A stretch of 64,000 bases of DNA from Bacteroidota bacterium. GTDB lineage: Bacteria > Bacteroidota > Ignavibacteria > UBA10030 > UBA6906. The stretch lies in assembly GCA_030835135.1 (NCBI GenBank), contig JAUQWO010000070.1, positions 23,548-87,547 of the forward strand, given 5' to 3'. Of the stretch, positions 1 through 64,000 are shown in pieces (position 1 is the stretch's first letter; the number at the start of each line of letters is the position of its first letter). Position numbers and translations under genes: made by a program. Below the pieces are notes generated by a model, which saw only the letters and a program-made list of their open reading frames with translations, had not been told where the DNA came from and ran no database searches.

Positions 1-84
1 AGGTGAGAACGACGTCTGGGCCAGGCTACTGTTGAGCAATCCAAGGATGACAATGGCGATGCAGCTGAACCGGTGTTTGAGCAT
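1..84 (-). CDS. N-terminus of a secreted protein (runs off window start)
   Basis: Not in ORF track. Minus strand ATG at 84 reads MLKHRFSCIAIVILGLLNSSLAQTSFSP (signal-peptide-like, A-Q cleavage), preceded by AAGGA; open to position 1. Confidence 0.6.
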   Translation of the reverse strand, partial: MLKHRFSCIAIVILGLLNSSLAQTSFSP

Positions 85-279
85 TACAGGGTCCGTCCTT
101 GAGTGGAATTGCCTTCGATTGAACGTCAGGGGTTTTCTTGGCGATGCAGTGCTTCAATGCGGGAACATAAGAATCGGCCCCTTCCGCAAAGGCGCCGGAC
201 TGTTTCGCGAGGAGTGGTTAACGAAAGTCAGCCATGTACGCTCCCAGAGTCCGCGCGGCAACATGCTCTTCACCGCAAC

Positions 280-308
280 AACATACCGGGATTCTCAGGG
301 TTTGTCAA
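280..308 (-). promoter_or_regulatory. sigma70-type promoter TTGACA-N17-TATGTT
   Basis: Minus strand TTGACA at 308-303, exact 17-nt spacer, TATGTT at 285-280; faces the gene starting at 84. Confidence 0.55.
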
Positions 309-336
309 GAGAGATGGACATGGCTACGCTGGTTGT

Positions 337-447
337 CGCCGGATCTGGTCCCAAGCTGGGGAATTCAAGCATCATCAGATCTCTGTGCGAGTCCCATCCG
401 CCCCGCAGAAAGTGCCTGAGTCAACTTGATTCGGGCATTCTTGTTTT
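337..447 (+). ncRNA. candidate structured small RNA, copy 1
   Basis: Bulged stem-loop 358-395, conserved linker GCCCCGCAG, G.U-rich hairpin 411-439 then CTTGTTTT. Upstream TTGTCA-N17-TACGCT at 302-330. Homologous copy at 2443-2520 with compensatory changes. Confidence 0.45.
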
Positions 448-483
448 CGGTGAGTACCTTTCACTCGAGCAGGCGCTGCGTTT

Positions 484-514
484 CTTTCAACATCTTTCAA
501 CACTTCTTTCAACA
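484..514. repeat. three direct copies of CTTTCAACA
   Basis: Copies at 484-492, 494-502, 506-514. Confidence 0.8.
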
Positions 515-701
515 TCTGTTTTCCTTGGCTTGGTGCCGAACGCAGTGGACGCAAGGTATCCCTTCGTGGGTACCCATACGACGAGAATTGGGATCTCATC
601 CTGCCTTCGCAGGCCCCCCGTCGCAGTTGTCAGCAGGCCACGCCCTTCCCGTGGTCACGCGGTGGCGTATTCGCCGGAGCGCCAGATTGATCGATTGTGA
701 T

Positions 702-1766
702 TCAAGGCTTCAGGAACTCAAGGATCCTCTGATTGACTTCATCCGTGTGGGTAAACATCAAGTCATGTCCGGTACCTGGAATGAGATGGATCTCGATCCC
801 CGGAGCGATCTTCGCGAGACGACTGACTGCGCTGTCCGCATCATAGCAGGTTTCATGCTCACCGATCATGTACAGCATGGGAACCCTCATCCCCTGGAGT
901 TCAGCGTCGCTGAGGACCGTCGGATTGACAGGCGTCTTGAATTTGAAACTACCGTAAGCGATCGTTATATACTCTACCCTCTCGTCCACGAGTGCCTTCC
1001 CCTCCTCACCCCTCTCGGCCAGATCCTTCCAAACCCAATTCATCATCCTTTCCTTGAAGTACCGTACCGGGAGAAGGGTGGACACCATGCCCCATATATA
1101 TGCACTCGGGAGAGGCAAGACGGTGAACGCAGGAGCCATGAGCACAGCGCCCTTCAGTCGTTCAGGATGGTCGAGCACGTACTGAGAAGCAATCCAACCT
1201 CCGTAGGAATATCCAATGATCCGAATGTCGTTGCCAAGACGAAGAGTGTCGAACAACTCGTCGAGCCAACCGGTAAAGTCGCGACCATTCTCAATTCTGC
1301 GAGTGGGAACGCTCCTCCCGAAATCCCAGATGTTGTCGAGTGCATAGGTCCTGAATTCCCTGGATAGAGCCGCGATGTTTGCGCTCCAGATATACGAATT
1401 TGAGCCGCCTCCCGGCAACAACACTAACGGTGGAGCGTCGATGGGGCCGCTGATCCTCATGAATGTCCAGCCAAACGAAGTCTGCACCAACCGTTCCTCG
1501 GAAATGGTGGGCCACCTATGGGCCATCTTGTCTTCAAATGCCAGATATCGCTCTCTTGCTTCCGTCGATCTAAATGGATGACCATCGGACATATCCATTT
1601 GCCCGGGACCAGAGAAAAGAGAAACATAGATCCACCCGGCAAAGACCACTACCACAAGGGTGATCCCACTCAATCCTCTGAGAAGATATTTAGCGACGTT
1701 ACGGGTATTACTGGACGGTTTTGCTGATGTGCTGACCGCCTGATGCTCCTCGATAGGTGCACACAT
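702..1766 (-). CDS. alpha/beta-fold hydrolase with N-terminal membrane anchor
   Basis: Nucleophile elbow GYSYGG, oxyanion motif LLPGGG, C-terminal GTGHDL; hydrophobic N-terminal helix; GGAGG RBS upstream of ATG 1766. Confidence 0.88.
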   Translation of the reverse strand: MCAPIEEHQAVSTSAKPSSNTRNVAKYLLRGLSGITLVVVVFAGWIYVSLFSGPGQMDMSDGHPFRSTEARERYLAFEDKMAHRWPTISEERLVQTSFGWTFMRISGPIDAPPLVLLPGGGSNSYIWSANIAALSREFRTYALDNIWDFGRSVPTRRIENGRDFTGWLDELFDTLRLGNDIRIIGYSYGGWIASQYVLDHPERLKGAVLMAPAFTVLPLPSAYIWGMVSTLLPVRYFKERMMNWVWKDLAERGEEGKALVDERVEYITIAYGSFKFKTPVNPTVLSDAELQGMRVPMLYMIGEHETCYDADSAVSRLAKIAPGIEIHLIPGTGHDLMFTHTDEVNQRILEFLKP

Positions 1767-1817
1767 GGAATTGTCCTCCGGTTGGTGACGGTACCTGATG
1801 AGATCAAGTCATTCGTT

Positions 1818-2384
1818 TTAGGAAAGCAAACGAGGTTTCAGATCTTCATCAGCCGGGGACTTGTGTGATAAGTTCTGGATCCGCAGGAGGGAGACAACTT
1901 GACGCGCAGTTGAAAGCACCAGTTCCTGCTGCTTCAGCAGGACAGTGACACGGGCATTCTCCGCGAGGCAGAGGGAACGCCAAAGGGGAATCCATTCGCA
2001 TCTGTCGATTGATGTATCCGGAGCATCCATTTCCGGCGACAACCAGAAGATGGTCCAGTCCCTTTGGGCTCCATGCTCTGCAAGCGGCAATTCAGTGAAG
2101 GTCTCATACGGCTCGTGCAGGTATTCTTGAAGGGAGGCGGCATCCAGATCGACCTTGATCAGATAGACCAGGATCTGCAATGCACAAACCACCGCAAAGA
2201 AGAGAGCCGGCCTATCCTTTTCCATGAGCCAATGATCAATAGGATTGAGTGCTTCGTCGCGGTTCCATCCGCGCAGGAAGTCGGTGTGCCATCGAACAAA
2301 TACATCCCCATCCCTTCCGGATAGAAGAGGATCCTTCCCCGGGAGGGCACGCATGACGTTACCAAAACCCAAGGAGATTGTCAA
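1818..2384 (-). CDS. hypothetical protein (start uncertain, possibly degenerate)
   Basis: 188-codon open frame with no recognisable motif. The track's TTG start is the -35 hexamer of a promoter, so the true start must lie downstream. Confidence 0.35.
   Translation of the reverse strand: MTISLGFGNVMRALPGKDPLLSGRDGDVFVRWHTDFLRGWNRDEALNPIDHWLMEKDRPALFFAVVCALQILVYLIKVDLDAASLQEYLHEPYETFTELPLAEHGAQRDWTIFWLSPEMDAPDTSIDRCEWIPLWRSLCLAENARVTVLLKQQELVLSTARQVVSLLRIQNLSHKSPADEDLKPRLLS
2356..2384 (-). promoter_or_regulatory. sigma70-type promoter TTGACA-N17-TAACGT
   Basis: Minus strand TTGACA 2384-2379, 17-nt spacer, TAACGT 2361-2356; same position relative to the repeated element as the promoter at 280-308. 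Confidence 0.55.
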
Positions 2385-2442
2385 TGAATCCGAATGGCGT
2401 TACAGGACCCCTCGACGCAGGCCAGGGTGGGATTCAAAACAT

Positions 2443-2526
2443 GGGGAAATCGAGCATCATCAGTGTTCTGTGCGACCCCGATCTGCCCCGCAGGAAATGC
2501 CCGAAGTGATTTGGGCATTTCCATTT
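2443..2526 (+). ncRNA. candidate structured small RNA, copy 2
   Basis: Stem-loop 2443-2479 with the same GCA-TCAT-CAG-loop-CTG-TGC core, GCCCCGCAG linker and hairpin AAATGCCCGA/TTGGGCATTT at 2495-2520. Confidence 0.45.
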
Positions 2527-2599
2527 CCCGGAGAGCGGCTTCCCATGAACGTGCGCGATGGGGGTAAGCAGGTTCCTGTGCCAGTTCTTCACGACATCC

Positions 2600-3661
2600 C
2601 TATCGAGCGTCCCCATCGATCACCGCACGCGCCCATCGTACGACGAATTCAGGGTAGTCTTCCGGATAGCGCGGTCCATCTGGCGTCACGATCACGAGCG
2701 AATGACCAACCCCCTGAAGGATCCTGACGGTAACATCCCGCCCACATCTTCGCAAACCCTCGAATACGTCTACCGTGCTCTCCGTGTCCACGACCTCGTC
2801 ATCTGATCCGATAACCTCGAGCACAGCAGCCCTGACCTTCAGGAAGGCTGGCATGGGGTCGTATTCGATCTTCCGAGAAAAGGCATTGAAGAATGCAGGC
2901 GAAGTGAGGGCGGGGTTGCGGACAGTCTGCGGAATCAGCGGTGCGAAACGAGCGAAGGACCGGAGCCGGTTCTCCAATGAATCACGCGCCCCCCGCGTAA
3001 CCCCATGTGTTGCTCCGGACAGATCCATTCTCGCAACGCCGCCATAGAACGCCCACAACGCCGAAGTTGCATCAGTCCCGGCCCTGACTTCATCCTCCGA
3101 TGCTCCCCGCTCGCGAAGCGCTCTGCCAATTGCATAGAGCGTCTGCCTCGACGGCCTGACACCTGATCCAGAACTGAGAATGATGAATCTGAGGGATGAA
3201 TCGTTGCTCGCCGCCAGCGTGCCCACCCAGCCACCCTCACTCCTGCCGAGAATGCCGATCTTGCCAGGCATGACATCGCTGCGTGTCCGGAGATACCGAA
3301 CGCCCGCGGCAAGATCGGTCGCGAGATCCTCATAATCAGAAGTGTCCAATAGACCGCCTGACCCCCCGGAGCCTCGCTTATCATAGAGCAGAACCGCGAA
3401 ACCTCCGCGGGCAAAGGCGTTCGCATGGACACGAAACGCTGGCTCGTCAAACGTCGCTGGTCCCGCCCCGTGGGTGATCACAACGGCCGGGAATGGCCCG
3501 TCGCCTTCGGGCTTGACAATGGCACCGGCCAGACAGGTATGGCCATTGTGAAACGTGATTGAATCGACCCCATGATCGAAAGGGGGCCCTCCCCCGGTTT
3601 GCGCGTATCCGGGGTTACAGCCCGTGAGCACCAATACCATCCTTATTACGAGCCTTCGCAT
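2600..3661 (-). CDS. exported alpha/beta hydrolase (S9/S33-like)
   Basis: HGAG, YDKRGSG, nucleophile GRSEGG, GSDDEVV and GVGHSL motifs; N-terminal signal/lipobox-like LTGC. Confidence 0.88.
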   Translation of the reverse strand: MRRLVIRMVLVLTGCNPGYAQTGGGPPFDHGVDSITFHNGHTCLAGAIVKPEGDGPFPAVVITHGAGPATFDEPAFRVHANAFARGGFAVLLYDKRGSGGSGGLLDTSDYEDLATDLAAGVRYLRTRSDVMPGKIGILGRSEGGWVGTLAASNDSSLRFIILSSGSGVRPSRQTLYAIGRALRERGASEDEVRAGTDATSALWAFYGGVARMDLSGATHGVTRGARDSLENRLRSFARFAPLIPQTVRNPALTSPAFFNAFSRKIEYDPMPAFLKVRAAVLEVIGSDDEVVDTESTVDVFEGLRRCGRDVTVRILQGVGHSLVIVTPDGPRYPEDYPEFVVRWARAVIDGDAR

Positions 3662-3877
3662 GCATGCCTCCCGGGGAGATTGCGCCTTCTTGTCTCACAA
3701 TTCGAAAGGAACAGGAGCATCCGCGGTTCGCCTGAAACGGGAAGCGCGAACCCACGTCAGTCTCGACAGCTGTCGTCGACTCTTCCCCATTGTTCACAAA
3801 CGGGAAGTCGATGCGATGCGATGACACTATCATGCCTCTCGATGGCTGTTGAGGCACGAGGCGTCGTAGGCATAGGT

Positions 3878-4546
3878 TCAGGGGTGCAGCGGCCACTCTG
3901 TTTCTAAGGTCAGATTCGCGAAGGACCCCCCCGAGCGGTCAGCGGTGTACAGCCCGATCATTCCGCCTTTCCTGTCACTGAGCAGATGCACGCGCAGGCT
4001 CGGACTCTCCGCATTGTTTACGTACACCAGTGCTTCATCGTTGCGAACCACGATCCGGATGTGAAACCAGTCGTCCGGATCAGGCGCAGGATCCACCACA
4101 TGCTCGTAGATGCCCTTGTGTTCTTCCCGCAAACGCTGCCAGGTGTACTGCGGAAGACTGATGTATTGAACACACCGCGACCTCCGCACGGAATCCGTGC
4201 TCGGAAAATGGAACGGCCGGAAGTAGATTGCGTCAAACGTCGAATCATCGGCCCCCCGGAACGCGATACCGAGAAAACTCCGCTGGAAGATGTTCTGCCC
4301 CTTCAGATCAACCTCAATGGTCCCCGATGACAATGACACCCCATTGATCCACACCAGCCCTTCGCCGTACTCCTCGCTCAACACCAGTCCGTTCATCCTA
4401 GGATCCGGCACTGGCTCGACAAGCCGGTTGATCACCGTAAGACCGTCCCTCCGAAGCAGATCTCTGAGATCGAACCGGACGATCTCCTTGCCATTTGCCA
4501 CGGATTGGACGGCCAGCAAACAGCCGAGGATGACGATGCCGTTCAT
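3878..4546 (-). CDS. secreted DUF1080-like beta-sandwich protein
   Basis: Signal peptide MNGIVILGCLLAVQSVANG; motifs GTIEVDLKG, FLGIAF, DWFHIRIVV, GMIGLY resemble the DUF1080/lectin-like fold. Start reassigned to ATG 4546. Confidence 0.6.
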   Translation of the reverse strand: MNGIVILGCLLAVQSVANGKEIVRFDLRDLLRRDGLTVINRLVEPVPDPRMNGLVLSEEYGEGLVWINGVSLSSGTIEVDLKGQNIFQRSFLGIAFRGADDSTFDAIYFRPFHFPSTDSVRRSRCVQYISLPQYTWQRLREEHKGIYEHVVDPAPDPDDWFHIRIVVRNDEALVYVNNAESPSLRVHLLSDRKGGMIGLYTADRSGGSFANLTLETEWPLHP

Positions 4547-4730
4547 GAGGGATCTCCTTGCATGGGATTTGCCTCTTCCATTGATTGAGCACACGTGGAT
4601 TGACCCTTGAATGATGGTGACACGTATCCAGAGACCCGCCATCCGGTTTCAAAGAACTCCCTTGTATGTGCGGCCCGCCATGGGGATCGTCTCGCGCCCT
4701 CAGTGGGTGGATCATCATGTCCCCGCACCA

Positions 4731-4988
4731 TCAAAGGCCGATCAGAGGTACCTTTGCCCTCCGACGCATCACTTCCCCGTCGCAGATCCAATCGAGTAGC
4801 ACAGAGTGATGCGAGGACGATTGCTCCTTGAGCCATGCGTCATTCACATGCCCCACGCGGAACCGGACCACGAGACGACGATCGGGGTTGAGGCTTTGTA
4901 TTCGTTGCGGATGAGAGGAAGTTGCAAGCAGAACGGCCAACTCATGGCGCAGAAATACCAACTCGCCGCTTTTCTGCCTGGGAAACAC
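4731..4988 (-). pseudogene. remnant of the N-terminus of an integrase-core (IS3-like) transposase
   Basis: ELVFLRHELAVL...DRRLVVRF resembles the ENLALRHQLAVL...DR N-terminal motif of that family (from memory); no DDE core follows. Confidence 0.3.
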
Positions 4989-5063
4989 GGGAAGTCCAAG
5001 CGCGGAATTGCACGAAAGGTTCAGACCACGAAGGAATCCAATGTTTCAGGCTGCAACGTGCTC

Positions 5064-5243
5064 TCATTTGCCTGGACGGCGTGAGCGGCTTGGGATCTGA
5101 CCTGGGTTGAGCGTCACCACTTTCCCATCCTTCCAGATCGCGACCGGTTCACCTAGCTTCCTGTGACGTTCCAGAGCACGTGCCACAGCCTCTTTGACAC
5201 CCTCGATGATCAGCTCCCGTGTCTTGCGTTGCTGCTTTGTCAT
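5064..5243 (-). CDS. small putative antitoxin normally paired with zeta-toxin/AAA ATPases
   Basis: 59 aa, GVKEAVARALERHRKLGEPVAIWKDGKVVTL; GGAG RBS; its ATG overlaps the TGA of the upstream remnant (ATGA). Confidence 0.7.
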   Translation of the reverse strand: MTKQQRKTRELIIEGVKEAVARALERHRKLGEPVAIWKDGKVVTLNPGQIPSRSRRPGK

Positions 5244-5408
5244 ACATACTCCCAAAGCCTCTTCCAAACCGGAGCCGGATGCACCACTGGCTCACTGTCC
5301 ATCTGTCGCTCCGCGCTACGACGGGCCGAGAAGCAGAAATATCGAACACATGCCAGCGCGACTTGAACTTCCGAAGAGCGACATAGTGACGACGGAACAT
5401 CCTCAAGC
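5240..5408 (-). pseudogene. frameshifted C-terminal remnant of a zeta-toxin-like/AAA ATPase
   Basis: Three frame segments EDV / RRHYVALRKF..RWHVFDISASRPVVAR / VHPAPVWKRLWEYV* match the family C-terminus (PEDVIRRRY..GLRNF..W.VFDNS); no P-loop present. Confidence 0.6.
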
Positions 5409-5415
5409 GTTCTCT

Positions 5416-7668
5416 TCATCGGACTTTGAATACCTGGTCACCCTCCCCCTTGAATTCAAATGGGCCCGGCCTCGGATTCGCGGCACTTCTGTCTTCACCG
5501 AGCAGATCTTTCCCCAGGACATAAGGAGAACCGTCCGGCATTTCGTAGGACAATTGCGGCGTGAATGCTCTCCCCAGGAGTTGAGTCGTCACCAATTGCC
5601 GTTCACCTCTCTTCCAGGACTGATCGATGATCATGCGCAGATACATCCCGCCATCCTTCTGGATGAGTTGGATCCCGGGATCGGCGCCCGCGTTGACGAC
5701 CGCATGTGCCTCATGCTTCGAAGGCCTGGCGCCAGTGAGGAACACATTACCATTCATGAACACCGGCAGCGCCGCGCGGTCATATTCGGCCAGGCCACAG
5801 GTGACGAAGATGTTATTGAAATAGCGCTCGTCACCACTGAGATTTGGAGCCAGTCCTGCGACCTCTGTTGAATGCGCTTTGAGGTGGGGCGTCTCACGCT
5901 TCTCACCATACAGAACGTTGACCTGACCGGCGATCAGGTTATGCACATACGCCCCACCCTGCGAGTTGACCAACATGCTCGGGTTCGAGAGCAGAATGTT
6001 GTTGTCGACGAGAAATGGTCCGTGATTGACTTCTACGAATATGTCATGGGATGGACCGTTGTCGTGCAGGAGATTGCGCGACACCCGCGTGCCCTGCGTC
6101 ATCCAGTCAAGCCAGATGCCCAGACAGGTTCGATAGATGTGGTTCCCGCTGATCTCCGCGTCCACCGCACCATGAAACTTGATCCCGGCCATCTCCGCAC
6201 CGTTGAACAGCCGCCGCACGTGAATGTCATGGATCGTATTGTCGTTGACCTGTGAAAACACAGCTCCCATGCTGCCGGCGATGCCGGCTTGCTCGCAATG
6301 CGAGATGTGGTTCTTGCGAACGATATGATGACCGATATTCTCTTTGGACCAGCCCCGTGCCCGTGCACGCTCGATCGTCGCGACATACCCCTCCGCGGAA
6401 TTCGCTGACGTATTGTCAAACGCATCCCCATGTTTGCCAAGCGTGAGACCGGTGCACACCGAATAGCTGATCTCATTATTCTCGATGATCCAGCCCTTGC
6501 TCCAGTGTGTACCGATCAAGCCGACCTGTTCAGCCGTGGGCGGCGCCCAATTCGTTGCGGCATGCATCATGGTGAAACCACGGACCGTGATGTAGTTGAT
6601 CCCGGTGCTTCCCGGGTAGAAGACGCTCTGACGGACATTGATCTCGACACGATCGCCATTGGGGTCGATATCCTTGAACTGCGCCCAAATGCTCGTCACG
6701 CTGTCGTCAACCGTGGCGAACCACAACCGGAGATCGGAATCGTTGACCTTCACGTTGGCTCTGAACACCAGGCAGACCGGCTGCATGCCACGTACGTTCT
6801 TGATCTCTGCGATGAACGATCTCCAGGATTGCCAGCCATTCGTCGTGGGTATGGAACATGTGCCAAGCAGCGCTCCCTCCGGACCTTGCAGTCGGATCTG
6901 AATGGTCCCTCCGTGAACGTTTCCAGAGGTTGCCCGAAACTCCATCCTGCTGGTGCCTTCTCCAAAATCCACCTTCGCATAGTACACCCAGTCATCCTGA
7001 TTGATCCTGCCAATGCACTCTCCTCCCTCCACGCATGGCCCCGTCCCAACCCCTTGATGATCGCTGAAACCCGCGGCCGGGATCCGTTGGGCGTGATCGT
7101 GCACCGGACGAAACCAGGTTATGTCCAGCAGATGATCGGTGAATCGTGGATCATAGGCCATGGCAGCGTTCCCGACCGGCTGCAAGACATGATCCAGGGT
7201 CGCGGCCTCGGTGAGCCAGTGACCGTTCAGGTAGACAGCGCCCGTGTGGTGTTCTCTTCCCAACGGATCGAACCAGTCACCTCTGATCACATCCGCATAC
7301 GGATTGAAATCCCCGAAGAAATGATTGGGGATCGTTGCTTTCCAGGTATCGTTCCGGACTCTCTCCCAGCCTGTTATGACCTCTGATCCCTTAATGATGA
7401 CTTCCTCTCCTGGAGCTGCACGGAATACGATCCGTTCTTTATCCGACGTTCCCCCTCGCGGCGGATCGATCCGTTCGCGATACACACCCTGATGAACGGT
7501 GATCACATCACCGGGGCGGGCTCTCCGGGCAGCCATCGATATTGTCTTCAAGGGACTGGACACCGAACCATCGTTTGCATCATCACCCGTGACCGCGACG
7601 TGAAGATCTTGTGAGCAGGCCGTCAGGGATATGATGATCAACGCACCTATCAGGACAGTCTTCAGCAT
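5416..7668 (-). CDS. GH120-like beta-xylosidase lipoprotein with internal CBM6
   Basis: Lipobox LTAC. GH120 motifs VHQGVYRE, WAPPTAEQ.GLIG..WSKGWIIE, catalytic IWLDW and DIFVEVNHGP. CBM6-like insert (DWVYY..VDFG, TNGWQSW) at about 6760-7090. Start reassigned to ATG 7668. Confidence 0.85.
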   Translation of the reverse strand: MLKTVLIGALIIISLTACSQDLHVAVTGDDANDGSVSSPLKTISMAARRARPGDVITVHQGVYRERIDPPRGGTSDKERIVFRAAPGEEVIIKGSEVITGWERVRNDTWKATIPNHFFGDFNPYADVIRGDWFDPLGREHHTGAVYLNGHWLTEAATLDHVLQPVGNAAMAYDPRFTDHLLDITWFRPVHDHAQRIPAAGFSDHQGVGTGPCVEGGECIGRINQDDWVYYAKVDFGEGTSRMEFRATSGNVHGGTIQIRLQGPEGALLGTCSIPTTNGWQSWRSFIAEIKNVRGMQPVCLVFRANVKVNDSDLRLWFATVDDSVTSIWAQFKDIDPNGDRVEINVRQSVFYPGSTGINYITVRGFTMMHAATNWAPPTAEQVGLIGTHWSKGWIIENNEISYSVCTGLTLGKHGDAFDNTSANSAEGYVATIERARARGWSKENIGHHIVRKNHISHCEQAGIAGSMGAVFSQVNDNTIHDIHVRRLFNGAEMAGIKFHGAVDAEISGNHIYRTCLGIWLDWMTQGTRVSRNLLHDNGPSHDIFVEVNHGPFLVDNNILLSNPSMLVNSQGGAYVHNLIAGQVNVLYGEKRETPHLKAHSTEVAGLAPNLSGDERYFNNIFVTCGLAEYDRAALPVFMNGNVFLTGARPSKHEAHAVVNAGADPGIQLIQKDGGMYLRMIIDQSWKRGERQLVTTQLLGRAFTPQLSYEMPDGSPYVLGKDLLGEDRSAANPRPGPFEFKGEGDQVFKVR

Positions 7669-8332
7669 GAGTTCGCTCCGGAGTGTGAGGGCAACATCTC
7701 CAACATCAACTGTTGCCTTTGTGGTTCTGAGCAGACCCTGCATTGCCGCTCTCTCTGCAATGCTCGCGGGGTGCCGGGTCTTCTGCATCGGTTAGAGTAT
7801 TCCTACAATACTCCAATGCGCAGGGCTTGTCAAGGGAAATATCCCGGCTACTCTGATCGCCGACGGATCTCTGATTCTGGCCCCCGCGCCTCACATTCAA
7901 TGATCACAGAGATTCTGTCAGACCCCCACCGAACCCGCCCGATCCCGCTTCGCGGAATCGCATTCTCAGTATCGACGCTCCATTGATCATCGATGATTCT
8001 CCTCCCCTCCTTCTTTCTCTCTCCCCTGTCCGGTGCATGCCGAGATCTTCGACGAGTCGCAGATACACACAAGGCCCGCCCCACAATACAGGACGAGCCT
8101 CCCGCACAATGCAAATGGTCGCCAGGGGGATCGAGTCCCCATAGGAACTACAGCCCGCGCAGTGCTCTCTCACCCGTTGACCACCGAACAGTCAATCGAG
8201 GCGGCGCCATGCTATGCCCCCGATGGTATCCTAGGGAGAATTCTTCCAATTGGAACCAATCTGACCCTTTTGTGGTTAACCTGGTACTGAATTCCGACGA
8301 GGTTTCTCGATACTCTATCAAAGGAGAGCTGT

Positions 8333-9283
8333 ATGGCAGAGAAGAGGATTATTGCGGTCATAGGCGCGACCGGCGCTCAGGGAGGCGGACTTGCCCGCGC
8401 CATTCTCGCTGATCCGAAGGGAGGGTTCGCAGTCAGGGCGATCACGCGAGACGTCAACTCCGAAAAGGCACAGGCGCTGAAGCGTCTTGGGGCCGAAGTG
8501 GTCGCCGCAGATGTCAAAGACGTCGAAAGCATCAAGCGGGCATTCACTGGTGCGTACGGGGCTTTCTGCGTGACGTTCTTCTGGGAGGATTTTTCCGCGG
8601 AGAACGAGAAGGCTCAGGCGATCAATATGGCCCGCGCTGCGAAGGAAGCCGGAGTGCAGCACGCGATCTGGTCGACGTTCGAGGACACGCGCAAGTACAT
8701 CCCCCTGAGCGACAATCGCATGCCGACATTGCAGGGGAAATACAAGGTGGCGCATTTCGATGCAAAGAGCGAAGCGGATCAGACGTTCAAGGACCTGGGC
8801 GTTCCGACCACTTTCCTTCTGACTTCGTTCTACTGGGAGAATCTCATCTACTTCGGCGCGGGCCCGCAGAAGGGATCCGACGGCAAGCTTGCCCTCACGT
8901 ATCCGATGGGACAACAGAAGCTTCCTGGTATCGCCTCCGAAGACATCGGCAAGTGCGTGTATGGGATCTTCAAGAAGGGACGCGAATTCATCGGCAAGAC
9001 GGTGGGCGTTGCCGGTGAGCACCTGACAGGAACAGAAATGGCCGCCGCGCTCTCCAAAGCTCTCGGGCAGGAGGTGCGCTATAACGATGTCCCTCCGGAC
9101 GTATATAGGGGCTTCGGCTTCCCCGGCGCCGACGACATGGGCAATATGTTCCAGTTCAAGCGCGACTTCGAGGACGTCTACACCGGTGCGCGCAGCATCG
9201 AAATCTCCCGGTCTCTCAACCCGGAATTGCAGTCATTTGGATATTGGCTCTCGAAGAACGCGAACCGCATTCCGATACAATGA
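8333..9283 (+). CDS. NmrA/HSCARG family NAD(P)-binding protein
   Basis: VIGATGAQGG Rossmann motif, HFDAK, TSFYWEN; AAGGAG RBS. Confidence 0.92.
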   Translation: MAEKRIIAVIGATGAQGGGLARAILADPKGGFAVRAITRDVNSEKAQALKRLGAEVVAADVKDVESIKRAFTGAYGAFCVTFFWEDFSAENEKAQAINMARAAKEAGVQHAIWSTFEDTRKYIPLSDNRMPTLQGKYKVAHFDAKSEADQTFKDLGVPTTFLLTSFYWENLIYFGAGPQKGSDGKLALTYPMGQQKLPGIASEDIGKCVYGIFKKGREFIGKTVGVAGEHLTGTEMAAALSKALGQEVRYNDVPPDVYRGFGFPGADDMGNMFQFKRDFEDVYTGARSIEISRSLNPELQSFGYWLSKNANRIPIQ

Positions 9284-9398
9284 GTGCAAGACGACCACCG
9301 GCCAGATCTTCCGGCGGACGCAAGAGTACCATGCTGGCACGGCGGTCACGTATTCGCGCCCGGACCGTAGTCTGAAAGCCACAAAGCAATTCAACCAG

Positions 9399-9421
9399 GA
9401 GCCCGAGCATGCCTCGGGCTC
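9399..9421. terminator. hairpin between convergent genes
   Basis: Perfect 9-bp stem GAGCCCGAG/CTCGGGCTC, 5-nt loop, followed by TTGTGCTT. Confidence 0.55.
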
Positions 9422-9573
9422 TTGTGCTTCGTAAGCACCCACGTGGCCCGCATCCGCCCCTGACCCCGAGAACCCCGAACGTACCCTATGCGCCCCCTGA
9501 ATCCCTTCCCGAAGACTCTTCTGACCTCGTGAGACACCGCTTCCATCTCCCCATCCTGGAGACGTGATACCTG

Positions 9574-10554
9574 TTACCGGGTGAATTCATGTAGCAATCG
9601 AAGATAGATACGGTAATTCTCCAACGAGACGCCGGGAGGTGTCTGGTGATCGACACTCGGGATGAACCCGCCGGACTTCATCAGGGGCAGGAGCCGCTCG
9701 AACTCCGCCCTCATGGCCTCTTCACCGTGGGGCATGACCATCTTGTCGTAATGGCCGATCATCCTCAGGTCGGGAAACTGAGCGCGCAGAGACATCCCAT
9801 CGACGCCAGCCTGCCGTTCCAGCGGCAGCACGCCCTCGATCCCATTGTCCAGGAGCCATGGGACGAGGAGCGTCACATCGCCGTCCGTGTCCACGATGGT
9901 GAGCATCTCCATCTCCTTCGCCCGTGCCAGCAGTTGCTTGTAGTAGGGCGACATGAATTCGTTCATCACCCCCCTGCCGATCATGGGTCCGTTGTTATAC
10001 GACATATCCTCGGCGATCGTCATGAATGTCGGACGGCCGATCCTCTCGATCCGATCCAGGATGGCCAGGTTAAAGTCCAGCAGATCCTGGTTCATCCGGT
10101 GCAGCAGTTCCGGCTGATCGTAAAAGGTCAACATCAGTTTGGAGAAACCCATCAATGTACGGGGAAACCAGAAGAAGCCCTCGAGTGTGATCCAGATGAT
10201 GGCTTCGCCGCTTGTCTGCCGTGCCAGCCACGGCGTCATTCCCAGGATCGCGTCGCCATGGTCGGGAAACAGATACGAACGATGCGCCAGATAGTCGTCC
10301 ATGGTGGAGACCATTCCCTCAACGTGGTGCTGTTCCGCCTCGATCGTCGCATCCGTCGTGCTGAACCAGAACTGCTTGTAGGGGTCGAGGCCGAAATAGT
10401 CGTGGACCTCGAACACGCCTGTCTGTGCGGCAGACAGTCCTTCGGTATGCCAGCGATCGATCGTTTTATCCCACCACATGGCCCATTCCCAGCGCGGTAA
10501 CCTGTCGACTGGTTGGAAGTTCATAACGGCGCGAAACCGTTCAACGTGATTCAT
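9574..10554 (-). CDS. uroporphyrinogen decarboxylase (URO-D/MtaA) superfamily protein
   Basis: ERFRAVMNFQPVDRLP start, AEDMSYNNGPMI, DTDGDV, GGFIPSVDHQTPPGVSLENY. Start reassigned to ATG 10554. Confidence 0.85.
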   Translation of the reverse strand: MNHVERFRAVMNFQPVDRLPRWEWAMWWDKTIDRWHTEGLSAAQTGVFEVHDYFGLDPYKQFWFSTTDATIEAEQHHVEGMVSTMDDYLAHRSYLFPDHGDAILGMTPWLARQTSGEAIIWITLEGFFWFPRTLMGFSKLMLTFYDQPELLHRMNQDLLDFNLAILDRIERIGRPTFMTIAEDMSYNNGPMIGRGVMNEFMSPYYKQLLARAKEMEMLTIVDTDGDVTLLVPWLLDNGIEGVLPLERQAGVDGMSLRAQFPDLRMIGHYDKMVMPHGEEAMRAEFERLLPLMKSGGFIPSVDHQTPPGVSLENYRIYLRLLHEFTR

Positions 10555-10693
10555 CTCTTCAGGCATACGTGCATTTCCTATCATCCATCGTTGATTGTGT
10601 CGGTCGCGGGAAGGGTGGAAGCGGTCGCAGGACACCTGGTACTGAGTCAGGTCGCCGGAAGCCACACCACATCAGCGGCCGGCCGCAGCAGCA

Positions 10694-12082
10694 TCACTTC
10701 ACCAAAGCCAGCCGGTGGGTCGCCACGGCACCGGCCGACCCGAGCCGACAGATGTAGATACCGCTCGCAAGATTCGTCCCGTCGAAGCGCACGGTGTGCA
10801 CCCCCGCACGGTGGTAGCCGTCGACCGGTGTTGCCACAAGACGGCCAAGGAGATCGAAGACCCGCAGCGTTGCCGGGCCCTCGCCGCGAAGCGTATAGTG
10901 CAGCGTCGTCGACGGGTTGAACGGATTCGGATAGCTTCCGAGATGGATCGCGGTGGGGAGGCTGGCAGATCCTGCGATCGCGACACCGGTCACGAACTTC
11001 TCTTTCAATGCCATGATGCGCGCGTACGATGCGTCGATGCGCGCAGCAGCGATGCTCCCATCCTGCACACGCCGTTCGAGCACATCCACGATCCGCCGGG
11101 CGAGCGAATGCCCCGCACTGTCGAGGTTCGTGGTGTACAGGAGTATATCCACCCCCGCATTCACGGCAAGCACCATCGCCTCATCGAGTCCGTAGTGGGA
11201 CGCGATGGCCTTCATCCCCATCGCATCACTCATCACCACCCCGCCGAACCCGAGCTGGTTCCGGAGCATCCCCGTGATCGTCGCATGCGAGAGCGTCGCA
11301 GGATAGACGGAGTCGATCATGCTGTTGAACAAATGACCCGTCATGATCACATCCGGCTTCCCCTCCGCGATGAGCGTTCTGTACGGATCGAGCTCGGAGG
11401 CACTCCACGTCGTCGTGATGTCTGTGAAGCCGAGATGCGAATCCGCTTGCGCGCTCCCGTGTCCGGGAAAGTGCTTGAGTGCGGTCAGGACGTGCCGCGC
11501 ATGGAACTCATCGATGAACCAGGATGCATGCCGGGCCACAGTGGCGGCATCCGCGGAAAAGCTCCGCTTCAGCGCTCCGATCGCAGGACTCGCCGGATTG
11601 ACATTCACATCGACGACCGGCGCAAGGTTCATCGTCAGCCCGGTCTGGACGAACCAGTCCGCCATCATGGATGCCATGCTGCGTGTGGAGCTTTCCTGGT
11701 TCAGGACCGTACCCAGATCGTAGGCCGTGGAGGTTGCGGCAAAACCGTTGGATGCGCTGAGCCGGGCCACCTTCCCTCCTTCCTGATCGATGGCAAGAAG
11801 GAGCGGGACGTGGGCGAGAGCCTGAAGTTGACCCGTGAAGCGAGCAATGCCCGCCGGACTCGCAAGGTTACCGCTCCAAACGAACATGACCACACCGCCG
11901 ACCTGCCGGTTCGCGAGGTCGTTTTTCAGAGTGTCCATCGAAGGACTCCGCTCTTCCAACGAGTCGCCGGTGACGGTGATCATCACCATCTGACCCAGTT
12001 TTTCCCTCAGCGTGACCCCGGCATCGGCGATCGCAGCGACAGACAGCAAGCAAACAATAAGCCAACAGGCACGACTTCTCAT
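10694..12082 (-). CDS. secreted single-domain GH3 beta-N-acetylhexosaminidase (NagZ-type) with T9SS CTD
   Basis: Signal peptide; IDQEGG, KHFPGHGSAQADSH (NagZ Asp-His dyad), MSDAMGM; C-terminal SYPNPFNPST...GIY CTD. Start reassigned to ATG 12082. Confidence 0.9.
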   Translation of the reverse strand: MRSRACWLIVCLLSVAAIADAGVTLREKLGQMVMITVTGDSLEERSPSMDTLKNDLANRQVGGVVMFVWSGNLASPAGIARFTGQLQALAHVPLLLAIDQEGGKVARLSASNGFAATSTAYDLGTVLNQESSTRSMASMMADWFVQTGLTMNLAPVVDVNVNPASPAIGALKRSFSADAATVARHASWFIDEFHARHVLTALKHFPGHGSAQADSHLGFTDITTTWSASELDPYRTLIAEGKPDVIMTGHLFNSMIDSVYPATLSHATITGMLRNQLGFGGVVMSDAMGMKAIASHYGLDEAMVLAVNAGVDILLYTTNLDSAGHSLARRIVDVLERRVQDGSIAAARIDASYARIMALKEKFVTGVAIAGSASLPTAIHLGSYPNPFNPSTTLHYTLRGEGPATLRVFDLLGRLVATPVDGYHRAGVHTVRFDGTNLASGIYICRLGSAGAVATHRLALVK

Positions 12083-12297
12083 AGAAGAGCATCCTCTGGT
12101 TCTCTGACTCTCGACACCACTCACGATCGCTGTCATGCACCCTATCACACCGCGGCCCACCACGTGTTGTGTTCCCACCCGTGGTCCTGAACGTCTCCGA
12201 GGAGTCACCCTGGGTCAAAAAAGGAAGAAGCCTCCCATCCTTGCGTGCGGAACAGGAGGTATTTTCGCCGTATCGTTTCCCCTGAAGGTCGAAGGTA

Positions 12298-12326
12298 AAG
12301 ATAGGGGTCAAGGGCCGGATTGTCAA
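12298..12326 (-). promoter_or_regulatory. sigma70-type promoter TTGACA-N17-TATCTT upstream of the GH3 gene
   Basis: Minus strand TTGACA 12326-12321, 17-nt spacer, TATCTT 12303-12298. Confidence 0.6.
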
Positions 12327-12523
12327 CGAGGCGAGGGCCTCCCGCAGATGGCTGTGACGTTTCACGAACTGAAGTGTCACGAACATGCCCGCCCCGTTGA
12401 TTCTCCCTTCCATCCACTGTATCTTCACCAGTGTATCAGGGGTTCCTTCCATATCTGTTCTGAGTGCCCCCCGTTCCCATGGTGACATGGTTCGAGGGGC
12501 TGCACTTTGCGGAGATCGTTCTT

Positions 12524-15500
12524 ATGACGGTACGGCCCTCCCTCCTCGCCATCTCCTTCCTCCTTCTCGCCCTGGCGATCGCTTGCGCGCCTGCGCAACG
12601 CACCCACCCCCGCCTCATGGCGGATCAGGCGGAGATCGACACAGCAAAACACTGGATCAGGAACCATGCCTGGTACCGCCAGCTCTTCGACGAACACAGG
12701 AAAGAGATCGACCGGTTCATCGCGCGGGGGCCCGTCTACGTCTCGCCGCTGAAGCAGACCTACGAATACCAGATGTATATCTGTCCGAAGCATCGGGTGG
12801 AACTCCTCTTCGATGAGTCCCAACCGTTCGCGCATCAGTGTCCGAAGGACAGCCAGGAGGTGTTCGCCGGCGGAAAATACGACATGGCATGGGCCGGCTG
12901 GTACAACCGCGTCCTCGCGAACCGGCTGGTGTGGATGGGACTTCTCTACGCGGTCGATGGCAACGAACGGTACGCCAGAGCCGGACGGGAGATCCTGATG
13001 AAGTTCGCCCGTCTCTATCTCACGTATCCGACCGGCAATACCATCCTCGGCCCTGCCCACGTGTTCTTCGGGACCCTCTCCGAATCCTTCTGGGGGGTGG
13101 ACATGGCGTACGGGTATGATCTCCTGTACAACTATCCCGGGTTCAGCGCAGAAGACCATCGCATCCTCAAAGACAGTCTCTTCTATCCGCTCGCCCGCAT
13201 CACCCAGCTCTTTCCCGAATCGGCATCGAACAGGCAACTCTGGTACAACAACGTCTCGGCCGCGGTGGGATTCCTGTACGACGATCAGGAGCTGATCGAC
13301 TTCGCCCTGCGCGGCACGTACGGGTTCGACTGGCAACTGGGCTCCGCGCTTCCCGAAAGCGGCTTCTGGGCAGAATGGTCCGGCTACCACTTCGTTGCGC
13401 TGCGGGGGATGATCCACCTCGCGGAGATGGCACGGCACAACGGCATCGATCTCTATCATAAGGAGATCGCCGGGAGGACGATGAAGAAGATGTTCGACGC
13501 TCCTCTCCTTCTGGCACAGCCCAACTATGAGTTTCCCCTGAGCAAGGACAGCGGTGGTGGCAGCATCCTGGAGTATGCGCCGTACTATGAGGTCGGGTAC
13601 GCCGTGTACCGAGACCCGAAGTACCTCAGCATCATGCACCTCAGTCACCTCGACCGGGGATCGCAACTCGTCGGTGAGACCTCTGCCCTGGGACGGGCAC
13701 CGGAACCGATCGCATTGTTCACGCTCGTCCCCGACCTCCCCCCGGCAACCACTCCGGGCATCTCTGAAGAAAGCGTCGATCTGGCCGGGAACGGATTTGC
13801 CGTGCTCCGGAACAAGAACGATCGATCCTACCTGTACCTTGACTACGGGATCATGGGCGGTGAGCACGGCCATCCCGACCGCCTGCAGATCGGGTACTAT
13901 GCAACGGACCGAAACTGGATCGTGGATCCGCTGAACGAGTCGTACCAGAACCCGAACCTCCAGCTCTGGTACCGGCAGTCCATCGCGCACAACACCCTCG
14001 TCGTCGACCAGACCTCCCAGACATGGACCAATGGCTATGGCAGGTTCTTCGGCACATTGCCCGGCCTCCAGGTCGCATCAGGCGGCACCACCACTGCGTA
14101 TCCGGGGGTGACACTCACGCGAACGATCGTGCAACCCGCGGAGTATTTCATCGACCTCTTCGATGCGCAGGCACCGGAGCACCATATCTACGATCTCCCG
14201 CTCCACAGCTTCGGCGCGCTCACGGTCCGTGGTGTGGATCTGGAACCGCAACCGGCCGACCTCTTCGGCACGCGGCCGGGGATCCCTGGCTACGATCAGC
14301 TCACCGCGATGTCCCTCGGGCAGACGGACAGCGACTGGCACGCTGTGTTCGTCGACAAGGGACAGTCGCTGTCCATCACCATGCTCGGCGAACCCGGAAC
14401 CGGGGTCCTGCAGGCAATGACGCCGCCCATCGGCGGCTTCTATAAACAAATGGTCAAGGAGCAGGTCCCGCTGCCGATGGTCATGAGCCGTCGCGTGACC
14501 GCCGCGACGCGCTTCGCGAGCCTGATCTCTGCCTCTCCGGGAGCACCGCGTGACCTCCAGTTCCGCAAGGGTGAGAAGGCGGGCGAGTATGAGGTGCGAT
14601 CCGGTGACACACTGGACCTCCTGTCCATCGACACAGATCATTCCATCTACTCGATGACGCGCAGAGAACACGGGAGACTCTCACGGATCGCTGGCTTCAA
14701 TGTCCAGGAGGTTCGCGACGCTTCCGGAGTGCTCCTTTCGCTCCCCTCCCCCCTCCGACAGATCCAATGCACCTGGAGCCCATCGGCGCTTGATCTGCTC
14801 GCGCCCCGGGGATTCACTCGCGCGGAGATCCGTTCCCCGGACGTGGCAAGGGTGACGCTCAACGGCTCCCCCGTGGCATTCCAGAGGCGCGGAGAGTTCA
14901 TCGTGGTCACACGATCGGAACACATCGCGATGGCAGTTTCGTCCGCACAAGACAGCACACTGTTCGCAGGGCGGAGGAACCGCGTGCACGTGACGATCGC
15001 CAATCCAACACCGGCCCCTATCCGGGGAAAGGTGGTCATCCGACTCGCCGCCGATTGGCAGGAACGCATGGAGAGTCAGCTTGGGTGGTGGGGTGGGATC
15101 GTGAATCTCCGGGCGACAAACAAAGTACCCGTCGAACGCCTGACATTCCCTGCGGTGTTTCGCCGGACCGCAGAGTGGATCGACGGCATGGCATCGGAGA
15201 CCCTGAGCGTCAGCGCAGGAGGCACCGAGTCACTTACTTTTGATATTTATGTGCCTGGCGATGTTGCACCGGCCATCTACCCCGGGATCGTTGCCTTCAA
15301 TGCCGATACCATCAGGACCTCTTTCGTCGTCAAGCCGCCGGTCAGAGCACACCTCAGCCTCCCCAATGGTGACAGGGAGATCCTGCGCATCGAGCTTCGT
15401 AACAACACCAACGAGCGTATGACCGTGCGAGCCGGGATCAACCCGGATCCGTCCTGGAAGTCCGGCGGGGATCTCCGGCATGACGTTCGGCTGAAACCGT

Positions 15501-16315
15501 TCGAGACAAAGCGCATCACCATACCACTCCGCCTCGCGGGGTACACGAGCGAGAATCAATGCTACCCCATCAGGATGGACCTGGAGACCGGTGGCTACAG
15601 GGAGTCACTCGTGCGCGACTTCTTCGTGAGCACCGCACACTTCGCACCGGTTCCGCCGGCTCTCGATGGTTCATGGAAGGGATGGAACAGGCAGCATCCG
15701 GTCACGATCGACCGGGCATCGCAGATCGGCAGACTCCTCTTCGGGAATCAGCCATGGACGGGTGGCGGGGATCTTTCGGCCGAGGTCTACGCGATGTATG
15801 ATGCCGGATATATTTACGTGGGTGCAGCCGTACGTGATGACAGCCTTGTCACACACTGGGATTTTCCGCGGATGAGTTACCCCTGGGACACTGATTGTAT
15901 GGAGGTGGTGCTGGACGTTCGCACGAACTCTGCGCAGGGGAGCGATCCCCCCACCCCGGGGCTCTTCCGGCACCTATCGATGGCGGAATACCGAAGGACC
16001 GAATTCCCCCCGGAGCTGTGGCAGGGCGGTGGCGCAGGTGGGCCCCTTCTGCCGAAACCGAATCTCATCCCCGGCGCAGAGACCTACTTCCATCGCACGG
16101 CCGATGGATACACGATGATCGGCCGGTATCCGATCAGCAGTCTGAATGGATTTCCGGTCCGGCCGGGATCGAGGATCGGCTTTGATTGTGCGGTCAGCGA
16201 CAACGACGGAACGAACTACCGTAGGAACGTACACATCTGGGCCGGCTACACACAGAACCAATCGTGGTGGGACATGGGCACGATTGGCGTGATGGTGTTC
16301 GGGTCTGCGAAATGA
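12524..16315 (+). CDS. multidomain heparinase II/III / alginate-lyase-like protein with Ig-like and C-terminal CBM9/DOMON-like domains
   Basis: Signal peptide after GGAG RBS (ATG 12524); toroid region with SNRQLW and EWSGYH; HGHPDRL and HNTLVVD heparinase II/III motifs; C-terminal DLSAEVYAMYD..YIYVGA.VRDD and IGFD..VSDNDG. Confidence 0.8.
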   Translation: MTVRPSLLAISFLLLALAIACAPAQRTHPRLMADQAEIDTAKHWIRNHAWYRQLFDEHRKEIDRFIARGPVYVSPLKQTYEYQMYICPKHRVELLFDESQPFAHQCPKDSQEVFAGGKYDMAWAGWYNRVLANRLVWMGLLYAVDGNERYARAGREILMKFARLYLTYPTGNTILGPAHVFFGTLSESFWGVDMAYGYDLLYNYPGFSAEDHRILKDSLFYPLARITQLFPESASNRQLWYNNVSAAVGFLYDDQELIDFALRGTYGFDWQLGSALPESGFWAEWSGYHFVALRGMIHLAEMARHNGIDLYHKEIAGRTMKKMFDAPLLLAQPNYEFPLSKDSGGGSILEYAPYYEVGYAVYRDPKYLSIMHLSHLDRGSQLVGETSALGRAPEPIALFTLVPDLPPATTPGISEESVDLAGNGFAVLRNKNDRSYLYLDYGIMGGEHGHPDRLQIGYYATDRNWIVDPLNESYQNPNLQLWYRQSIAHNTLVVDQTSQTWTNGYGRFFGTLPGLQVASGGTTTAYPGVTLTRTIVQPAEYFIDLFDAQAPEHHIYDLPLHSFGALTVRGVDLEPQPADLFGTRPGIPGYDQLTAMSLGQTDSDWHAVFVDKGQSLSITMLGEPGTGVLQAMTPPIGGFYKQMVKEQVPLPMVMSRRVTAATRFASLISASPGAPRDLQFRKGEKAGEYEVRSGDTLDLLSIDTDHSIYSMTRREHGRLSRIAGFNVQEVRDASGVLLSLPSPLRQIQCTWSPSALDLLAPRGFTRAEIRSPDVARVTLNGSPVAFQRRGEFIVVTRSEHIAMAVSSAQDSTLFAGRRNRVHVTIANPTPAPIRGKVVIRLAADWQERMESQLGWWGGIVNLRATNKVPVERLTFPAVFRRTAEWIDGMASETLSVSAGGTESLTFDIYVPGDVAPAIYPGIVAFNADTIRTSFVVKPPVRAHLSLPNGDREILRIELRNNTNERMTVRAGINPDPSWKSGGDLRHDVRLKPFETKRITIPLRLAGYTSENQCYPIRMDLETGGYRESLVRDFFVSTAHFAPVPPALDGSWKGWNRQHPVTIDRASQIGRLLFGNQPWTGGGDLSAEVYAMYDAGYIYVGAAVRDDSLVTHWDFPRMSYPWDTDCMEVVLDVRTNSAQGSDPPTPGLFRHLSMAEYRRTEFPPELWQGGGAGGPLLPKPNLIPGAETYFHRTADGYTMIGRYPISSLNGFPVRPGSRIGFDCAVSDNDGTNYRRNVHIWAGYTQNQSWWDMGTIGVMVFGSAK

Positions 16316-16437
16316 CCGGCATCGGATCCTCCAGAGGGTAATCAATGATCGGTGGTCCAGGGAAGACAGAGCTCCCCTCGAGTGGGCAGCGCCACTGCTC
16401 CGGTGCTGATGGTTGGTCTGATAGCTGGGCCGGGCGA

Positions 16438-18714
16438 TCAAAACATGAGTTGTAGCCCGAGAGAGAATGTCCGCGGCCGGGCCGGACCGTATATGTAGTT
16501 CGAATCCCGGTACGGACCGGTGTCGAAGTCGGCCTGGTACACGTCGAAGACATTCTGGACCGCAGCAGACACCTGCCACCGGCCCGGGATCCCCCCGGCT
16601 GCGAACATGTATGAGACCTTCGCACCGAACTCCAGCATCGGTGGCGTGCGCACGAGGACGTCCGCCGGCACACCGGGCGCCCCGGCCAGATGCGGAACGA
16701 TCATCGGCCCCGTGAACAACCCGTTCAACGACACCGTGAACCGGTCGTCGGGCCGGAGGTCCAGCACCCCGAACCCGTACACATCCGGTGTCCTGAGGAA
16801 CCGCACGCTTCCCGGTACCGTATCGGACCAGCGGACCGACCGATCGTAGACGCTCCGCTGGAGAGTTGCTCCGGCGGTGACCTCGAGGACATCGTCGACA
16901 TTCGCGCGGACCTCCACCGAGGCGCCTGCCACCGTCGCTCTCCCGCCATTCCGCCGGATCAGGATCGCATTCGCGGGATCATCAGGATCCGCCCCGCCAT
17001 CCTCCAGGATGAACGCATCGTTCAGCACGGTGTGAAACCCCTCGAGCGTGAAGCCCCAGATCATATGCGCCGAAGGAAGATTGAAGTCGAGCGATGTACT
17101 CAGGCTGCGGGAACTCTCTTCCCTGAGGGCCGGGTCGATCCGGACCATCGAGATGCCTCCTCCGGCAAAGGCGATGTGAAGGTCGGCGTCGAACGCCTGG
17201 GGGGCACGGAACCCGGTGGAGTACGAACCCCGCCATTGCAGGAAGCGCGTGAGGTTGTACATGATGTTCACCCGTGGATGGACGAGGATCCGGTCCAGAA
17301 GTCCGTGGCGGTCTCCCCGGAGACCGAACAGGATGGTCCAGTGCTCATCCATCTTCCAGTCCGTCTGGAGGAGCATCCCGATCTGCTGCGTCGCCTGCAC
17401 GAGCTCGTGCCGGTATCCCGGGATCCTGTCCGCGATGTCATCATACTGCCCTTCGAGACCCACGGTGATCGTATTCTCTCCCCATCCGAGAAACCCCTGG
17501 TGCGACCTGCTGAATTGTGCGCCGTACACCAACGTGAGGTTCTCCGTTGTCCCGTAGGCATCGGCATGGCCCACGCCCGTATAGTGCTTGCGTCCGGTGT
17601 GGAGTCCCGAGACATAGGCTGAGACAGTGCTCAGCAACGACGGGATCGTGTGCACCAGCGTGATCCCGCCCCCCAGGACAGTGTGGGTCCGCTGTTCTGC
17701 CTGGTCCGCTTTGTGAGGCGGCATGTCGAGAGCGTTCCCGCCCCGGCGCTCTTCCTGCAGACTCTGCGCATCAAGGGTCAGGCGTGTCTGTTCCCCGAGT
17801 TTCAGGAACGAGGTCAACCCGAAGGAGTTGTTGCTGATCTCCGGTGCCTCGGTGAACCCATCCCCGTTCGCATCGAATCCGCCGCGCTTTCTGAACGTGC
17901 CGAAGACGGTCATGCCGTTCCTCTGGTCCGGATCCACCATCGACGTATTGAGCGATAGCGACCTGTCCGGCGTCCCCCCGCCGATCCAGCCATTGTCGAA
18001 GCCGATGACGGACGAGTTCACCCGCGGCTCACGCGTGATGATGTTGATCGTGCCGCCGATCGCACTGGCGCCGTAGAGTGCGGAGGCCCCGCCCCGGATG
18101 ACCTCGATCCGCTCCACCATGCCGGTCGGGATCTGTTCGAGACCGTACAATCCGCTCAGCGCGCTGAAGACCGGCCTGCCGTTGATCAGGACCTGAGAAT
18201 ATGAGCCGCCCAGCCCGTTGAGGCGAACCTGCGAGTAGTTGCATGTCTGGCAATCGATCTCGACCCTGACGCCGCTCTGGTACCCGAGACCGTCCAGGAG
18301 GCTTCTGGCATTCGTCGAGACCAGCGTGCCCGCATCGAGAACACTGACCATGACGGGGACCTCCGTGCGGACCTTCTCTGTCCGCGTCCCCGTCACGACG
18401 ATCGGACCGTATTCGATCGCCTCGGGATCCAGCACGATCTCAATGAACAACGGGTCGGCGCCGACCGTCAGGTCGCGTGCGAAGTTCGCGTAGCCGATGT
18501 ACCCCGCACGGAGTCTCACCGATCCGGATGGGATCCCCTGCAGCATGAACATCCCTGCCGTGTCCGTCACTGTCCCGATGAGCGTCCCTTCCAGATGGAT
18601 ATTTGCCCCGATGATCCGTTCGCCGCTCCGTGCGTCCCGGACCCGTCCGCTCAGGGTCGATGCTTCCAGTGAGACCGCGGAACACACCAGCAAGGCAACT
18701 GCGAGACCACGCAT
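16438..18714 (-). CDS. TonB-dependent outer-membrane receptor (CxxC-plug family), putative metal importer
   Basis: Signal peptide, CarboxypepD-like N-domain, VVTGTRT, plug CQTCNYSQVRLNGL and ERIEVIRGGASALYG, C-terminal YGP..PRTFSLGLQLMF. Start reassigned to ATG 18714 (GGAGG RBS). Confidence 0.92.
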   Translation of the reverse strand: MRGLAVALLVCSAVSLEASTLSGRVRDARSGERIIGANIHLEGTLIGTVTDTAGMFMLQGIPSGSVRLRAGYIGYANFARDLTVGADPLFIEIVLDPEAIEYGPIVVTGTRTEKVRTEVPVMVSVLDAGTLVSTNARSLLDGLGYQSGVRVEIDCQTCNYSQVRLNGLGGSYSQVLINGRPVFSALSGLYGLEQIPTGMVERIEVIRGGASALYGASAIGGTINIITREPRVNSSVIGFDNGWIGGGTPDRSLSLNTSMVDPDQRNGMTVFGTFRKRGGFDANGDGFTEAPEISNNSFGLTSFLKLGEQTRLTLDAQSLQEERRGGNALDMPPHKADQAEQRTHTVLGGGITLVHTIPSLLSTVSAYVSGLHTGRKHYTGVGHADAYGTTENLTLVYGAQFSRSHQGFLGWGENTITVGLEGQYDDIADRIPGYRHELVQATQQIGMLLQTDWKMDEHWTILFGLRGDRHGLLDRILVHPRVNIMYNLTRFLQWRGSYSTGFRAPQAFDADLHIAFAGGGISMVRIDPALREESSRSLSTSLDFNLPSAHMIWGFTLEGFHTVLNDAFILEDGGADPDDPANAILIRRNGGRATVAGASVEVRANVDDVLEVTAGATLQRSVYDRSVRWSDTVPGSVRFLRTPDVYGFGVLDLRPDDRFTVSLNGLFTGPMIVPHLAGAPGVPADVLVRTPPMLEFGAKVSYMFAAGGIPGRWQVSAAVQNVFDVYQADFDTGPYRDSNYIYGPARPRTFSLGLQLMF

Positions 18715-18771
18715 ACGCCTCCTCCTCTTCTTCTTCCCGTGCAGGATGAACCTTTGCTTCTCTCTCCGTGT

Positions 18772-18793
18772 TAACGTAGCATAGGCTACATTT
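18772..18793. promoter_or_regulatory. MntR box
   Basis: TAACGTAGC-ATAG-GCTACATTT matches the 22-bp E. coli MntR palindrome AAACATAGC-N4-GCTATGTTT in geometry and in most bases; lies between the divergent receptor and mntR genes. Confidence 0.8.
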
Positions 18794-18833
18794 TGTTCCC
18801 ACGGTCGTGCATCCATACATGATGGAGGTCGTC

Positions 18834-19295
18834 ATGCCATCGCGGAAGAAACCGAGGCCCACGGGAGAGGCCCGGAGGAAACAGCGGGATCCCCGCGCGC
18901 TGAGCCTGGTGCAGACGCGCCGCCAGCACGCGCGGGAGATCGCAGAGGATTATGCAGAGGCAATCGCGGAATTGATCGCTGACCGGGGCGAGGCGCGGGT
19001 CGTGGACCTGGCCGCCCGCCTCGGTGTGACCCACGTAACGGTGCACCGGACCGTTGCACGGCTCCAGAAGGCCGGGTTCGTCTCGTCGCGTCCGTATCGG
19101 GCGATCGACCTGACACGGCGCGGCCGGGCCCTGGCCACGACATCGAGGAGCCGCCATGAGACGGTGCTCCAGTTCCTCCTCTCCCTCGGCATTCCAGAGC
19201 ACGTGGCGAACACCGACGCCGAAGGCATCGAACACCACGTCAGCCCGGAAACCCTGGCGGCGTTCGCATCCGCCCTGAAGAAGAGCGGCCTCTGA
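18834..19295 (+). CDS. mntR: manganese-binding transcriptional regulator MntR (DtxR family)
   Basis: EDYAEAI, ARVVDLAARLGV HTH, RHE, DAEGIEHH metal ligands; GGAGG RBS; start ATG 18834. Confidence 0.9.
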   Translation: MPSRKKPRPTGEARRKQRDPRALSLVQTRRQHAREIAEDYAEAIAELIADRGEARVVDLAARLGVTHVTVHRTVARLQKAGFVSSRPYRAIDLTRRGRALATTSRSRHETVLQFLLSLGIPEHVANTDAEGIEHHVSPETLAAFASALKKSGL

Positions 19296-19433
19296 TCCCG
19301 GCCGGCGCACTTGAGCCGCGGGAGTGCGTCGCCAGCCCGCCGTGCCCGTGATGCGAAGGGCCTGCCCATGCGCGGGTTGCCCTTTGCCGCCATGTTCGCT
19401 ATACTATGGCGGGAACCACCAGGTGAGGAGCGC

Positions 19434-19886
19434 GTGACACAGCAGGTCCGGGAAGCAAAGATCCAGCAGTTCATCGAACAGTGCAAGGCCGCGGGCATGA
19501 AGGTGACGCCCCAGCGCCTCGTGATCTTCCGTACATTGATGCAGGACGTCTCGCATCCGAGTCCGGACCGGCTGTACCGCAGGATCAAGCGTTCCCACCC
19601 GACCATCTCGCACGCCACCGTCTACACCACACTCGAAGCGTTCGCGCGCCACGGCATCATTGCCCGGCTCACGCCGCTGCATGAGACGGTCCGGTTCGAT
19701 CCGATCACCCGCCCCCACCATCATATCGTGTGCGTCAGCTGCAAGAAGGTCACGAACCTGCCGGAAGAAGAGATCCCGCCCATCGCCATCCCGGCCCACG
19801 TCAGCAGGGAGAATACCGTTCTGGGCCAGAGCGTGTATATCAACGTCCTCTGTCCGTCCTGCCGGAAACGGACACCGCGAGGGTAA
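19434..19886 (+). CDS. perR: Fur-family regulator, PerR-like
   Basis: HPS, ATVY, RFD, HHHIVCVSC, CPSC; GTG start after GAGGAG; directly upstream of katG. Confidence 0.8.
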   Translation: MTQQVREAKIQQFIEQCKAAGMKVTPQRLVIFRTLMQDVSHPSPDRLYRRIKRSHPTISHATVYTTLEAFARHGIIARLTPLHETVRFDPITRPHHHIVCVSCKKVTNLPEEEIPPIAIPAHVSRENTVLGQSVYINVLCPSCRKRTPRG

Positions 19887-19903
19887 GGCCCCCTTTTTTT
19901 GAC

Positions 19904-19933
19904 TTGACACTAATAATTATTATTAGTTACTAT
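19904..19933 (+). promoter_or_regulatory. katG promoter overlapped by a Per/Fur box
   Basis: TTGACA 19904-19909, TACTAT 19928-19933, and perfect 9-1-9 palindrome ACTAATAAT-T-ATTATTAGT at 19909-19927. Confidence 0.85.
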
Positions 19934-19993
19934 CACCTATCATGTCACACGGGCGCACCGTCCCCGGGTCGCGTCCATCACCGATCACCCTGA

Positions 19994-22213
<2,220 letters not shown>

Positions 22214-22253
22214 CCGTCGTTCCCGGCCGATGAACGCGCCATGATGCCCTCTC

Positions 22254-22286
22254 CCCGGGCGGACGGTTCCCCACCGTCCGTCCGGG
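22254..22286 (+). terminator. strong hairpin after katG
   Basis: 14-bp stem (one G.U) CCCGGGCGGACGGT/ACCGTCCGTCCGGG; no U-tract. Confidence 0.5.
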
Positions 22287-22296
22287 TGCGTGGTGC

Positions 22297-22833
22297 TGGT
22301 GGGGCGTGGAGCCGGGGGACACGATCGAAGTCTTCGACACCGACAAAGGGAAGATCTCCATACAGATCGGGTACGACATCACGGTCCCGGAGGTGAGCCG
22401 CATTGCGGCACGGGGTGGCGCGCAGCTCATCTTCGTCCCATTCTGCACGGATGAACGGTACGCCTATCTCCGGGTGCGCTATTGTGCGCAGGCCCGCTGC
22501 GTGGAAAATCACGTCTTCGCGGTCATGTCCGGCACCGTCGGCAATCTCCCCCATGTGGAGAACATGGATATTCAGTATGCGCAGTCCGGTATCTTCACCC
22601 CGTCGGACATCCCCTTCACCCGCGACGGTATCGCCTCGGAATCCACACCGAACATCGAAACCGTGATCATCGATGATGTGGACGTGGAGTTGCTGAAGCT
22701 CCATCGTCAGACGGGGAGTCTCATCAACATTCAGAACATGCGATCCGATCTGTTCGAGCTTCGTCTGACACCCCCTGCCGGCGGGGAGCACATCATCGAA
22801 GCAGGAGAGCGCAACCGGTCGGGCTCCACCTGA
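22297..22833 (+). pseudogene. 5'-truncated carbon-nitrogen hydrolase (nitrilase-like) gene
   Basis: WWGVEPGD..VFDTD.GKI...YD, CAQARCVEN, NMDIQYAQS.IFTPSD match the C-terminal half of the family. The N-terminal half with the catalytic Glu/Lys is absent, and the catalytic Cys reads Gly (IGYD). Confidence 0.75.
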
Positions 22834-23076
22834 CGTGATGGCACCACGCCGGTCGGACCGGCAGCCCCTCATCGGGCAGAGTGATCACCGGGGACCCACG
22901 CGACGCTCCCGAGTACCCCGTAGCAACGCCGCAAGGCCCGCAATGGTTCGACGAACACGCACGGATCCCCGACGAAACCGTTCCTGGCGTCGTCCGGCCG
23001 TGTAACAAAACCACCGCTGCGGAGTCTAATGAAGGAGAGTCCAGAAGTGAGCAGAGGACCGTAGAAGGAGGACACT

Positions 23077-23508
23077 ATGACACGACTCTTGCTGTTTGCC
23101 TGTGCGGCATCACTCGCGCTGACCCCGGTGCGGGCGGATCAGAGCATCACAACATGCGCATCCTTCAAGACCTACCAGGAATTTCCGTTCCATCGATGGG
23201 AGCGGGCATTCATCGAATCCCTGAACTTCCCCATCCCCCCTGTGGTGGAAAGCGCACTGCGGGACGTGGCCGCGGTCAAACTCGCACAACCGGACCTCAC
23301 CAGCGAGCGGGTCTACGCAAAGATCTGTGAACTCGCTGACGGGGGCGCGACACCGGCGGTGCGGTACAAAGCGGCGATGGTGCGACTTGTCTTCGACTTC
23401 CCGCAGCTCTTTGCCGAGGAACGGGGGCGTGAGTACAGGAATGACCAGGAGCTCTTCACCGCCCTCGCGTTTCGTCTCCATCGCTCCACGCTGGTGATGG
23501 CTCGCTGA
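23077..23508 (+). CDS. secreted hypothetical helical (HEAT-like) protein
   Basis: AAGGAGG RBS, signal peptide MTRLLLFACAASLALTPVRA, TPAVRYKAA motif. Confidence 0.7.
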   Translation: MTRLLLFACAASLALTPVRADQSITTCASFKTYQEFPFHRWERAFIESLNFPIPPVVESALRDVAAVKLAQPDLTSERVYAKICELADGGATPAVRYKAAMVRLVFDFPQLFAEERGREYRNDQELFTALAFRLHRSTLVMAR

Positions 23509-23599
23509 GAGGTGGATCGGCACCCTTCACCGGGTTGCCGCACCGGTAGGGGGTCGTGGGGGTTCACCCCCACCACACCGGGTCGACAGGGCTGCCTTC

Positions 23600-26509
23600 T
23601 CAACTCCGTGAGATCTGCAGTCCGGTTTCCGAAAGTTGGAAGTCCACGAAGCGGGCGTTGGCATTCGGCGGCTCGGCGTTCAGGATCTCGCGGATCTTCT
23701 TCGTCGCATCGCTGTCCCTGGCCAGCATGAGCATGAACCCGCCGCCGCCGGCGCCGGCCAATTTCTTCCCGAGAAGGTACGGTGCAACCTTGACGAGCAT
23801 GCGCTCGATCTCCGGCGTGTTCGTCCCGGCATCGAGCTGGTTGTTCAATTGCCAGCTCTTCTCGATCTGCCTCCCCAGATGCTGGTAGTCCCCCCGCTGG
23901 ATCACGTCGAATGTCTCCGCTGCATGATCGCCGATCTCCCCGAGGAGCCCGATCCTCCTGCCGGAGTTCAGGAACATCCCACGCACGATCTCCGCCAGGA
24001 TGCTCTTCGCCACGCGTGTGATGCCGGTGTAATAGAGGAGCATCGACGACTTATACGCCACATCCGTGAAGAGCTGGTTCGGCAACCAACGAATGACCGG
24101 AACCTGCTCCAATCCGGGTTTCGTCTCGATGATCTTGATCCCCTGCATGATCCCACCGAGCTGATCCTGCCACCCCCCGCCCGTGGTGAGCAACTGCTCC
24201 AGCACCAGGGTCATCTGCGACACCCTGGCGTTGTCCCAGTTCAGGTCGCAGGTCTCGGCAAGGGTGCCAAGCACCGTCGCCGCCAGGATGCTGCTCGTCC
24301 CCAATCCCGAACCCTTCGGTACCGCTGCCAGCGTCGTGATCTCAAGTCCCCCGCCGAACGCCTCAAGTTGCGTCTCAAGGCCAGGGTAACGTGTTGCCGC
24401 GAACTCCGGGCTGAAGCCCGCGAGCGACAATGCCGCTTTTGCGATCGCGAACGGGGAACCCACCTTATGATAGTGGGTGAGCTGCTCGTAGGTCTCGATA
24501 CTTTCCTCAACCCCGAGATCGATGGAACGCAGGATGATCTTCGGTGAGGCCGATGGCTTGATGAAGCACTGGATCGGCGGCTGTCCATTGAGGTTCAGCG
24601 CGATGTTCACGACCCGTCCGCCATTGATGAGGCAGTACGGCGGTGTGTCCGTCCACCCGCCGGCCAGATCGATGCGTACCGGACTCCTCCCCCAGATGAT
24701 CTGATCCCTGATGAGGGTCAGGCGTGGCGAGGCGCTGGTCTGGACGCACGCCCCGATGATCGATTCCTTCAACAGCGCGAAGGCCTTCTGCTCGTCCTCC
24801 CTGCCGCTCTCCCGGCGAAGTTCCGCCACGCGCGCCCTGAACATGTAGCTGTGGATCCGCTTCATCGGCTGCGCATCGCTGCTGAGGTCGGGAGGCAGGG
24901 GGATCCCGAACGCATGATAATCATCGGCGAGTTTCTCGAGATCCAGCTGGTAGAATATCGAGTATTCATGGTTCCGGGCGATCAGCGGGATCGTCACGCT
25001 GCAGAATCTGGCCCGTTGCTCCTGGAGTCTCGTGAGGTCCGCAGCACTGCAGATCGCCGTAGCCGACAGTTTGGCGGCGGTGCGGTAGAGCTCCCTGTGC
25101 GCGTCGTCATCGGTGGTGCCACCGCCGATCATCCACTGCACGAACGTTCCGGTCAGCGCCCGCCTGCCGATCACGGGGAAGATCTCCGCGAACTGGATAT
25201 CGGTACCATCCGACGCGAAGGATGACCGGGTGAGTCCGCGCGCCGCGTACCAATGGTCGCATGGCCGACCCATCCACATGGTCTCAGGCCGTCCCACAGC
25301 ACCGTTGAATGTATCCGTGTACCCATAGGGCCGGACGCAATATGCGTCCGGGCCGACAGGCACGATGTCCAGGCAGATCGCGTCCGGCATCTCGATGGTC
25401 CACTCGTTCGTGGGCACACCGGTGATCATCTGGTTCTTCCCGAGCTTCCAGTTCTGACTGATGTCCGAGTTCTCGATCCACAGGTACTGATGCTCTGCGG
25501 TGAACGTCACGTCGGTCTTCGCATTCAGGACGAAGATGGCAGGATGCGGCTTGATCTTGCGGTGCCAGATCGCCCGCTGGTTCAGCACACGGTTCTGCAG
25601 CGCGACACTCGATGCGATGACCTCGTCCGTGGTGCCGAAGTGATAGAACTCTCCCTTGTCCAGCGCGACGACGGCCGTGGTCAGCCCGTTGAGGTCCGCA
25701 TCGTTCGTCACCGGGATCGACCCCAGACCCAGGCCGAAATCGCTGTACAGGTCGTACGTCCCCGGAACGCCGCCCGCATACGTTGCCTCTTCGTCCCGCC
25801 AGCCGCACTTGCGCATCAACACCTGTACGGCCCTATCGCTCAGAAGCCAGACACCGATATCGATCAATTCATCGTATCTGTTGGAGAGCTCGATGATCTT
25901 CTCCGTGGATGGCTTCTGCAGCATGAACGCCAGCGCGCCCGACTGGTTGCGCTCGAGGAAGAATACGCCGTGATGTGTCGCCTTCGCGGGCTCCGTCCAG
26001 ATGCCGAAACAGACCACATCGGCCACGGGGATCTCCGGGATGGGGCCTTCGTTCCAGATCAGCACGTCGCCGCTCGTGATCAGCGTGTTCGCATGGCCCG
26101 GCGCAGAGCCCATGATCTTCTCGAAGAGCGGCACCTGCAGATCGAGCAGCTTCTGCTGCAGGTTCTGCCCGCGGCTCCATCGGAACACAGGCAGCGGGGT
26201 GAGGATCTTGCCTGAAGGGGCATAGGCAGGCAGCCTGCGGCTCAGTCCGCCCGCATGAATGATGATCTTCTTCTCCTGCGCAAGCCACCCGACCATCCCC
26301 GCAATCCTGTCGGCACCCTCATGCGGATCCGCCGCTGCATCCAAGATATCATGCTGCCAGCATGCACTCAGGGCGTGCGATGTGCCGCCACCCGAGCCTA
26401 TGCGCGTCCCATGGGGATCCGACGTGACGAACCAGCGACGCGGGTCTTTGGTTTCGAGCTGATGAAAGGTGTCCACCAGATTCGGGGGGAGGCTGAGGAT
26501 GTATTTCAT
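23600..26509 (-). CDS. fkp: bifunctional L-fucokinase / fucose-1-phosphate guanylyltransferase
   Basis: LSLPPNLV, GSGGGT, HAGG.SRRLPAYAPSGK, PVRIDLAGGWTDTPPY, PKGSGLGTSS, GGGWQDQ, GAGGGG GHMP motifs. Confidence 0.95.
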   Translation of the reverse strand: MKYILSLPPNLVDTFHQLETKDPRRWFVTSDPHGTRIGSGGGTSHALSACWQHDILDAAADPHEGADRIAGMVGWLAQEKKIIIHAGGLSRRLPAYAPSGKILTPLPVFRWSRGQNLQQKLLDLQVPLFEKIMGSAPGHANTLITSGDVLIWNEGPIPEIPVADVVCFGIWTEPAKATHHGVFFLERNQSGALAFMLQKPSTEKIIELSNRYDELIDIGVWLLSDRAVQVLMRKCGWRDEEATYAGGVPGTYDLYSDFGLGLGSIPVTNDADLNGLTTAVVALDKGEFYHFGTTDEVIASSVALQNRVLNQRAIWHRKIKPHPAIFVLNAKTDVTFTAEHQYLWIENSDISQNWKLGKNQMITGVPTNEWTIEMPDAICLDIVPVGPDAYCVRPYGYTDTFNGAVGRPETMWMGRPCDHWYAARGLTRSSFASDGTDIQFAEIFPVIGRRALTGTFVQWMIGGGTTDDDAHRELYRTAAKLSATAICSAADLTRLQEQRARFCSVTIPLIARNHEYSIFYQLDLEKLADDYHAFGIPLPPDLSSDAQPMKRIHSYMFRARVAELRRESGREDEQKAFALLKESIIGACVQTSASPRLTLIRDQIIWGRSPVRIDLAGGWTDTPPYCLINGGRVVNIALNLNGQPPIQCFIKPSASPKIILRSIDLGVEESIETYEQLTHYHKVGSPFAIAKAALSLAGFSPEFAATRYPGLETQLEAFGGGLEITTLAAVPKGSGLGTSSILAATVLGTLAETCDLNWDNARVSQMTLVLEQLLTTGGGWQDQLGGIMQGIKIIETKPGLEQVPVIRWLPNQLFTDVAYKSSMLLYYTGITRVAKSILAEIVRGMFLNSGRRIGLLGEIGDHAAETFDVIQRGDYQHLGRQIEKSWQLNNQLDAGTNTPEIERMLVKVAPYLLGKKLAGAGGGGFMLMLARDSDATKKIREILNAEPPNANARFVDFQLSETGLQISRS

Positions 26510-26658
26510 GGGGGTGCTTGGTGTGTGGATGCGCAGGTCTGGAACTCTTCAGTATCCCAACAAAAACAATGATATTCAATCCCCGTTGGGTGATGCCCGT
26601 TCTCCAGCTCGTTCAGGCAAGCCTCTCCCGGACATCACTCCTGATCCCGGAGCGCCCG

Positions 26659-27690
26659 TCAGTGGTCGGTTCCCGGCGCACACTCCAGGAGAGCCGGACG
26701 CCAATTGTCGTACCCCCGGAGGATATTCTCTTCGGTCAGCGCCGCGGCTTCCCTGTCGGTCAACTGGCGTGACCATCCCACGCGTGCCGAAGGGTCGGCG
26801 CCGGGTCCCCGGCTGTTGTATTCCGCATAGCGCGCGGTGCGTTCTGCTTCCGGCTTGCTCCAATTGTGCCAGCCGGCGGGGAGAATGTGCGCACCCATCT
26901 CACACCCGACGAACACCGTGTGGGCGTACGACCTCCACGGCCGGCCCAGATACACCTTCCGGCCGATGGAGTCCGCGAGAAGCCGGCATTGCAGAAAGAC
27001 GAAGCCAAACTCCCGCGCCGCCGCCGTTGATGCTGCCGTGATGTAGGAATCCTTCTTGCTTATGATCGTGCAGCACCGGAAGACCGCCGTGCTCGGTCCG
27101 AAGATGAAATCCGTCGTGCCTTCGATGGTGCAGCTGTCGAAGAGCTGCCTGCTGGTCTCCCCTCCCCCGAACAGCGTATCCTGGTTGCCGAGAAGACGGC
27201 ATCGACGGAACACGCACCGGTCCCCCTCAACATGCAGCGCCACCGCCTGTCCGACCGGGCCCGCACTGTTCACAATAGTGATGTTCTCGAACGTGATGTC
27301 CGTGCCGGCCACCAGACAGGTGTGGGAAGTGAACGTCCCGTGCTTCTTCCCGGCCGTATCGGTCTTTCCCGCGTGATCATCGTACGTGATGATCGTCGCT
27401 CCCACATCTTCACCGACGATGGTGATCCTGCGCTTCCATGCCGGGATCACGAGCTTCTCGCGGTAGACTCCCCGGCGTACAAGGATCCGGTAGTCACGCT
27501 CAGCATAGTCGCGACACGCATTTACGGCATCCTGGATGGACCGATGGTCCCCGGTGCCATCCGCTGCAACGATGAGATCGTACGACACCCGTGCACCCTG
27601 ACCCCGTGCGGGAACGGCAGCGAGGAGCAGGAGGAGTGCACTGAGGACGGTGCCCGTACGCAGTGACCGCAGATGGTCCGGCCGGATCAT
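26659..27690 (-). CDS. pectinesterase (CE8)
   Basis: Signal peptide; DGTGDH.SIQDA, GQAVAL, QDTL, IEGTTDFIFG, LGRPW. Start reassigned to ATG 27690. Confidence 0.92.
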   Translation of the reverse strand: MIRPDHLRSLRTGTVLSALLLLLAAVPARGQGARVSYDLIVAADGTGDHRSIQDAVNACRDYAERDYRILVRRGVYREKLVIPAWKRRITIVGEDVGATIITYDDHAGKTDTAGKKHGTFTSHTCLVAGTDITFENITIVNSAGPVGQAVALHVEGDRCVFRRCRLLGNQDTLFGGGETSRQLFDSCTIEGTTDFIFGPSTAVFRCCTIISKKDSYITAASTAAAREFGFVFLQCRLLADSIGRKVYLGRPWRSYAHTVFVGCEMGAHILPAGWHNWSKPEAERTARYAEYNSRGPGADPSARVGWSRQLTDREAAALTEENILRGYDNWRPALLECAPGTDH

Positions 27691-27850
27691 GGCATGCAAC
27701 CTTCTTCGAACATGTGGTGAGTTCCTCTCCGGATGACACTGGGATCGTGGGTGCCGTAGAAATATACGCTGCCGGCACCCCCCGTGCAATGGCGGGGTCG
27801 GGAGACGGTGCGGACGCAGGGAGGGCGCCCCGGGAAAATGCGATACCCCC

Positions 27851-27893
27851 TTGACAATGAGCGATGCATGTTGTACTTTGTATCACAAAGTAC
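27851..27893 (+). promoter_or_regulatory. promoter with overlapping 8-5-8 operator
   Basis: TTGACA 27851-27856, -10 TACTTT 27874-27879, perfect palindrome GTACTTTG-TATCA-CAAAGTAC at 27873-27893. Confidence 0.75.
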
Positions 27894-27907
27894 TTTAAGG
27901 GAACAGC

Positions 27908-28534
27908 ATGGCGACCATCGATTCCGGACTTCGCGACATTGCCGAGATCCGCTCCATCATGGAGCGATCCACAAAGTTCATCTCCCTGAGCGGGTTCTCG
28001 GGGATCGGTGCGGGAACGGTCGCGCTGCTGGGGGCCTGGATGGCCGGATCATTCCTCAGTGCGGACGGCGTGACGATCACGGCTGCCATGACGAGCGCCG
28101 ACCTGCAGCCCGGGACCAGGAGCAACCTTCTGCTCCTCGGGATCGGTATCCTCGTCTGTGCACTCGCCGTCGCATGGTTCTTCTCACGCCGCGTCATGCG
28201 CGCACACGCGGAGCCCGTGCACGGACCCGTCATGCGTCACCTCGTCCTCTCCCTGGCGGTCCCCCTCCTCGTCGGGACGGTCATGACGCTCCTGCTGTTC
28301 TTCCACGGCCCGCTCTGGACGATCGTCCCCTCCATGCTGCTTTTCTACGGACTCGGCATCTTCAGCGCCGGCTCGTTCACCTTCGGAGAGATCCGCACCC
28401 TGGGCGTGATCGAGATCCTCCTCGGACTCCTCGCCGCTCTCCTTCCCGGGCACGGCCTGGTCCTCTGGGCAACCGGATTCGGTGGGGTTCATATCCTCTA
28501 TGGCATCCTCCTGTTCCGGAAGTACCGGCAGTGA
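27908..28534 (+). CDS. conserved membrane protein
   Basis: DIAEIRSIMERSTKFISLSG N-terminal motif, about 6 TM segments, GFGGVHILYG. Confidence 0.85.
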   Translation: MATIDSGLRDIAEIRSIMERSTKFISLSGFSGIGAGTVALLGAWMAGSFLSADGVTITAAMTSADLQPGTRSNLLLLGIGILVCALAVAWFFSRRVMRAHAEPVHGPVMRHLVLSLAVPLLVGTVMTLLLFFHGPLWTIVPSMLLFYGLGIFSAGSFTFGEIRTLGVIEILLGLLAALLPGHGLVLWATGFGGVHILYGILLFRKYRQ

Positions 28535-28830
28535 GCTCCCTTATCGAACATATCAACCCCCTGTTCGAGAACAGGATCCGGCTCGGGATCATGTCGGTCC
28601 TCGTGGTGGGAGAGTCCAGGGACTTCACCACGCTCCGCTCGCTCCTGAATGTCACCGATGGCAATCTCGCCAGCCATCTCAAGGTCCTCGAGGAACATCG
28701 ATTCGTGAAGGTCAAAAAGGAATTCATCGGCCGCAAGCCGCAGACCTCGTACATGGTCACCGACACGGGGCGCAAGGCGTTCATGGCACATCTGGCCGGA
28801 CTGGAAGAGGTGATACGGAACGCACAGTGA
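28531..28830 (+). CDS. winged-helix transcriptional regulator (ArsR/MarR-like)
   Basis: GTG start overlapping the upstream TGA; FENRIRLGIMSVL, TDGNLASHLKVLEE, KPQTSY..T..GRKAF..HL..LE. Confidence 0.88.
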   Translation: MSSLIEHINPLFENRIRLGIMSVLVVGESRDFTTLRSLLNVTDGNLASHLKVLEEHRFVKVKKEFIGRKPQTSYMVTDTGRKAFMAHLAGLEEVIRNAQ

Positions 28831-28845
28831 CTTTTTTTTCACGTT

Positions 28846-28866
28846 ATACTTTGCCGTACAGAGCAC
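28846..28866. promoter_or_regulatory. second, degenerate copy of the 8-5-8 operator
   Basis: ATACTTTG-CCGTA-CAGAGCAC versus GTACTTTG-N5-CAAAGTAC. Confidence 0.6.
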
Positions 28867-28879
28867 TCTGACCAATCAC

Positions 28880-30424
28880 ATGAAGAAGGAAGGCGCCATG
28901 ACACCCCCCCGACCGGCAGTCCGCAAGTTGCTGCTCACCACACTCCTGCTGGCCATTGCAGGTGACATCCTCCTACGCGTGGAGCCCTGGGGACTCAATG
29001 TCCCGGTCGTCATGCTCCTTCTCGTCGCGGGCATCGGGGTCGTCGGCCACGCTATGCGCGACCCGCTCCCCCCTGATGCCTGGATCATCGCCGGACTCGG
29101 TGTGCTCACCGCCGGCTGCATCGCATGGCGTGATGCCGCGGAACTGATCGCCTTCGATCTGCTCGCGACGATCGCGGCCATCCATCTGGTGACGGCACGC
29201 AGACGCTCCGGCGAGTTCATGCACATGACCTTCGTCGACCATCTCCTCCACGTGTTCACGCAGATGGTCCATCTCGCCGCCGGGTCCTTCCTGCTCCTCC
29301 TCCACGACCTCCGTCCGGACAGCGGTGAAGGTGTCTCGGACCGCGCACGGATGGGCCGGATCGCCCTCGGCATCGCCCTCACGATACCGGTCATGCTCGT
29401 GTTCGGGGCGCTCCTCACCTCCGCTGATGCGACCTTTGAGTATCTGATCACCGACATCTTGAGGATCGACATCTGGACACTCATCGGTCATGCTGCACTC
29501 ATCGCGTTCCTCGCCTGGATCGCCGGCGGGTGGCTCCGCGGCCGGTTCCTCGCGACAGAATCGTTCTCCTCCAACCTTCTGACCCAGAACCGTGTCTCGC
29601 TCGGGATCACCGAACTCGCGATCCTCCTCGGCTCCCTGGATCTGCTGTTCGGGATCTTTGTTGCGATCCAGATCCCCCATTTCTTCGGGGGCCATGCGGC
29701 GATCCTCGACACGCCCGCACTCACCTATGCGCAGTACGCCCGCCGCGGCTTCTTCGAACTCATCGCGGTTGCCGCTCTCGGACTCCCGCTCGTGCTGATG
29801 GTGGATTGGCTCTACCGGGGAACGGTGGCACGCGAACGGACGATCATCCGCATGCTCTCCGCGGTGATGATCGCGTTCCTGGGGGTGATGCTCGCTTCCG
29901 CGATGCACAGACTCTTCCTCTACATGGACGCGTACGGACTTACCGCGGCGCGCATCAACGCCGCGGCGATCCTCATCTGGATCAGTCTGGCCCTGATCCT
30001 CTTCTGCCTCCTGGTCTTCCGGGGAAAACGCAACGCCCTCCCCTTCGGCATCATCGTCTCGGGGTACATCGTCCTCCTCGGACTGAATGCCGTCAACCCG
30101 GACGCCCTGGTGGCGCGTGTGAATATGACCCGCATGGCTGCCGATGGTACGTTCGATCCGCAGTACACCTTCCGACTCGGGGCGGATGCGGTGCCGGTCC
30201 TGCTCGAACGGATGCCGGCTCTTACGCCCGAACAACGGAGTGAGCTGGCAGAACACCTGCTCCGCACCCACACCGACAGCACATCGACGGCGGATATCCG
30301 GTCCTGGAACGCCTCCCGGGCCACGGCGAATGCTCTCGTCAGCAAGCGCGAAGCCGCGCTGCGGGGATACATCATTCCCACGCCGGCCCGGACGAACCCG
30401 GCGCACGACAGCCCGACACGCTAG
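28880..30424 (+). CDS. DUF4153/DUF4173-like polytopic membrane protein
   Basis: LLTSADATF, YAQYARRGFFEL, YMDAYGLT..R, C-terminal WN motif; many TM helices. Confidence 0.85.
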   Translation: MKKEGAMTPPRPAVRKLLLTTLLLAIAGDILLRVEPWGLNVPVVMLLLVAGIGVVGHAMRDPLPPDAWIIAGLGVLTAGCIAWRDAAELIAFDLLATIAAIHLVTARRRSGEFMHMTFVDHLLHVFTQMVHLAAGSFLLLLHDLRPDSGEGVSDRARMGRIALGIALTIPVMLVFGALLTSADATFEYLITDILRIDIWTLIGHAALIAFLAWIAGGWLRGRFLATESFSSNLLTQNRVSLGITELAILLGSLDLLFGIFVAIQIPHFFGGHAAILDTPALTYAQYARRGFFELIAVAALGLPLVLMVDWLYRGTVARERTIIRMLSAVMIAFLGVMLASAMHRLFLYMDAYGLTAARINAAAILIWISLALILFCLLVFRGKRNALPFGIIVSGYIVLLGLNAVNPDALVARVNMTRMAADGTFDPQYTFRLGADAVPVLLERMPALTPEQRSELAEHLLRTHTDSTSTADIRSWNASRATANALVSKREAALRGYIIPTPARTNPAHDSPTR

Positions 30425-30468
30425 CCCCGGGGTCGCACCGGCGGTGTCCGGCATTCCGGGTCACGCGG

Positions 30469-32889
30469 TCAATCGTCACCCTCTCCGTCGGCTCCGACGG
30501 AGAGGAAGGCGGCACGGTTGATCCCGGGGAAAGGAATAGCGGGTCCCTTCACCGCGAACCAGAGGACCTGGTTCAGCTCCAGGTCCGGCGCCCGGTCCTC
30601 CATGGTGAAGTCGAATTCCTCGCTCCTCCGCTGCCATTCATTCATCGCCATGTTGATATCGCCCAGGTCCACCTGGTTTGGCCGCACCCTGAATCCTGAA
30701 CCATCAGACCGGGCCGAGAAGCATCGCCACATCGGCGTGGCCCCGGCATCATACTGCGACATCGGGTTCAATCCGAGGATCAATTCGATGGTACGGAGCA
30801 CCGACGACGTCGTATACGGCGTATGGTCCACGAACTTCCTTCTGACGAAGCCTCCGGCAACGTAGGCTGTGCTGCGGTGTGCGTCCACATGGTCCGGTCC
30901 GTTCTGCGCGTCGTCTTCCACGATGAAGATGACGCTCTCTTTCCAGATCGGACTCTTGCTCAGGTACTCCACGAACAACCCCACCGCCAGATCGTTGTCG
31001 GCGACTTCCGCGAACGGCGTGGGCCGGCCCCGCCGCAACCCTTCCGTATGGTCGTTGATGAAGCGGAGTGAGTTGAACCGCGGAACGGCACCGGCCGCGA
31101 GCAGCGAATCGAATTCGCGCCGCCATTGCGTGAATCGGGTGGTATCACGCACCGTCTGATCCCACCCGGTGAAGGTCGGACAGACATGTCCCACCAGCAC
31201 CGGAATGTTCGGCTTGCTGTTGTCCGCGAACTCCCCGTATGTGCGGTACGATACCCCCTTCGCGCGGCACTGGTCCCAGATGAACACTTTGTTGTTGGCC
31301 ACACCCCGGTTCCCTTCCGCATCGTACCGTCCCCCGCGCCCTCCGTAGTTCGTCGGCCAGGTCTTCTCCAGATAGTCCGTCGCGTATGCGCCCATGCTCC
31401 AGTTGTGCCCGTCAGCGCTCACCTCGCCGTCCACATAGAAATTGTCGAGGAGCACGAACTCCCGGACCAGTGCGTGCTGGTTCGGCGTGATCCGCTCACC
31501 AAAGAGCACGAGACTTGTATCGCCGTTGCCTTCCGGAATATCCCCGAGCACCTGATCGTACGTTCTGTTCTCCTTGATCACATAGAAGACATAGCGGATC
31601 GGTGACGGATCACCCACCCGTCGCGGGATGGGATTGCCGGGCTCCCCGGCGGCAAGCAGTTCCTGTTCTTTCGTGTACGGAGAGTTTGCATAGACCGACC
31701 GGGAATACGCGCGCAGTGTCTCTTCGCCGGGGACAGGAATGATGCTCAGGTCGCCTTTGAAGAGTCCGCCGATGTATTGGACCCCAACCGGGCGTGTGGA
31801 ATCACCCTGCTGGTACACGACCTTCTGCTGTTTGAGCGCGGGGTTCGGACCGTAGGGGTTCGCCATGGAGGAGAGTCCCTTGCCGTTCGCCACATAGATC
31901 ACATCTCCTGCCGTACGCACCGATGTGGGGTACCAGCCGGTCGGAATGAACCCCAGACTCCGGCTCTGTCCGGGCGTGCGCACGTCGAACACGGCCAGGC
32001 AATTGTTGTCCGCATTGGCGATATACAGCGTCGCACCATCGTGGCCGAGGGCGACACTGTTCGTGGTGGATCCGCTCGGGGCGTCGGGATACAACGCGGC
32101 ATTCAATGTCTCGATCACCCGTCCCGACGCGAGCTCGACCACGGAGACGGAATTGTCGTTCGCATTTGCGACGAACAGATGACGCCCGTCCGCCGAGAGA
32201 CACAGGTCGTTGGGATTGTCCCCCACCCGGATCGCATCGATGAGACCCTCCTTCTCTGTGTCGTACCGACGGACCACGTCGGCTCCCCAGCACGACATGA
32301 GCAGCGTCTTCCGGTCGGGTGTGAGCAGACAGGTGAACCCTTCCCCACCGAGCGGCACCCGGTGGATCACACGTTTCGCTGCAAGGTCTACCACGTACAG
32401 GGCACTGTCCTCTTTCGTCACGACATAGAGCCGATCCCCTTTCTCATCCACCGCGAGACCCGCGGGAGAAATGCGATGAGGCCACGGGCGCCCGAGCACG
32501 ATCGTATCGCGGACGATGAGCGTGTCGGTCCCCACAGCATAGCGCAGGATCCAATTGTCATTTCCGCCGGACGCATAGAGCGTCCTGTCATCGTCACTGA
32601 ACGCTAGTCCTCCCCAGGCCTTGCCCACGGGAACGGTGGCCACGAGGCGTTCGCTCCGCAGGTTTACCAATTGAATGGACTGCTTGCTCTGCCCGTTGTT
32701 CGTCACCGCGAGGAGCGTCTTCGCATGGCTCACGGCAATGGTCAATGGCAGATCGCCCAACGGGATCTGTTTCCCGGCGGGAGTGAGACTCCAGCCATTC
32801 GGTAATGTGACCCGCTGGGGGCCGCCCTGGGCCAGAAGAGAAGCGGCCGACAGGATGAGGAGGAGAAGGGACGCGAATGAACGGCGCAT
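30469..32889 (-). CDS. secreted YncE/YVTN beta-propeller plus phosphoesterase (alkaline-phosphatase-like) protein
   Basis: Signal peptide; LPNGWSLTPAG, YVANG and FVANAND propeller blades, IPTGWYP, KENRTYDQ, DNFY, EDDAQNG.DHVDAHRS. Start ATG 32889. Confidence 0.88.
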   Translation of the reverse strand: MRRSFASLLLLILSAASLLAQGGPQRVTLPNGWSLTPAGKQIPLGDLPLTIAVSHAKTLLAVTNNGQSKQSIQLVNLRSERLVATVPVGKAWGGLAFSDDDRTLYASGGNDNWILRYAVGTDTLIVRDTIVLGRPWPHRISPAGLAVDEKGDRLYVVTKEDSALYVVDLAAKRVIHRVPLGGEGFTCLLTPDRKTLLMSCWGADVVRRYDTEKEGLIDAIRVGDNPNDLCLSADGRHLFVANANDNSVSVVELASGRVIETLNAALYPDAPSGSTTNSVALGHDGATLYIANADNNCLAVFDVRTPGQSRSLGFIPTGWYPTSVRTAGDVIYVANGKGLSSMANPYGPNPALKQQKVVYQQGDSTRPVGVQYIGGLFKGDLSIIPVPGEETLRAYSRSVYANSPYTKEQELLAAGEPGNPIPRRVGDPSPIRYVFYVIKENRTYDQVLGDIPEGNGDTSLVLFGERITPNQHALVREFVLLDNFYVDGEVSADGHNWSMGAYATDYLEKTWPTNYGGRGGRYDAEGNRGVANNKVFIWDQCRAKGVSYRTYGEFADNSKPNIPVLVGHVCPTFTGWDQTVRDTTRFTQWRREFDSLLAAGAVPRFNSLRFINDHTEGLRRGRPTPFAEVADNDLAVGLFVEYLSKSPIWKESVIFIVEDDAQNGPDHVDAHRSTAYVAGGFVRRKFVDHTPYTTSSVLRTIELILGLNPMSQYDAGATPMWRCFSARSDGSGFRVRPNQVDLGDINMAMNEWQRRSEEFDFTMEDRAPDLELNQVLWFAVKGPAIPFPGINRAAFLSVGADGEGDD

Positions 32890-33065
32890 GGAGAGTGGTT
32901 CCTTGTTCGAAGTGTTCGCACGGAAAGGGGTGCCATGATCCATCACTCTATAATATAACAATCCTGCTGTCACCGGGGCACGAAAAATGCCTGAAACCGC
33001 GATTTTATGATCTGTCGACCGCCCCTTTTACCGTTTTGATGCATCCTATCCGTATGGAAACGAAC

Positions 33066-33239
33066 ATGGCTTTTCTCGGAGTGTGGGCCGGACGCGCCAT
33101 CCCTGTCCTCATCGGTGGTGCGGTTGGATATGCATACTATCGATTCGTCGGATGCAGGACCGGTACATGTCCCATCACGCGGAACCCATGGATCAGCACG
33201 ATCTATGGCGCCGTCATGGGCGGCATGCTCTTTTCCTGA
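33066..33239 (+). CDS. small membrane protein with GCxxGxCPIT motif (DUF6132-like)
   Basis: IGGAVGYAYYRFVGCRTGTCPITRNPWISTIYGAVMG; start ATG 33066. Confidence 0.8.
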   Translation: MAFLGVWAGRAIPVLIGGAVGYAYYRFVGCRTGTCPITRNPWISTIYGAVMGGMLFS

Positions 33240-33272
33240 TCCCGACCACGCACGCAAGAGAACCCGTACAGC

Positions 33273-34928
33273 ATGGCTCATACAAAGATACTGATCATCG
33301 GTGGGGTTGCCGGAGGTGCCACCGCGGCGGCGAGAGCACGCAGACTGGATGAGACGGCGGAGATCACGGTCCTCGAAAAGGGACCCTACGTCAGCTTCGC
33401 CAACTGCGGACTCCCGTATTTCATCAGCCGCGACATCCAGAGGCGGTCGCACCTGTTGCTGCAGACTCCGGAAGGCTTCTTCGGACGGTACCGCGTCCAG
33501 GTCCGCGTCAATACCGAAGCCCTGGAGATCCGCCGGGACACGAAGAGCGTTCTCGTGCGGACTCCAAAGGGCGAAGAGGTGCTGCCGTACGACAAACTGA
33601 TCCTGGCCCAGGGTGGTTCCCCCGTCATCCCGTCCATCCCCGGGGTCGACCGCGAGCACGTCTTCACGCTCTGGACGATCCCGCACATGGACCGGATCCA
33701 TACGTTCATCGAAGAGAAGAAACCTGCGACCGCGGTGATCGGTGGCGGCGGTTTCATCGGTTTGGAGATGGCCGAAGCACTGAAGGCGCGGGGTATCGCG
33801 GTGACTGTCGTGGAACTCCTCCCCCGTGTCATGGCAACCATGGATGAAGAATTCGGGGCCATGATCGGCGCCGGCCTCGAAGCGCACGGTGTCCACATTC
33901 GTACGAACACGGGCATCGCCGCGATCAACGAACGCGACGTCGTCCTCGGCGATGGCACCGTCGTGAGTGCGGACATGGTCCTCCTGTCGGTCGGCGTCCG
34001 TCCGAACCTCTCGCTCGCGCGGTCCGCCGGTCTCGCCGTTGGAGCGAGCGGCGGACTCACCGTGGATGACACGCTTCGCACCAGCGACGCCGACATCTTC
34101 GCTGCCGGCGACATGGTGGAAGTGGTACATCGGGTGCATGGAAAGATGGTGCGCATTCCCCTGGCGGGACCTGCCAACAGGCAGGGACGGATCGCGGCGA
34201 CGAATGCTCTCGGGGGCCGCATGACCTATCGCGGAGCGCTCGGCACCTCCGTGGTGAAGCTGTTCTCCGCTACCGCAGCATCGACGGGGCTGACCGAGAA
34301 GGCAGCGCGCGACGCAGGGCTCGATGTCGGCGTGGCGTATGTCTTCAAAGACAATCATGTGACCTACTACCCGGGCGGCACGCCGCTCGCGTTGAAGATC
34401 GTCTACGAGCTGTCCACCGGACGCCTGCTGGGCGGACAGGCGTACGGCGAGTCGGGCGCAGAGAAGCGCATCGATGTCCTTGCAACGGCCCTTCAGGGGA
34501 AGATGACGCTCGACGACCTTTCGGAGCTCGACCTTGCCTATGCACCGCCCTACAACAGCGCAAACGATCCGGTGAACGTGGCATCCTTCATCGGGATCAA
34601 CCACATGACCGGGTACTCGCCGTTGAAGACGCCCGCCGAAGTAGTGCGCGATCTTCAGGCTGCCGGCGGCCTCATCCTGGATGTCAGGACGATGGGAGAA
34701 CAGTCGAGGGCACCGCTGGCAGATGCGCTTCACATCCCGGCCGACGAGATCCGTGACCGGCTCGACGAGATACCGAGGGAGAAACCCCTCTACCTCCTGA
34801 GCAAAGATGGATTCCTGGGACACACAACGCTGCAGGTGTTGAAAGCAGCAGGTTGGGCCTCCGTGTATAATATCGCGGGGGGATATGCAGCCGCACGCTG
34901 GACCGACGGCTGGCGATTCAGTTCATAG
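33273..34928 (+). CDS. CoA-disulfide/persulfide reductase with fused rhodanese-like domain (CoADR-RHD/Npsr-like)
   Basis: GGVAGG, redox SFANCGLPY, GGGFIGLE, LAYAPPY, C-terminal ILDVR rhodanese fold whose active loop reads YLLSKDG (no Cys). Confidence 0.92.
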   Translation: MAHTKILIIGGVAGGATAAARARRLDETAEITVLEKGPYVSFANCGLPYFISRDIQRRSHLLLQTPEGFFGRYRVQVRVNTEALEIRRDTKSVLVRTPKGEEVLPYDKLILAQGGSPVIPSIPGVDREHVFTLWTIPHMDRIHTFIEEKKPATAVIGGGGFIGLEMAEALKARGIAVTVVELLPRVMATMDEEFGAMIGAGLEAHGVHIRTNTGIAAINERDVVLGDGTVVSADMVLLSVGVRPNLSLARSAGLAVGASGGLTVDDTLRTSDADIFAAGDMVEVVHRVHGKMVRIPLAGPANRQGRIAATNALGGRMTYRGALGTSVVKLFSATAASTGLTEKAARDAGLDVGVAYVFKDNHVTYYPGGTPLALKIVYELSTGRLLGGQAYGESGAEKRIDVLATALQGKMTLDDLSELDLAYAPPYNSANDPVNVASFIGINHMTGYSPLKTPAEVVRDLQAAGGLILDVRTMGEQSRAPLADALHIPADEIRDRLDEIPREKPLYLLSKDGFLGHTTLQVLKAAGWASVYNIAGGYAAARWTDGWRFSS

Positions 34929-34953
34929 TTCACCACCACACCAAGGAGATGTG

Positions 34954-35226
34954 ATGTCTGTTCTTGACGAGAAGATCGCGAAGGGGGCAACGATCGTCGA
35001 TGTGCGGACCCCGGAGGAATTTGAAGAGGAACATTTCCCCAACGCCCTGAACATTTCCGTCGAGCAGGTTCAGGACAGGCTGGCGGAGTTCGGCGAGAAG
35101 AGCAACCCGGTGATCGTGTACTGCGCTTCCGGATCGAGGAGCGCCTATGCAGCCCGTGTTCTGAAGATGGCGGGCTTCACGGATGTGATCAATGCGGGGG
35201 GGCTGTACGATATGCCGGGATACTGA
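34954..35226 (+). CDS. single-domain rhodanese
   Basis: IVDVRTPEEF, active loop YCASGSRS, NAGG; AAGGAG RBS, ATG 34954. Confidence 0.92.
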   Translation: MSVLDEKIAKGATIVDVRTPEEFEEEHFPNALNISVEQVQDRLAEFGEKSNPVIVYCASGSRSAYAARVLKMAGFTDVINAGGLYDMPGY

Positions 35227-36484
35227 GGCCGGTTCTCGATGTCTGGGTGAACAGAGCACGGTTCACCGAGGCGCCCATCAGCTCGTACCCGACCGCGTCG
35301 GGGTGCAGGCCGTCGTTCTGGAATGCCGGGAGCCGCATGCGCGTGGTATCGGCGGGATCCCGCATCTCCAGGTCGAAGTCGATGCACGCGTCGAAATTCC
35401 CTGCCGTCCGGATCCACTGGTTCACCCTGGTACGGCACTGCTCACTGTACTGAGTATAGTACCCGTTCCCCTTGAAGGGCATGATCGTGGCGCCATAGAT
35501 CTTCAGTCCGTGCGCGTGCGCCTTCGTGATGAATTGCTGATACGCGGCAATGAGGTTCGCGGCGGTGGCGGTCGCCGCCCGCAAAGAATTGACCGTTCCG
35601 ATATCGTTCACCCCCTCGAACACGACCACCCACCGCACCCCGTGCTGACCCAGGATGTCCCGGTCATACCGGTTCACACCCGTCGGTCCCAACCCGCCTG
35701 CGAGCACACAGTTCCCTCCGATACCCGCATTGAGCACACCGACCTGCTGCGTCGAGGGATCCTGCAGGAGCACGGCCGACAATACATCTGGCCACCGGTT
35801 CTGGCCGTTGATCGTCGACCCCCGGCCATCCGTGATGGAGTTGCCGAGGATGGCGATGCACGCAGCAGACTCCGGAGCGAGCACATCGATCCCCTGGATG
35901 TTATACCAGTGGTCAGTGGTCACGGCCCCCGCGGCATCACCCTGCGACACGGCATTGCCGGTGAAGAGATATGAAGTGGTCCGGGATCCGGGGTGACCCG
36001 TGATGCCGGCGGGACTCGTGCCGTAGGCGATGGTGATCGCGATGTCTGTCCGCGGCTGCACCGGGAACCAGAGCGGATCGCTGGTGATCGCAGGTCCTGC
36101 CGCGATGGTCAGATCGGGCTTCCCCTCGAACATCAGGATCCGGTCCGAGGTCGTGTCGATGCTCCCGGCACCACTGGAGAGGGCGATGTGGACACTCCGG
36201 AAGACCACCGCCGACGTGCTAAGCTCATTGGAGAACCGGAACCGCAGGGAATCTCCCCCGATCGAGAGCCGCACGACCTGGCGCAAGGTGTTGTTGGCCA
36301 GTCCGGGGGGAGGCGGATCGTTGCCGGGTTCCACCAACTGCGGAGCGGTGTACCAGGTGCCGACCCAGTGCCATCCATCACCGGCATGACAATCGAATGT
36401 GATGCCGAGAGCCAGGATGACCGCCAGGAGCGCGAGGGAGCGCCCTCGCTGGATGCTGGCCTGAGAAGTGCAGGAGTGCGTCAT
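35189..36484 (-). CDS. secreted SGNH/GDSL hydrolase
   Basis: Blocks GNSITDG, GIGGN, EGVND, DGLHP; N-terminal HWVGTW and TLRQ..R.SIGG domain; signal peptide. Start approximately ATG 36484. Confidence 0.88.
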   Translation of the reverse strand: MTHSCTSQASIQRGRSLALLAVILALGITFDCHAGDGWHWVGTWYTAPQLVEPGNDPPPPGLANNTLRQVVRLSIGGDSLRFRFSNELSTSAVVFRSVHIALSSGAGSIDTTSDRILMFEGKPDLTIAAGPAITSDPLWFPVQPRTDIAITIAYGTSPAGITGHPGSRTTSYLFTGNAVSQGDAAGAVTTDHWYNIQGIDVLAPESAACIAILGNSITDGRGSTINGQNRWPDVLSAVLLQDPSTQQVGVLNAGIGGNCVLAGGLGPTGVNRYDRDILGQHGVRWVVVFEGVNDIGTVNSLRAATATAANLIAAYQQFITKAHAHGLKIYGATIMPFKGNGYYTQYSEQCRTRVNQWIRTAGNFDACIDFDLEMRDPADTTRMRLPAFQNDGLHPDAVGYELMGASVNRALFTQTSRTGLSIPAYRTAPPH

Positions 36485-36786
36485 GGTGGTGCTCAATGGT
36501 ACCATCCCGAGAGTAGCTGATATCATGATAGTATGAAGGGCGAAGTGGAATGTCAACCTGACGGTCGAATCCTGTATCGCTGCCGCGCATGACCATCCAT
36601 GCGTTCATGGACACGGCTCCAGGTCACTCCGCGGGGGCAAGAAACGCAAGAAAAACACAAGAAGACTCCGGAGAACGTGCGAGAGTTGACTTTGGATCGA
36701 CCGCGGGATACATTACCTGTGCGTCCGGTGCGTTCTGCACCACCGGGGTGCGACGCCGCTTCACGCATGCTACAGGGGGATACACC

Positions 36787-38679
36787 GTGAAACCTCTCTC
36801 GTTGTGTTGGCTGGTACTTGTGTCGCTGCCATGGCACCAGAGTCCCGGCCAGATCGTCTCCACACGCACTTCCTTCCCTCCGGAACCCCGGAGCGTCCTG
36901 AGCGGCATGGAGAGGCTCCCATCGACATTACCCGTTGGGCTCCGCCCCCCGCTCGTGCGCCGCGACGCGCGTCTGGCAGACCCACCCTTTGGTGTGGGTG
37001 AAGCCAACTTCTCACTCGCCGGTAGCCGGGAGGATCACCCGGACGCGTCCATCTCCGCCCCATCCGCCCGGAAGATCACGGCTATGACCACCGGGTCCCG
37101 GTTCGTGATCGATACCGCGACCGTGTACGCGATCGCCGACACGACGCGGCGGATCTTCTCGTTCAACGCCAACTCGCTCATGACCGTTGAACGCTTCCAG
37201 AAGTACGCTGGAGGCACATGGATCGACACCCGGCGTCTGACCTACAGCTACGACGATCGCGATCACATGATCGGATCACTGCATGAGATCCGGATCAACG
37301 GCACCCTGCAGCCCGACTCCAGGGAAACCTATGTGTATGATGCACGGGGGAATCCTGCTGCAGACCTCAGGGAGGTCCGCGACTCCGTGACCAACACACT
37401 GGTCCTTTCGAACCGGAGCATCTTTCTGTACGACGCTCACGGGAATCCTCTTCTGGAACAGTATGAAGCCGTGACCACGGGGACCATTCAGCGGGGAACC
37501 CGGCTCACCTACGCGCGCGACGCAGCAGGCAACGAGCTCCACTATTGCGAAGAGACCTGGAAAGGCGGATGGGCGCCCTCCTCCCGGAGAACCATCACGC
37601 GCGATGGCCAGGGTCACCCGCTCTCCGAAATCACACAGCGTCAGCAGAATGGCGATTGGGTGAATGGAATGAAGAAGGAATACACGTACGACACCCGAGG
37701 GAACCTCCTCATCGAGACCCGTGAGTACTGGTGGGACGGAGCGTGGCTACCGTCGACGAGGGATACGTGGGTCTACGACGTGCAGGATAGCGTCATCCTT
37801 GCTGCGCGCGAGGTCGGATTTGGCGGCGCATACCAGAATGGCGAACGCTACATCCTCTCGTACGAGATGGGGAGGTTCCGGTCTGGCAGGATGGAGGAGT
37901 GGACGGACAACGCCTGGGTACCCTACCACCGGTGGACGGTCGATTACAATAGCGTGGGTGATCCCATCGTGACCACGGGCTGGTGGTGGGACGGCAGGAA
38001 CTGGACATTCAGCTCGCAACGACGGTCAACCTACGATGCGGCACGGCGACTGACCGAAGAATTCACGGAGTATTGGCAGGAAGGCCGATGGATGGGTGGA
38101 GGCCGGGCGACCTGGGCCTTCGATGGAAGGGGTGACCCGACGATCACCCAGTATATGTCGATCGACTCGCTGGGTGAAACGATCTACGGATACCGGGAGA
38201 TGACCGCCTACGACCAGCAAGGCATGCCTGCGCGGCTTACCTATGAGGCATGGGCGGATGGCGGGTGGCAACCGGCGGATCAGAGCTGGGCGATACACGA
38301 CAGTTCCAACGGGATGCCCTCTCCGTTCAACAGATCGACGCACAACGAATACGTGTTCACCGGCTATCGCGTGGAACTCCGGAGCAGCGCGATCGGTCCC
38401 GATCCAGCGGGACCCCTCTCGATCTTGTTGCTGCAGAACTACCCCAATCCGTTCAATGCCGGCACGGTCATCACCTACTCGCTCCCGGTGTCAGGAATCG
38501 TCCGCCTCGCGGTCTTCGATCTCCTCGGCCGGGAGGTTGCACGGCTCGTGGATGGCCCGCAGGGGCCCGGCACGTTCACGGCCCGCTTCGAAGCCACGCA
38601 ACTGCCCAGTGGAGTGTATTTCTATCGTCTCCATGCAGGGGCGTTCGCGGAGACGAAGCGAATGCTCCACCTCCGGTAG
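36787..38679 (+). CDS. T9SS-secreted protein built of YD-like beta-hairpin repeats
   Basis: About 13 repeats of W...R.TY.YD..GN type; C-terminal LLQNYPNPFNAGT...GVYFYRL CTD; GTG start after GGGGG. Confidence 0.8.
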   Translation: MKPLSLCWLVLVSLPWHQSPGQIVSTRTSFPPEPRSVLSGMERLPSTLPVGLRPPLVRRDARLADPPFGVGEANFSLAGSREDHPDASISAPSARKITAMTTGSRFVIDTATVYAIADTTRRIFSFNANSLMTVERFQKYAGGTWIDTRRLTYSYDDRDHMIGSLHEIRINGTLQPDSRETYVYDARGNPAADLREVRDSVTNTLVLSNRSIFLYDAHGNPLLEQYEAVTTGTIQRGTRLTYARDAAGNELHYCEETWKGGWAPSSRRTITRDGQGHPLSEITQRQQNGDWVNGMKKEYTYDTRGNLLIETREYWWDGAWLPSTRDTWVYDVQDSVILAAREVGFGGAYQNGERYILSYEMGRFRSGRMEEWTDNAWVPYHRWTVDYNSVGDPIVTTGWWWDGRNWTFSSQRRSTYDAARRLTEEFTEYWQEGRWMGGGRATWAFDGRGDPTITQYMSIDSLGETIYGYREMTAYDQQGMPARLTYEAWADGGWQPADQSWAIHDSSNGMPSPFNRSTHNEYVFTGYRVELRSSAIGPDPAGPLSILLLQNYPNPFNAGTVITYSLPVSGIVRLAVFDLLGREVARLVDGPQGPGTFTARFEATQLPSGVYFYRLHAGAFAETKRMLHLR

Positions 38680-38852
38680 CAGCAGCTCATGCCGGACGGG
38701 TATCCTTCGCTTGCGATTGGTTGCGTTTTTGATTTTCTTGTAGAGAGCAGAGCGTCCACACGTTCGATTCTGCTCAACGATCTTCTCACGCACACCTCCC
38801 GGTACCGTACCGTGGCCCTCGTCGCACATGCCAGCAGGTCGCATCCCACCCG

Positions 38853-41102
38853 GTGAAGCATCTCCTTCTCATCGGGGGCTTCCTCTTCGTGGTCGCCATG
38901 TATCCCGGGCCTCCTGCCCACTCCCAGGCGGCATATCCGGAGCCCGGCATCACGGCCGATATCCGTGGCATAGTCTCCGACAGCTCGAATGGCGAGCGCC
39001 TCATCGGCGTGAACGTCATCCTCAAGGGGACGAAGCGCGGCGCGACCACGAACACCAGCGGCTTCTACACCATCACGAACGTCCCGGCAGGGACGCATCA
39101 ACTAATCGTCAGCGCCGTGGGGTATGAACCCCGGGCGATCCTCTTCCTCGTGTCCCGGAAGGAACAGATCACGCTGAATGTCCGCCTCGTGCCCCAGCCG
39201 GTGCAGACGGGCGAGGTCCTGGTCCAGTCGGCCGGCATCTCCACCCTCACCGAACGCAGCGCCAGCGTCCATGTGATGACCCCCCAGGAGATCCGCGCCC
39301 TGCCGGCGGTCGCGCAAAGCGACCTTCTCCGGTCATTGCAGCTGCTCCCCGGCATCACATCCACGTCGGATGTGAGCGCGAAGTTTTTCGTGCGCGGGGG
39401 CGCGAGCGACCAGAACCAGATCCTCCTCGACGGCATGAAGATCCACAACCCGTTCCATGCCTTCGGGTTGTTCAGCGTGCTCGATCCCGACCTCGTGCGC
39501 TCTGCCGAGGTGTACACCGGCGCGTTCCCCGCTGGCTACGGCGGCCGCCTCTCCTCGGTCGTGAACGTCACCACGAAGGAAGGCAACCTGTCGAAGGTCT
39601 CCGGCAACGCGACCATCAACTTCCTCTCCGGCAAGCTCGAACTGGACGGGCCGTTTGCGGATGACAATTCATGGCTCGTGAGCGGACGGACGTCGCTCTT
39701 CAGCAAGACCGTGAACCGCATGATCCCGAACGCAGCGCCCCTGTCCTTCTATGACCTCTTCGTGAAGGGCACGATGGGAACGAGCACCGGCCGCGTCGGG
39801 TTCCGCGCGTTCGTGAGCAGCGACGATGTGACCCCCGTGCAGGTCGATCAGCCCGACCATTCCTGGCGCAACGCAGCAGCCTCGATCGTGTTGTCGGGCG
39901 TGGCGGATGACCGCCTCTATTTTGATGCCACGGTAAATTATGGCTACGCGCTGAACCGCCGCTCGCCCAAACCCGGATCCACGGTCCGGCCTGCGATGTC
40001 CCGCCTGGAAGAATTCGGCGTCCGCGTGGAGATGACCAGCTTCACCGAGAACCAGAACACGTTCTTCGAAGGATTTGAGATCGCCTTCCCGATGATCCAG
40101 GATTCGATCTATGGGTACGGGGTCTTTCCGAAAGAATACAAGGACAGTCGCGTGAACTGGTCGGCATGGACCCGCTACGTCGGGGCCTGGGGCGATCTGG
40201 GGTTCGATCTCGGGATCCACGCTGACGCAATGCTCCTCTTCGAAGGCTATGCGCCCTATCAGGGCATCCAACCCAGGCTCACGCTCTCCTATGATCTCGG
40301 CAGAAGCTGGTCCGTCAAGGCATCGTACGGAACATTCACGCAGGACATGATCGCGATCAGCAATGAAGACGATCTGATCACGCTTTTCGATGCATGGATC
40401 TTCCTCCCTGACGACCTGCGGCCCGAAGTAGCCCGGCATTACGTGACGGGGATCGAGGGAAACGTCATCCCGGGACTGGCCGTCAGCCTCCAGGGATACA
40501 TCAAAGATTACAGTTCGCTGACATTGTACAATCCTGCGAAGGTCTACCCCTCCGATCCGGATTATCTGAATGGCGATGGTGATGCCCGGGGCATCGAGGC
40601 ACTGATCCGGTTCGCCTCGCCGATCGTTGACATCTACACGTCGTATGCGTTCTCCGAGGTCACGGTGAATGCGGGCACGAGGTCCTATGCTCCACGGTAC
40701 GATCGCCGGCATACGATCAAGGCGGTCTCCTCGTTCCACCTGTTCGACGGATTCGATCTCACGTTCCGGTGGGATTTTGGTACCGGCTATCCGTTCACCC
40801 AGAACGCGGGATACTACGACCGCCTGAGTCTCTCGGACATCGAGACGAACCCCTTCCCTTCCGGCACCGGCACGCCGTCCCGCACCCTCGGCGCCAAGAA
40901 TGCCGCCCGCCTCCCCGCGTACTATCGCTGGGATGCCGGGATCACGTACCGAGTCGCATTCGAGGGGCTGCGAGGCAGCGCGGGGATCAGTCTGATCAAT
41001 CTCTCCGATCACAAGAATATCCTCTACTATGACCGTGCCACGGGCAAGACCGATTACATGATCCCGTTCTTCCCCACTGCACAGGTGTCACTCGACTTCT
41101 GA
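38853..41102 (+). CDS. TonB-dependent receptor with CarboxypepD-like N-domain
   Basis: GERLIGVNV, VRGGASDQNQILLDG, GAFPAGYGGRLSSV plug motifs, RLPAYYRWD, terminal F. Confidence 0.9.
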   Translation: MKHLLLIGGFLFVVAMYPGPPAHSQAAYPEPGITADIRGIVSDSSNGERLIGVNVILKGTKRGATTNTSGFYTITNVPAGTHQLIVSAVGYEPRAILFLVSRKEQITLNVRLVPQPVQTGEVLVQSAGISTLTERSASVHVMTPQEIRALPAVAQSDLLRSLQLLPGITSTSDVSAKFFVRGGASDQNQILLDGMKIHNPFHAFGLFSVLDPDLVRSAEVYTGAFPAGYGGRLSSVVNVTTKEGNLSKVSGNATINFLSGKLELDGPFADDNSWLVSGRTSLFSKTVNRMIPNAAPLSFYDLFVKGTMGTSTGRVGFRAFVSSDDVTPVQVDQPDHSWRNAAASIVLSGVADDRLYFDATVNYGYALNRRSPKPGSTVRPAMSRLEEFGVRVEMTSFTENQNTFFEGFEIAFPMIQDSIYGYGVFPKEYKDSRVNWSAWTRYVGAWGDLGFDLGIHADAMLLFEGYAPYQGIQPRLTLSYDLGRSWSVKASYGTFTQDMIAISNEDDLITLFDAWIFLPDDLRPEVARHYVTGIEGNVIPGLAVSLQGYIKDYSSLTLYNPAKVYPSDPDYLNGDGDARGIEALIRFASPIVDIYTSYAFSEVTVNAGTRSYAPRYDRRHTIKAVSSFHLFDGFDLTFRWDFGTGYPFTQNAGYYDRLSLSDIETNPFPSGTGTPSRTLGAKNAARLPAYYRWDAGITYRVAFEGLRGSAGISLINLSDHKNILYYDRATGKTDYMIPFFPTAQVSLDF

Positions 41103-41105
41103 TCC

Positions 41106-42032
41106 ATGAAGCCCGGTCTCCATATCGCCCTTGTTGGTGTTCTTGGCATGATGCTCATGGCCTGCAACCAGCCCTTCGAACCGGATGGGCCGGCGAGCAG
41201 CAAACTCGTTGTCTACAGCGTCCTGAATGGAGCATCATCGACACAGTTCGTCCGCCTTGCCGCAACATATGCAACGGCCCCCTCCCCGTCGCTGCGTCAG
41301 GCATCTGTGTCCATGACCTCGAACGGGACGACCGTGCAGTTCAGGGACACGACCATTGCAACCGTCGATGCGGCTGGGGCACCGGTGTCGATCCCGGTGT
41401 TCGTCGCGACGCAGATGCCCATCATCGGCGGCAGCTCATACACGCTTCACGTCACCGATCCCTCCGGTCTTCGGGCTGATGTCCGGACCACTGCTCTGGT
41501 GCCGCCGGACTTCGCGATCACCAATGCAAAGGTCTTGAGCCGCAGCGTACGGTCGCAGATCATCCTGAACACCACCTTCGGGTCGTTCGATGGCGCGTTC
41601 GTGATGCACTTCTATCTGGATTTCTATGCGTTCGTAAATGGAGGGTGGGAGTTACAGCAGGAGGAAGTCCCCTTGCGCAGATATGAAGAGACGGATGGAA
41701 GCATGGTGAAGGTCTACCCGGCACTCGATCTGGTCCGGACCCATGCGGCATCCCGGGCAATTGTCCCCATCCGGTACGATACTCTTCAATACGATCAGAC
41801 CCGGTCCGATATCATCACGCGTTTCCCCGCCGCACCGGTGGTCTGGCTGCGTGCACGATTTGTGCTCACGCAGATCGATAATGTGCTGTACAACTACTAC
41901 TACGTGAACAACGGGCCGCGCGACAACTCCACGATCCGCATGGACCAACCCGATTACACGAACATCCCGCAAGGGCTCGGGGTCTTCGGCAGCTCGGTGA
42001 CGGTCACCAGGAACTACCCGCTCACAAATTAG
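41106..42032 (+). CDS. DUF4249-like lipoprotein
   Basis: Lipobox LMAC, LVVYSVL, C-terminal YTNI.QGLGVFGS; 3 bp after the receptor gene. Confidence 0.8.
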   Translation: MKPGLHIALVGVLGMMLMACNQPFEPDGPASSKLVVYSVLNGASSTQFVRLAATYATAPSPSLRQASVSMTSNGTTVQFRDTTIATVDAAGAPVSIPVFVATQMPIIGGSSYTLHVTDPSGLRADVRTTALVPPDFAITNAKVLSRSVRSQIILNTTFGSFDGAFVMHFYLDFYAFVNGGWELQQEEVPLRRYEETDGSMVKVYPALDLVRTHAASRAIVPIRYDTLQYDQTRSDIITRFPAAPVVWLRARFVLTQIDNVLYNYYYVNNGPRDNSTIRMDQPDYTNIPQGLGVFGSSVTVTRNYPLTN

Positions 42033-42115
42033 TCCCTCCCCCGGCGGCCGACTGCTTCCCGCACCGCGGTGAAGCATCTCCGGCACGCGGCGTACGCCCA
42101 CCGTGTGCCTGACCG

Positions 42116-44239
42116 TTAGCGGACGAGCATCATCATCTTCACATCATGGAATTCCACGCCGCTGCCACGGACATTCATGCGGCAGAAGTAGATCCCCGAT
42201 GCCAGGGCACCTCCGCCGAACTCCACGGTATGCCGCCCCGGACTCTTCGGTTCACTGACCAAGACGGCCACCTCGCGGCCAAGCACGTCGTACACGCCGA
42301 TATGTACCATCACTCGCCCTTCGCTGGAGGCCCCGATCTCATACGGGATGATGGAGCGTGGATTGAACGGGTTCGGATAGTTCTGACCAAGACGGAAATG
42401 CCCGGGCTGCTGCGGATCATCGTCCACCCCGAGAGAGGCAAAGAATTCCACAAGCGTCCGACGATAGACCCCCCCTCCGTCTGTTCCGCAATAGACATAG
42501 GGGCTGTCGATCTCGATAGAGGTCACTCCGGGGACATCGAGTCCGGCGTTCGCTTGCCACCAGCTCACGCCGTGATCCACCGACACGAACACCCCGCCCC
42601 GACCGGAGCCGGCGATCAACTTGTCATGGAACAGCGCCACGGCAGTACAGGAGTTCCCCTCGAATCCGCTATCTGCGCGGACCCATTGCTCAGCACCTGC
42701 CGCGGCGATGAATGGTCCGGCACCGGTCGCGGCAATGACATTCCCATTCAACGTAGCGAACCCGAGAACATCCAGATTGGTGAGACCGGTATTCAATGAC
42801 GCCCAGCCCAGACCGTTGTCGCCGGATTCGAGGATCCCCTTCCCGCTCGTCCCGGCCATGACCACCGGCCCGCCAGGGCCGAACGATTGCACAATGGTCC
42901 CGGACAGGTCCCATATCGACCCTGCGCCGAAGCGCCAATCAACACCGTTGTTGGTGGAACTATAGATGCCCCGCGCTCCCGGCCCGGTGTAGAGGACGCC
43001 GTTCACGAACTTCACCGTGTTCACACCCTCCGAGTTCCCGGTGTTCCTTGCCACCCATTGGCTCGCTCCGTCTGCAAGCGCGAACACGCCCGCAACGGTC
43101 CCCGCGAATGTTGTCGCATTGCCATGGGTGAGTCCGGTGACCGTGGCCGACCCCAGCCCGTCGTTCCTGGCCCCCCACGTCACGCCGTTGTTCGTCGTAA
43201 CGAACACGCCGCCGCTCTTCGTTCCGACAATGACCGCGCCATTCCCGGAGACCACCCCGCTCACCTGTGCGCTCATCAGTCCGGCGGACGCGGACGACCA
43301 ATGATATCCACCATCAGAGGAGACCAGGATGCCGTCGCCCGTTGCCGCATACAGGGCGCTCCCGACGGCGAGCAGCGACCCCACGGATCTGCTCGTGAGG
43401 CCCGGGTCCACGGTATCCCACGAGACACCGTTGTTCTTCGTGATCCCGAGGGTACCGTTCCCGGTCGCGGCCACCAGGCACGGTGTGCCGGACGCCGGTG
43501 TGACACTCGCAAGCGATACGACGAGACTATGCGGCAGCCCCGCGCCAACGTGCGTCCAGTTCGCACCGTCGTCAGTCGAGACGAACACACCCTTGTTCGA
43601 TGTCGCAGCGAACACTGTACTCCCGAGCGCCGCCAGCGATGTGACCGCCGTGGACGTCATTCCGGCATTCGATTGCGTCCAGTTGTCGCCGCCATCGGTG
43701 GAAATGTAGACACCGGTGGAAGCGGAGGCGCCGAACACCCTGGATCCGACGCCGAGAAAGGTGAGCACCATCCCCGTACCGAGTCCCTTCCCGGAGGGGA
43801 GCCACATTGCGCCGCCGTCCGTTGATCGGAACGCGCCGAACGTGGATGGCCCTGCAAAGAGCGTGCTCCCGATGGCAGAGATGACATTCACGTTGTTGCT
43901 TATCAGTCCGTCGCTCGCGAGCGTCCAACTGGCACCGGCGTTGGTACTGGCCCAGATACCGGCCCCGGAGACAGCGGCATACACCTTCGATGGTGTCGCG
44001 GCGAGCGCGGTGATCGCGAGCGAGGGAAGTCCCGTGAATGCGGGTTTCCAGGTCGCACCGGCGTTGGTCGAGACGTACACACCTCCCCCGGTGATCGACC
44101 CGGCAAAGAGCGCTGAGCCATTGGACGCAAGCGTGGAGACCGGGCCGGGTGGGCCCAGAGGCACCCACTGGGCGGAGAGATGAGCTACCGGCACAGCGAT
44201 CATGAACAGTACGGCGCAGAAGAGTACGCGGGTGGCCAT
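42116..44239 (-). CDS. T9SS-secreted BNR/Asp-box beta-propeller protein
   Basis: Signal peptide; more than 12 S.D/NGG.TW Asp-box repeats with GL...V..L spacers; CTD LGQNYPNPFNP...GIYFC. Confidence 0.88.
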   Translation of the reverse strand: MATRVLFCAVLFMIAVPVAHLSAQWVPLGPPGPVSTLASNGSALFAGSITGGGVYVSTNAGATWKPAFTGLPSLAITALAATPSKVYAAVSGAGIWASTNAGASWTLASDGLISNNVNVISAIGSTLFAGPSTFGAFRSTDGGAMWLPSGKGLGTGMVLTFLGVGSRVFGASASTGVYISTDGGDNWTQSNAGMTSTAVTSLAALGSTVFAATSNKGVFVSTDDGANWTHVGAGLPHSLVVSLASVTPASGTPCLVAATGNGTLGITKNNGVSWDTVDPGLTSRSVGSLLAVGSALYAATGDGILVSSDGGYHWSSASAGLMSAQVSGVVSGNGAVIVGTKSGGVFVTTNNGVTWGARNDGLGSATVTGLTHGNATTFAGTVAGVFALADGASQWVARNTGNSEGVNTVKFVNGVLYTGPGARGIYSSTNNGVDWRFGAGSIWDLSGTIVQSFGPGGPVVMAGTSGKGILESGDNGLGWASLNTGLTNLDVLGFATLNGNVIAATGAGPFIAAAGAEQWVRADSGFEGNSCTAVALFHDKLIAGSGRGGVFVSVDHGVSWWQANAGLDVPGVTSIEIDSPYVYCGTDGGGVYRRTLVEFFASLGVDDDPQQPGHFRLGQNYPNPFNPRSIIPYEIGASSEGRVMVHIGVYDVLGREVAVLVSEPKSPGRHTVEFGGGALASGIYFCRMNVRGSGVEFHDVKMMMLVR

Positions 44240-44386
44240 GGCATGTCCGAAGGTGTGGGTGAGACGTCAGGTCAATATACGACATTCCTCCGAGCAGCGC
44301 CAGAGAGCGGGGATCCGGAGGCTCACCCGTTCTTTTGATCACGAGATTCCGTATCTTTGAGGAGACACTTTCCATCCGGACGTACC

Positions 44387-47074
44387 ATGAAGTACCTGCT
44401 GTTCGCCGTATTGAATCTGTACTCGGCCCACCTCGTCGCTGGCGACGGGCGCGTTCTCTTCGTCATTGGATCGGACACGGGACTCTGGACGGGCCTCAAC
44501 GTCGCGCACTACCGCTGCACGCTCTCCGGGGCACTATATACCGACCCCGCGATGAATGCCTCTCGTGTCATGGATCCAGCATTCCGTTCCGCACTCACCG
44601 ACCGCCACGGGACTCCGATGAAGCTCACGTGGTGGATGATGGCGGGCAACATGTTCCGGATGTCCGTGAACACGGACATCCCCGTGCCCAGCACCATGCC
44701 GGTCTATCTGATGAAGCGGTTCCATGGTGACCGGATCCGGCAGTGGGGCGATGAACTCACGTTCCACTATCATACCTGGGTCTGGAGCGACCGCAACGGC
44801 GATGGGATCTGGTACTGGAATCAGGGGATCTCGTATGATGAGTTCGCCCCCGACTTCGACCAGACGCTCGCTGAGATGCTCCTCGAGGAGGAGGTGTTCC
44901 CCGTCTCGTTCCGCAGCGGATGGCATGCCATGGACAATGCCTGGCAACAACGGATCGACCGACTGCTTCCCTTCAGCATGCACAATGACTGGCCGGGGAT
45001 ACACGCGGACGCCACCGAACCGGTCGACAACGTGTACGACTGGTCACGTGCTCCATCAGCGTCCGTCCCCTTCCACCCATCCCTGTCCGACTACCAGGTC
45101 CCCGGCAATGCCCGGGGCTGGAATCTCCGATCCAGCTACATCACGAAAGGCGACTCGGCGTTCCTCGCGAAGCTCTTCGCACAGGCAGCGGGCGGCGTCG
45201 ATCAGGTCGTCTGCCTCTGGGCACACCTGCCGGAGGCGGATTTCGCGGAGAACCTGCAGCGACTGAATGCTGCCGTGCACGCGGTCGCCGCCCGGTATCC
45301 CTCCATCGACTATCGGTACTGCACCGCTGTCGAAGCCATGCAGGCATGGCTCGGTGGCGCGGACACCACGGCCCCGCAACTCACCATCACCGAATCGGAG
45401 GCGTCCACCGGGGGAGTTCTCTGGACCATCCGATCCGACGAGCCGATCTTCCAACCGGAGCCCTTTGTCGCCGTCAAGGACCGATACGAGCGATACCGGA
45501 TACTGCCCCTCGAACGTACGGGTCCCTCCGCATGGCGGACCACGGCAGGGGTTGCCCGCGCCGACCTTGCCCGCCTGGGCGTGGCCGCCACCGATACATC
45601 GGGGAACCTGAGCACCAGGTCCATCCGATACCTTCCGGACGATGTCATCATAGACAATGCAGCCACCGGGTATGCCGAATCCCGCGGCTCCTGGAGCACG
45701 GTGAAGGGAAGCGGGTTCGATGCATCGTATCGCACATGCACCGTCCCGGCAGGAGATTCCGCAATGGCACGATGGACCTTCACGCTCCCGGAGGCTGGCA
45801 CATTCAATCTCTCCCTCCGGGTTCCGGCGACCGCCGCACCCTGTACGAAGGGGCAGGTCCGATGGGGCGAGACCGGCAGTGAGAGCGTGACATCCTTCGC
45901 CACCCCGCTCCCCTCAGAGACATGGTCCCATGTGGGCACACTCCGGTCGTCAGGTCCCCTGACCGGACATGTCACTCTCACGTATCTTGGATCGCCGGGC
46001 GCAACAACATGCGGTGCGGATGCCGTGAGGATCACCGCCCTCGTGCGCGACGTGTGGATCGAAGCACCGGCATCCGTGGACGCTGGTGCTCTCATCGTTG
46101 ATGAACCCTCGAACGGGTCGCTCACTCTGCGCAACTCGGGAGTGACAGCCGCACATATTCTCTCGGCAGTATCGCTTCGCGGAAGTACATCGATGATCGA
46201 CGCACTTCCGGTGCCTGTTCCGCCGATGGGTGAGCGGGTCCTGCATTTCCGCTGCGTCCCCCCGGCCGTCGGCAGCTATGCCGATACGCTCATCCTCACA
46301 ACGGACGACCCCTACCATGCAGAGGTCCGGACCCCGATCCACGGTGTGGTCCGTGAATACTTTGTACTCCTTGATGATCGTGATCCCGACCGCTACAGTG
46401 AAACAGGCACCTGGGCATTCAGTTCGGCCGGCGGGCTCAACGCAACAAGCCGCTATGCGTACCCCGCAGCGGGAGTGTCTGCGCAATTCCGCGTGCGACT
46501 GCTGAAACCTGGCTCCTACGACGTCGGGATGATCGTTCCGACGACCGTGAACGCCACCGTGCGTGCGCGCTACGACCTGACGTGTGGCTCCACACGGCTC
46601 GATTCTGTGTTCATCGATCAGAACGCCGGGAGCGGCGGCTGGGTCCGCCTCTGGACCCGGGATCTGCCGGTGGACACGACACTCGTGGTGCGCCTCACCG
46701 ATGCGATGTCACCGGTGATCGCCGGCAGGGTCCTGCGCACAGATGCCGTCCAGTTCCAGTGGACCGGCACGGGCACATCGGTCCGGGGCAGCGATTCGCG
46801 GGAGGTGCCAGTAGTGAATGGGATGGAACAGAATTACCCCAATCCATTCAACCCATCCACCCGCATCGCCATCTCGCTCGCCGCCCGGCAACGCGTGATC
46901 GTCACCGTATGCGATGTGCTGGGCAGGAATGTGGCCCTGCTCCTGGACGAGGTGCGTGATGCGGGAACCTTCACCCTCGCGTTCAACGGGGCCGGGCTTT
47001 CGAGCGGCATCTATGTCTGCAGGATGCGCATCGGCACCGCGACATATTCCCGGAAAATGCTCCTGGTGAAGTGA
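44387..47074 (+). CDS. T9SS-secreted protein: divergent NodB/CE4-like domain, two golvesin/Xly-like beta-domains, CTD
   Basis: GSDT, ELTFHYH, FRSGWH, LWAH motifs; IIDN...Y.E.G.W and LDD.D..YSETGTW domains; EQNYPNPFNPST CTD. Start ATG 44387. Confidence 0.7.
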   Translation: MKYLLFAVLNLYSAHLVAGDGRVLFVIGSDTGLWTGLNVAHYRCTLSGALYTDPAMNASRVMDPAFRSALTDRHGTPMKLTWWMMAGNMFRMSVNTDIPVPSTMPVYLMKRFHGDRIRQWGDELTFHYHTWVWSDRNGDGIWYWNQGISYDEFAPDFDQTLAEMLLEEEVFPVSFRSGWHAMDNAWQQRIDRLLPFSMHNDWPGIHADATEPVDNVYDWSRAPSASVPFHPSLSDYQVPGNARGWNLRSSYITKGDSAFLAKLFAQAAGGVDQVVCLWAHLPEADFAENLQRLNAAVHAVAARYPSIDYRYCTAVEAMQAWLGGADTTAPQLTITESEASTGGVLWTIRSDEPIFQPEPFVAVKDRYERYRILPLERTGPSAWRTTAGVARADLARLGVAATDTSGNLSTRSIRYLPDDVIIDNAATGYAESRGSWSTVKGSGFDASYRTCTVPAGDSAMARWTFTLPEAGTFNLSLRVPATAAPCTKGQVRWGETGSESVTSFATPLPSETWSHVGTLRSSGPLTGHVTLTYLGSPGATTCGADAVRITALVRDVWIEAPASVDAGALIVDEPSNGSLTLRNSGVTAAHILSAVSLRGSTSMIDALPVPVPPMGERVLHFRCVPPAVGSYADTLILTTDDPYHAEVRTPIHGVVREYFVLLDDRDPDRYSETGTWAFSSAGGLNATSRYAYPAAGVSAQFRVRLLKPGSYDVGMIVPTTVNATVRARYDLTCGSTRLDSVFIDQNAGSGGWVRLWTRDLPVDTTLVVRLTDAMSPVIAGRVLRTDAVQFQWTGTGTSVRGSDSREVPVVNGMEQNYPNPFNPSTRIAISLAARQRVIVTVCDVLGRNVALLLDEVRDAGTFTLAFNGAGLSSGIYVCRMRIGTATYSRKMLLVK

Positions 47075-47216
47075 ATGTCCACCGCATGGTCCGTTGTCCC
47101 GGCACATCACCATGCGGTGCGTGACACGAAGCATGCCGGCGATGGCTGATGTTGTCCAGAGCGGGGCTACGCCACGCACGAGGACTCAGCGTTTCTTCCA
47201 GAGACAGGAGCATCGT

Positions 47217-48362
47217 ATGGGGTCACACAGGATCAGCGCTCTCCTTGCAGTGCTGCTCTGCCAGTCGCAGGCAACCACACAGACCCTTGACCTTCCGCCC
47301 CGCGCCGTGGACGCACTCTCCCGCGATGCGATCATCACATTGATCACCCCCCTCCCACGCGACGCACGAGAGGACACGCTGTTCCGGCTTGTCACGTCGG
47401 GCAACATCCCGGCATTCCTGCGAACGCTCGTCCCCATCACCGCCGCGGCCATGGTCAATGGTGTGGAACGCAGTCTGACATACTACGTCACGCCCGAGTA
47501 CCTGGCGGTCGGACCGGATGACCGTTCGTTCCTCATCCCGATGACCCCACTTCTGGCGCAACGCATCGCCGACGCACTCCACTGCACGCTCCCCACGCGC
47601 AAGATGGTGAACGATATCTATCGTGCTGCCCCGTTGAAGCTCGCCCCTTCACCGATCCCTCCCAGCGCTGCAATGATCACGGTACCGGTATTCGCCCAGC
47701 ACGACTCCATCGTGTGGGCCCAGAGGCAACCCGTTCTCGGCTCCTATCCTCATGGGACCTTGACGGGTGGGACGAAAAAGGACGTGGTGATCTCCAACAG
47801 GATCACGACCGATCTCAAGACAGGGGTGCCGAAGCCCGTGGTGATCTACGGATGGCATCAACTGAATGGAAGCGCGATCCAACCACTCTACAACGGTCAC
47901 GGAGAAACGTACGCGGATTACAGTCACGGGATACGGCTCGTTCACACTGCGGTGCTGCTGGATGGGGCTCCGACGACAGTGGGTGCGGTCCTGCAGGACA
48001 ACTTCTTGTCCACCCTACTGAGTGACGAAGGTGCGATCGCCCGGCCGCGATATGGAGACGCGCCGGCGGGTATCGGCACAGACCCCGATACCGGTGACCG
48101 CGGTTCGCTGATCGAAAGGGTCTATCCGAACCCATTCAACGCGTCAACCGAGATCCGCTACCGGCTCGCCTCCCAGGATATGGTCACGCTGAAGGTGTAC
48201 GACATGCTCGGGCGCGTGGCGGCGACACTTGTTGACGCAGCAGTGGAACCCGGAAACCACGAAGTGACCTTCGACGGGTCGGGGCTTGCAAGCGGTGTCT
48301 ATATCGTGCGCGTCAGCACAGGAAGGTCTGTCGAGAGCGGGAAGGTCATCCTCATGCGGTGA
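47217..48362 (+). CDS. T9SS-secreted protein with uncharacterised conserved domain
   Basis: CAGGAG RBS, signal peptide; motifs LPTRKMVNDIY, KKDVV, IYGWH...IQP, H..YADYSHG.RLV; VYPNPFNAST CTD. Confidence 0.78.
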   Translation: MGSHRISALLAVLLCQSQATTQTLDLPPRAVDALSRDAIITLITPLPRDAREDTLFRLVTSGNIPAFLRTLVPITAAAMVNGVERSLTYYVTPEYLAVGPDDRSFLIPMTPLLAQRIADALHCTLPTRKMVNDIYRAAPLKLAPSPIPPSAAMITVPVFAQHDSIVWAQRQPVLGSYPHGTLTGGTKKDVVISNRITTDLKTGVPKPVVIYGWHQLNGSAIQPLYNGHGETYADYSHGIRLVHTAVLLDGAPTTVGAVLQDNFLSTLLSDEGAIARPRYGDAPAGIGTDPDTGDRGSLIERVYPNPFNASTEIRYRLASQDMVTLKVYDMLGRVAATLVDAAVEPGNHEVTFDGSGLASGVYIVRVSTGRSVESGKVILMR

Positions 48363-48463
48363 GCCAACACGCGGAGCAGTGTCCCGCCCGACACTGCTTC
48401 AACGGTGCGCGGGGGGGTGCGATCCGGCTGGCATCGCACCGCCGGTGATGTTCGAGGACGGCC

Positions 48464-51013
48464 TCATCGCGAGCGATCCTGCGGATGCACCGGGTCGGGT
48501 TCGATCCAGGGGAGGAGGATCTCGATGATCCGTTTCGAGAATGCTCCGCGGGGATGGTTCACGCGCATCGAATTGAGGACCACCGAGAGGCTGCTCGCGA
48601 CCATCGCACCCGCGGCCACCAGGGGGTTCATCAGCCCGGAGACTGCGAGGGCGATCCCGATCGTATTGTACAGGAATGCCCAGGCAAGGTTTTGTTTCAT
48701 GATCCGGGTGCCCCGGCGGGCGATCTCGACCGCCTCCGGGATCAGCGTCAGGTCGTCGCGTAGGAGCGTGACCGGCGCCGCATGGATCGCCATCTCCGTC
48801 CCTCCGCCCATGGCGATACCAACGTCCGCCTGAGCCAGAGCCGGCGCATCGTTCACCCCATCGCCCACCATCACCACCCTCTTCCCCTGCTGCTGCAGAT
48901 GCGAGATCATTGCGATCTTCCCCGCCGGCAGAGCGCCCGCCGCGAACTCCCCGATACCCGCCTGTCCCGCGATCGCAGCCGTGGTGGCCTGCATGTCGCC
49001 CGAAAGCAGTTGCACCTCCACCCCGAGGGCCCCGAGTCGTTCCACCGCGGGCCGCGCGCTCGGTTTGAGAGAATCGCCCAGCACGAATGCAACAGGTGAC
49101 CCTCCAGGAGCGATCGCACCGTACACGACCGTCTTTCCTGACGCGGCGGCACGGACAGCCGCCTCTTCGGTCGCCGGCGCGGGACGGATCCCACTGCTTT
49201 CCAGGAATGCTCGTGAGCCAAGAATGATGTTGTTCCCCTCGACCGTCCCACGGATCCCCTGTCCATCAACGATCGTCACATCGGTCGCGGAGGCAAGCGT
49301 GAGCCGGTGCTTGCGCGCCACCCTGATGATCGCCTGCGCGACGGGATGACTCGAGGCCTGCTCGAGGGATGCCGCAAGACGAAGGAGGTCGCCGGTTTCC
49401 GGCGTCACACCATGGATCTCGTCGCAGTCAAAGTTCCCCGCCGTGAGCGTCCCGGTCTTGTCGAACACCGCCGCAGACGCTGATCCGAGGACCTCCAGAA
49501 CCATCCCGTCGCGGACGAGGATACCGCGGCGTGCAGCGTGGCCGATGCCCGCGGCGATCGCCAGAGGCGTTGCCATGCCCAGGACGCACGGGCAGGCGAT
49601 AAGGAGAACCGTGATCGCACGAAGGATGGATGCTTCCATGCCCGCACCGAGAGCGAACATCACGAGACCCGTGATCACCGACACGACGAGGACGCCGGGA
49701 ATGAACACGCGCGACACCCTGTCCACCATCCGTTCGAGGTCCGACTTGCTGGCCAGGGCGCCCTCGACCATGCGGATGATCGACGAGAGGATGGTGTCCT
49801 TTCCGCACGCATCGACACGGACCTCCATGATGCCGTTGACGTTCATGGAAGAAGCCAGCACCTTCGCTCCCTCGCACTTCTTCACGAGACGGGATTCACC
49901 GGTGAGCAACGATTCATCCACGACGCCACCTCCGACCACCACGGTACCGTCCGCAGGGATCTTCTCACCCGATCGCACGACGAAGATCTCCCCGGGCTGG
50001 AGCTTTTCGGTGGAGATCAGCCGTTCTCCCTCCGGGGCTTTCACGCGCACCTTCTTCGGCATCATGGTATACAGCCTGTGCACACCTTCCGACGCCCGGT
50101 GTTTCGCGCTCACCTCGATCAGTTTTCCGACCAGGAGAAGGGCCACCAGCCCGCCAGACGTGTCGAAGTAGAAGTTCCCGCCGCCGGTCAGCAGTTGGTG
50201 TACGCTGAAGAAGAATGCCGAGAATATCCCGATCGAGAAAAGGAGTTCCATCGTGGGGACGCCGCCCCGGAGGCTGCGGAAGGCCTTGCGGTGGATGGGC
50301 ATGCCACACCAGAAGACCGACGGAAGCGCGAAACCGAACAGGATCCACGGGAACATCGCCGTGATCGCGGGAGGGAGGTCCTGGAAGTACCCTACGTACA
50401 GCGTGTAGCTGAAGAACATCAGGTTGTTCATCAGGAAAAGGGCGATGCCCATCCTGAGGAGGAGCGAGCGCCGCTCGGCGGACCGCTCACCGGGGTCAGC
50501 ATCACGTTCCGTCGCCGCGTAGCCGAGATCAGCGATCCTCTGGCGGATGTGCTCCGCGGAGACCTGTGCCGGCCGGAAGACGACCTTCGCGGTGTCGGAT
50601 GCATACAACACGTTTGCCCGCACCACACCCGGTTCCGCCCCGATCACCTTCTCGATGAGCCAGGAACAGGACGAACACCACATGCCATCCACGTGGAGCA
50701 CGAGTTCGTCCCCGTCCTCCGGCATGTGCTCCTCCGCGGGCGCCACAACCTCATCCGTGACGGGCTTGCCGATGATGCCAAGACGCAGACTGGTCTGATA
50801 GAGGTCGGACGACCGGAAGTCACCCCCGAGCAGCCCGCTTTCGGCCAGGATGAGGAACACCTGACGGCATCCGGCACAGCAGAAGCGATAGTCGTTGCCA
50901 CGCCACTCTGCGTCGTGCGCATGCCGCGACAACGGCAGCGCACAGAGGTCGCATGCGGTGCCTGTCTCAGATCGGACAGTCGGGGCAACCGGGGAGAGGG
51001 ACGTGGTGTTCAT
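48464..51013 (-). CDS. ccoI: heavy-metal P1B-type ATPase (CcoI/FixI-like Cu transporter)
   Basis: N-terminal CDLC and FCCAGC, HMA GMWCSSC, TGES, CPC, DKTGT, GDGVND; at the end of the cbb3 operon. Confidence 0.9.
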   Translation of the reverse strand: MNTTSLSPVAPTVRSETGTACDLCALPLSRHAHDAEWRGNDYRFCCAGCRQVFLILAESGLLGGDFRSSDLYQTSLRLGIIGKPVTDEVVAPAEEHMPEDGDELVLHVDGMWCSSCSWLIEKVIGAEPGVVRANVLYASDTAKVVFRPAQVSAEHIRQRIADLGYAATERDADPGERSAERRSLLLRMGIALFLMNNLMFFSYTLYVGYFQDLPPAITAMFPWILFGFALPSVFWCGMPIHRKAFRSLRGGVPTMELLFSIGIFSAFFFSVHQLLTGGGNFYFDTSGGLVALLLVGKLIEVSAKHRASEGVHRLYTMMPKKVRVKAPEGERLISTEKLQPGEIFVVRSGEKIPADGTVVVGGGVVDESLLTGESRLVKKCEGAKVLASSMNVNGIMEVRVDACGKDTILSSIIRMVEGALASKSDLERMVDRVSRVFIPGVLVVSVITGLVMFALGAGMEASILRAITVLLIACPCVLGMATPLAIAAGIGHAARRGILVRDGMVLEVLGSASAAVFDKTGTLTAGNFDCDEIHGVTPETGDLLRLAASLEQASSHPVAQAIIRVARKHRLTLASATDVTIVDGQGIRGTVEGNNIILGSRAFLESSGIRPAPATEEAAVRAAASGKTVVYGAIAPGGSPVAFVLGDSLKPSARPAVERLGALGVEVQLLSGDMQATTAAIAGQAGIGEFAAGALPAGKIAMISHLQQQGKRVVMVGDGVNDAPALAQADVGIAMGGGTEMAIHAAPVTLLRDDLTLIPEAVEIARRGTRIMKQNLAWAFLYNTIGIALAVSGLMNPLVAAGAMVASSLSVVLNSMRVNHPRGAFSKRIIEILLPWIEPDPVHPQDRSR

Positions 51014-51025
51014 GCCTGTGGGCGC

Positions 51026-51151
51026 CTACTTTGCGAGGATCTTTCCATCCTCGTACTTCACCTCGTGGATGGGCGTGCGGACCGCGATCACTGCCATGAG
51101 CACGAGGATCGCGATGAAGACCGCGAGCGTGGCATAGATGCTTTTCTTCAT
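51026..51151 (-). CDS. 41-aa single-TM small protein (not in ORF track)
   Basis: MKKSIYATLAVFIAILVLMAVIAVRTPIHEVKYEDGKILAK*; ATG overlaps the ccoG stop (ATGA) and the stop lies 12 nt before the ATPase start. Confidence 0.7.
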   Translation of the reverse strand: MKKSIYATLAVFIAILVLMAVIAVRTPIHEVKYEDGKILAK

Positions 51152-52488
51152 TGCAGGGCCTTTGTCGATGAACCGCTTCCGGATATATCACTCTCCGGCA
51201 TGAAGAACACGATATCCGTCGTCGCATGGATCTCCGGATGCTCCGTACTTGTCGCCGTCAGCTGCAGACGGTTCGGACCCGGCCGCAATCGATGCACGGG
51301 GAGGTACAAACGCATCGTCGTTGCCCGGACCTCGCGCGATGACAGCGGGAACGGATTCCTGTCCAACGCTACCGCGCAGTCATGCGAGGGTGCTGCATCG
51401 GCGCCGCTGCAGGTAAGCAGGACGACGTCGTCGCTGAGACTGCGGTTACTGATCTTGATCGCATATTCATTGTACACGCGTCCATCATCCGTCACATGAT
51501 ACAGCGTCGACCGGTCACCGCTTGCAGTGAGAGAGAGCGGCATGCGGCCCTGAATGACGAACACCAGGACCAGTGCATACACCACCGTCAGGGCCAGGAC
51601 GCCCCAGCGCTTCGCATCGACGAAGCCAAGCTTCTCATACCACCGCATGCGGGGCCCGCCTTTCTCACCCCACGAGAACGCAATGAGGGTCGGTAGCGGG
51701 GTCTTGAGCCGGGACAGGATCGCCGTACAGGAGTCCACGCAGTCGCCGCAATGGGTGCATTCCGTCTGGTAGGGCGACTGGCGGATGTCGATGCCCATCG
51801 GACAATCGCGCACACACGCTTTGCATTCGATGCATTCGCCGTGCCGCTCCGTCGCATAACGGACGATCTGTGTCTTGCTGTCGGTGAAGACCGCCTGCAA
51901 CATGCCATAGGGGCAGGTCTTTGTGCAGAACTTCTCACGCCAGAACATGACATCCACCCAGACCAGGAGGGCGATGCCAATGATGATGCCAACGGTCACG
52001 GACCCGAGGCTCAGTGCGGCGATCTCCCCGAGCATCCGGTAGGGATCCACGAAATATGCAACGAGATTGAATCCCACGAACACCGACAGGGCGAACATGG
52101 CAGTGCCCAGCAGCACGTGGTGCGCGAGCCACCGCACGATGCCCTGCCCCGTTTTCCGGCCGGCACCCGGCACCCGGAGCCAGCGCCGGCTCTTGCCCTC
52201 GAGCCAGTAGTACAGCTCGTCGAGCACGGTCTGCGGACACATCCATCCGCACCATACGCGTCCATAAACCATCGCAAAGATCACGATGATCCAGAGAACG
52301 AGCATGATAACGAGGAACAGCAGATAGAACTCATCCACCCAGAGCACCGAGGTAAGGAAATAGAACCGCAGTGTGGGGATATCCAGGCGGAGGATGTTGA
52401 GGAACGGCAGGATGACGATCAGGAGTGTACTGAGCGTCTGGACGACCCGACGCTTGGCGCGGTACGTCGCAGGACTGGTGCGTGACAT
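51148..52488 (-). CDS. ccoG: cbb3 oxidase accessory ferredoxin-like protein CcoG/FixG
   Basis: CGWMCPQT, CTKTCPYG, CIECKAC...CP, CTHCGDC...C, C-terminal Ig-like domain. Confidence 0.9.
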   Translation of the reverse strand: MSRTSPATYRAKRRVVQTLSTLLIVILPFLNILRLDIPTLRFYFLTSVLWVDEFYLLFLVIMLVLWIIVIFAMVYGRVWCGWMCPQTVLDELYYWLEGKSRRWLRVPGAGRKTGQGIVRWLAHHVLLGTAMFALSVFVGFNLVAYFVDPYRMLGEIAALSLGSVTVGIIIGIALLVWVDVMFWREKFCTKTCPYGMLQAVFTDSKTQIVRYATERHGECIECKACVRDCPMGIDIRQSPYQTECTHCGDCVDSCTAILSRLKTPLPTLIAFSWGEKGGPRMRWYEKLGFVDAKRWGVLALTVVYALVLVFVIQGRMPLSLTASGDRSTLYHVTDDGRVYNEYAIKISNRSLSDDVVLLTCSGADAAPSHDCAVALDRNPFPLSSREVRATTMRLYLPVHRLRPGPNRLQLTATSTEHPEIHATTDIVFFMPESDISGSGSSTKALQ

Positions 52489-52563
52489 GGTATTCGGTCT
52501 CGGCTATGGTACAGCGTTGTCCGTCCGGCCCGCAACCGGGGCCGGACGGACAATGACACGGGA

Positions 52564-52755
52564 CTACTTTGCCTGCATCTGCTTCTGCAGCAGTTCCTGC
52601 TGCAGATCGTAGCTGGACTTCCAGTCCCAGTACGTGAAGAGATAGTAGATGCACACCGCGGTGATGACAACATACGCGAGCTTCAGGAACCACCCCGGTC
52701 CCTTCTTCTCATCCTGGAGGATGACCTCGTCATGCACATCGGTTGTCGCGCTCAT
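52564..52755 (-). CDS. heme-less CcoP N-terminal-like membrane peptide
   Basis: 63 aa; acidic N-terminus then PGWF..AYVVITAVCIYY TM helix; ATGA overlap with ccoO; no CxxCH. Confidence 0.7.
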   Translation of the reverse strand: MSATTDVHDEVILQDEKKGPGWFLKLAYVVITAVCIYYLFTYWDWKSSYDLQQELLQKQMQAK

Positions 52756-53399
52756 GGTGCCACCTCCTTCGCGGTCTGGGCCACAACCGGAGGTGCCTGC
52801 TGGAGTTCCGGATGCAGCATCTTATATTGTGCCACACCTTCTTCACGCCACTTGATGTTCGAACCGAGCTTCTGCAGATACGCAACAAGGGCGATCGCGT
52901 CAGGGGTCGGCTGGCCGGCCTTGGTGAAGAGCCAGGTGTACGAAGGCATGATCGAACCGGGCGACGTGCTGCGCGGATCGCGCAGGTGATTCAGGTGCCA
53001 GGTATTGTCGTACTTGCCGCCGACCCGCCCGAGGTCCGGACCGGTACGGCGCGTGCCGAGGAGGTGCGGCTTGTCGAACACATATTCACCCGGTTGTGAG
53101 GGTGGGGCCTGGATCAGGGCGCGGATCCCGAACCGTTTGAAGGTCTCCTCTTCACCCATCCCATAGCGCTGGGTCTCCTCCAGGAGACTGCGCACCTGCT
53201 GGGTGTGACAATAGACGCACCCTTCGCTGATATAGGTCTGCCGGCCCTGGAGTTCCAGCGCGGTATATGGTTTTGCATCCTTGCCGGGATCGTTCAGCGT
53301 CGGATCGCTCAGGGGGACCACCATCGTGAAGTATGAACCCAGGAACATGAACGCCGCCACTACCACGACAAGGAGGAACGCTTTCGCTTCGAGTTTCAT
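52752..53399 (-). CDS. ccoO: cbb3-type cytochrome c oxidase subunit II
   Basis: YTALELQGR.TYISEGCVYCHTQQVR, GTRRTGPDL.RVGG, SIMPSY. Confidence 0.95.
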   Translation of the reverse strand: MKLEAKAFLLVVVVAAFMFLGSYFTMVVPLSDPTLNDPGKDAKPYTALELQGRQTYISEGCVYCHTQQVRSLLEETQRYGMGEEETFKRFGIRALIQAPPSQPGEYVFDKPHLLGTRRTGPDLGRVGGKYDNTWHLNHLRDPRSTSPGSIMPSYTWLFTKAGQPTPDAIALVAYLQKLGSNIKWREEGVAQYKMLHPELQQAPPVVAQTAKEVAP

Positions 53400-53413
53400 G
53401 GTCTTGTCTCCTC

Positions 53414-54757
53414 TCAGGCCACTGCCGGTTGAACGCGTGCGGACGCTCCGCGCACGGTCTTGAAGATGTTATAGGCGAAGATCACCTGGGCCGTCACCAT
53501 CAGGATGGCGGAGAACATGCGCACCATGTAATATGGGAACATCGCCTTCACCGTGTCCAGGAATGCGATCGTGGGGTCCATCCACTGCAGGCCCTGGACG
53601 AATCCTCCGATCCACAGGCTGATCGCAAAGCCGAGGAATCCGACGAACGAGAGCCAGAAGTGCCATTCTGCGAGCTTGGCAGAGAAGAGGTCGGTCTTCA
53701 GGATCTTCGGCAGGGCGAAGTAGATGCCACCGATCGCAAAGAACGTAAAGGCGCCGAACACCGCCATGTGCGCATGACCCACGATCCAGTCGGTCTTGCT
53801 GACGATCATGTTCACGGTGCGCAGGGAGTGCATCGGGCCCTGGAAGCACGTGAGCAGGTAGAAGGTCGTCCCGGCGATGAAGAACTTCACCACATAGTTG
53901 CCGCTGGCCCACTTCCCGCGCAGGGTGCCATAGAAATTCGTCACGGCGGTCCACACCGGGATCAGGAGCGAGATACTGAACAGGATGGCGACCGTCTGGA
54001 GCCACACCGGAATGGGGCCAAAGATGATATGGTGCGCGCCGTTCCAGATGTACAGGAACGCGATCGTCCAGAAGCCGATGAGCGACAGCTTGTGGCTATA
54101 CAGCGGATTGCCGGTGGACTTCGGGATGAAATAGTATGCGATCGCGAGGCCGACCGGTGTGAAGATGAGGCCGACCGCATTGTGGCCGAACCACCAGTTC
54201 ACGTTCGCATCGTTCACGCCGGAATACACGGGCAGGTTCGCCACGATCCAGAGAATCGCCGTCCAGAGGAGTGTGCCCATGATATACCAGAGACTGGCGT
54301 ACATGTTGGCATGCCTCCGCCTGGCGATCGTCATGAAGATGTTCAGCCCGAACATCACCCACGCGATCGTCACCAGGATGTCCAGCCACACATTGAGTTC
54401 GAGATATTCCCGTGCCTGGGTGTCGCCGGCGGCCAGCGTCACCACCGCACCCAGGAGGACCACGACCCAGACCCCGAGGGTCGCGAGCCCGAGCTTCTCA
54501 CTCCAGAGTTTCACGCCCGCAAGGCGCGGGACGATATAGAAGCACAGGCCCATATCGGCGGCGAGGAGCCAGCCAAAGAGGACGCCGTTGGTGTGGATCA
54601 CGCGAATGCGTCCGACACCCAGTGCTGCAATGCCACCGAGGAACTCGGGGGCGACGAACTTGATCGCCATGATCAGGCCGATCAGGATCGTCACAAGGAA
54701 GAACGTGATGGCGGTGTAGAGAAACCACCTCGCGCTCTTGTCTACATGTTGTTCCAT
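53414..54757 (-). CDS. ccoN: cbb3-type cytochrome c oxidase subunit I
   Basis: HTNGV, WWFGHNAVG, LYIWNGAHH, TDWIVGHAH heme/CuB ligands; 12-TM pattern. Confidence 0.95.
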   Translation of the reverse strand: MEQHVDKSARWFLYTAITFFLVTILIGLIMAIKFVAPEFLGGIAALGVGRIRVIHTNGVLFGWLLAADMGLCFYIVPRLAGVKLWSEKLGLATLGVWVVVLLGAVVTLAAGDTQAREYLELNVWLDILVTIAWVMFGLNIFMTIARRRHANMYASLWYIMGTLLWTAILWIVANLPVYSGVNDANVNWWFGHNAVGLIFTPVGLAIAYYFIPKSTGNPLYSHKLSLIGFWTIAFLYIWNGAHHIIFGPIPVWLQTVAILFSISLLIPVWTAVTNFYGTLRGKWASGNYVVKFFIAGTTFYLLTCFQGPMHSLRTVNMIVSKTDWIVGHAHMAVFGAFTFFAIGGIYFALPKILKTDLFSAKLAEWHFWLSFVGFLGFAISLWIGGFVQGLQWMDPTIAFLDTVKAMFPYYMVRMFSAILMVTAQVIFAYNIFKTVRGASARVQPAVA

Positions 54758-54837
54758 TCTACTGCTCCTTTGATTGATGGTGGCTCACCCGCCCACGATC
54801 CCTCTGCACATGGTTCGTACTGCTTACTGATCCACTC

Positions 54838-55638
54838 TTAGTGCTGCTCCGTCTTCTCTCGCTCCGCGCGCCCGCACGCACGCAGATACGAGATCACGCT
54901 CCACCGCTCCACCTCCGTCAGCACCCCCACCCACGGCTGCATCGAGGTCCCCGGGACGCCATTGCTGATCGAATCGAACAGCCTGCTCTCCGCCAGATAG
55001 TCGATGAACGGCCTCTCCCCCCACGACACCACCGCCACGAGGTTGCGCGGACGCGGGGCCAGACTCTCGGCCAGACGTCCGAACCCATCGCCCCGCGCAC
55101 CGTGACAGCTTGCACAATAGGCAAGCCACACACCCTTGCCCTGCGCCTCGGCCGCCGCGGTGTCCGCAAGCGGATTCACGGCATCGGCGGGCACCCGCAC
55201 CGACATAATGCCATTGGGGATCGGGAGCTGGTCACCCGCCGTGAGAGACCGGATGTAATGGATCGCCTCCCAGCGCTTGTCGGCGGTGATCATGAGTTCG
55301 AAGGCCGGCATCGCGGTGCCGCGCACCCCGCCGGAAATGGACCCGTACATGCGTTCATCCGTGAGGTACGCGACGAACGGTGCATTCCGGAGATTCTGGG
55401 GGCGAGGATCGAGATTCATCGACTGGGGGCCCCGGCCATCGGCACGACGTCCATGGCATCCGGCACAATATTCAAAGAACACTGCCTTCCCCGCGGCGAT
55501 GGACTCCGGTGTCGATGTCGGTGCCTTCATCGGACCCTCTTGCCCCGCGGCCTGCATGAACATCAGTGCAAGGAGGACGACCCCGGGAAGAATGAAGACC
55601 CGGGCCACGGTGGCGCTGCTCCTGTTCGAAAGCTTCAT
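54838..55638 (-). CDS. exported diheme cytochrome c
   Basis: Two class-I domains, CAGCH...AMP and CASCH...SMQ; N-terminal hydrophobic helix. Start ATG 55638. Confidence 0.88.
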   Translation of the reverse strand: MKLSNRSSATVARVFILPGVVLLALMFMQAAGQEGPMKAPTSTPESIAAGKAVFFEYCAGCHGRRADGRGPQSMNLDPRPQNLRNAPFVAYLTDERMYGSISGGVRGTAMPAFELMITADKRWEAIHYIRSLTAGDQLPIPNGIMSVRVPADAVNPLADTAAAEAQGKGVWLAYCASCHGARGDGFGRLAESLAPRPRNLVAVVSWGERPFIDYLAESRLFDSISNGVPGTSMQPWVGVLTEVERWSVISYLRACGRAEREKTEQH

Positions 55639-55733
55639 CGGTTCGCCTTTGTGAATGCTGTTCTTCTGAAGACCACGAATGACCCTCTTCGCTGCCCGGT
55701 GTGCCTCGCCTGACATGATCCGTGCACGCAGGG

Positions 55734-56843
55734 TCAGTGTGTCGCGCCGGCCGAATCAGGCACGGCGTACACCACCGCGTTGTCCACCGTCAGCGTCTTC
55801 AACGTGCTCAGGTACAACGCGATGGCCTCAAGTTCGGTCGCGGCATACTTGAGATCGGGCATGACCGAACCACCCACCAGCGAACGCGGATTGAGATGAT
55901 GCTGCACCATCCATTCCTTCGTCCGCTGCAGCCCGATCACGCTGAGGTCCGGTCCGGTCTTCCCACCGACCCCGTTGATCGTATGACAGGCATCGCAGTA
56001 TTTGTCCGCGAAGGCCCGCTTCCCGGCCTCGACGGTCACGGGGACGTCCTTCGGACGCTCGGCACGCCATGCCTTGATCGCATTGTACCGTTCGACCGGT
56101 CCGTTCATCAGGTTCTCGCCGGTGAGGCTCTTCAGATAGATCACCAGGGCCTTCACCTCCTCCGGCGACAGGTCCATCTTCGGCATGATCGACTCGAAAT
56201 TGTTGGCCTTCGGGACCACGATCGATTCTTCGAGATAGGCAAGAGGCCACTTCGCGCCCACGCGGGTCAATTCCACCCCGAGCTTTCCATCCGACACGCC
56301 CTCGATCTTGTGGCAGCCGTAGCATGCCTTGGTGAAAAAGAGCCTCGCGCCCAGGGCGAGGTGCGGGGTCTCGGCGAGCGTAACGCCGTGACACTTCGCA
56401 CAACCCGACTCGATGTCGGCCCCTTTCAGGAGGGGTTCCATCCAGAACTTTGTGGTGCCGTGGGCGTCATCGGTGGCCAGTCCGCGGCCGTTGCCGTCAT
56501 GACATGTCGTGCACCCGAAGGTCCGGTACGGGTGGTTCCCGGGGATCGTCGGATGGGTCCGCAACGGTTGTGGCGCATCACTGAACCGCGCGTCATCGAT
56601 ACCGGCGTGGCAGGTCATGCAGCGGTCCACCCGTTGCTTGCCGAACCCGGTCACCACGAGCTGCTCGATGACGGGTGTGCGTTGTTCGAGCACCGCCCGC
56701 GTCTGCGGGTCCGTGGTCTTCTCGATCGCCAGCGCGAGATATTGCTTCTGGTAGGCCCGCCACTCGGTGTCGTAATTGCGGTAGATGATGAATGCATTGC
56801 CCAGGAGGAGCAGCACGGCGCCCGTGAGCAACGCTCTCTTCAT
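55734..56843 (-). CDS. membrane-anchored pentaheme cytochrome c
   Basis: Five CxxCH: CMTCH, CTTCH, CAKCH, CYGCH, CDACH; the last two are followed by SIMP and SVMP Met ligands; N-terminal TM. Start ATG 56843. Confidence 0.9.
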   Translation of the reverse strand: MKRALLTGAVLLLLGNAFIIYRNYDTEWRAYQKQYLALAIEKTTDPQTRAVLEQRTPVIEQLVVTGFGKQRVDRCMTCHAGIDDARFSDAPQPLRTHPTIPGNHPYRTFGCTTCHDGNGRGLATDDAHGTTKFWMEPLLKGADIESGCAKCHGVTLAETPHLALGARLFFTKACYGCHKIEGVSDGKLGVELTRVGAKWPLAYLEESIVVPKANNFESIMPKMDLSPEEVKALVIYLKSLTGENLMNGPVERYNAIKAWRAERPKDVPVTVEAGKRAFADKYCDACHTINGVGGKTGPDLSVIGLQRTKEWMVQHHLNPRSLVGGSVMPDLKYAATELEAIALYLSTLKTLTVDNAVVYAVPDSAGATH

Positions 56844-56886
56844 GGTGTTTCCGATACGCATCGCAGTCTCTTTCCTGATGATCGGC

Positions 56887-57420
56887 CTAGTGACCGGTGG
56901 TTGCTTCCCATGGCAGAACGAATCCCCAGTTCGGCCCGCGGAAGTACATGCCGATGATGATAAGAATGACCATCACAACGAGGAAGGTCAGGAACAAGCC
57001 GTTCGCGAGCCACCGCTCTCTGGCGAACCACACCCCGATGCCGACCCTCTTGCGGTCGATATACGGCACCAGCATGAGTCCCAGGACGATCACGGTGGGC
57101 ACCAGCACGCCGCCAACGAACGCGGAATAGCTCACCAGCTCCTGCAGGCCGAGGAAATACCACGGGGCTTTGGCCGGATTCGGCGGAGAATTCGGATTGG
57201 CGATCTCTTCGAGCGGCGCATCGATGAGAAAGGCGGCACCCAGGAGGCATGCGGCGACGACAAGGAAGATCACCAGCTCGCGCACGAGCAGATGCGGCCA
57301 CGCGTACACCGTATCTTCATCGAGGCCGACCGTGGGCCTGGTCCCCTTGACGAGTTCCATCAGCCCATAGGTCTTCCGGGGATCACGGGGGTATACCTGG
57401 GTGGTATCGACGTCCTTCAT
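56887..57420 (-). CDS. petD: cytochrome b C-terminal subunit (subunit IV-like)
   Basis: WPHLLVRE, APLEE.ANP, PAKAPWYFLGLQELV, PYID; start ATG 57420, 4 nt after the petB stop. Confidence 0.85.
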   Translation of the reverse strand: MKDVDTTQVYPRDPRKTYGLMELVKGTRPTVGLDEDTVYAWPHLLVRELVIFLVVAACLLGAAFLIDAPLEEIANPNSPPNPAKAPWYFLGLQELVSYSAFVGGVLVPTVIVLGLMLVPYIDRKRVGIGVWFARERWLANGLFLTFLVVMVILIIIGMYFRGPNWGFVLPWEATTGH

Positions 57421-57424
57421 GGCC

Positions 57425-58201
57425 TCACTCCTTGATCGCAGGTGTGTCATTGTCGGCGGGGTGCGACAGCCCCCCATCCTTCCGTATCCGCCAGAAATGG
57501 ACCGCGAGGAAGATGGAGAGCAACCCCGGGAGGATCACCACATGCAGCACATAGAACCGGATCAGCGCCTCCTGCCCCACGCTGTCGGAGCCCAGCAGGA
57601 AGCGGCGCAGCGGCTCCCCCACCACCGGTGCATAGCCCGCGATCGAGGTCCCGACCGTGATGGCCCAGAACGCCAATTGGTCCCACGGGAGCAGATACCC
57701 CGTGAACGACAGTCCGAGCGTCAGCAGCAGAAGGATGATCCCGATGATCCAGTTGAACTCACGGGGCGGTTTATAAGCCCCGGTGAAGAACACCCGTGCC
57801 ATATGGAGGACGACGAAGAAGACCATCGCTTCGGCCGCCCACTTGTGCACGTTCCTCAGCACGAACCCGAAATCCACCGCCGACCGGAGGTCGAGCATGC
57901 GGCCGTAGGCCTCGGTGGCGGAGGGGAAATAGTAGAACATGAGCCAGACGCCGGTGAAGGTCAGGAACACGAACAGGCACGTCGCGATCACCCCGAGGCC
58001 GAACGTGTACGTGAAGCGCAGCGAGTGCTTCGCGACCTTCACGGGATGGATGTGCAGGAACAGACTGTTGAACACCGCATAGGATGCCCCTTCACCATCG
58101 CGGGGCAGGCGGCCATACCGGAAGATCGACCGGTAGACCGATTCGAAGAACATCCCGACCGCGGTGCGCTTGTCGGGCGTGGGAGTGGGCGCTTGCATCA
58201 T
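57425..58201 (-). CDS. petB: cytochrome b6-like subunit
   Basis: Four heme His (VHKW, LHMARV, LHVV, VHFW), [14 protein letters not shown]; 14-residue His spacing in helix D. Confidence 0.92.
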
Positions 58202-58246
58202 CTGTATTCCGGCTTGTGAAATGGGTTGCAGCAGGTGGCCCCGCGC

Positions 58247-58723
58247 TCACACGCGGAGATACGTTCCCGCGGGGATCTTCACGTTCTTGTCGACTTCCAG
58301 TTCGCCGTTGGGTGCGATGCTCACCTGATACCACGCCAGAGGCGAGGGCGCCGGACCGCCGGTCACGAACCCGTCGTTGTCGAACTGACTGCCATGACAC
58401 GGGCATTCGAACCCGCCTTCGGTCGCCCGGACCGTGCAACCGAGATGGGTGCACGTGACGGAGATCGCGGCGAATCCTTCCTTCTCCCGGACCACCACGA
58501 CGCGTTCGTTCTCCCGGGTCTCCTTGATGCCGACGGTGTATTCATCCGGACGTCCGACGCGGATGCGCGTGGGCGGGCCGTAGTCCACGGCAGGTTTCAG
58601 GTACATCAGATTACCGAGCACGCCGACCGCGCCCGATAATCCGACGCCGAGCCAGCCCAGCGTGCTCAGGAATGTCCGCCGGTCGATCTCCGGCTGCTGC
58701 ATACGTGTGGGTTTCTTTTTCAC
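58247..58723 (-). CDS. petC: Rieske 2Fe-2S subunit
   Basis: Tat motif DRRTFL, CTHLGC and CPCHGS; GTG start after GGGAG (alternative ATG 58702). Confidence 0.92.
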
Positions 58724-58773
58724 GGTGCACTCCCGTTTGGGTTTCGGTGTGGAACAGACAGGGTGACCCGAAC

Positions 58774-58799
58774 GCCCGCCGCTCCCCTGAACGGCGGGC
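58774..58799. other. intercistronic GC hairpin
   Basis: 8-bp stem GCCCGCCG/CGGCGGGC between ccoS and the Rieske gene, no U-tract on the coding strand. Confidence 0.5.
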
Positions 58800-58806
58800 C
58801 TCCGGT

Positions 58807-58950
58807 TCAATCGTCGTCGCGCAGCATCTGGTACTTCGGCTCTTCCACGTTCTTGAACTGGTTCGTCTTCGCGGCGTACACGAACCCGAGCGCGAAGATG
58901 ATGCCGAGGACGACGCTCAGAAAGACAAGGAAATACAGGGAGACGAGCAT
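58807..58950 (-). CDS. ccoS: cbb3 maturation protein CcoS/FixS
   Basis: 47 aa, TM helix then [18 protein letters not shown]; AGGAG RBS. Confidence 0.82.
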
Positions 58951-58958
58951 GACCGCTC

Positions 58959-60857
58959 CTATCTGGTTTCGATCGACAACTGGTGCGCGCACGTGAAGTG
59001 CTCCATCGTGATCGCGCCCGTGGGACAACGCTTCGCGCAGAAGCCGCACCGTACACAGAGCTCTTCATCCTTCAGCATGGCCGACCCGAGGGTCCGGAGG
59101 GCCTCCGGTCCGGCGCCGGCCGCAAGGCCCTCTGCGTCCGCTCCATAGCGCTCCACCAGCGCCAGCTCGAGCCGCGGCTCGCGGACGATCTGCGAGAGTG
59201 GCACCAGGGCGAGGCAGTAGGTCGGACACACATCCACACATCCCGCGCACAGGATGCACGCATCACCATTGAAGATGGTGTTGATATGGCATTTCAGGCA
59301 GCGGCTCCCCTGTTCCCCCGCTACGCCCGGATCGAAGCACTTCTCGACCAGGGCATCGGAGGACGCGCGCCCCTGCGGATTCAGTGCGGGTGGGTCGGAG
59401 CGCTCGATCTGCAGATAGGCATCACGCATGGTGTGCGACGGAGCGGGCATGGTGAATGTCCCGGTCCGCACTTCGTGCAGGGAACCCTCCCGCAGATACT
59501 CATCGATCGAGACCACGGCGCGCTGCGCGGATGCAACAGCGTGAATGAACAGCCGTGCGCCCTCCGCAACATCACCACAGGCAAAGATCCCGGGGATGGT
59601 CGTCGCCTTGGTCGTCGGATCGATCTTGATGATACCACCGGGGGTGAGTTCAAGCGCGGACTCACCCGCCGTGAAGCCGGGATCCACGGTCTGACCGATG
59701 GAGAGCATCACGGTGCTCGCCGGGATGACCTCCCCGGGCTCGTCGGCATACACCGGAGCGAATCGCCCCTGCGCATCGAACACCGACAGGACCTTGCGCG
59801 TCGCCAGACCGGTGACGTGGCCATTGCTCCCCACGATCTCCAGAGGTCCGCGGGAGGGGTGCACGATCACGCCTTCTTCTTCGCCTTCGGTGATCTCGAT
59901 CTCATCCGCGGGCATTTCGTCGCGCGATTCGAGGCACACCAGGTGCACGTGCTTGGCACCGTGACGCAGGGCCTGCCGTGATGCATCGGCGGCCTCGTAG
60001 AAATCCTGGGATTCGGCACGGAACACCCCGCCGATGCGGACCGCGGAGCGGGCCACGTCGAACGCCACGTTGCCGCCGCCAATGACGACGACGGAGTCAC
60101 CGAGCGTGATGTTACCGCCGGAGTTGAGGGTCTTCAGAAAATCGATGCCGTGGACAACGCCATGGAGGTCGGAGCCCTTGATCCGGAGATCACGCCCACG
60201 TTGCAGGCCGGCGGCGATGAGGATCGCAGCGAATCCATCCCTGCGGAGTTCTTGGAGCGTAACGTGCTCGCCGATCCGGGTGTTCAGGCGCAACTGTACG
60301 CCCAGCCCGAGGATGGCGTTGATCTCTGCCTGGACGAGGTCGCGGGGGAGCCGGTAGGTCGGCACGCCCGTCATCAACATGCCGCCCGCCACGCGGCCGG
60401 CTTCGAACACGGTGACCTGGTAGCCGAGCAGAGCAAGGTCATGCGCAGCGGTCATCCCCGCCACCCCGGAACCGACAACGGCAACGCGCGTCCCGGCTTT
60501 CGGGTTCAGAGGATCACGGCGTGCGGTCGAGTGACGGAGGGTCGCCCTGGGATCGCCGGCTTCCGCGCCATAACGTTCCGTCACGAAGCGCTTGAGCGCG
60601 CGGATCGTCACCGGATCGTCGATGCTCCCCCGCCGGCATTCCATTTCACACGGTGCCCCACACACGCGTCCGCAGATGGATGCGAAGGGATTCGGACCAC
60701 GCGCGATCGCATACGCCTCTTCGTACCTGCCCTCGGCGATGGCGATGACATAGCCACGGGCATCGGTGTGCACCGGGCAACCCCACTGACACTTCACCTG
60801 ACGCTGCCAGTAGGTGACGTCCGGGATCTCTACGTTGAATGAGCGCTGTGTCGACAT
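58959..60857 (-). CDS. GltD/NfnB-like FAD/Fe-S NAD(P)H oxidoreductase with C-terminal 2x[4Fe-4S] ferredoxin
   Basis: [43 protein letters not shown]; [24 protein letters not shown]. Start ATG 60857, 4 nt after the Rrf2 stop. Confidence 0.9.
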
Positions 60858-60861
60858 GGCT

Positions 60862-61332
60862 TCAATCAGTTGGTGTGGAGGACTGATCCCTCGTGCCGAT
60901 GAGGTCCTTGTACGCCCGCTTGTTGGTCGTTGCTTCTGCTGCCAGGCTCGTAAGTGTGCGGGCAGCCAGGTGATTCCGGAGTTTCTGTTGGGCTTCCATC
61001 CAGACGGTATGGACGGGACACCAACCGTCACGGGGACAGATCTTCTCGCCCATGAGGCACTGATTCAGGGAGATCGGCCCTTCCACCGACTCGATGATCT
61101 CCAGAAGCGTGATCATGTCGGCATCACCACTCATCTGGATACCACCGCCGACACCTCGCTGGGTATTGATGAGTCCTGACCGGGAAAGGCTCGAGACGAT
61201 CTTGCGAAGGAACGTCTGTGGTATCTCCCACTCCGCCGCGATGTTCGAGACGTTCGTCGTGGTTCCGGGCGGCAGGCTCGCGAGATGCAGCATCGTTCGT
61301 ACCGCGTATTCTGAAGCTTGAGTAATCTGCAT
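60862..61332 (-). CDS. Rrf2-family Fe-S transcriptional regulator (IscR/NsrR-like)
   Basis: MQITQASEYAVR, RGVGGG, ITLLEIIESVEG, C-x6-C-x5-C-x2-H cluster ligands. Start ATG 61332. Confidence 0.92.
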   Translation of the reverse strand: MQITQASEYAVRTMLHLASLPPGTTTNVSNIAAEWEIPQTFLRKIVSSLSRSGLINTQRGVGGGIQMSGDADMITLLEIIESVEGPISLNQCLMGEKICPRDGWCPVHTVWMEAQQKLRNHLAARTLTSLAAEATTNKRAYKDLIGTRDQSSTPTD

Positions 61333-61383
61333 GAAGGGATCACATCCGTGTAGGTGATCTACTAATGTGCAAGACATATGCCA

Positions 61384-61408
61384 ATAGAAGAGTCTTTTTG
61401 TCTTATAT
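61384..61408. promoter_or_regulatory. IscR-type-1-like operator A
   Basis: ATA-GAA-GAG-N7-GTC-TTA-TAT, 25 bp, same geometry as the IscR type 1 site ATA-N3-GAC-N7-GTC-N3-TAT. Confidence 0.6.
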
Positions 61409-61491
61409 ATAATTGCAGAATTTCCTCATTTTGCGGCACTTCTTGCCTGTGTTACCCATCTCTCATACTATGAAGATTCCTGAAATCAGGA

Positions 61492-61516
61492 AAAGGAGAC
61501 TTCTCTTGTCTTATTT
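61492..61516. promoter_or_regulatory. IscR-type-1-like operator B
   Basis: AAA-GGA-GAC-N7-GTC-TTA-TTT; shares the TTGTCTTAT half-site with operator A. Confidence 0.55.
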
Positions 61517-61544
61517 TCGGGAATCTGTCAATGAGCGTTACCAC

Positions 61545-61577
61545 TTCTCCCGGTGTCCTCAGAGGCGACCGGGAGAA
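61545..61577. terminator. hairpin downstream of the GNAT gene
   Basis: Perfect 10-bp stem TTCTCCCGGT/ACCGGGAGAA. Confidence 0.5.
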
Positions 61578-61788
61578 AGGAGCATGGAGCAACCCTCTTT
61601 GCCTGAAGATCGCCCGGTGTCCATCGCCGGCAACCCACACCGGCGGCGGGATCATCGTAACGACGCACGAGTTCTCACAGGTGAGAATCGTGCTGCGCGC
61701 AGCTTCTCGTTAAGGGACCGAGGGGGGTCGAAGTGTTGTATCAGAAGGGATGAAAGGGATGCGGAGAGAACGCCCGGCGGGCAGGAGA

Positions 61789-62241
61789 TCAGCCGACCGT
61801 CTTCTGAAAGCAGATACTGTTGGCAATGCCGATGAATGGCCCGTAGTTCGGGATCTGCTCATAGCCATGTCTGGCATACAGAGCGAGAGCTTCGGGCTGT
61901 TGTTTGCCGGTTTCGAGGACGCACATGTTCGCACCAAGACCTCTCGACCACTCCTCCAGCTCCGCGAGGATCAATCCGGCGATCCCCTTCCTGCGCCACG
62001 CCGGCAGCACGAACATGCGTTTGACCTCCATCACTCCCTCCTGGAACGGCCGGACCGCACCGCATCCCACCACCCCCCCGTTCGTATACGCCAGCACCAC
62101 GTTTCCCGGGACGTCCGTGGCATTCAACCGGGCGTAGTACGGGTGATCATCTCCATCGATCCGCGCCAGATGGTCATCCAGCAACGCCACCAGATGGAGA
62201 AAATCCGGATTCTCAGGATTCGTCCGAATGAGCCTGATCAT
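61789..62241 (-). CDS. GNAT N-acetyltransferase
   Basis: VGCGA, EVKRMFV.P.WRRKGIA, LETG..QPEA.ALY...GY..IPNYG. Confidence 0.92.
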   Translation of the reverse strand: MIRLIRTNPENPDFLHLVALLDDHLARIDGDDHPYYARLNATDVPGNVVLAYTNGGVVGCGAVRPFQEGVMEVKRMFVLPAWRRKGIAGLILAELEEWSRGLGANMCVLETGKQQPEALALYARHGYEQIPNYGPFIGIANSICFQKTVG

Positions 62242-62290
62242 ACGTTCATGGTCGCTTTCGCTTCAGCTATCGGCCATCAGACATCGGGAT

Positions 62291-63652
62291 TCAGAATTCG
62301 AACACCTCACCACCCGCCAGGACTTCGTGCGTCGTTGGATCGAACGTGACAGCTTTTCCGGTATGCAGTGCGGCGGTGGTCATGATCGTGGAGACCGAGT
62401 GATAGTAGCCCGCCTCGACCGGTGCGTTCGGGGTCTGCCCGCTGCGGATGCATTCGAGCCAGTTCCGCATGTGGAGACTCGTCATGAGATCCACTCCCGT
62501 CGCCGCGGCTGTCTGGGCGCGGACCGACGCGTCGGTGAGCTCCGTCTCCGGCAGCAGGTTCGGCTGTAGACCCATGGCTGACGCCTCGCGTTGCTGCAGG
62601 CCGCCGTTCGCCGTCACCCGGTTCGTGTCGAGGTTGAGTTCGCCCCCGTTCGAATAGTAGATCTCTTTGACCCCGCCGGCGCTGTTGTGCATGCGCGACG
62701 AATACACGACCTGGAACCCCTTCTGATGAGGGTGATCGTACGGACCGAAATCGAACACCGCCGTCATGGTGTCAAAGTTCTTCCTGCCATCATCCCACAT
62801 GTAGATGCCACCATTGGCGGTCACGGTTCGCGGAAACTTGTATCCTGAGAACCAATGCACGGTGTCGATCTGGTGACACATCCACTGTCCGGGGATACCG
62901 GAGGAGTAGGGCCAGAAGAGGCGGTACTCGACGTACTTCCGCGGATCCCACGCTTCGTACGGCCGGCCGATGAGATACCGGCGCCAATCGGTGTCGCTTT
63001 CTTTGATATCCGCCACGAGTGCGGGCCGGCGCCAGCGCCCCGGCTGGTTGATGTTCCACGACATCTCCACCATCGTCATGGGGCCGAATCTCCCCGACGC
63101 AATATACTCCGCCGCCTTCTGGTAGTTCGGACCGCTGCGCCGCTGGGAGCCGACCTGCAGGACGATCTCCGCCTTCTTCACTTCCTCCAGCGCGAGTCGG
63201 TTGTCTCTCATCGTCTCGGCGAACGGCTTCTCCACATACGCGTGCTTGCGGTTCTGCGCCGCCTCCACGGCATGCAGGGCATGCTGGAAGTCGGCAGTAG
63301 AGATGATGACGGCATCGACGTCCCTGTCGGCATACAATTCGTCGTTGTTCCTGTACGCCCGGACGGCCTTGCCCGTTCTATCCTTCACGTACGCAAGTCC
63401 TTCGGCTCTCCTGCGGTTCCAGATGTCCGAAACCCCGATGATCTCGAAATCCAACGCGTCGGCATGAGTCCAGAAGGCCGGCAGCAGCGCATCCTTCGCG
63501 CGGTCAGAGAACCCGACCACGCCGACCGACACCCGGTCATTCGCACCAATGATGCGTGCGTAGCTGGACGCCGTGAATCCCGCACCGCCCAGCATGGCGC
63601 CGGTCACTGCTGCCCCGGCCCCTTTGAGGAACTCTCTCCGCGTGTTCTTCAT
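62291..63652 (-). CDS. Tat-exported Gfo/Idh/MocA oxidoreductase
   Basis: NTRREFLK Tat motif, GANDRVSVGVVG, STADFQHA, YVEKP, QVGSQRRS. Confidence 0.93.
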   Translation of the reverse strand: MKNTRREFLKGAGAAVTGAMLGGAGFTASSYARIIGANDRVSVGVVGFSDRAKDALLPAFWTHADALDFEIIGVSDIWNRRRAEGLAYVKDRTGKAVRAYRNNDELYADRDVDAVIISTADFQHALHAVEAAQNRKHAYVEKPFAETMRDNRLALEEVKKAEIVLQVGSQRRSGPNYQKAAEYIASGRFGPMTMVEMSWNINQPGRWRRPALVADIKESDTDWRRYLIGRPYEAWDPRKYVEYRLFWPYSSGIPGQWMCHQIDTVHWFSGYKFPRTVTANGGIYMWDDGRKNFDTMTAVFDFGPYDHPHQKGFQVVYSSRMHNSAGGVKEIYYSNGGELNLDTNRVTANGGLQQREASAMGLQPNLLPETELTDASVRAQTAAATGVDLMTSLHMRNWLECIRSGQTPNAPVEAGYYHSVSTIMTTAALHTGKAVTFDPTTHEVLAGGEVFEF

Positions 63653-63737
63653 GGATCCCTCTGATGCGTTGATGATCGAGCGATACCGGGACGATCGGGG
63701 GCGTGGCGCCCATGATCGCCCTGGAGCTCATGGTCCG

Positions 63738-64000
63738 TTATGGCAGCTGGCGGAGCTTGATGCTCCGGAACGAGACACGGTTGCCATGGTCCTGCAGGAG
63801 AATATGGCCCCGCGGTGACTCACCGAACGCCGGCCAGACAACGTACTTGCTGTGGTCGACCAGCGCACGCCACATTTGCGTGGCGCGTTCGTACTCCACC
63901 GTCTTGAATCCGTTCAGCCAGTGCTCGACGTGGCGCCCGTTCACGACGATCGTCGCGCGGTTCCATTCGTCGATCCCGTTGAATCGCACATGCTGTGGCG
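63738..64000 (-). CDS. DUF1080 (3-keto-glycoside hydrolase-like) protein, C-terminal part (runs off window end)
   Basis: WN..TIVVNG.HVEHWLNG..VEYE, GHILLQDHG..V.FRSIKLR.L. Confidence 0.88.
   Translation of the reverse strand, partial: PQHVRFNGIDEWNRATIVVNGRHVEHWLNGFKTVEYERATQMWRALVDHSKYVVWPAFGESPRGHILLQDHGNRVSFRSIKLRQLP

What the first reader, a model, noticed from the sequence alone, without database searches (positions are those of the whole stretch)
337..2526. Two copies of an unrecognised structured non-coding element with covariation
Seen: copies at about 358-447 and 2443-2526 share an outer stem, a GCA/TGC stem, a conserved TCAT bulge, a CAG/CTG stem with a variable 4-nt loop (ATCT vs TGTT), the linker GCCCCGCAG and a terminal hairpin. 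The outer stem changes GGGA/TCCC to GGGG/CCCC (compensatory). The terminal hairpins keep pairing through G.U swaps that work only on the + strand. No + strand gene follows either copy. Inference: a multicopy ~100-nt sRNA or ssDNA-structured element (for example a recombination or MITE-type site) punctuating an accessory gene array.
Basis: partly seen in the sequence, partly recalled or inferred. Interest (0 to 1): 0.68.

Follow-up and report, generated by a model that had tools for sequence, protein, structure and literature searches.

The report
Terminator-linked conserved intergenic repeat family
The two look-alike stretches are real, diverged members (with a third, decayed copy nearby) of an undescribed repeat family from uncultured Ignavibacteria and Calditrichota: a 45-base conserved core followed at once by a transcription-terminator hairpin.

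Summary
The two copies exist: cores at 360-406 and 2445-2491 on the + strand, 81% identical, and far beyond chance. There is also a third, degenerate copy at 7892-7938. No Rfam family matches.

A pattern scan of GTDB genomes and contig look-ups gave about 22 further copies in uncultured Ignavibacteria-like and Calditrichota MAGs and metagenome contigs.

**What the family shares**
- A sharp 45-nt core: AATGTGACnAtCATCAGGGTTCTGTGGGACCCCCATCCGCCCCGC.
- A hairpin 0-8 nt downstream whose sequence differs between copies.
- A T tract after the hairpin in 11 of 22 copies, never an A tract before it, and more G.U pairs on the + strand. These are + strand intrinsic terminators.

**How copies are arranged**
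- They cluster. The window has 3 in 8 kb and none in the other 56 kb.
- All copies in a locus share one orientation.
- Orientation relative to flanking genes varies.
- They sit among toxin-antitoxin, hydrolase and secreted-protein genes.

- The "compensatory" outer stem is not compensatory.
- The CAG/CTG stem never covaries.
- Only one G-C/C-G swap supports the GCA/TGC stem.

Coding tests, integron attC features, MITE features and RNA-seq contigs all gave nothing decisive.

Best reading (about 0.4): a multicopy small RNA or 3'-end RNA module. Rivals are a DNA-level recombination or selfish repeat, and a tiny ORF.

The parts
337..359 (+). c1 lineage-specific 5' module (GTTGTCGCCGGATCTGGTCCCAAGCTG); resembles a shortened direct duplicate of the core's 3' half
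   Evidence: Sequence; self-similarity alignment; similar modules in c3, L059 copies and the X9 ortholog
360..406 (+). c1 core (family profile positions 1-47), ends in GCCCCGC
   Evidence: nhmmer E = 8e-13; alignment A8
411..447 (+). c1 intrinsic-terminator-like hairpin (411-439, 13 bp, 3 G.U) and T-rich tail CTTGTTTT
   Evidence: Terminator scan hit; folding on both strands; homologous hairpin and downstream DNA in L097 6565-6634
2413..2444 (+). c2 5' part (CGACGCAGGCCAGGGTGGGATTCAAAACATGG); the indel boundary against L059 lies at 2422/2423
2445..2491 (+). c2 core
   Evidence: nhmmer E = 5e-14; alignment A8
2493..2530 (+). c2 hairpin (2493-2522, 13 bp, 1 G.U) with weak T tail ATTTCCCG
7851..7891 (+). 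c3 5' module, a diverged direct duplicate of the core (TGATCGCCGACGGATCTCTGATTCTGGCCCCC)
7892..7938 (+). c3 degenerate core (1-nt deletion in ATCATCAG, 3' end ACCGAACCCGC); synteny with L059 ends at 7924 inside it
   Evidence: nhmmer E = 0.008
7940..7960 (+). c3 hairpin CGATCCCGC-TTC-GCGGAATCG, of the same type as a further copy seen in runs X1/X2 and as the X9 ortholog of c1
280..308 (-). sigma-70-like promoter TTGACA-17-TATGTT reading away from c1 (context, shared with the c3 unit)
   Evidence: 10 of 12 matches, one of the two best in 9 kb
2354..2382 (-). TTGACA-17-TAACGT just left of c2, next to the start of the 178-aa gene (context; read by eye, below the scan's threshold)
   Evidence: Sequence
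7805..7833 (-). sigma-70-like promoter TTGACA-17-TATTGT reading away from c3 toward the GH120-like gene (context)
2423..3867 (.). 1,445-bp segment (c2 plus the S15-like hydrolase gene) absent from the syntenic locus L059; junctions carry an imperfect 17-bp direct repeat
7925..9574 (.). 1,650-bp segment (3' part of c3, its hairpin, and the NmrA-like gene 8333-9283 on +) replaced by about 100 bp in L059

Best explanation
The copies are diverged members of a multicopy family whose functional unit is an RNA 3' end. It consists of a 45-nt, largely unstructured, C-rich conserved segment (…AUCAUCAGGGUUCUGUGGGACCCCCAUCCGCCCCGC), followed directly by a Rho-independent terminator on the same strand.

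Depending on the locus, the unit is either the tail of the upstream gene's mRNA or a stand-alone small RNA of roughly 80-125 nt. The conserved segment would act through its sequence, by base pairing or by binding a protein, rather than through a fold.

**Shown:** the family, its core boundaries, the strand-specific terminator, clustering, co-orientation, and the absence of a known family match.

**Inferred:** transcription, and action as RNA.

The three window copies depart from the family consensus at otherwise invariant positions, and I found no convincing + strand promoter upstream of them. They may therefore be decaying members.
For: 1. Every full copy has a hairpin starting 0-8 nt after GCCCCGC, although hairpin sequences are unrelated between subfamilies. 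In 11 of 22 copies at least 4 of the next 8 bases are T. No copy (0 of 22) has an A tract before the hairpin. G.U pairs number 25 of 285 on the + strand against 14 of 259 on the - strand. Terminator scans independently flag c1, both L091 copies and both L094 copies.
2. The core is 86% identical on average over 20 copies from at least 10 different assemblies, with flanks that cannot be aligned. Paralogues inside one MAG differ as much as copies from different phyla, which points to constraint rather than recent copying.
3. Contexts are mixed: 13 copies lie after a co-oriented gene (6-470 nt after its stop; in L102 6 nt after) and 9 lie next to divergent genes. A described multicopy sRNA family of Bacteroides, FopS, shows the same mix: 9 intergenic, 4 antisense, 1 3'-UTR-derived (PMC11697453).
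4. In L091 the unit lies between two terminators, as a separate small transcription unit would. In L094a a TATTAT box ends 8 nt before the core.
5. There is no coding support (see rivals) and no Rfam match.
Against: - No transcript evidence. Metatranscriptome contigs of the same study miss all three copies, and no RNA runs were found for two other loci. These data are shallow, so this is absence of evidence only.
- There is no promoter at a fixed distance from the core across copies. The promoter scan finds none on the + strand before c1, c2 or c3.
- No conserved secondary structure in the core.
- Duplex energies between the core and the 34 translation-start regions of the window are no better than for shuffled cores.
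- The distribution is patchy. Only 4 of 185,579 GTDB species representatives match the pattern, and no match in the JGI metagenome scan was a real copy.
- Strict co-orientation within loci and clustering are not expected for ordinary sRNA genes.
Confidence: 0.4

Rival explanations
1. A DNA-level site. The core would be recognised by a recombinase or transposase encoded elsewhere, or would serve as a landmark for ssDNA-based insertion. It would mark the borders of single-gene cassettes in hypervariable regions, as an integron-like or pdif-like arrangement without canonical attC.
For: - All copies in each of 6 multi-copy loci share one orientation, about 1/512 by chance. Orientation relative to genes is free.
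- Copies are clustered, with 3 in the first 8 kb of the window and none in the other 56 kb.
- Intervals of 1.1-2.1 kb hold typical cassette cargo: MNT/HEPN, zeta toxin, NYN and hydrolases.
- Two present/absent segments against L059 have an edge at or inside a copy.
- The distribution across two phyla is patchy.
- Complete integrons are known in Ignavibacteriae (PMC9024848).
Against: - No R''/R' inverted boxes (RYYYAAC/GTTRRRY) on either strand, by inspection.
- The empty site in L059 keeps no core at all for the c2 segment.
- Homology breaks fall at different core positions in L059a, L059-3085 and the X9 ortholog. There is therefore no fixed crossover point.
- No integrase or transposase among the 36 window ORFs scanned with Pfam.
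- The T tracts and the G.U asymmetry point to RNA use of the hairpin.
Confidence: 0.22
2. A selfish or neutral mosaic intergenic repeat of the BOX/ERIC/BIME kind. It would be spread by duplication and recombination, be tolerated because it supplies terminators (and, in this genome, an outward promoter), and be decaying in the window.
For: - Modular build. A lineage-specific 5' module is itself a degenerate core duplicate. Then come the core, a variable hairpin, and an optional TTATCCAT..ATGGATAA palindrome.
- A 215-nt unit is duplicated within one MAG.
- Truncated copies are fused to unrelated DNA, including half a hydrolase gene.
- The c1 and c3 units include a complete - strand promoter.
Against: - The 45-nt core stays about 90% identical while everything around it has diverged beyond alignment, within and between genomes. 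That is hard to explain without a sequence-specific function.
- No terminal inverted repeats or target duplications were found.
Confidence: 0.2
3. A tiny protein-coding gene. Candidates are the + strand (M/V)TIIRVLWDPHPPR… and the - strand …RGGWGSHRTLMIVTF…(KQQGRHL*). With an antisense RNA it could form a type I toxin-antitoxin-like pair.
For: - In the first 7 copies, variable sites fell mostly on one codon phase (6 of 9).
- In the extended subfamily several changes are synonymous in both of these frames. The - frame also has a conserved TGA and, in 4 copies, an ATG at the hairpin edge.
- Constraint on both strands could explain the high nucleotide conservation.
Against: - With 20 copies the variable columns split 12/10/9 by codon phase, and the best frame has 15 synonymous against 34 non-synonymous variant codons.
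- Starts and stops are not conserved. L101 has a 1-nt deletion and L108 a 2-nt indel. The + frame has TGA in two held copies; by inspection these are L097b and L097c, and the X9 ortholog carries the same CTGTGAGA.
- Profile searches of 5.8 billion proteins find only 5 and 4 short hypothetical ORFs.
- No Pfam hit.
- The peptide has only about 8 hydrophobic residues, unlike type I toxins (own knowledge).
Confidence: 0.07
4. A remnant of the 3' end of a larger gene, or the attachment-site duplicate of an integrating island.
For: - Peptide-like conservation in one frame.
- Position next to terminators.
- Direct repeats flanking accessory genes.
Against: - No larger protein with either peptide exists in the 5.8-billion-protein collection.
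- In L059a the hydrolase homology starts only after the core-derived 16 codons.
- The core does not fit the 3' part of a tRNA, by positional check (own analysis).
- Every copy has its own terminator.
Confidence: 0.04

Closest known systems
FopS (family of paralogous sRNAs) / GibS of Bacteroides thetaiotaomicron (PMC11697453)
   Same: A multicopy family (12-15 per genome) in Bacteroidota. It has a short conserved sequence segment plus a variable part and its own terminator. Loci are intergenic, antisense or 3'-UTR-derived, and it acts in genomes rich in polysaccharide-utilisation genes. It is possibly spread by mobile DNA.
   Different: No sequence likeness: the FopS-10 5' end is GTGTTTTTCATAGTATTAG. 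In FopS the conserved seed is at the 5' end behind a canonical promoter. Here the conserved part abuts the terminator and no common promoter is seen. FopS copies are dispersed rather than clustered and co-oriented. Transcription is not shown here.
Integron attC sites / CALIN arrays (PMC9024848)
   Same: Co-oriented, clustered sites of about 60-120 bp with a variable palindromic part. They separate single accessory genes (toxin-antitoxin genes, hydrolases) in variable regions. Integrons are known in Ignavibacteriae.
   Different: No R''/L''-L'/R' inverted boxes. The conserved part lies on one side of the hairpin only. A T tract follows the hairpin. Gene orientation is free. The empty site keeps no site copy. 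No IntI was seen in the window.
Mosaic intergenic repeats (BOX, ERIC, REP/BIME)
   Same: Modular, multicopy and intergenic. They often lie at gene 3' ends, contain hairpins that can act as terminators or mRNA stabilisers, and have truncated and rearranged copies.
   Different: In REP/BIME the palindrome itself is the conserved part. Here the palindrome is free to vary and a linear 45-nt segment is conserved. The core is shared across two phyla, which is unusual for such repeats.
Type I toxin-antitoxin repeat loci (Ibs/Sib, Ldr/Rdl)
   Same: Multicopy short repeats in intergenic DNA. A small RNA with its own terminator lies opposite a very short open frame, and the distribution is patchy.
   Different: The open frames lack conserved starts and stops and a membrane-spanning hydrophobic stretch. 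There is no codon-level selection signal.

Membership tests
Any Rfam 15 family | Covariance-model score at or above the family's gathering threshold | tested here: not met
   Window: 0 hits. Positions 250-2700 at E<=10: only a chance lncRNA hit at 15.8 bits. Seven related loci: only unrelated c-di-AMP and group II hits. Five more loci at E<=5: nothing credible.
Rho-independent (intrinsic) terminator | G+C-rich hairpin followed by a T tract on the transcribed strand | tested here: met
   22 of 22 copies have a hairpin 0-8 nt after the core, and 11 of 22 have at least 4 T in the next 8 nt. The scan tool flags c1, L091a/b and L094a/b. c2 and c3 have only weak T tails.
   RNAalifold: -1.5 kcal/mol, 0 compensatory pairs. 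CAG/CTG: 0 double changes. GCA/TGC: one C-G/G-C swap, c1 and c2 against the rest. The alternative GGGU/ACCC helix has two double changes, both in c1 only. There are too few events to decide.
Integron attC | R'' (RYYYAAC) and R' (GTTRRRY) inverted core sites flanking an imperfect palindrome | tested here: not met
   Inspection of both strands of c1, c2, L094a/b and others (sequences) found no such pair. The attC covariance model of IntegronFinder could not be run.
Integron attC | An integron integrase (IntI) nearby | tested here: not met
   No Phage_integrase hit in the 36 window ORFs scanned with Pfam. About 14 ORFs beyond 47 kb, and the contig outside the window, were not scanned.
MITE | Terminal inverted repeats and target-site duplication at fixed element ends | tested here: not met
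   The unit ends in L091a/b/L075 and the c2 junctions show no inverted termini. The only flank repeat is an imperfect 17-bp one, with 11-12 of 17 bases matching.
REP/BIME (RAYT-associated) | The palindrome itself is conserved, with a GTAG-type 5' tetranucleotide | tested here: not met
   Hairpin sequences are unrelated between subfamilies, and the conserved part is linear. No search was made for a RAYT gene.
FopS/GibS sRNAs | Shared 5' seed sequence (R1/R1') | tested here: not met
   The FopS-10 and GibS 5' ends (GTGTTTTTCATAGTATTAG) have no likeness to the core.
Protein-coding gene or gene remnant | Open frame with conserved start and stop, codon-phase substitution bias, and homologues | tested here: not met
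   for frames and substitution counts. Searches found only 9 short hypothetical ORFs in 5.8e9 proteins. One search found no Pfam hit.
Hammerhead ribozyme (CUGAUGA on the - strand) | CUGANGA … GAAA core with three helices | tested here: not met
   No GAAA or helix II/III arrangement after CUGAUGA in any copy (inspection). There is no Rfam hammerhead hit.

The most novel reading that the evidence does not exclude
The 45-nt core next to a hairpin is the recognition landmark of a cassette system not yet described in Ignavibacteria/Calditrichota. It would be orientation-locked and would act on single genes such as toxin-antitoxin pairs, hydrolases and NmrA-like genes. It would work like an integron array but with a different site architecture and an unknown recombinase encoded elsewhere.
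Probability: 0.1. Interest if true: 0.8.

Novelty: new member of a known kind. Interest (0 to 1): 0.45.

Why it matters
If it is an RNA, it would be the first multicopy small-RNA or 3'-end module family described for Ignavibacteria and Calditrichota. These are abundant, uncultured polymer degraders of bioreactors and sediments whose RNA biology is essentially unknown. The family could be added to Rfam.

If it instead acts as DNA, the co-oriented clusters between single accessory genes would point to a new way of organising gene cassettes.

Either way, the 45-nt core is a cheap marker for hypervariable regions in these genomes, and a possible cause of assembly breaks.

Tried and rejected
1. **Recent tandem gene duplication.** The two flanking hydrolases are unrelated.
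2. **Metagenome scan** with AGCATCATCAGN{3,8}CTGTGCGA. It gave 57 hits, all chance or coding matches such as a transporter gene. A viral scan hit was also chance, and a second viral scan found nothing.
3. **First GTDB scan** with a strict three-block pattern gave 0 hits, so the window's species is not among the representatives.
4. **Coding.** Peptides in both frames were searched as profiles, codon-phase statistics were computed and Pfam was run.
5. **Origin from an alpha/beta hydrolase gene** (L059a). The hydrolase homology starts after the core.
6. **Integron attC, tRNA 3' end, RNase P CR-V likeness (ACAGAACCC), hammerhead, preQ1-like pseudoknot, T-box, DGR IMH.** These were checked by inspection and rejected. 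Helix 2 of the pseudoknot has uncompensated changes.
7. **Transcription.** Same-study metatranscriptome contigs do not cover the copies, even at 80% likeness. No RNA runs were found for L097 or L091.
8. **Target prediction** against the window's translation-start regions was no better than for shuffled cores.
9. **Extending the window leftwards.** The window's own proteins are not in the gene-position index.
10. **Literature search** for the core sequence found nothing.
Full report
**1. The observation**

Reading the region and aligning the two stretches confirms two related + strand segments.
- The 19-base pattern AGCATCATCAGNNNNCTGTGCGA occurs twice in the 64-kb window, against 0.02 expected.
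- A profile built later places the cores at 360-406 (c1) and 2445-2491 (c2). It also reveals a third, degenerate copy at 7892-7938 (c3; E = 0.008).
- c1 and c2 differ at 9 of 47 core positions, while their flanks do not align.
- Each core is followed within 1-4 nt by a strong hairpin that folds better on the + strand.
- Pfam shows that the neighbours of c1 and c2 are all on the - strand: an alpha/beta hydrolase at 702-1766, a 178-aa protein at 1818-2354 and an S15-like hydrolase at 2600-3661.
- These two hydrolases are not paralogues, so the repeat is not a leftover of a gene duplication.
- c3 is followed 370 nt later by an NmrA-like + strand gene (8333-9283).

**2. A wider family**

Rfam finds nothing. 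A first GTDB scan and the single metagenome scan gave nothing real. Laying Logan contigs on the region showed further, non-identical copies in the same and related metagenomes, with different terminal hairpins.

The source contig is an NCBI contig of 108.6 kb. Close relatives of its proteins are labelled Ignavibacteriota. The syntenic locus L059 from MAG GCA_016707525.1 has three copies.

A looser pattern then found true members in four GTDB MAGs, in loci L075, L091, L094, L097, L099 and L101. Contigs fetched through spurious short ORFs added L102-L108. nhmmer finds 25 copies in these 15 loci.

What the family shares is a sharply bounded 45-nt core, AATGTGACnAtCATCAGGGTTCTGTGGGACCCCCATCCGCCCCGC. 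Mean column identity is 86% over 20 copies. The window copies are among the most divergent, for example GGG -> GCG and GGTT -> ATCT/TGTT.

**3. Anatomy**

- Directly after GCCCCGC (0-8 nt) every full copy has a hairpin whose sequence is unrelated between subfamilies.
- In 11 of 22 copies the hairpin is followed by a T tract. None has an A tract in front. G.U pairs are commoner on the + strand, 25 of 285 against 14 of 259.
- The scan tool independently calls c1, L091a/b and L094a/b terminators. The hairpins are therefore + strand intrinsic terminators.
- Upstream, conservation is lineage-specific. One subfamily (L075, L091a/b, L099a, L103, L108) has an extra 35-nt module.
- In one MAG a 215-nt unit lying between two terminators is duplicated.
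- In the window's clade the 5' module is a degenerate direct duplicate of the core.
- The c1 and c3 units also share a complete - strand sigma-70-like promoter reading away from the element. These are the two best promoter hits in 9 kb.
- No + strand promoter is predicted before c1, c2 or c3.

**4. Arrangement**

- Copies are clustered: 3 in the first 8 kb of the window and none in the remaining 56 kb; 3 in 4 kb of L097; 2 each in L091, L094 and L099.
- All copies within a locus point the same way, about 1/512 by chance.
- Relative to genes the orientation is free. Thirteen copies follow a co-oriented gene, often a T9SS-secreted protein or a Ser/Thr kinase. In L102 the core starts 6 nt after the stop codon. 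Nine copies adjoin divergent genes.
- Genes between neighbouring copies are typical accessory cargo: MNT/HEPN, zeta toxin, NYN and hydrolases.
- Against L059, the window has two extra segments. One is 2423-3867 (c2 plus the S15-like hydrolase gene). The other is 7925-9574 (the 3' part of c3, its hairpin and the NmrA-like gene).
- The empty site for the first segment keeps no core, only an imperfect 17-bp repeat.
- Homology breaks lie at different core positions in L059-3085, in L059a and in the X9 ortholog of c1. L059a is fused to a hydrolase gene lacking its first 127 codons.
- There is thus no fixed crossover point.

**5. Structure and coding tests**

*Structure*
- RNAalifold on ten copies predicts only the CAG/CTG mini-hairpin, at -1.5 kcal/mol with no compensatory change.
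- Counting pairs on 20 copies shows that CAG/CTG never covaries and breaks when it changes.
- An alternative GGGU/ACCC helix has two double changes, both in c1.

*Coding*
- Early copies suggested a period-3 pattern and readable peptides: + strand NVTIIRVLWDPHPPR and - strand RGGWGSHRTLMIVTF.
- With 20 copies the variable columns split 12/10/9 by codon phase. The best frame has 15 synonymous against 34 non-synonymous variants.
- Starts and stops are not conserved, and there are indels (L101, L108).
- Profile searches of 5.8 billion proteins return only nine short hypothetical ORFs.
- Pfam is silent.

*Transcription*
- Metatranscriptome contigs from the same study do not cover the copies. They are shallow and contig-based, so transcription remains untested.

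**6. Interpretation**

The best-supported reading is an RNA 3'-end module: a conserved, mostly single-stranded, C-rich 45-nt segment plus its own terminator. It would be used either as the tail of an mRNA or as a stand-alone small RNA.

The closest described analogue in behaviour is the FopS multicopy sRNA family of Bacteroides (PMC11697453), but there is no sequence relationship.

The strict co-orientation, the clustering in hypervariable DNA and the patchy distribution (4 of 185,579 GTDB species) keep DNA-level explanations alive. These include a recombination landmark for gene cassettes or a mosaic selfish repeat. Integrons are known in Ignavibacteriae (PMC9024848), but attC hallmarks are absent here.

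A small ORF or a gene remnant is unlikely. The window copies look like diverged, possibly decaying members.

**7. Verdict**

The feature is real and the family is undescribed.

Interest is moderate. It is a new member of a known kind (a multicopy sRNA or terminator-linked intergenic repeat), with a small chance of being a new kind of cassette site.

Noticed in passing
window 481-520: Three direct repeats CTTTCAACA(T/C), about 11 nt apart, lie between c1 and the end of the alpha/beta-hydrolase gene. They could be a protein-binding array.
   Followed up: no
window 4517-4879: Metatranscriptome contigs of three runs pile up here (word depth up to 32) and all end at 4877-4879, upstream of gene 3878-4642 (-). 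The stretch 4643-5415 has no supported gene. This could be a long 5' leader or a separate abundant RNA.
   Followed up: no
window 5075-5355: 78% identical to L097 3023-3304, which is the 3' end of a zeta-toxin gene plus its downstream DNA. This looks like a decayed toxin cassette, and in L097 that cassette is flanked by two cores.
   Followed up: partly
window 8333-9283 (+): An NmrA-like gene (Pfam E = 7e-59) on the + strand where the longest - strand ORF had suggested otherwise. It lies in a 1.65-kb segment absent from the related MAG, and an RNA contig begins at 8298.
   Followed up: partly
window 2408-2424 and 3855-3872: An imperfect 17-bp direct repeat (CGACGCAGGCCAGGGTG / CGTCGTAGGCATAGGTT) flanks the 1,445-bp segment that L059 lacks. 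L059 has a single hybrid copy.
   Followed up: partly
L059 about 15140-15745 (+): An ORF-less group II intron of about 600 nt (Rfam group-II-D1D4-4, 58 bits; a recognisable domain V and VI). It lies about 130 nt from copy L059b, on the opposite strand.
   Followed up: partly
L059 11118-11600 (-): The 5' part of a core is fused in frame to an alpha/beta-hydrolase gene lacking its first 127 codons. The missing half is not in the 19-kb locus.
   Followed up: yes
L059 15840-15870 (-) and L102 about 3000-3030 (-): A second conserved palindromic module, TTATCCAT…ATGGATAA, follows the terminator in some copies. It is also implied by the short ORF P0024.
   Followed up: no
window 302-308, 2376-2382, 7827-7833: The box TTGTCAA (TTGACA on the - strand, TTGTCA on the + strand) lies 53-64 nt left of all three copies. 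On the - strand it is the -35 box of good promoters for the neighbouring genes.
   Followed up: partly
L075 1993-2124 (+): A c-di-AMP riboswitch (Rfam, 97.9 bits) upstream of a 575-aa gene in the Calditrichota MAG. It is unrelated to the element.
   Followed up: no

Follow-up and report, generated by a model that had tools for sequence, protein, structure and literature searches.

The analysed DNA is a stretch of 64 kb (hereafter the window) in which a TonB-dependent receptor gene on the minus strand and mntR on the plus strand stand back to back and have one conserved MntR box in common. In the ORF list the receptor reading frame extends over 16438..18816; the gene was placed at 16438..18714 (758 aa, Pfam), with ATG 18714 as the likely start, as the translation begins there with MRGLAVALLVCSAVSLEAS, which reads as a signal peptide, GGAGGAGG lies immediately upstream, and homologues of equal length (758 aa) favour the same codon. 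The mntR gene (18834..19295, 153 aa) was assigned by NCBIfam NF008273 and a PDB match to the E. coli-type Mn-sensing repressors of the DtxR family, its most likely start being ATG 18834, which is preceded by GGAGG 6 nt upstream and is kept in relatives. These two starts delimit a divergent control region of exactly 119 bp (18715..18833), the arrangement that the original prediction had described. A promoter scan found no sigma-70 consensus promoter within this gap and placed a sigma-70-like promoter at 19377-19405. Directly after mntR, on the plus strand, comes a PerR-like regulator of the Fur family (19434-19886, Pfam FUR 5.9e-23), whose best NCBIfam similarity is to PerR models, below their cutoff, and catalase-peroxidase KatG is encoded at 20021-22213 on the same strand (NF011635, 1343 bits). 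At its 3' end the receptor gene faces a convergent polysaccharide-lyase-like gene.

The remainder of the window was searched for further parts of a manganese uptake route. No NRAMP or ZIP gene was found in the 64 kb by tblastn (E > 1), and a Pfam scan of 36 window ORFs showed no Mn ABC, NRAMP or ZIP transporter; this set took in mntR, the perR-like gene, one alternative frame and 33 of the 40 ORFs that are largest without overlapping one another (110 aa or more). The earlier claim that the window holds no inner-membrane Mn importer gene therefore stands. TonB/ExbBD genes and a gene for a thioredoxin-fold partner were likewise not found in the 64 kb, and the Rfam scan of the window returned no family, the Mn riboswitch included. 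Separately, Pfam identified T9SS sorting domains on window ORFs, and these, together with the receptor being of a Bacteroidota type, assign the DNA to the FCB group.

The regulator scored 176.9 bits against NF008273, for which the equivalog cutoff is 153, and its best PDB match was E. coli MntR (2H09, 6.9e-32). In a gap-free alignment to 1ON1, residues D39, E42, H108, E130, E133 and H134 coincide with the B. subtilis ligands D8, E11, H77, E99, E102 and H103, and all six Mn ligands of the binuclear site are thus kept. The MntR box, TAACGTAGC-ATAG-GCTACATTT (22 bp, 18772..18793), was recognised as a palindrome and by its match to the E. coli box, and the distance from its ends is 58 nt to the receptor ATG and 41 nt to that of mntR. 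The palindrome upstream of mntH in E. coli K-12, read directly from the sequence, is AAACATAGC-AAAG-GCTATGTTT, and 14 of 18 arm positions agree between the two, which bears out the near-consensus palindrome first noticed in the gap. It is the sole window site with at least 12/18 agreement to the E. coli mntH box, and its core GTAGC-N4-GCTAC occurs once in the 64 kb. Agreement of at least 14/18 appeared in 6% of 200 simulated first-order Markov sequences of 64 kb, an expectation of about 0.06 per 64 kb, and the chance of such a site within this 119-bp gap is therefore about 1e-4.

The 19-nt core TGTAGCCTATGCTACGTTA is unvaried in three relatives (L086, L087 and L088, which amount to two independent sequences as L086 equals L087 across the aligned region), in an alignment with 66% column identity overall. 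The flanking DNA has diverged while the box core was kept, and the receptors of these relatives are 79-88% identical to that of the window; the box is a phylogenetic footprint among them. Of the 79%- and 88%-identical relatives, those whose contig extends far enough (L086/L087) have the divergent mntR as well, and the contig of an 81%-identical receptor (P0004) has the same order, receptor<>mntR-fur-katG. The same type of site is found in another phylum, as verrucomicrobial MntR orthologues (65-67% identical) have TGTAGY-N4-RCTACA beside their own mntR, and the TGTAGT-N4-ACTACA sites there face outer-membrane protein genes. The latter sequence occurs four times in 212 loci, and three of the four are verrucomicrobial mntR sites (two of these three being copies of one locus). 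The receptor adjacent to MntR in the verrucomicrobial loci belongs to a different family that lacks CxxC, and these loci bear on the operator but not on homology with the CQNC-plug receptor described below.

These data also bear on the reading that the palindrome is no operator at all, that it matches by chance or is a hairpin resembling a terminator, and that the receptor is an ordinary iron-siderophore receptor. The terminator scan did flag the palindrome (stem of 5 bp, then a T run), the JGI label on homologues is "outer membrane receptor for ferrienterochelin and colicins", and, of the structures solved, those of catecholate receptors and BtuB come closest. Against this, both flanking genes point away from the palindrome and there is therefore nothing there to terminate, the core is unvaried amid diverging flanks, and a site of the same type stands beside the orthologous verrucomicrobial mntR, while "ferrienterochelin" comes from a generic COG name and none of the specific siderophore-receptor models came near its cutoff. 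Among NCBIfam equivalogs for siderophore, haem and B12 receptors the best was TonB-hemin, with 86.6 bits against a cutoff of 316.85, and these matches covered mainly the plug; no specific NCBIfam family reached its cutoff. Foldseek with the AF2 model of the receptor (pLDDT 82.8, pTM 0.76) gave E values of about 1e-36 to PirA, Cir and BtuB; its best matches are generic TonB receptors of only 13-18% identity, and the profile search of the PDB likewise gave generic receptors only. We therefore regard an ordinary siderophore receptor with a spurious palindrome as extremely improbable. The predicted control of the receptor by MntR is, on the other hand, well supported, and this part of the original prediction of an MntR-controlled Mn importer gains from the equivalog cutoff, the six ligands and the footprint.

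The receptor has the architecture of a TonB-dependent transporter with an additional N-terminal domain. A signal peptide (residues 1-19) is followed by a CarboxypepD_reg-like domain (residues 20-107, Pfam CarbopepD_reg_2 1.7e-15), a putative TonB box IVVTGTR (residues 105-111), a Plug domain (residues 118-222, Pfam 8.4e-22) and a beta-barrel (residues about 234-758, Pfam TonB_dep_Rec_b-barrel 1.4e-22). Both the plug and the barrel lie above the Pfam cutoff, and the barrel size fits a 22-stranded TonB receptor. In a profile alignment the TonB box pairs with the segment ETMVVTA of CirA, which we take to be the CirA TonB box. As first noted, the plug carries a CQTC motif (C155-Q-T-C158, residues 155-158; 18241..18252, minus strand), located in a hairpin loop that is flanked in the AF2 model by plug strands 149-154 and 160-165, and in the alignment to CirA it is an insertion of 2 residues directly ahead of the "IRG" plug motif. 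No variation in the motif was seen across the 120 best-scoring homologues, and the same holds for E340, H377, H513, H675 and nine arginines. In the AF2 model the motif, the glutamate and the three histidines are placed on the extracellular side, and we propose that the C155-Q-T-C158 hairpin together with the barrel and loop residues E340, H377, H513 and H675 could form a candidate metal pocket.

The nature of the metal is less obvious from this pocket, as Mn2+ is a hard cation for which Cys ligands are rarely used. Cys2-Glu-His is more reminiscent of a site for Zn, Fe(II), Co or Cd, and the CxxC may also simply be a disulfide. Under the same MntR control, the cargo could accordingly be Zn2+, Fe2+, Co2+, Cd2+ or a broad range of metals, with the receptor induced when Mn is short, to serve as a compensating or shared route. 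The combination of CxxC, Glu and His is generally associated with soft or borderline metals; relatives have, as the inner-membrane neighbour, a ZIP protein resembling ZupT, from a family of broad specificity; and in one verrucomicrobial locus an MntR-adjacent receptor is grouped with CsoR-like, P-type ATPase, ZIP and Fur genes. The Stenotrophomonas maltophilia locus discussed below, which needs limitation of both Mn and Fe to be fully induced and retains some MntR-independent control (PMC13217887), points in the same direction. The regulatory evidence runs the other way: the 119-bp gap contains no Zur- or Fur-type box and its only palindrome is of the MntR type, the window regulator retains the Mn-specific ligand set, and, among the DtxR-family regulators adjoining receptors in 16 genome loci, the five that were scanned all scored best against MntR models, above DtxR or Zur models. 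On balance we consider a cargo of another metal, or of a broad range of metals, unlikely.

Manganese as the cargo is also consistent with the genomic context of the receptor family. A DtxR-family regulator directly adjoins the receptor in 16 of 80 genome loci, and a ZIP transporter is also directly adjacent in 11 of 80; the adjacent ZIP proteins match ZupT below its cutoff (136 vs 252 bits) and are not metal-specific. Clustering of neighbouring ORFs assigned the regulators adjoining receptors in relatives to a longer DtxR/FeoA type, and tblastn with the window MntR against the first 80 receptor loci gave a single weak match. In 24 of 77 loci the 200 nt upstream of the receptor contain a palindrome TTAG-N6-CTAA, for the most part at 45-100 nt from the start codon, and its density upstream of receptors is 1.67 per kb vs 0.019 per kb elsewhere; the same half-sites with spacers of 4, 5 or 8 nt gave zero sites. 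In fifteen of the 24, no regulator is nearby. Across Bacteroidota, members of the family have operators of a 5-4-5 palindromic layout at about 45-100 nt upstream. Relatives with 53-60% identity have operons of receptor, thioredoxin-fold and MntR-like genes with TTAAG-N4-CTTAA-type sites, near-perfect in L214, and a gene for a periplasmic thioredoxin-fold partner was found in L002, L070, L082/L083, L214, L179, L185 and L190. The protein in L070 carries a CAPC motif and returned only Flavobacteriia when used as a query in the protein search.

The CQNC-type receptors from metagenomes are full-length homologues of the window receptor (30-46% identity, 120 of 120 loci), and the CQTC and CQNC forms thus belong to one family. 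Species-representative genomes yielded at least 589 confirmed matching stretches, with many more in metagenomes, human-gut samples included; carriers of CQ[TN]C are spread throughout Bacteroidota, including human-gut Bacteroidales, and are also found in Gemmatimonadota-like and other lineages. A plasmid tblastn for CQNC receptors returned Bacteroidota only and no proteobacterial receptors. The neighbours of the receptor in two annotated plasmid loci were uninformative. The search for MntR boxes upstream of homologues, a check that had been suggested with the original prediction, thus gave a divided outcome: the core is kept in L086-L088 and operators are present in many loci, whereas the 75%-identical receptor L081 has no mntR nearby and no recognisable box, and most CQNC-type metagenome loci lack a recognisable operator, palindrome enumeration upstream of them having yielded no dominant one.

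The closest described case is in S. maltophilia Sm18, where V8P27_002357/002358 encode a TonB receptor with a CQNC plug and a protein of the periplasm that has a thioredoxin fold (PMC13217887, 2026; bioRxiv 10.1101/2025.10.14.682371, October 2025). That receptor is MntR-repressed and a candidate Mn importer only; its MntR box lies 75 bp upstream, it becomes derepressed when mntR is mutated and is fully induced by combined limitation of Mn and Fe, and C63, C66 and E247 were proposed as its ligands (PMC13217887). Both systems have a CQxC motif in the plug centre (CQNC there, CQTC here), an MntR box upstream of the receptor (with the 58 nt between box end and ATG in the window as the counterpart of the 75 bp) and an adjacent mntR. 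The Cys-to-Glu spacing is 184 residues in S. maltophilia (C63/C66/E247) and 185 in the window (C155/C158/E340), the likeness of the two receptors being one of motif position and this spacing. The window receptor differs by its additional N-terminal CarboxypepD_reg-like domain, which is typical of Bacteroidota, and its locus has perR-katG after mntR and neither a thioredoxin-fold gene nor mntH beside the receptor, unlike S. maltophilia. In relatives the thioredoxin-fold partner does occur downstream, and in L070 it has the same CAPC motif as the S. maltophilia partner. The family distribution was called "restricted" in that study (Lysobacterales, Sphingomonadales, Opitutales; PMC13217887), whereas the CQ[TN]C family of this analysis is large in Bacteroidota.

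A second system is MnoT of Burkholderia thailandensis (Si et al. 2017), which, as cited in PMC13217887 and PMC8602904, is a TonB-dependent Mn transporter associated with Mn limitation and oxidative stress that works with the T6SS-secreted Mn-binding protein TseM, i.e., a protein-mediated system. As described in these citing accounts, MnoT differs from the window receptor in regulation and family, and neither T6SS nor TseM-like genes turned up among the 36 scanned ORFs of the 64-kb window. Energised Mn uptake across the outer membrane, presented in the original prediction as poorly described, is therefore no longer entirely so, given MnoT and the S. maltophilia candidate. The idea of an MntR-controlled CQxC receptor was already proposed in 2025-26 (PMC13217887), and the window receptor is a new member of this lately described and barely characterised kind.

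The regulatory unit itself resembles E. coli MntR-mntH, reportedly the subject of work by Patzer & Hantke in 2001 and Waters et al. in 2011. The two agree in regulator subtype (at equivalog level), in the 9-4-9 palindrome with its TAGC-N4-GCTA core and in the presumed logic of Mn-dependent repression of an uptake gene; they differ in the half-site (ACGTAGC / ATGTAGC in the window, ACATAGC in E. coli) and in the target, which is an inner-membrane NRAMP importer in E. coli and an outer-membrane TonB receptor here. Direct binding of a metal ion, as proposed for the window receptor, has parallels in ZnuD (Zn, Neisseria) and OprC/NosA (Cu, Pseudomonas), in which the ion is thought to be bound via His, Cys and Met. 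Their regulators and motifs differ, as they are under Zur or Cu-responsive systems and the OprC site is CxxxM-HxM. Neither ZnuD nor OprC/NosA was among the sequence matches listed (E up to 1e-10) or the 50 best Foldseek matches listed.

As the receptor gene stands back to back with mntR and the two have one conserved box in common, the receptor is most likely a manganese-starvation uptake gate, and we hold it to be moderately probable that the locus as a whole is a manganese-starvation uptake module. With Mn2+ in ample supply, an MntR dimer would load Mn at its binuclear site, bind the palindrome and repress the divergent receptor promoter and probably also its own. When Mn falls, the receptor would be made and inserted into the outer membrane, where it would draw on energy from TonB/ExbBD (encoded elsewhere) and carry Mn2+ or a small Mn complex, held in the extracellularly formed pocket of the CQTC plug hairpin with E340, H377, H513 and H675, into the periplasm. 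An inner-membrane importer, also encoded elsewhere and in many relatives a ZIP protein, would take it onward. We infer that Mn is the cargo, that Mn exerts the repression and that these residues make up the pocket. Energised Mn uptake by the receptor may reasonably be supposed, and the case for it is strengthened by the association of the family as a whole with MntR/DtxR-type regulators, with ZIP transporters and with conserved operators.

The form in which Mn would be taken up deserves separate consideration, as the receptor might import a Mn chelate (a metallophore or small Mn complex), or reduce oxidised Mn via CxxC, and not take the free ion. To our knowledge, every well-studied TonB receptor for a metal, Zn and Cu excepted, takes a chelate, the nine unvaried arginines could bind an anionic ligand, and the fact that relatives have a dedicated thioredoxin-fold partner in the periplasm points to redox chemistry of the CxxC. 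However, no metallophore biosynthesis or export genes lie beside the receptor in the window or in 80+ loci, the pocket residues are highly conserved from Flavobacteriia to the window lineage, which fits a universal simple ligand, and many of the unvaried Arg and Glu may be the usual plug-barrel salt bridges. Uptake as a chelate or by reduction thus seems quite unlikely to us.

For direct uptake of Mn, a wider hypothesis can be put forward tentatively, and we regard it as rather doubtful. The CQ[TN]C receptors may be one large ancient family that constitutes the main energised outer-membrane gate for Mn, with the metal bound directly at a redox-switchable Cys-x-x-Cys plug hairpin that a dedicated periplasmic thioredoxin-fold protein keeps reduced, and with control by interchangeable MntR/DtxR regulators via related 5-4-5 operators. 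If true, this would be a new type of TonB transport site, either for free-ion Mn with thiolate ligands or for the reductive capture of oxidised Mn. The passage of Mn across the Gram-negative outer membrane is largely unsettled, the only routes with experimental support being MnoP, a porin-like channel, and the T6SS-linked MnoT, with the Stenotrophomonas CQNC receptor as a candidate. The window contributes an independent case from a distant phylum, in which the MntR operator is clean and conserved; the receptor type is not rare and is found again and again in association with regulators of the Mn type, ZIP transporters and thioredoxin-fold partners. The question is relevant for Mn-dependent defence against oxidative stress and for Mn competition in gut and ocean. 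Cultured isolates are found among the carriers (Sphingobacterium, Pedobacter, Pontibacter, Tenacibaculum and Parabacteroides), and the Mn question is therefore directly testable.

The TonB-dependent receptor lies on the minus strand in an ORF called at 16438..18816; translation almost certainly begins at ATG 18714, as indicated by the signal peptide MRGLAVALLVCSAVSLEAS, a ribosome-binding site just upstream (GGAGGAGG) and homologues that are likewise 758 aa long. The divergent plus-strand gene mntR (153 aa) most likely starts at ATG 18834, given a GGAGG 6 nt upstream and conservation in relatives. From these starts the gap is exactly 119 bp, so the coordinates and gap length of the original prediction are right. 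With 176.9 bits, the regulator passes the cutoff of 153 set for NCBIfam's E. coli-type MntR equivalog, E. coli MntR (2H09) was its nearest solved structure, and a gap-free alignment with B. subtilis MntR showed each of the six binuclear Mn-site ligands to be kept (D39, E42, H108, E130, E133, H134). From this equivalog-level score and the complete ligand set, Mn sensing can safely be inferred.

The gap contains the MntR box TAACGTAGC-ATAG-GCTACATTT (18772-18793). The region upstream of E. coli K-12 mntH, read directly, contains AAACATAGC-AAAG-GCTATGTTT, the published MntR box. Of 18 arm positions the two boxes share 14, and two of the differences are symmetric, thereby preserving the palindrome. 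The near-consensus site noted in the gap was confirmed, and no other site in the 64 kb reaches 12 of 18 matches. As a chance control, 200 Markov-randomised windows were scored against the E. coli box: a match of at least 14/18 occurred in 6% of them, and the chance of such a match inside this very gap is of the order of 1e-4. A terminator-like flag for the palindrome in the scan was dismissed as irrelevant, because the genes on either side are transcribed away from it.

Among relatives, a 19-nt core (TGTAGCCTATGCTACGTTA) is invariant in L088 (receptor 88% identical) and in L086 and L087 (79%); the last two are the same across the box region, so the comparison holds two independent sequences. 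The box-region alignment has 66% column identity overall, with a 90-nt insertion between box and gene in one lineage. The divergent mntR is retained in L086 and L087, and a further contig, whose receptor is 81% identical, carries mntR, fur and katG opposite the receptor in the order of the window. L081, a fairly close relative with a 75%-identical receptor, is an exception: no mntR was found within 6 kb and no recognisable box upstream, so even within this lineage the receptor can lose or shift its regulatory link. The nearest named homologues of the regulator are verrucomicrobial (65-67% identical), and in their loci TGTAGT-ATAG-ACTACA and TGTAGT-ATGT-ACTACA lie directly beside mntR, facing outer-membrane protein genes (L210 6863-6878, also L211; L212 6933-6948). 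TGTAGT-N4-ACTACA occurs four times in the 212 fetched loci; three are these mntR sites, two of them in copies of one locus (L210 and L211). In L210 the divergent gene opposite the site encodes an unrelated 784-aa TonB receptor lacking CxxC; CsoR-like, P-type ATPase, ZIP and Fur genes come after it, and a TonB-ExbBD cluster is near. In L212 the gene opposite encodes a Phenol_MetA_deg-family outer-membrane protein. MntR-controlled outer-membrane proteins therefore appear to have more than one origin. Taken with the regulator's score and ligands, the box match and the invariant core, the verrucomicrobial sites give good support to the proposed regulation, and the receptor is very probably under MntR control.

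By Pfam, the receptor begins with a CarboxypepD_reg-like domain (residues 20-107), which is followed by a Plug (118-222) and a TonB barrel; no substrate-specific NCBIfam model came near its cutoff, and no close relative was found among solved structures. Its IVVTGTR (105-111) aligned to the CirA segment ETMVVTA, the CirA TonB box. A protein search gave >5,000 matches at E up to 1e-10, and the best 120 were full-length, 42-88% identical and, where the source was named, almost all from Bacteroidota. The CQTC noted earlier (residues 155-158) indeed falls within the Plug domain and is invariant in all 120 of these homologues; the AF2 model (pLDDT 82.8, pTM 0.76) puts it in a hairpin loop of the plug. 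Many polar residues are also invariant in this set, including E340, H377, H513, H675 and a DxNxDGxxE loop (281-289). By the usual TonB-receptor strand order, E340, H377 and H513 would lie at extracellular strand ends or in extracellular loops, which fits a ligand pocket. The loop, D-A-N-G-D-G-F-T-E (17848-17874), is predicted to be extracellular and resembles Ca2+-type oxygen-ligand loops; for a hard cation such as Mn2+ it would be a better match than the Cys pair.

A full-text literature search for prior work returned one directly relevant study (PMC13217887; published 2026, bioRxiv October 2025), on the S. maltophilia Sm18 receptor V8P27_002357, a candidate Mn importer with CQNC in place of CQTC. 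Its gene is transcribed together with that of a periplasmic thioredoxin-fold protein bearing CAPC and has an MntR box 75 bp upstream; loss of mntR derepresses the locus, and limiting Mn and Fe together induces it. AlphaFold3 modelling gave C63, C66, E247 and H446 as candidate ligands, and the distribution of the type was called restricted (PMC13217887). The Cys-to-Glu spacing is 184 residues there and 185 in the window receptor; compared by motif, spacing and partner, the two are closely parallel. For kinship of the two motif forms, metagenome contigs were scanned for DNA encoding CQNC...Q.R.NG, which yielded at least 120 CQNC loci. All 120 listed encode full-length homologues of the window receptor (30-46% identical, E-values down to 1e-176) with the motif E-x-[ND]-CQNC-G-F-x-Q-[VL]-R-x-N-G, and a few of them too have DtxR plus ZIP neighbours, thioredoxin-fold genes downstream or TTAG-N6-CTAA sites. 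Three contigs (L105, L132, L150) carry two tandem same-strand paralogues about 2.9 kb apart, of ETNCQNC and ESNCQNC forms. Judged from this homology, the like neighbours and the shared CAPC partner motif, the CQTC and CQNC forms make up a single family that shares its partners, and the Stenotrophomonas receptor is a candidate member of it.

Such partners recur in Bacteroidota. In relatives with 53-60% identity the receptor shares an operon with a DsbH-like thioredoxin-fold protein and an MntR-like regulator, and TTAAG-N4-CTTAA-type sites are present (near-perfect in L214). The periplasmic thioredoxin-fold gene directly follows the receptor in L082 (8270-9365), L083, L214 (7283-8399), L002 (8289-8756) and L070 (6584-7078), the regulator coming next in the same operon in L082 and L214; the products have CNWC, CTWC or CAPC motifs and weak DsbH/DsbD-like matches, CAPC, as in Stenotrophomonas, occurring in one genome locus (L070).

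Of 80 genome loci retrieved through the family alignment, 16 have a ~219-aa DtxR-family regulator directly adjoining the receptor, mostly divergent, and 11 have a ZIP transporter beside it. Five adjacent regulators were scanned and scored best with MntR, not DtxR, models, below equivalog cutoffs; a scanned ZIP protein was ZupT-like, also below cutoff. A 5-4-5 palindrome, TTAGn-N4-nCTAA, is common to the intergenic regions. Of 77 usable loci, 24 carry strict TTAG-N6-CTAA in the 200 nt before the receptor gene (26 sites, most of them 45-100 nt ahead of its start codon), at 1.67 per kb versus 0.019 per kb in the remainder of the loci, and spacers of 4, 5 or 8 nt, an internal control, gave zero upstream sites. 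Fifteen of the 24 have no regulator nearby, which argues for regulon membership rather than mere neighbourhood. Prolixibacteraceae (L013-L020, L039 and others) have instead a 7-3-7 palindrome, TTTAGAAnnnTTCTAAA (TTAG-N7-CTAA), about 60-120 nt upstream, with no regulator encoded near the receptor. The window lineage, with its short E. coli-type MntR and GTAGC-N4-GCTAC, differs from its relatives in both regulator and site; a target that stays the same under another regulator type is a firmer tie between the receptor and this input than synteny by itself. Systems of this kind were first described very recently and are barely characterised; the window receptor adds a member to a family far larger than reported, one that is linked to Mn-type regulators in more than one phylum.

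Mechanistically, MntR-Mn would most likely repress both divergent promoters via the single box, Mn shortage would derepress the TonB-energised receptor, and this would feed an inner-membrane importer encoded elsewhere. As originally noted, the window has no such Mn importer: neither NRAMP nor ZIP genes were found, nor an Mn ABC transporter among 36 ORFs scanned, nor an Mn riboswitch. The weak step is the cargo. Thiolate ligands are rare for Mn2+, and a Cys2-Glu-His site would better suit Zn, Fe(II), Co or Cd; the CxxC may act as a redox element served by the thioredoxin-fold partner; an anionic chelate could also be carried, bound by the receptor's invariant arginines. Mn in some form is still somewhat favoured as the physiological cargo, and energised Mn uptake is plausible but unproven. 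Genes for a PerR-like Fur-family regulator and KatG (19434-22213), with their own sigma-70-like promoter (19377-19405), directly follow mntR, in keeping with the part that Mn plays in peroxide defence; the order recurs on the contig of the 81% relative, and the genes form a small Mn/peroxide-stress island.

The receptor is surrounded by polysaccharide-degrading enzymes, T9SS cargo, a second TonB receptor and a cbb3 oxidase cluster. Several of the proteins (10694-12208, 44387-47074, 47112-48362) end in T9SS sorting domains, by which the organism belongs to the FCB group. The second receptor, with a CarboxypepD_reg domain and unrelated to the CQTC family, is followed by a DUF4249 protein (38853-42032). 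The cbb3-type cluster (48464-55716) encodes CcoN-, CcoO- and CcoP-like proteins and a FixG/CcoG-like ferredoxin; its heavy-metal P-type ATPase, which has an HMA domain, is probably the CcoI/FixI copper pump.

Follow-up and report, generated by a model that had tools for sequence, protein, structure and literature searches.

A 14-gene operon joining an Fe-S flavoprotein, a Rieske/cytochrome b complex, multihaem cytochromes and a cbb3 oxidase: a proposed microaerobic respiratory unit

Why would a single run of genes in an FCB-type bacterium encode an Fe-S flavoprotein, a Rieske/cytochrome b complex, multihaem cytochromes and a cbb3 oxidase, and in which direction would electrons pass through them? 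FCB bacteria usually rely on alternative complex III, a point made in the preliminary description of the locus and backed by the literature (PMC3362086, PMC6338057). The operon lies in the window (i.e., the whole 64,000-nt stretch of DNA analysed); its host group is a Bacteroidota/Ignavibacteria-like bacterium. From the gene content, residues, topology, conservation, gene fusion and co-evolution observed, we propose that it encodes a dedicated, jointly regulated microaerobic respiratory unit.

Gene content and boundaries of the operon

All 14 genes were found on the minus strand at 48464-61332 in the order first described, which confirms the initial observation of a 14-gene minus-strand run. 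From the 5′ side, with the distance to the next gene, they are:

61333..61788, minus: leader, putative promoter/operator region, non-coding, upstream of Rrf2
60862..61332, minus: Rrf2-family regulator (Pfam Rrf2 5.6e-34); 4 nt
58959..60857, minus: GltD/NfnB-like Fe-S flavoprotein, 632 aa (Pfam Fer4_20, Pyr_redox_2, Fer4); 8 nt
58807..58950, minus: CcoS/FixS, 47 aa, one TM helix (Pfam FixS 7e-12, above cut-off); 104 nt
58247..58702, minus: Rieske [2Fe-2S] protein (Pfam Rieske 2.6e-12); 45 nt
57425..58201, minus: cytochrome b6 (Pfam Cytochrome_B 8e-47; PDB b6 8e-49); 4 nt
56887..57420, minus: subunit IV (Pfam Cytochrom_B_C 2e-6; NCBIfam ExtQ 2e-26); 25 nt
55734..56861, minus: pentahaem cytochrome c (c5), membrane-anchored (5 CXXCH); 17 nt
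54838..55716, minus: dihaem cytochrome c (c2), membrane-anchored (Pfam Cytochrome_CBB3 x2; 2 CXXCH); 80 nt
53414..54757, minus: CcoN, C-family (cbb3) haem-copper oxidase catalytic subunit (COX1 2.8e-92); 14 nt
52752..53399, minus: CcoO, one CXXCH, N-terminal anchor (FixO 4.3e-48); -4 nt (ATGA overlap)
52564..52755, minus: 63-aa single-TM protein (ATGA overlap with ccoO); 75 nt
51148..52488, minus: CcoG/FixG, membrane 2x[4Fe-4S] protein (Fer4_18, FixG_C, Fer4_5; TIGR02745 1e-67); -4 nt
51026..51151, minus: 41-aa single-TM peptide, between ccoG and the ATPase gene; 12 nt
48464..51013, minus: CcoI-type P1B copper ATPase (E1-E2_ATPase 1e-49, HMA, ATPase-cat_bd; TIGR01511 2e-142)

With 14 genes, junctions of -4 to 104 nt (recomputed with the preferred starts, i.e., Rieske 58702, subunit IV 57420, flavoprotein 60857 and Rrf2 61332) and ccoS in place, the earlier claims on gene composition, on operon-like packing and on oxidase-assembly genes interleaved with bc genes all hold. 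The ccoS gene, which starts at its Met between the flavoprotein and Rieske genes, has no separate entry in the list of open reading frames because it lies inside an 80-aa GTG ORF (58807-59049); it also matches TIGR00847 (5e-4), and gene calling in locus L083 gave a FixS gene of 47 aa at the equivalent position.

Upstream, 455 nt of non-coding DNA, with a 16-nt inverted repeat at 61545-61577, separate Rrf2 from a GNAT gene (end 61789), and a Pfam search with the ORFs in the 61333-61788 gap gave no match. On the 3′ side lies a convergent plus-strand gene with its end at 48362. Internal promoters may be present ahead of ccoN (80-nt gap) or ccoG (75-nt gap); the promoter scan covered sigma-70 rather than Bacteroidota-type promoters. 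Loci of the Ignavibacteria type, and many from Acidobacteria, likewise have the Rrf2 gene in first place. Its product carries a C-x6-C-x5-C motif and is a probable Fe-S sensor; NCBIfam assigns it to the rrf2 superfamily only, since it falls under the cut-offs of the IscR, NsrR and RirA models, with similar scores for IscR (74 bits) and NsrR (72 bits).

Properties of the encoded proteins

The Rieske protein has a TAT signal/anchor (motif RRTFL) and intact boxes CTHLGC and CPCHGSQF. The Ser of box II, which raises the potential by donating an H-bond, is invariant (75 of the 75 loci where the box could be read). Cytochrome b6 has four TM helices and, in the alignment to PDB b6, keeps all four haem-ligand His; the haem cn cysteine is missing, with Thr66 at that site, and the best NCBIfam model is ExtP (272 bits, cut-off 290). 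Its N-terminal n-side stretch contains a conserved FLHIHPVKV motif, which was dropped as evidence for flavoprotein docking because it is also present in the flavoprotein-less locus L080. Subunit IV has three TM helices and the Qo-site motif APWY, not PEWY; of 79 loci in which subunit IV was matched, 78 have APWYF.

The core of the flavoprotein is NfnB/GltD-like (PDB sequence matches NfnB 4ylf_B 1e-57, NfnI 5jca_L 9e-54, GltD 2e-51), and NfnB and GltD align along it, including the N-terminal Fe-S Cys motifs, the FAD site and both Rossmann folds, that for NAD(P) among them. Unlike NfnB and GltD, it carries an additional 2x[4Fe-4S] ferredoxin domain at the C-terminus and an insertion within its NAD domain, and the operon has no gene for an NfnA or GltB partner. 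NADPH-type enzymes contact the 2′-phosphate through Arg-Arg (Y-R-R-T); here Leu-Glu stands at that site, within a V-C-L-E-S-R-x-E-M-P-A motif, and this points to NAD(H), not NADP(H), correcting the NAD(P)H proposed earlier as carrier. Public annotations give just "FAD-dependent oxidoreductase" or "glutamate synthase beta-like". The protein is cytoplasmic, with neither a signal peptide nor a true TM helix, its sole hydropathy peak being a Cys-rich Fe-S motif, whereas the Rieske protein, c5, c2, CcoO and the 63-aa protein are each anchored by a single helix, with their domains in the periplasm.

All five CXXCH of the pentahaem cytochrome are invariant in alignment A1, and its last haem domain is CcoO-like (residues 301-341 against solved cbb3 CcoO, 5e-10). 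The best PDB match of the dihaem cytochrome is 6h5l_B (3e-23), which we take to be the partner chain of a nitrite-reducing HAO-like protein; CcoP reaches merely 6e-5. CcoN keeps HTNG, WWFGHNAVG, YIWNGAHH and GHAH, and has its six His ligands and the Tyr motif of helix 7 in place; it matches solved CcoN at 1e-79 and NorB at 1e-16, and both it and CcoO stay under the equivalog cut-offs (TIGR00780, 359 bits against 583; TIGR00781, 135 bits against 201). Profile searches gave no family match for the 63-aa protein, which is probably a small oxidase subunit; it is conserved in loci L001-L006 (49-67% identity), its gene is called at the equivalent place in L083, and Acidobacteria hold a homologous ORF of ~100 aa (GWITEKKGTEVPGFLK). 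The 63-aa gene after ccoO in L084 was rejected as a counterpart, as it sits at the position of a CcoS-like ORF. The 41-aa peptide likewise matched no family in profile searches; tblastn matches occur in L005 and L006, and small ORFs are called at its position in L083 (43 aa), L081 (49 aa) and L084 (62 aa). The copper ATPase has an HMA domain, a CPC motif and a FixI-type N-terminal metal-binding domain. CcoS is a cbb3 maturation factor and CcoG a copper-handling accessory of cbb3.

Recurrence in other genomes and relation to known complexes

Among the 80 best loci with the pentahaem cytochrome, drawn from 565 relatives in species-representative genomes, ccoN/ccoO adjoin the Rieske/b6 genes in 47 loci, so that the co-occurrence elsewhere on which the preliminary description depended is strong. 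The set is kept under two gene orders, i.e., flavoprotein first (the Ignavibacteria type and Planctomycetota locus L048) and flavoprotein between ccoO and ccoG (Acidobacteria), and independent gene calls from the flavoprotein side bear out both (L083, L084). Such recurrence in dozens of species-level genomes is far beyond chance and, as it extends to Acidobacteria and Planctomycetes, the gene set represents a real, widespread respiratory module. In an NJ tree rooted at its midpoint, the b6 sequences of cbb3-linked loci fall together in one clade, which otherwise includes only three truncated contigs. A fused heptahaem polypeptide replaces the separate penta- and dihaem proteins in 39 cbb3-linked loci; this is the state in most other lineages, whereas here the genes are separate; loci without cbb3 carry a different, hexahaem cytochrome c. 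In 24 of the latter the flavoprotein accompanies the Rieske/b genes and hexahaem c with no cbb3 or ccoG near (flavoprotein-to-Rieske match gaps of ~20-160 nt, mostly 30-60). The flavoprotein is thus primarily the partner of the Rieske/b module, a correction to the preliminary description.

The closest parallel, already noted in the preliminary description and backed by PMC12954380, is formed by the anammox complexes Kuste4569-4574 and Kustd1480-1485 (Kartal et al. 2013, cited in PMC12954380), whose module list matches that of the operon. Both share the Rieske protein with its potential-raising Ser, a four-helix b6, subunit IV, a multihaem c replacing cytochrome f/c1 and, in the cytoplasm, an FAD/NAD(P) oxidoreductase containing a series of Fe-S clusters. 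In Kuenenia, all subunits of Kuste4569-74 and Kustd1480-85 co-migrate, the Rieske proteins have potentials (+303 and +335 mV) compatible with reducing NAD(P)+, AlphaFold3 models give a route from haem via four Fe-S clusters to FAD, and the Kustd1480 Rieske has the Ser while Tyr is absent; electron flow was read as quinol to NAD(P)H, a proposed function that is still debated (PMC12954380). The operon differs in its exergonic partner (a cbb3 O2 reductase rather than an HAO-like octahaem protein or unknown acceptor), haem count (5+2 against 6 or 8), subunit IV (three helices against five), missing haem cn cysteine and host (an FCB-type heterotroph rather than a planctomycete).

The closest curated HMM family for b6 and subunit IV is ExtP and ExtQ of Geobacter ExtOPQS (Rieske ExtO, cytochrome b ExtP, membrane protein ExtQ, tetrahaem lipoprotein ExtS), likewise a b6-type complex with a multihaem partner, although both scores stay under the equivalog cut-offs and the Ext cluster, tied to outer-membrane/periplasmic cytochromes and selenite/tellurite reduction, lacks flavoprotein and oxidase (PMC5877670). 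The bc1-cbb3 supercomplexes of Rhodobacter capsulatus and Pseudomonas aeruginosa (PMC7876108, PMC10556555), whose CcoN/CcoO (PDB 6xkw, 8smr) are among the best solved relatives, similarly couple reductase and cbb3 via membrane-anchored c-type haem domains. However, their bc1 is proteobacterial, with unsplit cytochrome b and monohaem c1, the genes lie in separate operons, CcoP (lacking here) and cytochrome cy serve as links, and a flavoprotein is absent. The ACIII-caa3 systems of Bacteroidota/Acidobacteria and the actinobacterial bcc-aa3 with dihaem QcrC (PMC8407424, PMC3362086) also have linked genes and a multi- or dihaem subunit in place of a soluble carrier, but differ in the quinol-oxidising enzyme or oxidase family (A-type) and have no NAD-linked flavoprotein. 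The Acidobacteria studies covered here describe cbb3 operons merely as ccoN, ccoO and one extra gene. The searchable literature, which leaves key older comparative papers outside its coverage, holds no description of the whole module, in line with the preliminary description, and the flavoprotein-Rieske/b-cbb3 module appears uncharacterised so far.

Possible directions of electron flow

We tentatively favour, as possible rather than probable, a bifurcation of quinol at the Qo site, in which cbb3 would deliver one electron to O2 while the other would reach NAD+. The b6-type complex would oxidise menaquinol at Qo; the high-potential electron would go to its own pentahaem cytochrome, to the dihaem cytochrome as link, and to a CcoP-less cbb3 (CcoN, CcoO and the 63-aa protein) and O2, while the low-potential electron would travel via haem bL, haem bH and four Fe-S clusters to FAD and NAD+ in a flavoprotein that may dock to the n-side of cytochrome b. 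The exergonic quinol-to-O2 branch would pay for the uphill one to NADH, as proposed for the anammox complexes. Since the membrane-anchored cytochromes would pass the electron directly to cbb3, the unit would be hard-wired; gene fusion and co-evolution indeed suggest that it probably forms a physical supercomplex, although the bc-cbb3 supercomplex suggested earlier as a possibility is not thereby established. CcoS, CcoG, the 41-aa peptide and the copper ATPase would assemble the oxidase copper centre, and the Fe-S-type Rrf2 protein would turn the whole operon on or off. For a heterotroph that has complex I, the benefit might be that half of the electrons from quinol are recycled through this complex, which would raise H+/O at scarce O2. 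The intactness of all parts (CcoN, b6, Rieske boxes, flavoprotein Fe-S/FAD/NAD motifs) counts for such a unit, and the topology fits it.

The preliminary description held instead that the operon encodes a self-contained NAD(P)H-to-O2 chain, and this is the main rival: the flavoprotein would be an NADH dehydrogenase feeding haem bH/Qi through its Fe-S chain and bypassing complex I, which would let a microaerophilic heterotroph that lives mostly by fermentation scavenge O2 quickly or regenerate NAD+. Every step would be downhill on established redox potentials, the Glu found where NADPH enzymes have Arg-Arg is suggestive of NADH, the carrier used in catabolism, a scavenging system induced by O2 or stress would go well with an Fe-S Rrf2 regulator, and cbb3 enzymes are often discussed as O2 protection for anaerobes (PMC3362086). 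The host moreover looks like a sugar-degrading heterotroph with KatG, in which NADH is likely ample and a need for NADH from quinol is not obvious, which speaks against bifurcation; the anammox electron path may also not transfer, because this family lacks the haem cn cysteine and has a three-helix subunit IV. However, a NADH dehydrogenase needs only quinone, so that the tie to cytochrome b would be left unexplained, whereas the low-potential electron is something that only cytochrome b can offer, which would make bifurcation the more parsimonious choice. Electrons entering the b haems from the n-side should impede turnover at Qo, a NADH-fed chain has no need for the invariant high-potential-type Rieske Ser, and the authors of PMC12954380 considered and disfavoured this direction for the homologous anammox complexes, for which their reading is the opposite. 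While the composition and co-occurrence stood, the claim of a NADH-fed chain is not established, and we consider it somewhat unlikely.

It is rather unlikely, in our view, that the operon merely co-regulates physically separate modules, i.e., an ordinary Rieske/b6 complex, an ordinary cbb3 and a soluble flavoprotein with another job, such as ferredoxin/NAD redox balance or electron donation to CcoG for copper reduction. The generic annotations of the flavoprotein would allow this, as would its place amid assembly genes in Acidobacteria (between ccoO and a DsbD_2 gene plus ccoG), a phylum in which complex III and IV "superoperons" are common without proven supercomplexes (PMC8407424). But the 24 loci without cbb3 and ccoG argue that assembly is not its core function, the heptahaem fusion binds the bc cytochrome to the oxidase-associated dihaem module, the cbb3-linked b6 is monophyletic, and the anammox homologues co-migrate as one complex (PMC12954380). 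Very improbable is a role in NO or nitrosative stress, with an NsrR-like repressor and the cbb3-type enzyme acting as NO reductase on electrons from the bc complex. It could draw on the near-equal IscR and NsrR scores, the HAO-like association presumed for 6h5l_B, and a side NO-reductase activity of cbb3 oxidases that is cited in PMC3362086, but the Rrf2 protein is under every subfamily cut-off, CcoN is plainly of the C-family and not a NOR, including its Tyr-His motif, and the operon provides the full copper-delivery set of CcoS, CcoG and CcoI, none of which an Fe_B enzyme would need.

Organization of the operon and its oxidase

The run of 14 minus-strand genes claimed in the preliminary description was recovered as 14 consecutive genes, extending from 61332 down to 48464. 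Domain searches assigned to it an Rrf2 regulator, a Rieske protein, cytochrome b6, subunit IV, a pentahaem and a dihaem cytochrome c, CcoN, CcoO, CcoG, a P1B copper ATPase and a GltD/NfnB-like flavoprotein of 632 aa with an additional C-terminal 2x[4Fe-4S] domain. With the preferred starts for the Rieske protein (58702, with a twin-arginine signal) and subunit IV (57420), the intergenic junctions measure -4 to 104 nt, including two ATGA overlaps. The operon is limited upstream by a 455-nt non-coding stretch, beyond which lies a GNAT gene, and downstream by a convergent gene that ends at 48362. Hydropathy indicates a single anchor helix each in the Rieske protein, both cytochromes c, CcoO, CcoS and the proteins of 63 and 41 aa, and a cytoplasmic flavoprotein.

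A scan for sigma-70 promoters and intrinsic terminators, using a model that does not cover Bacteroidota promoters, gave counts no higher than those in shuffled sequence, and every terminator-like match fell inside a gene. Upstream of Rrf2, the leader that follows the GNAT gene contains a 16-nt inverted repeat (61545-61577; 88% complementary, 1-nt spacer); this could serve as an operator or, despite lacking a T-tract, as a terminator of the GNAT gene. Four antisense ORFs on the plus strand (49538-51499, 53429-54841, 55722-56957 and 58983-59981; 332-653 aa) oppose the ATPase, ccoN, pentahaem and flavoprotein genes; they were rejected as genes and are regarded as "shadow" ORFs, which are expected in the window because its DNA is 62% GC.

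CcoN matches solved CcoN chains at about 1e-79, versus 1e-16 for NorB, and retains the His ligands of haem b, haem b3 and CuB as well as the helix-7 Tyr beside the HH pair; its motifs HTNG, WWFGHNAVG, YIWNGAHH and GHAH align to solved CcoN. On its HMM and PDB scores, we rejected a NO reductase in place of an O2 reductase. CcoO, which starts 14 nt after ccoN, matches FixO (4.3e-48) and has one CXXCH (monohaem). Since both subunits fall short of their NCBIfam equivalog cut-offs (ccoN 358.6 vs 583.15, ccoO 134.6 vs 200.65), the oxidase represents a divergent subfamily, although it is clearly C-type. No operon protein reaches the CcoP model (the dihaem cytochrome scores 37 bits against a cut-off of 180 bits), and none qualifies as CcoP or CcoQ. 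CcoP is said, after Ducluzeau in 2008, not to be universal among non-proteobacterial cbb3 oxidases. We considered the dihaem cytochrome as a relocated CcoP and rejected this, its match to the CcoP chain 3mk7_C being just 6e-5, versus 3e-23 for 6h5l_B; its fusion to the bc cytochrome in relatives (see below) argues that it may be a bridge and not a classical CcoP. The 63-aa protein as CcoQ or as a split N-terminal CcoP anchor was likewise discarded, with no FixQ or FixP_N match even at E <= 10. Homologues occur in Ignavibacteria-type loci and a relative of approximately 100 aa in Acidobacteria, and it remains, as far as its sequence indicates, a probable conserved small subunit outside the named families.

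The maturation set comprises ccoG (TIGR02745, 1e-67), the Cu-ATPase gene ccoI (2e-142) and ccoS; ccoH was not found among the operon genes. The ccoS gene, already recognized in the preliminary description, encodes 47 aa from the Met at 58950 and matches Pfam FixS above the cut-off (7e-12); it lacked an ORF of its own in the ORF list because it is nested in an 80-aa GTG ORF. In the Acidobacteria loci a CcoS-like ORF follows ccoO. Clusters of relatives also contain a DsbD_2/DsbD_TM membrane protein with an HCxQMCGP motif (L083 15061-15777; L084 12003-12725, both further relative loci); its gene separates the pentahaem from the dihaem gene in the Bacteroidota type and, in Acidobacteria, lies between the flavoprotein gene and ccoG. 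The pentahaem/dihaem junction in the window (55734-55716) measures only 17 nt and, consequently, this gene is absent from the operon described here.

The Rieske/cytochrome b complex and the flavoprotein

The Rieske boxes are intact (CTHLGC and CPCHGSQF); box II could be read in 75 loci, and its Ser is invariant in every one of them. Cytochrome b is split into a b6 with four helices, by hydropathy and by alignment to solved b6, and a subunit IV with three helices by hydropathy. Cytochrome b6 matches plant and cyanobacterial b6 (8e-49) and retains all four His ligands. The cysteine that binds haem cn (Cys35 of b6) is a feature of b6f and Firmicutes complexes; it is absent from the window b6, where Thr66 aligns with it, and among the loci compared a Cys occurs at this position only in L079 and L080. 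The PEWY Qo motif is not present in subunit IV, which carries APWY in the window; of the 79 loci with a subunit IV match, 78 share this variant. Variants of PEWY are known from menaquinol-using lineages. The nearest curated families are Geobacter ExtP for b6 and ExtQ for subunit IV, both scoring slightly under the cut-off. On the n-side of b6 the motif FLHIHPVKV has a first His that is invariant across all loci. We rejected this LHIHP motif as evidence for flavoprotein docking or an extra interfacial haem because L080 possesses it without a flavoprotein.

Multihaem cytochromes c take the place of cytochrome f or c1, with 5 + 2 CXXCH motifs in the window and 6 or 7 in relatives. Residues 301-357 of the pentahaem cytochrome (window 55734-56861), its fifth haem domain, are homologous to the haem domain of CcoO (FixO 3e-12, solved CcoO 5e-10), which suggests that this bc-side cytochrome and the oxidase subunit may share an origin.

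The core of the flavoprotein aligns with NfnB (4ylf_B, 1e-57), NfnI and GltD (2vdc_G, 2e-51), including the Fe-S Cys motifs and the FAD and NAD(P) folds, but in contrast to NfnAB and GltBD there is no NfnA or GltB partner gene in the operon and the Arg-Arg NADPH site is missing. The flavoprotein and all its relatives have V-C-L-E-S-R-x-E-M-P-A where NADPH-dependent structures have V-Y-R-R-T-x-x-E-M-P-A; by the usual Rossmann-fold rule, the acidic residue at the dinucleotide site would favour NAD(H), for which we infer a preference. Around residues ~270-330 (window 59703-60122) the NAD domain has an insertion that repeats an A-x-D-x-A-R helix motif; family members differ in its length, from roughly 0 to 60 aa, and it is near zero in L048 of the Planctomycetota.

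Recurrence of the gene cluster across genomes

For the pentahaem protein, 342 homologues were detected in 90% clusters, the nearest relatives being metagenome proteins with 92% identity, and its profile retrieved 1,266 clusters (50% identity) at E <= 1e-30. A scan with one genome per species confirmed relatives in at least 565 genomes. The best 80 of these loci were compared by tblastn with all 14 window proteins and classed by the available flank. The preliminary description had proposed such a neighbourhood search, and the gene set does recur, with ccoN present in 47 of these 80 best loci.

Classes of the best 80 of at least 565 relatives, by gene content and order within the available flank
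ccoN present, flavoprotein upstream of Rieske (Ignavibacteria/Bacteroidota type and Planctomycetota L048): 6 loci
ccoN present, flavoprotein downstream of ccoO (Acidobacteriota): 36 loci
ccoN present, contig ends where the flavoprotein would lie: 5 loci
flavoprotein, Rieske, b and multihaem c in this order, at least 3 kb of flank (mostly 10 kb) free of ccoN: 24 loci
contig ends before the expected ccoN site: 8 loci
without flavoprotein (L080): 1 locus

In the six loci with an upstream flavoprotein the gene order is identical to that of the window, including ccoS between the flavoprotein and Rieske genes. Both orders were reproduced from a search with the flavoprotein on contigs with independent gene calls and precomputed Pfam domains (966 kb, Bacteroidota type; 217 kb, Acidobacteriota). 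The two modules are interleaved in both: one has ccoS among the bc genes, and the other has the flavoprotein gene among those for the oxidase and its assembly. Two independent cases of interleaving point to partnership rather than mere adjacency. A similar argument comes from the midpoint-rooted NJ tree of b6, in which the cbb3-linked sequences fall in one clade of 46 leaves that otherwise contains just three truncated contigs; they share one origin, which again favours partnership over mere adjacency. A third such argument comes from the penta- and dihaem cytochromes, which are fused to one heptahaem polypeptide in 39 of the cbb3-linked loci and are two proteins in eight, whereas the cbb3-less loci have a different, hexahaem cytochrome. 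Because the heptahaem fusion is confined to cbb3-linked loci, the dihaem module tracks the oxidase and is nevertheless joined covalently to the bc cytochrome.

Taxon labels on the 24 loci without cbb3 read Verrucomicrobiota, Acidobacteriaceae and Bryobacterales. In many of those among L047-L079, b6 and subunit IV are fused into a protein of ~428 aa (e.g., L056 8622-9908) and the hexahaem cytochrome has 460-490 aa. In the pentahaem profile search, the match of many relatives of 800-1000 aa begins only at about residue 200, suggesting additional fusions. Of the 72 loci whose flanks could be read, all but L080 encode a flavoprotein with several Fe-S clusters in the Rieske/b cluster. The possibility that it serves solely as electron donor for CcoG was rejected as its core role because 24 loci pair it with Rieske/b without cbb3 or ccoG.

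Two further loci, L081 (11786-14123) and L082, at first sight represent a natural variant without CcoO and flavoprotein, an interpretation we rejected in favour of deletion: ccoN ends at ~residue 325, ccoO and the flavoprotein gene are absent, and ccoG follows directly. This copy of the cluster is decayed, and the deletion seems real in that population because the protein (P0103) occurs on 16 contigs; its neighbours are PSCyt2, PSD1 and DUF1501 genes. Upstream of Rrf2, the closest long contig, L083, has sulfur-related genes (5283-9335: a YeeE/YedE-type Sulf_transp protein, a SoxA/TsdA-like cytochrome and a rhodanese-metallo-beta-lactamase fusion), whereas the window has GNAT and GFO/IDH/MocA genes.

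Relation to known systems and possible function

Two known kinds of system meet in the operon, the Rieske/b complex equipped with an NAD(P) oxidoreductase and the complex III-IV superoperon. The former is known from the anammox bacterium Kuenenia stuttgartiensis, where two such complexes of b6 type, with multihaem cytochromes, are encoded (Kuste4569-4574 and Kustd1480-1485); all subunits co-migrate, the Rieske potentials were measured in a 2025 study as +303 and +335 mV, and AlphaFold3 models show a path from haem via four Fe-S clusters to FAD (PMC12954380). Kartal et al. (2013), as cited in PMC12954380, proposed bifurcation at the Qo site, in which a high-potential acceptor receives one electron and NAD(P)+ the second. 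By the published description, the Fe-S FAD/NAD(P) oxidoreductase and multihaem c in a Rieske/b cluster are shared with the family described here, which differs in the lack of the haem cn cysteine (the anammox models have haem cn), in a subunit IV with three helices by hydropathy instead of five (PMC12954380), and in having 5 + 2 haems, no HAO-like subunit and a cbb3 partner. The Geobacter Ext cluster, in contrast, has neither flavoprotein nor oxidase (PMC5877670). Structures of bc1-cbb3 supercomplexes are available for two proteobacteria (PMC7876108, PMC10556555). Superoperons of complexes III and IV have been described in Acidobacteria for caa3 oxidases, while their cbb3 operons are listed merely as ccoN, ccoO and one more gene (PMC8407424; 10.1101/197269). 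For cultured Ignavibacteria and their relatives, the literature reports the use of ACIII and an absence of Rieske/b complexes (PMC3362086, PMC6338057). A full-text literature search found no description of this cluster, though older comparative papers may mention it. Published expression data for acidobacterial cbb3 (very low TPM, lower at low O2) were set aside as not assignable to this cluster type. The cluster is real, more general than could be seen from one sequence, uncharacterised and under-annotated; it has been hidden because its flavoprotein is labelled "glutamate synthase beta-like" or "formate dehydrogenase beta" in public annotation.

That the operon constitutes one regulatory and functional unit of O2 respiration is well supported. 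Quinol would be oxidised by the Rieske/b6 complex and electrons would pass along the 5 + 2 c-haems to CcoO and then CcoN, with CcoS, CcoG and CcoI supplying copper to the oxidase. Fusion and co-evolution support the prediction of a physical link between the bc part and the oxidase, while co-occurrence and the anammox complexome support a likely position of the flavoprotein on the cytoplasmic face of cytochrome b. Separate complexes with a soluble flavoprotein are, thus, the less likely arrangement and one we consider improbable. A NO-centred role is highly improbable for a unit whose CcoN scores so far above NorB.

The direction of the NAD reaction is less certain. The preliminary description favoured a chain fed by NADH and ending at O2, which fits a heterotrophic, polysaccharide-degrading host with KatG, the likely NADH preference of the flavoprotein and an Fe-S Rrf2 switch. 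We regard it as rather unlikely, since NADH electrons entering the b haems should hinder the Qo site. With less than even confidence, we lean towards bifurcation with an electron going to NAD+, because a low-potential electron is the sole thing that cytochrome b offers beyond quinone and because the Ser-type Rieske seen throughout the family is consistent with a large Rieske-quinol gap. Taking menaquinol to be at about -70 mV, O2 at +820 mV and NAD+ at -320 mV, the overall bifurcating reaction is strongly downhill; half the electrons would be recycled via complex I, presumably raising the H+/O ratio. Taken as a whole, the proposal would be a hard-wired megacomplex of NAD-linked Fe-S flavoprotein, Rieske/b6, heptahaem wire and cbb3 performing aerobic quinol-based bifurcation. 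The reduction of O2 would drive the second electron of the quinol uphill to NAD+ at no cost in proton-motive force. Such complexes would be common across Acidobacteriota, Bacteroidota/Ignavibacteriota and Planctomycetota, and Verrucomicrobiota and Acidobacteriaceae would have a form that lacks cbb3. In this complete form the proposal is possible but doubtful. If true, it would be a new energy-coupling mode in aerobic respiration and a tractable, O2-dependent system for a mechanism so far proposed only for anammox bacteria.

Rieske/b complexes with an NAD(P) oxidoreductase have hitherto been treated as an anammox oddity, whereas the architecture here proves common. The anammox proposal is still only a proposal because these bacteria are hard to grow and lack genetic manipulation, and their high-potential acceptor is also uncertain; here one large clade is tied to a cbb3 oxidase reducing O2, which brings a standing bioenergetic question within reach of a routine assay with O2 as defined acceptor. 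The MAG labels include, by label only, genera with cultured members (Paludibaculum, Holophaga, Chloracidobacterium and Terracidiphilus). Genes for "high-affinity oxidases" in soil and sediment MAGs need rereading, as the cbb3 oxidase here brings its own quinol oxidase and NAD link.

Elsewhere in the window, a KatG-type catalase-peroxidase with two peroxidase domains (20021-22213, plus strand; 1.3e-72) is a further sign that the organism is exposed to oxygen. Type IX secretion C-terminal sorting domains occur in the proteins encoded at 44357-47074 and 47094-48362 (both plus strand), one of which also has Golvesin_C; SusC-like TonB receptors are encoded at 16438-18816 and 38853-41102, and polysaccharide lyase and GH120-like genes lie at 5416-7788 and 12464-16315, a set typical of a Bacteroidota-type saccharolytic bacterium.
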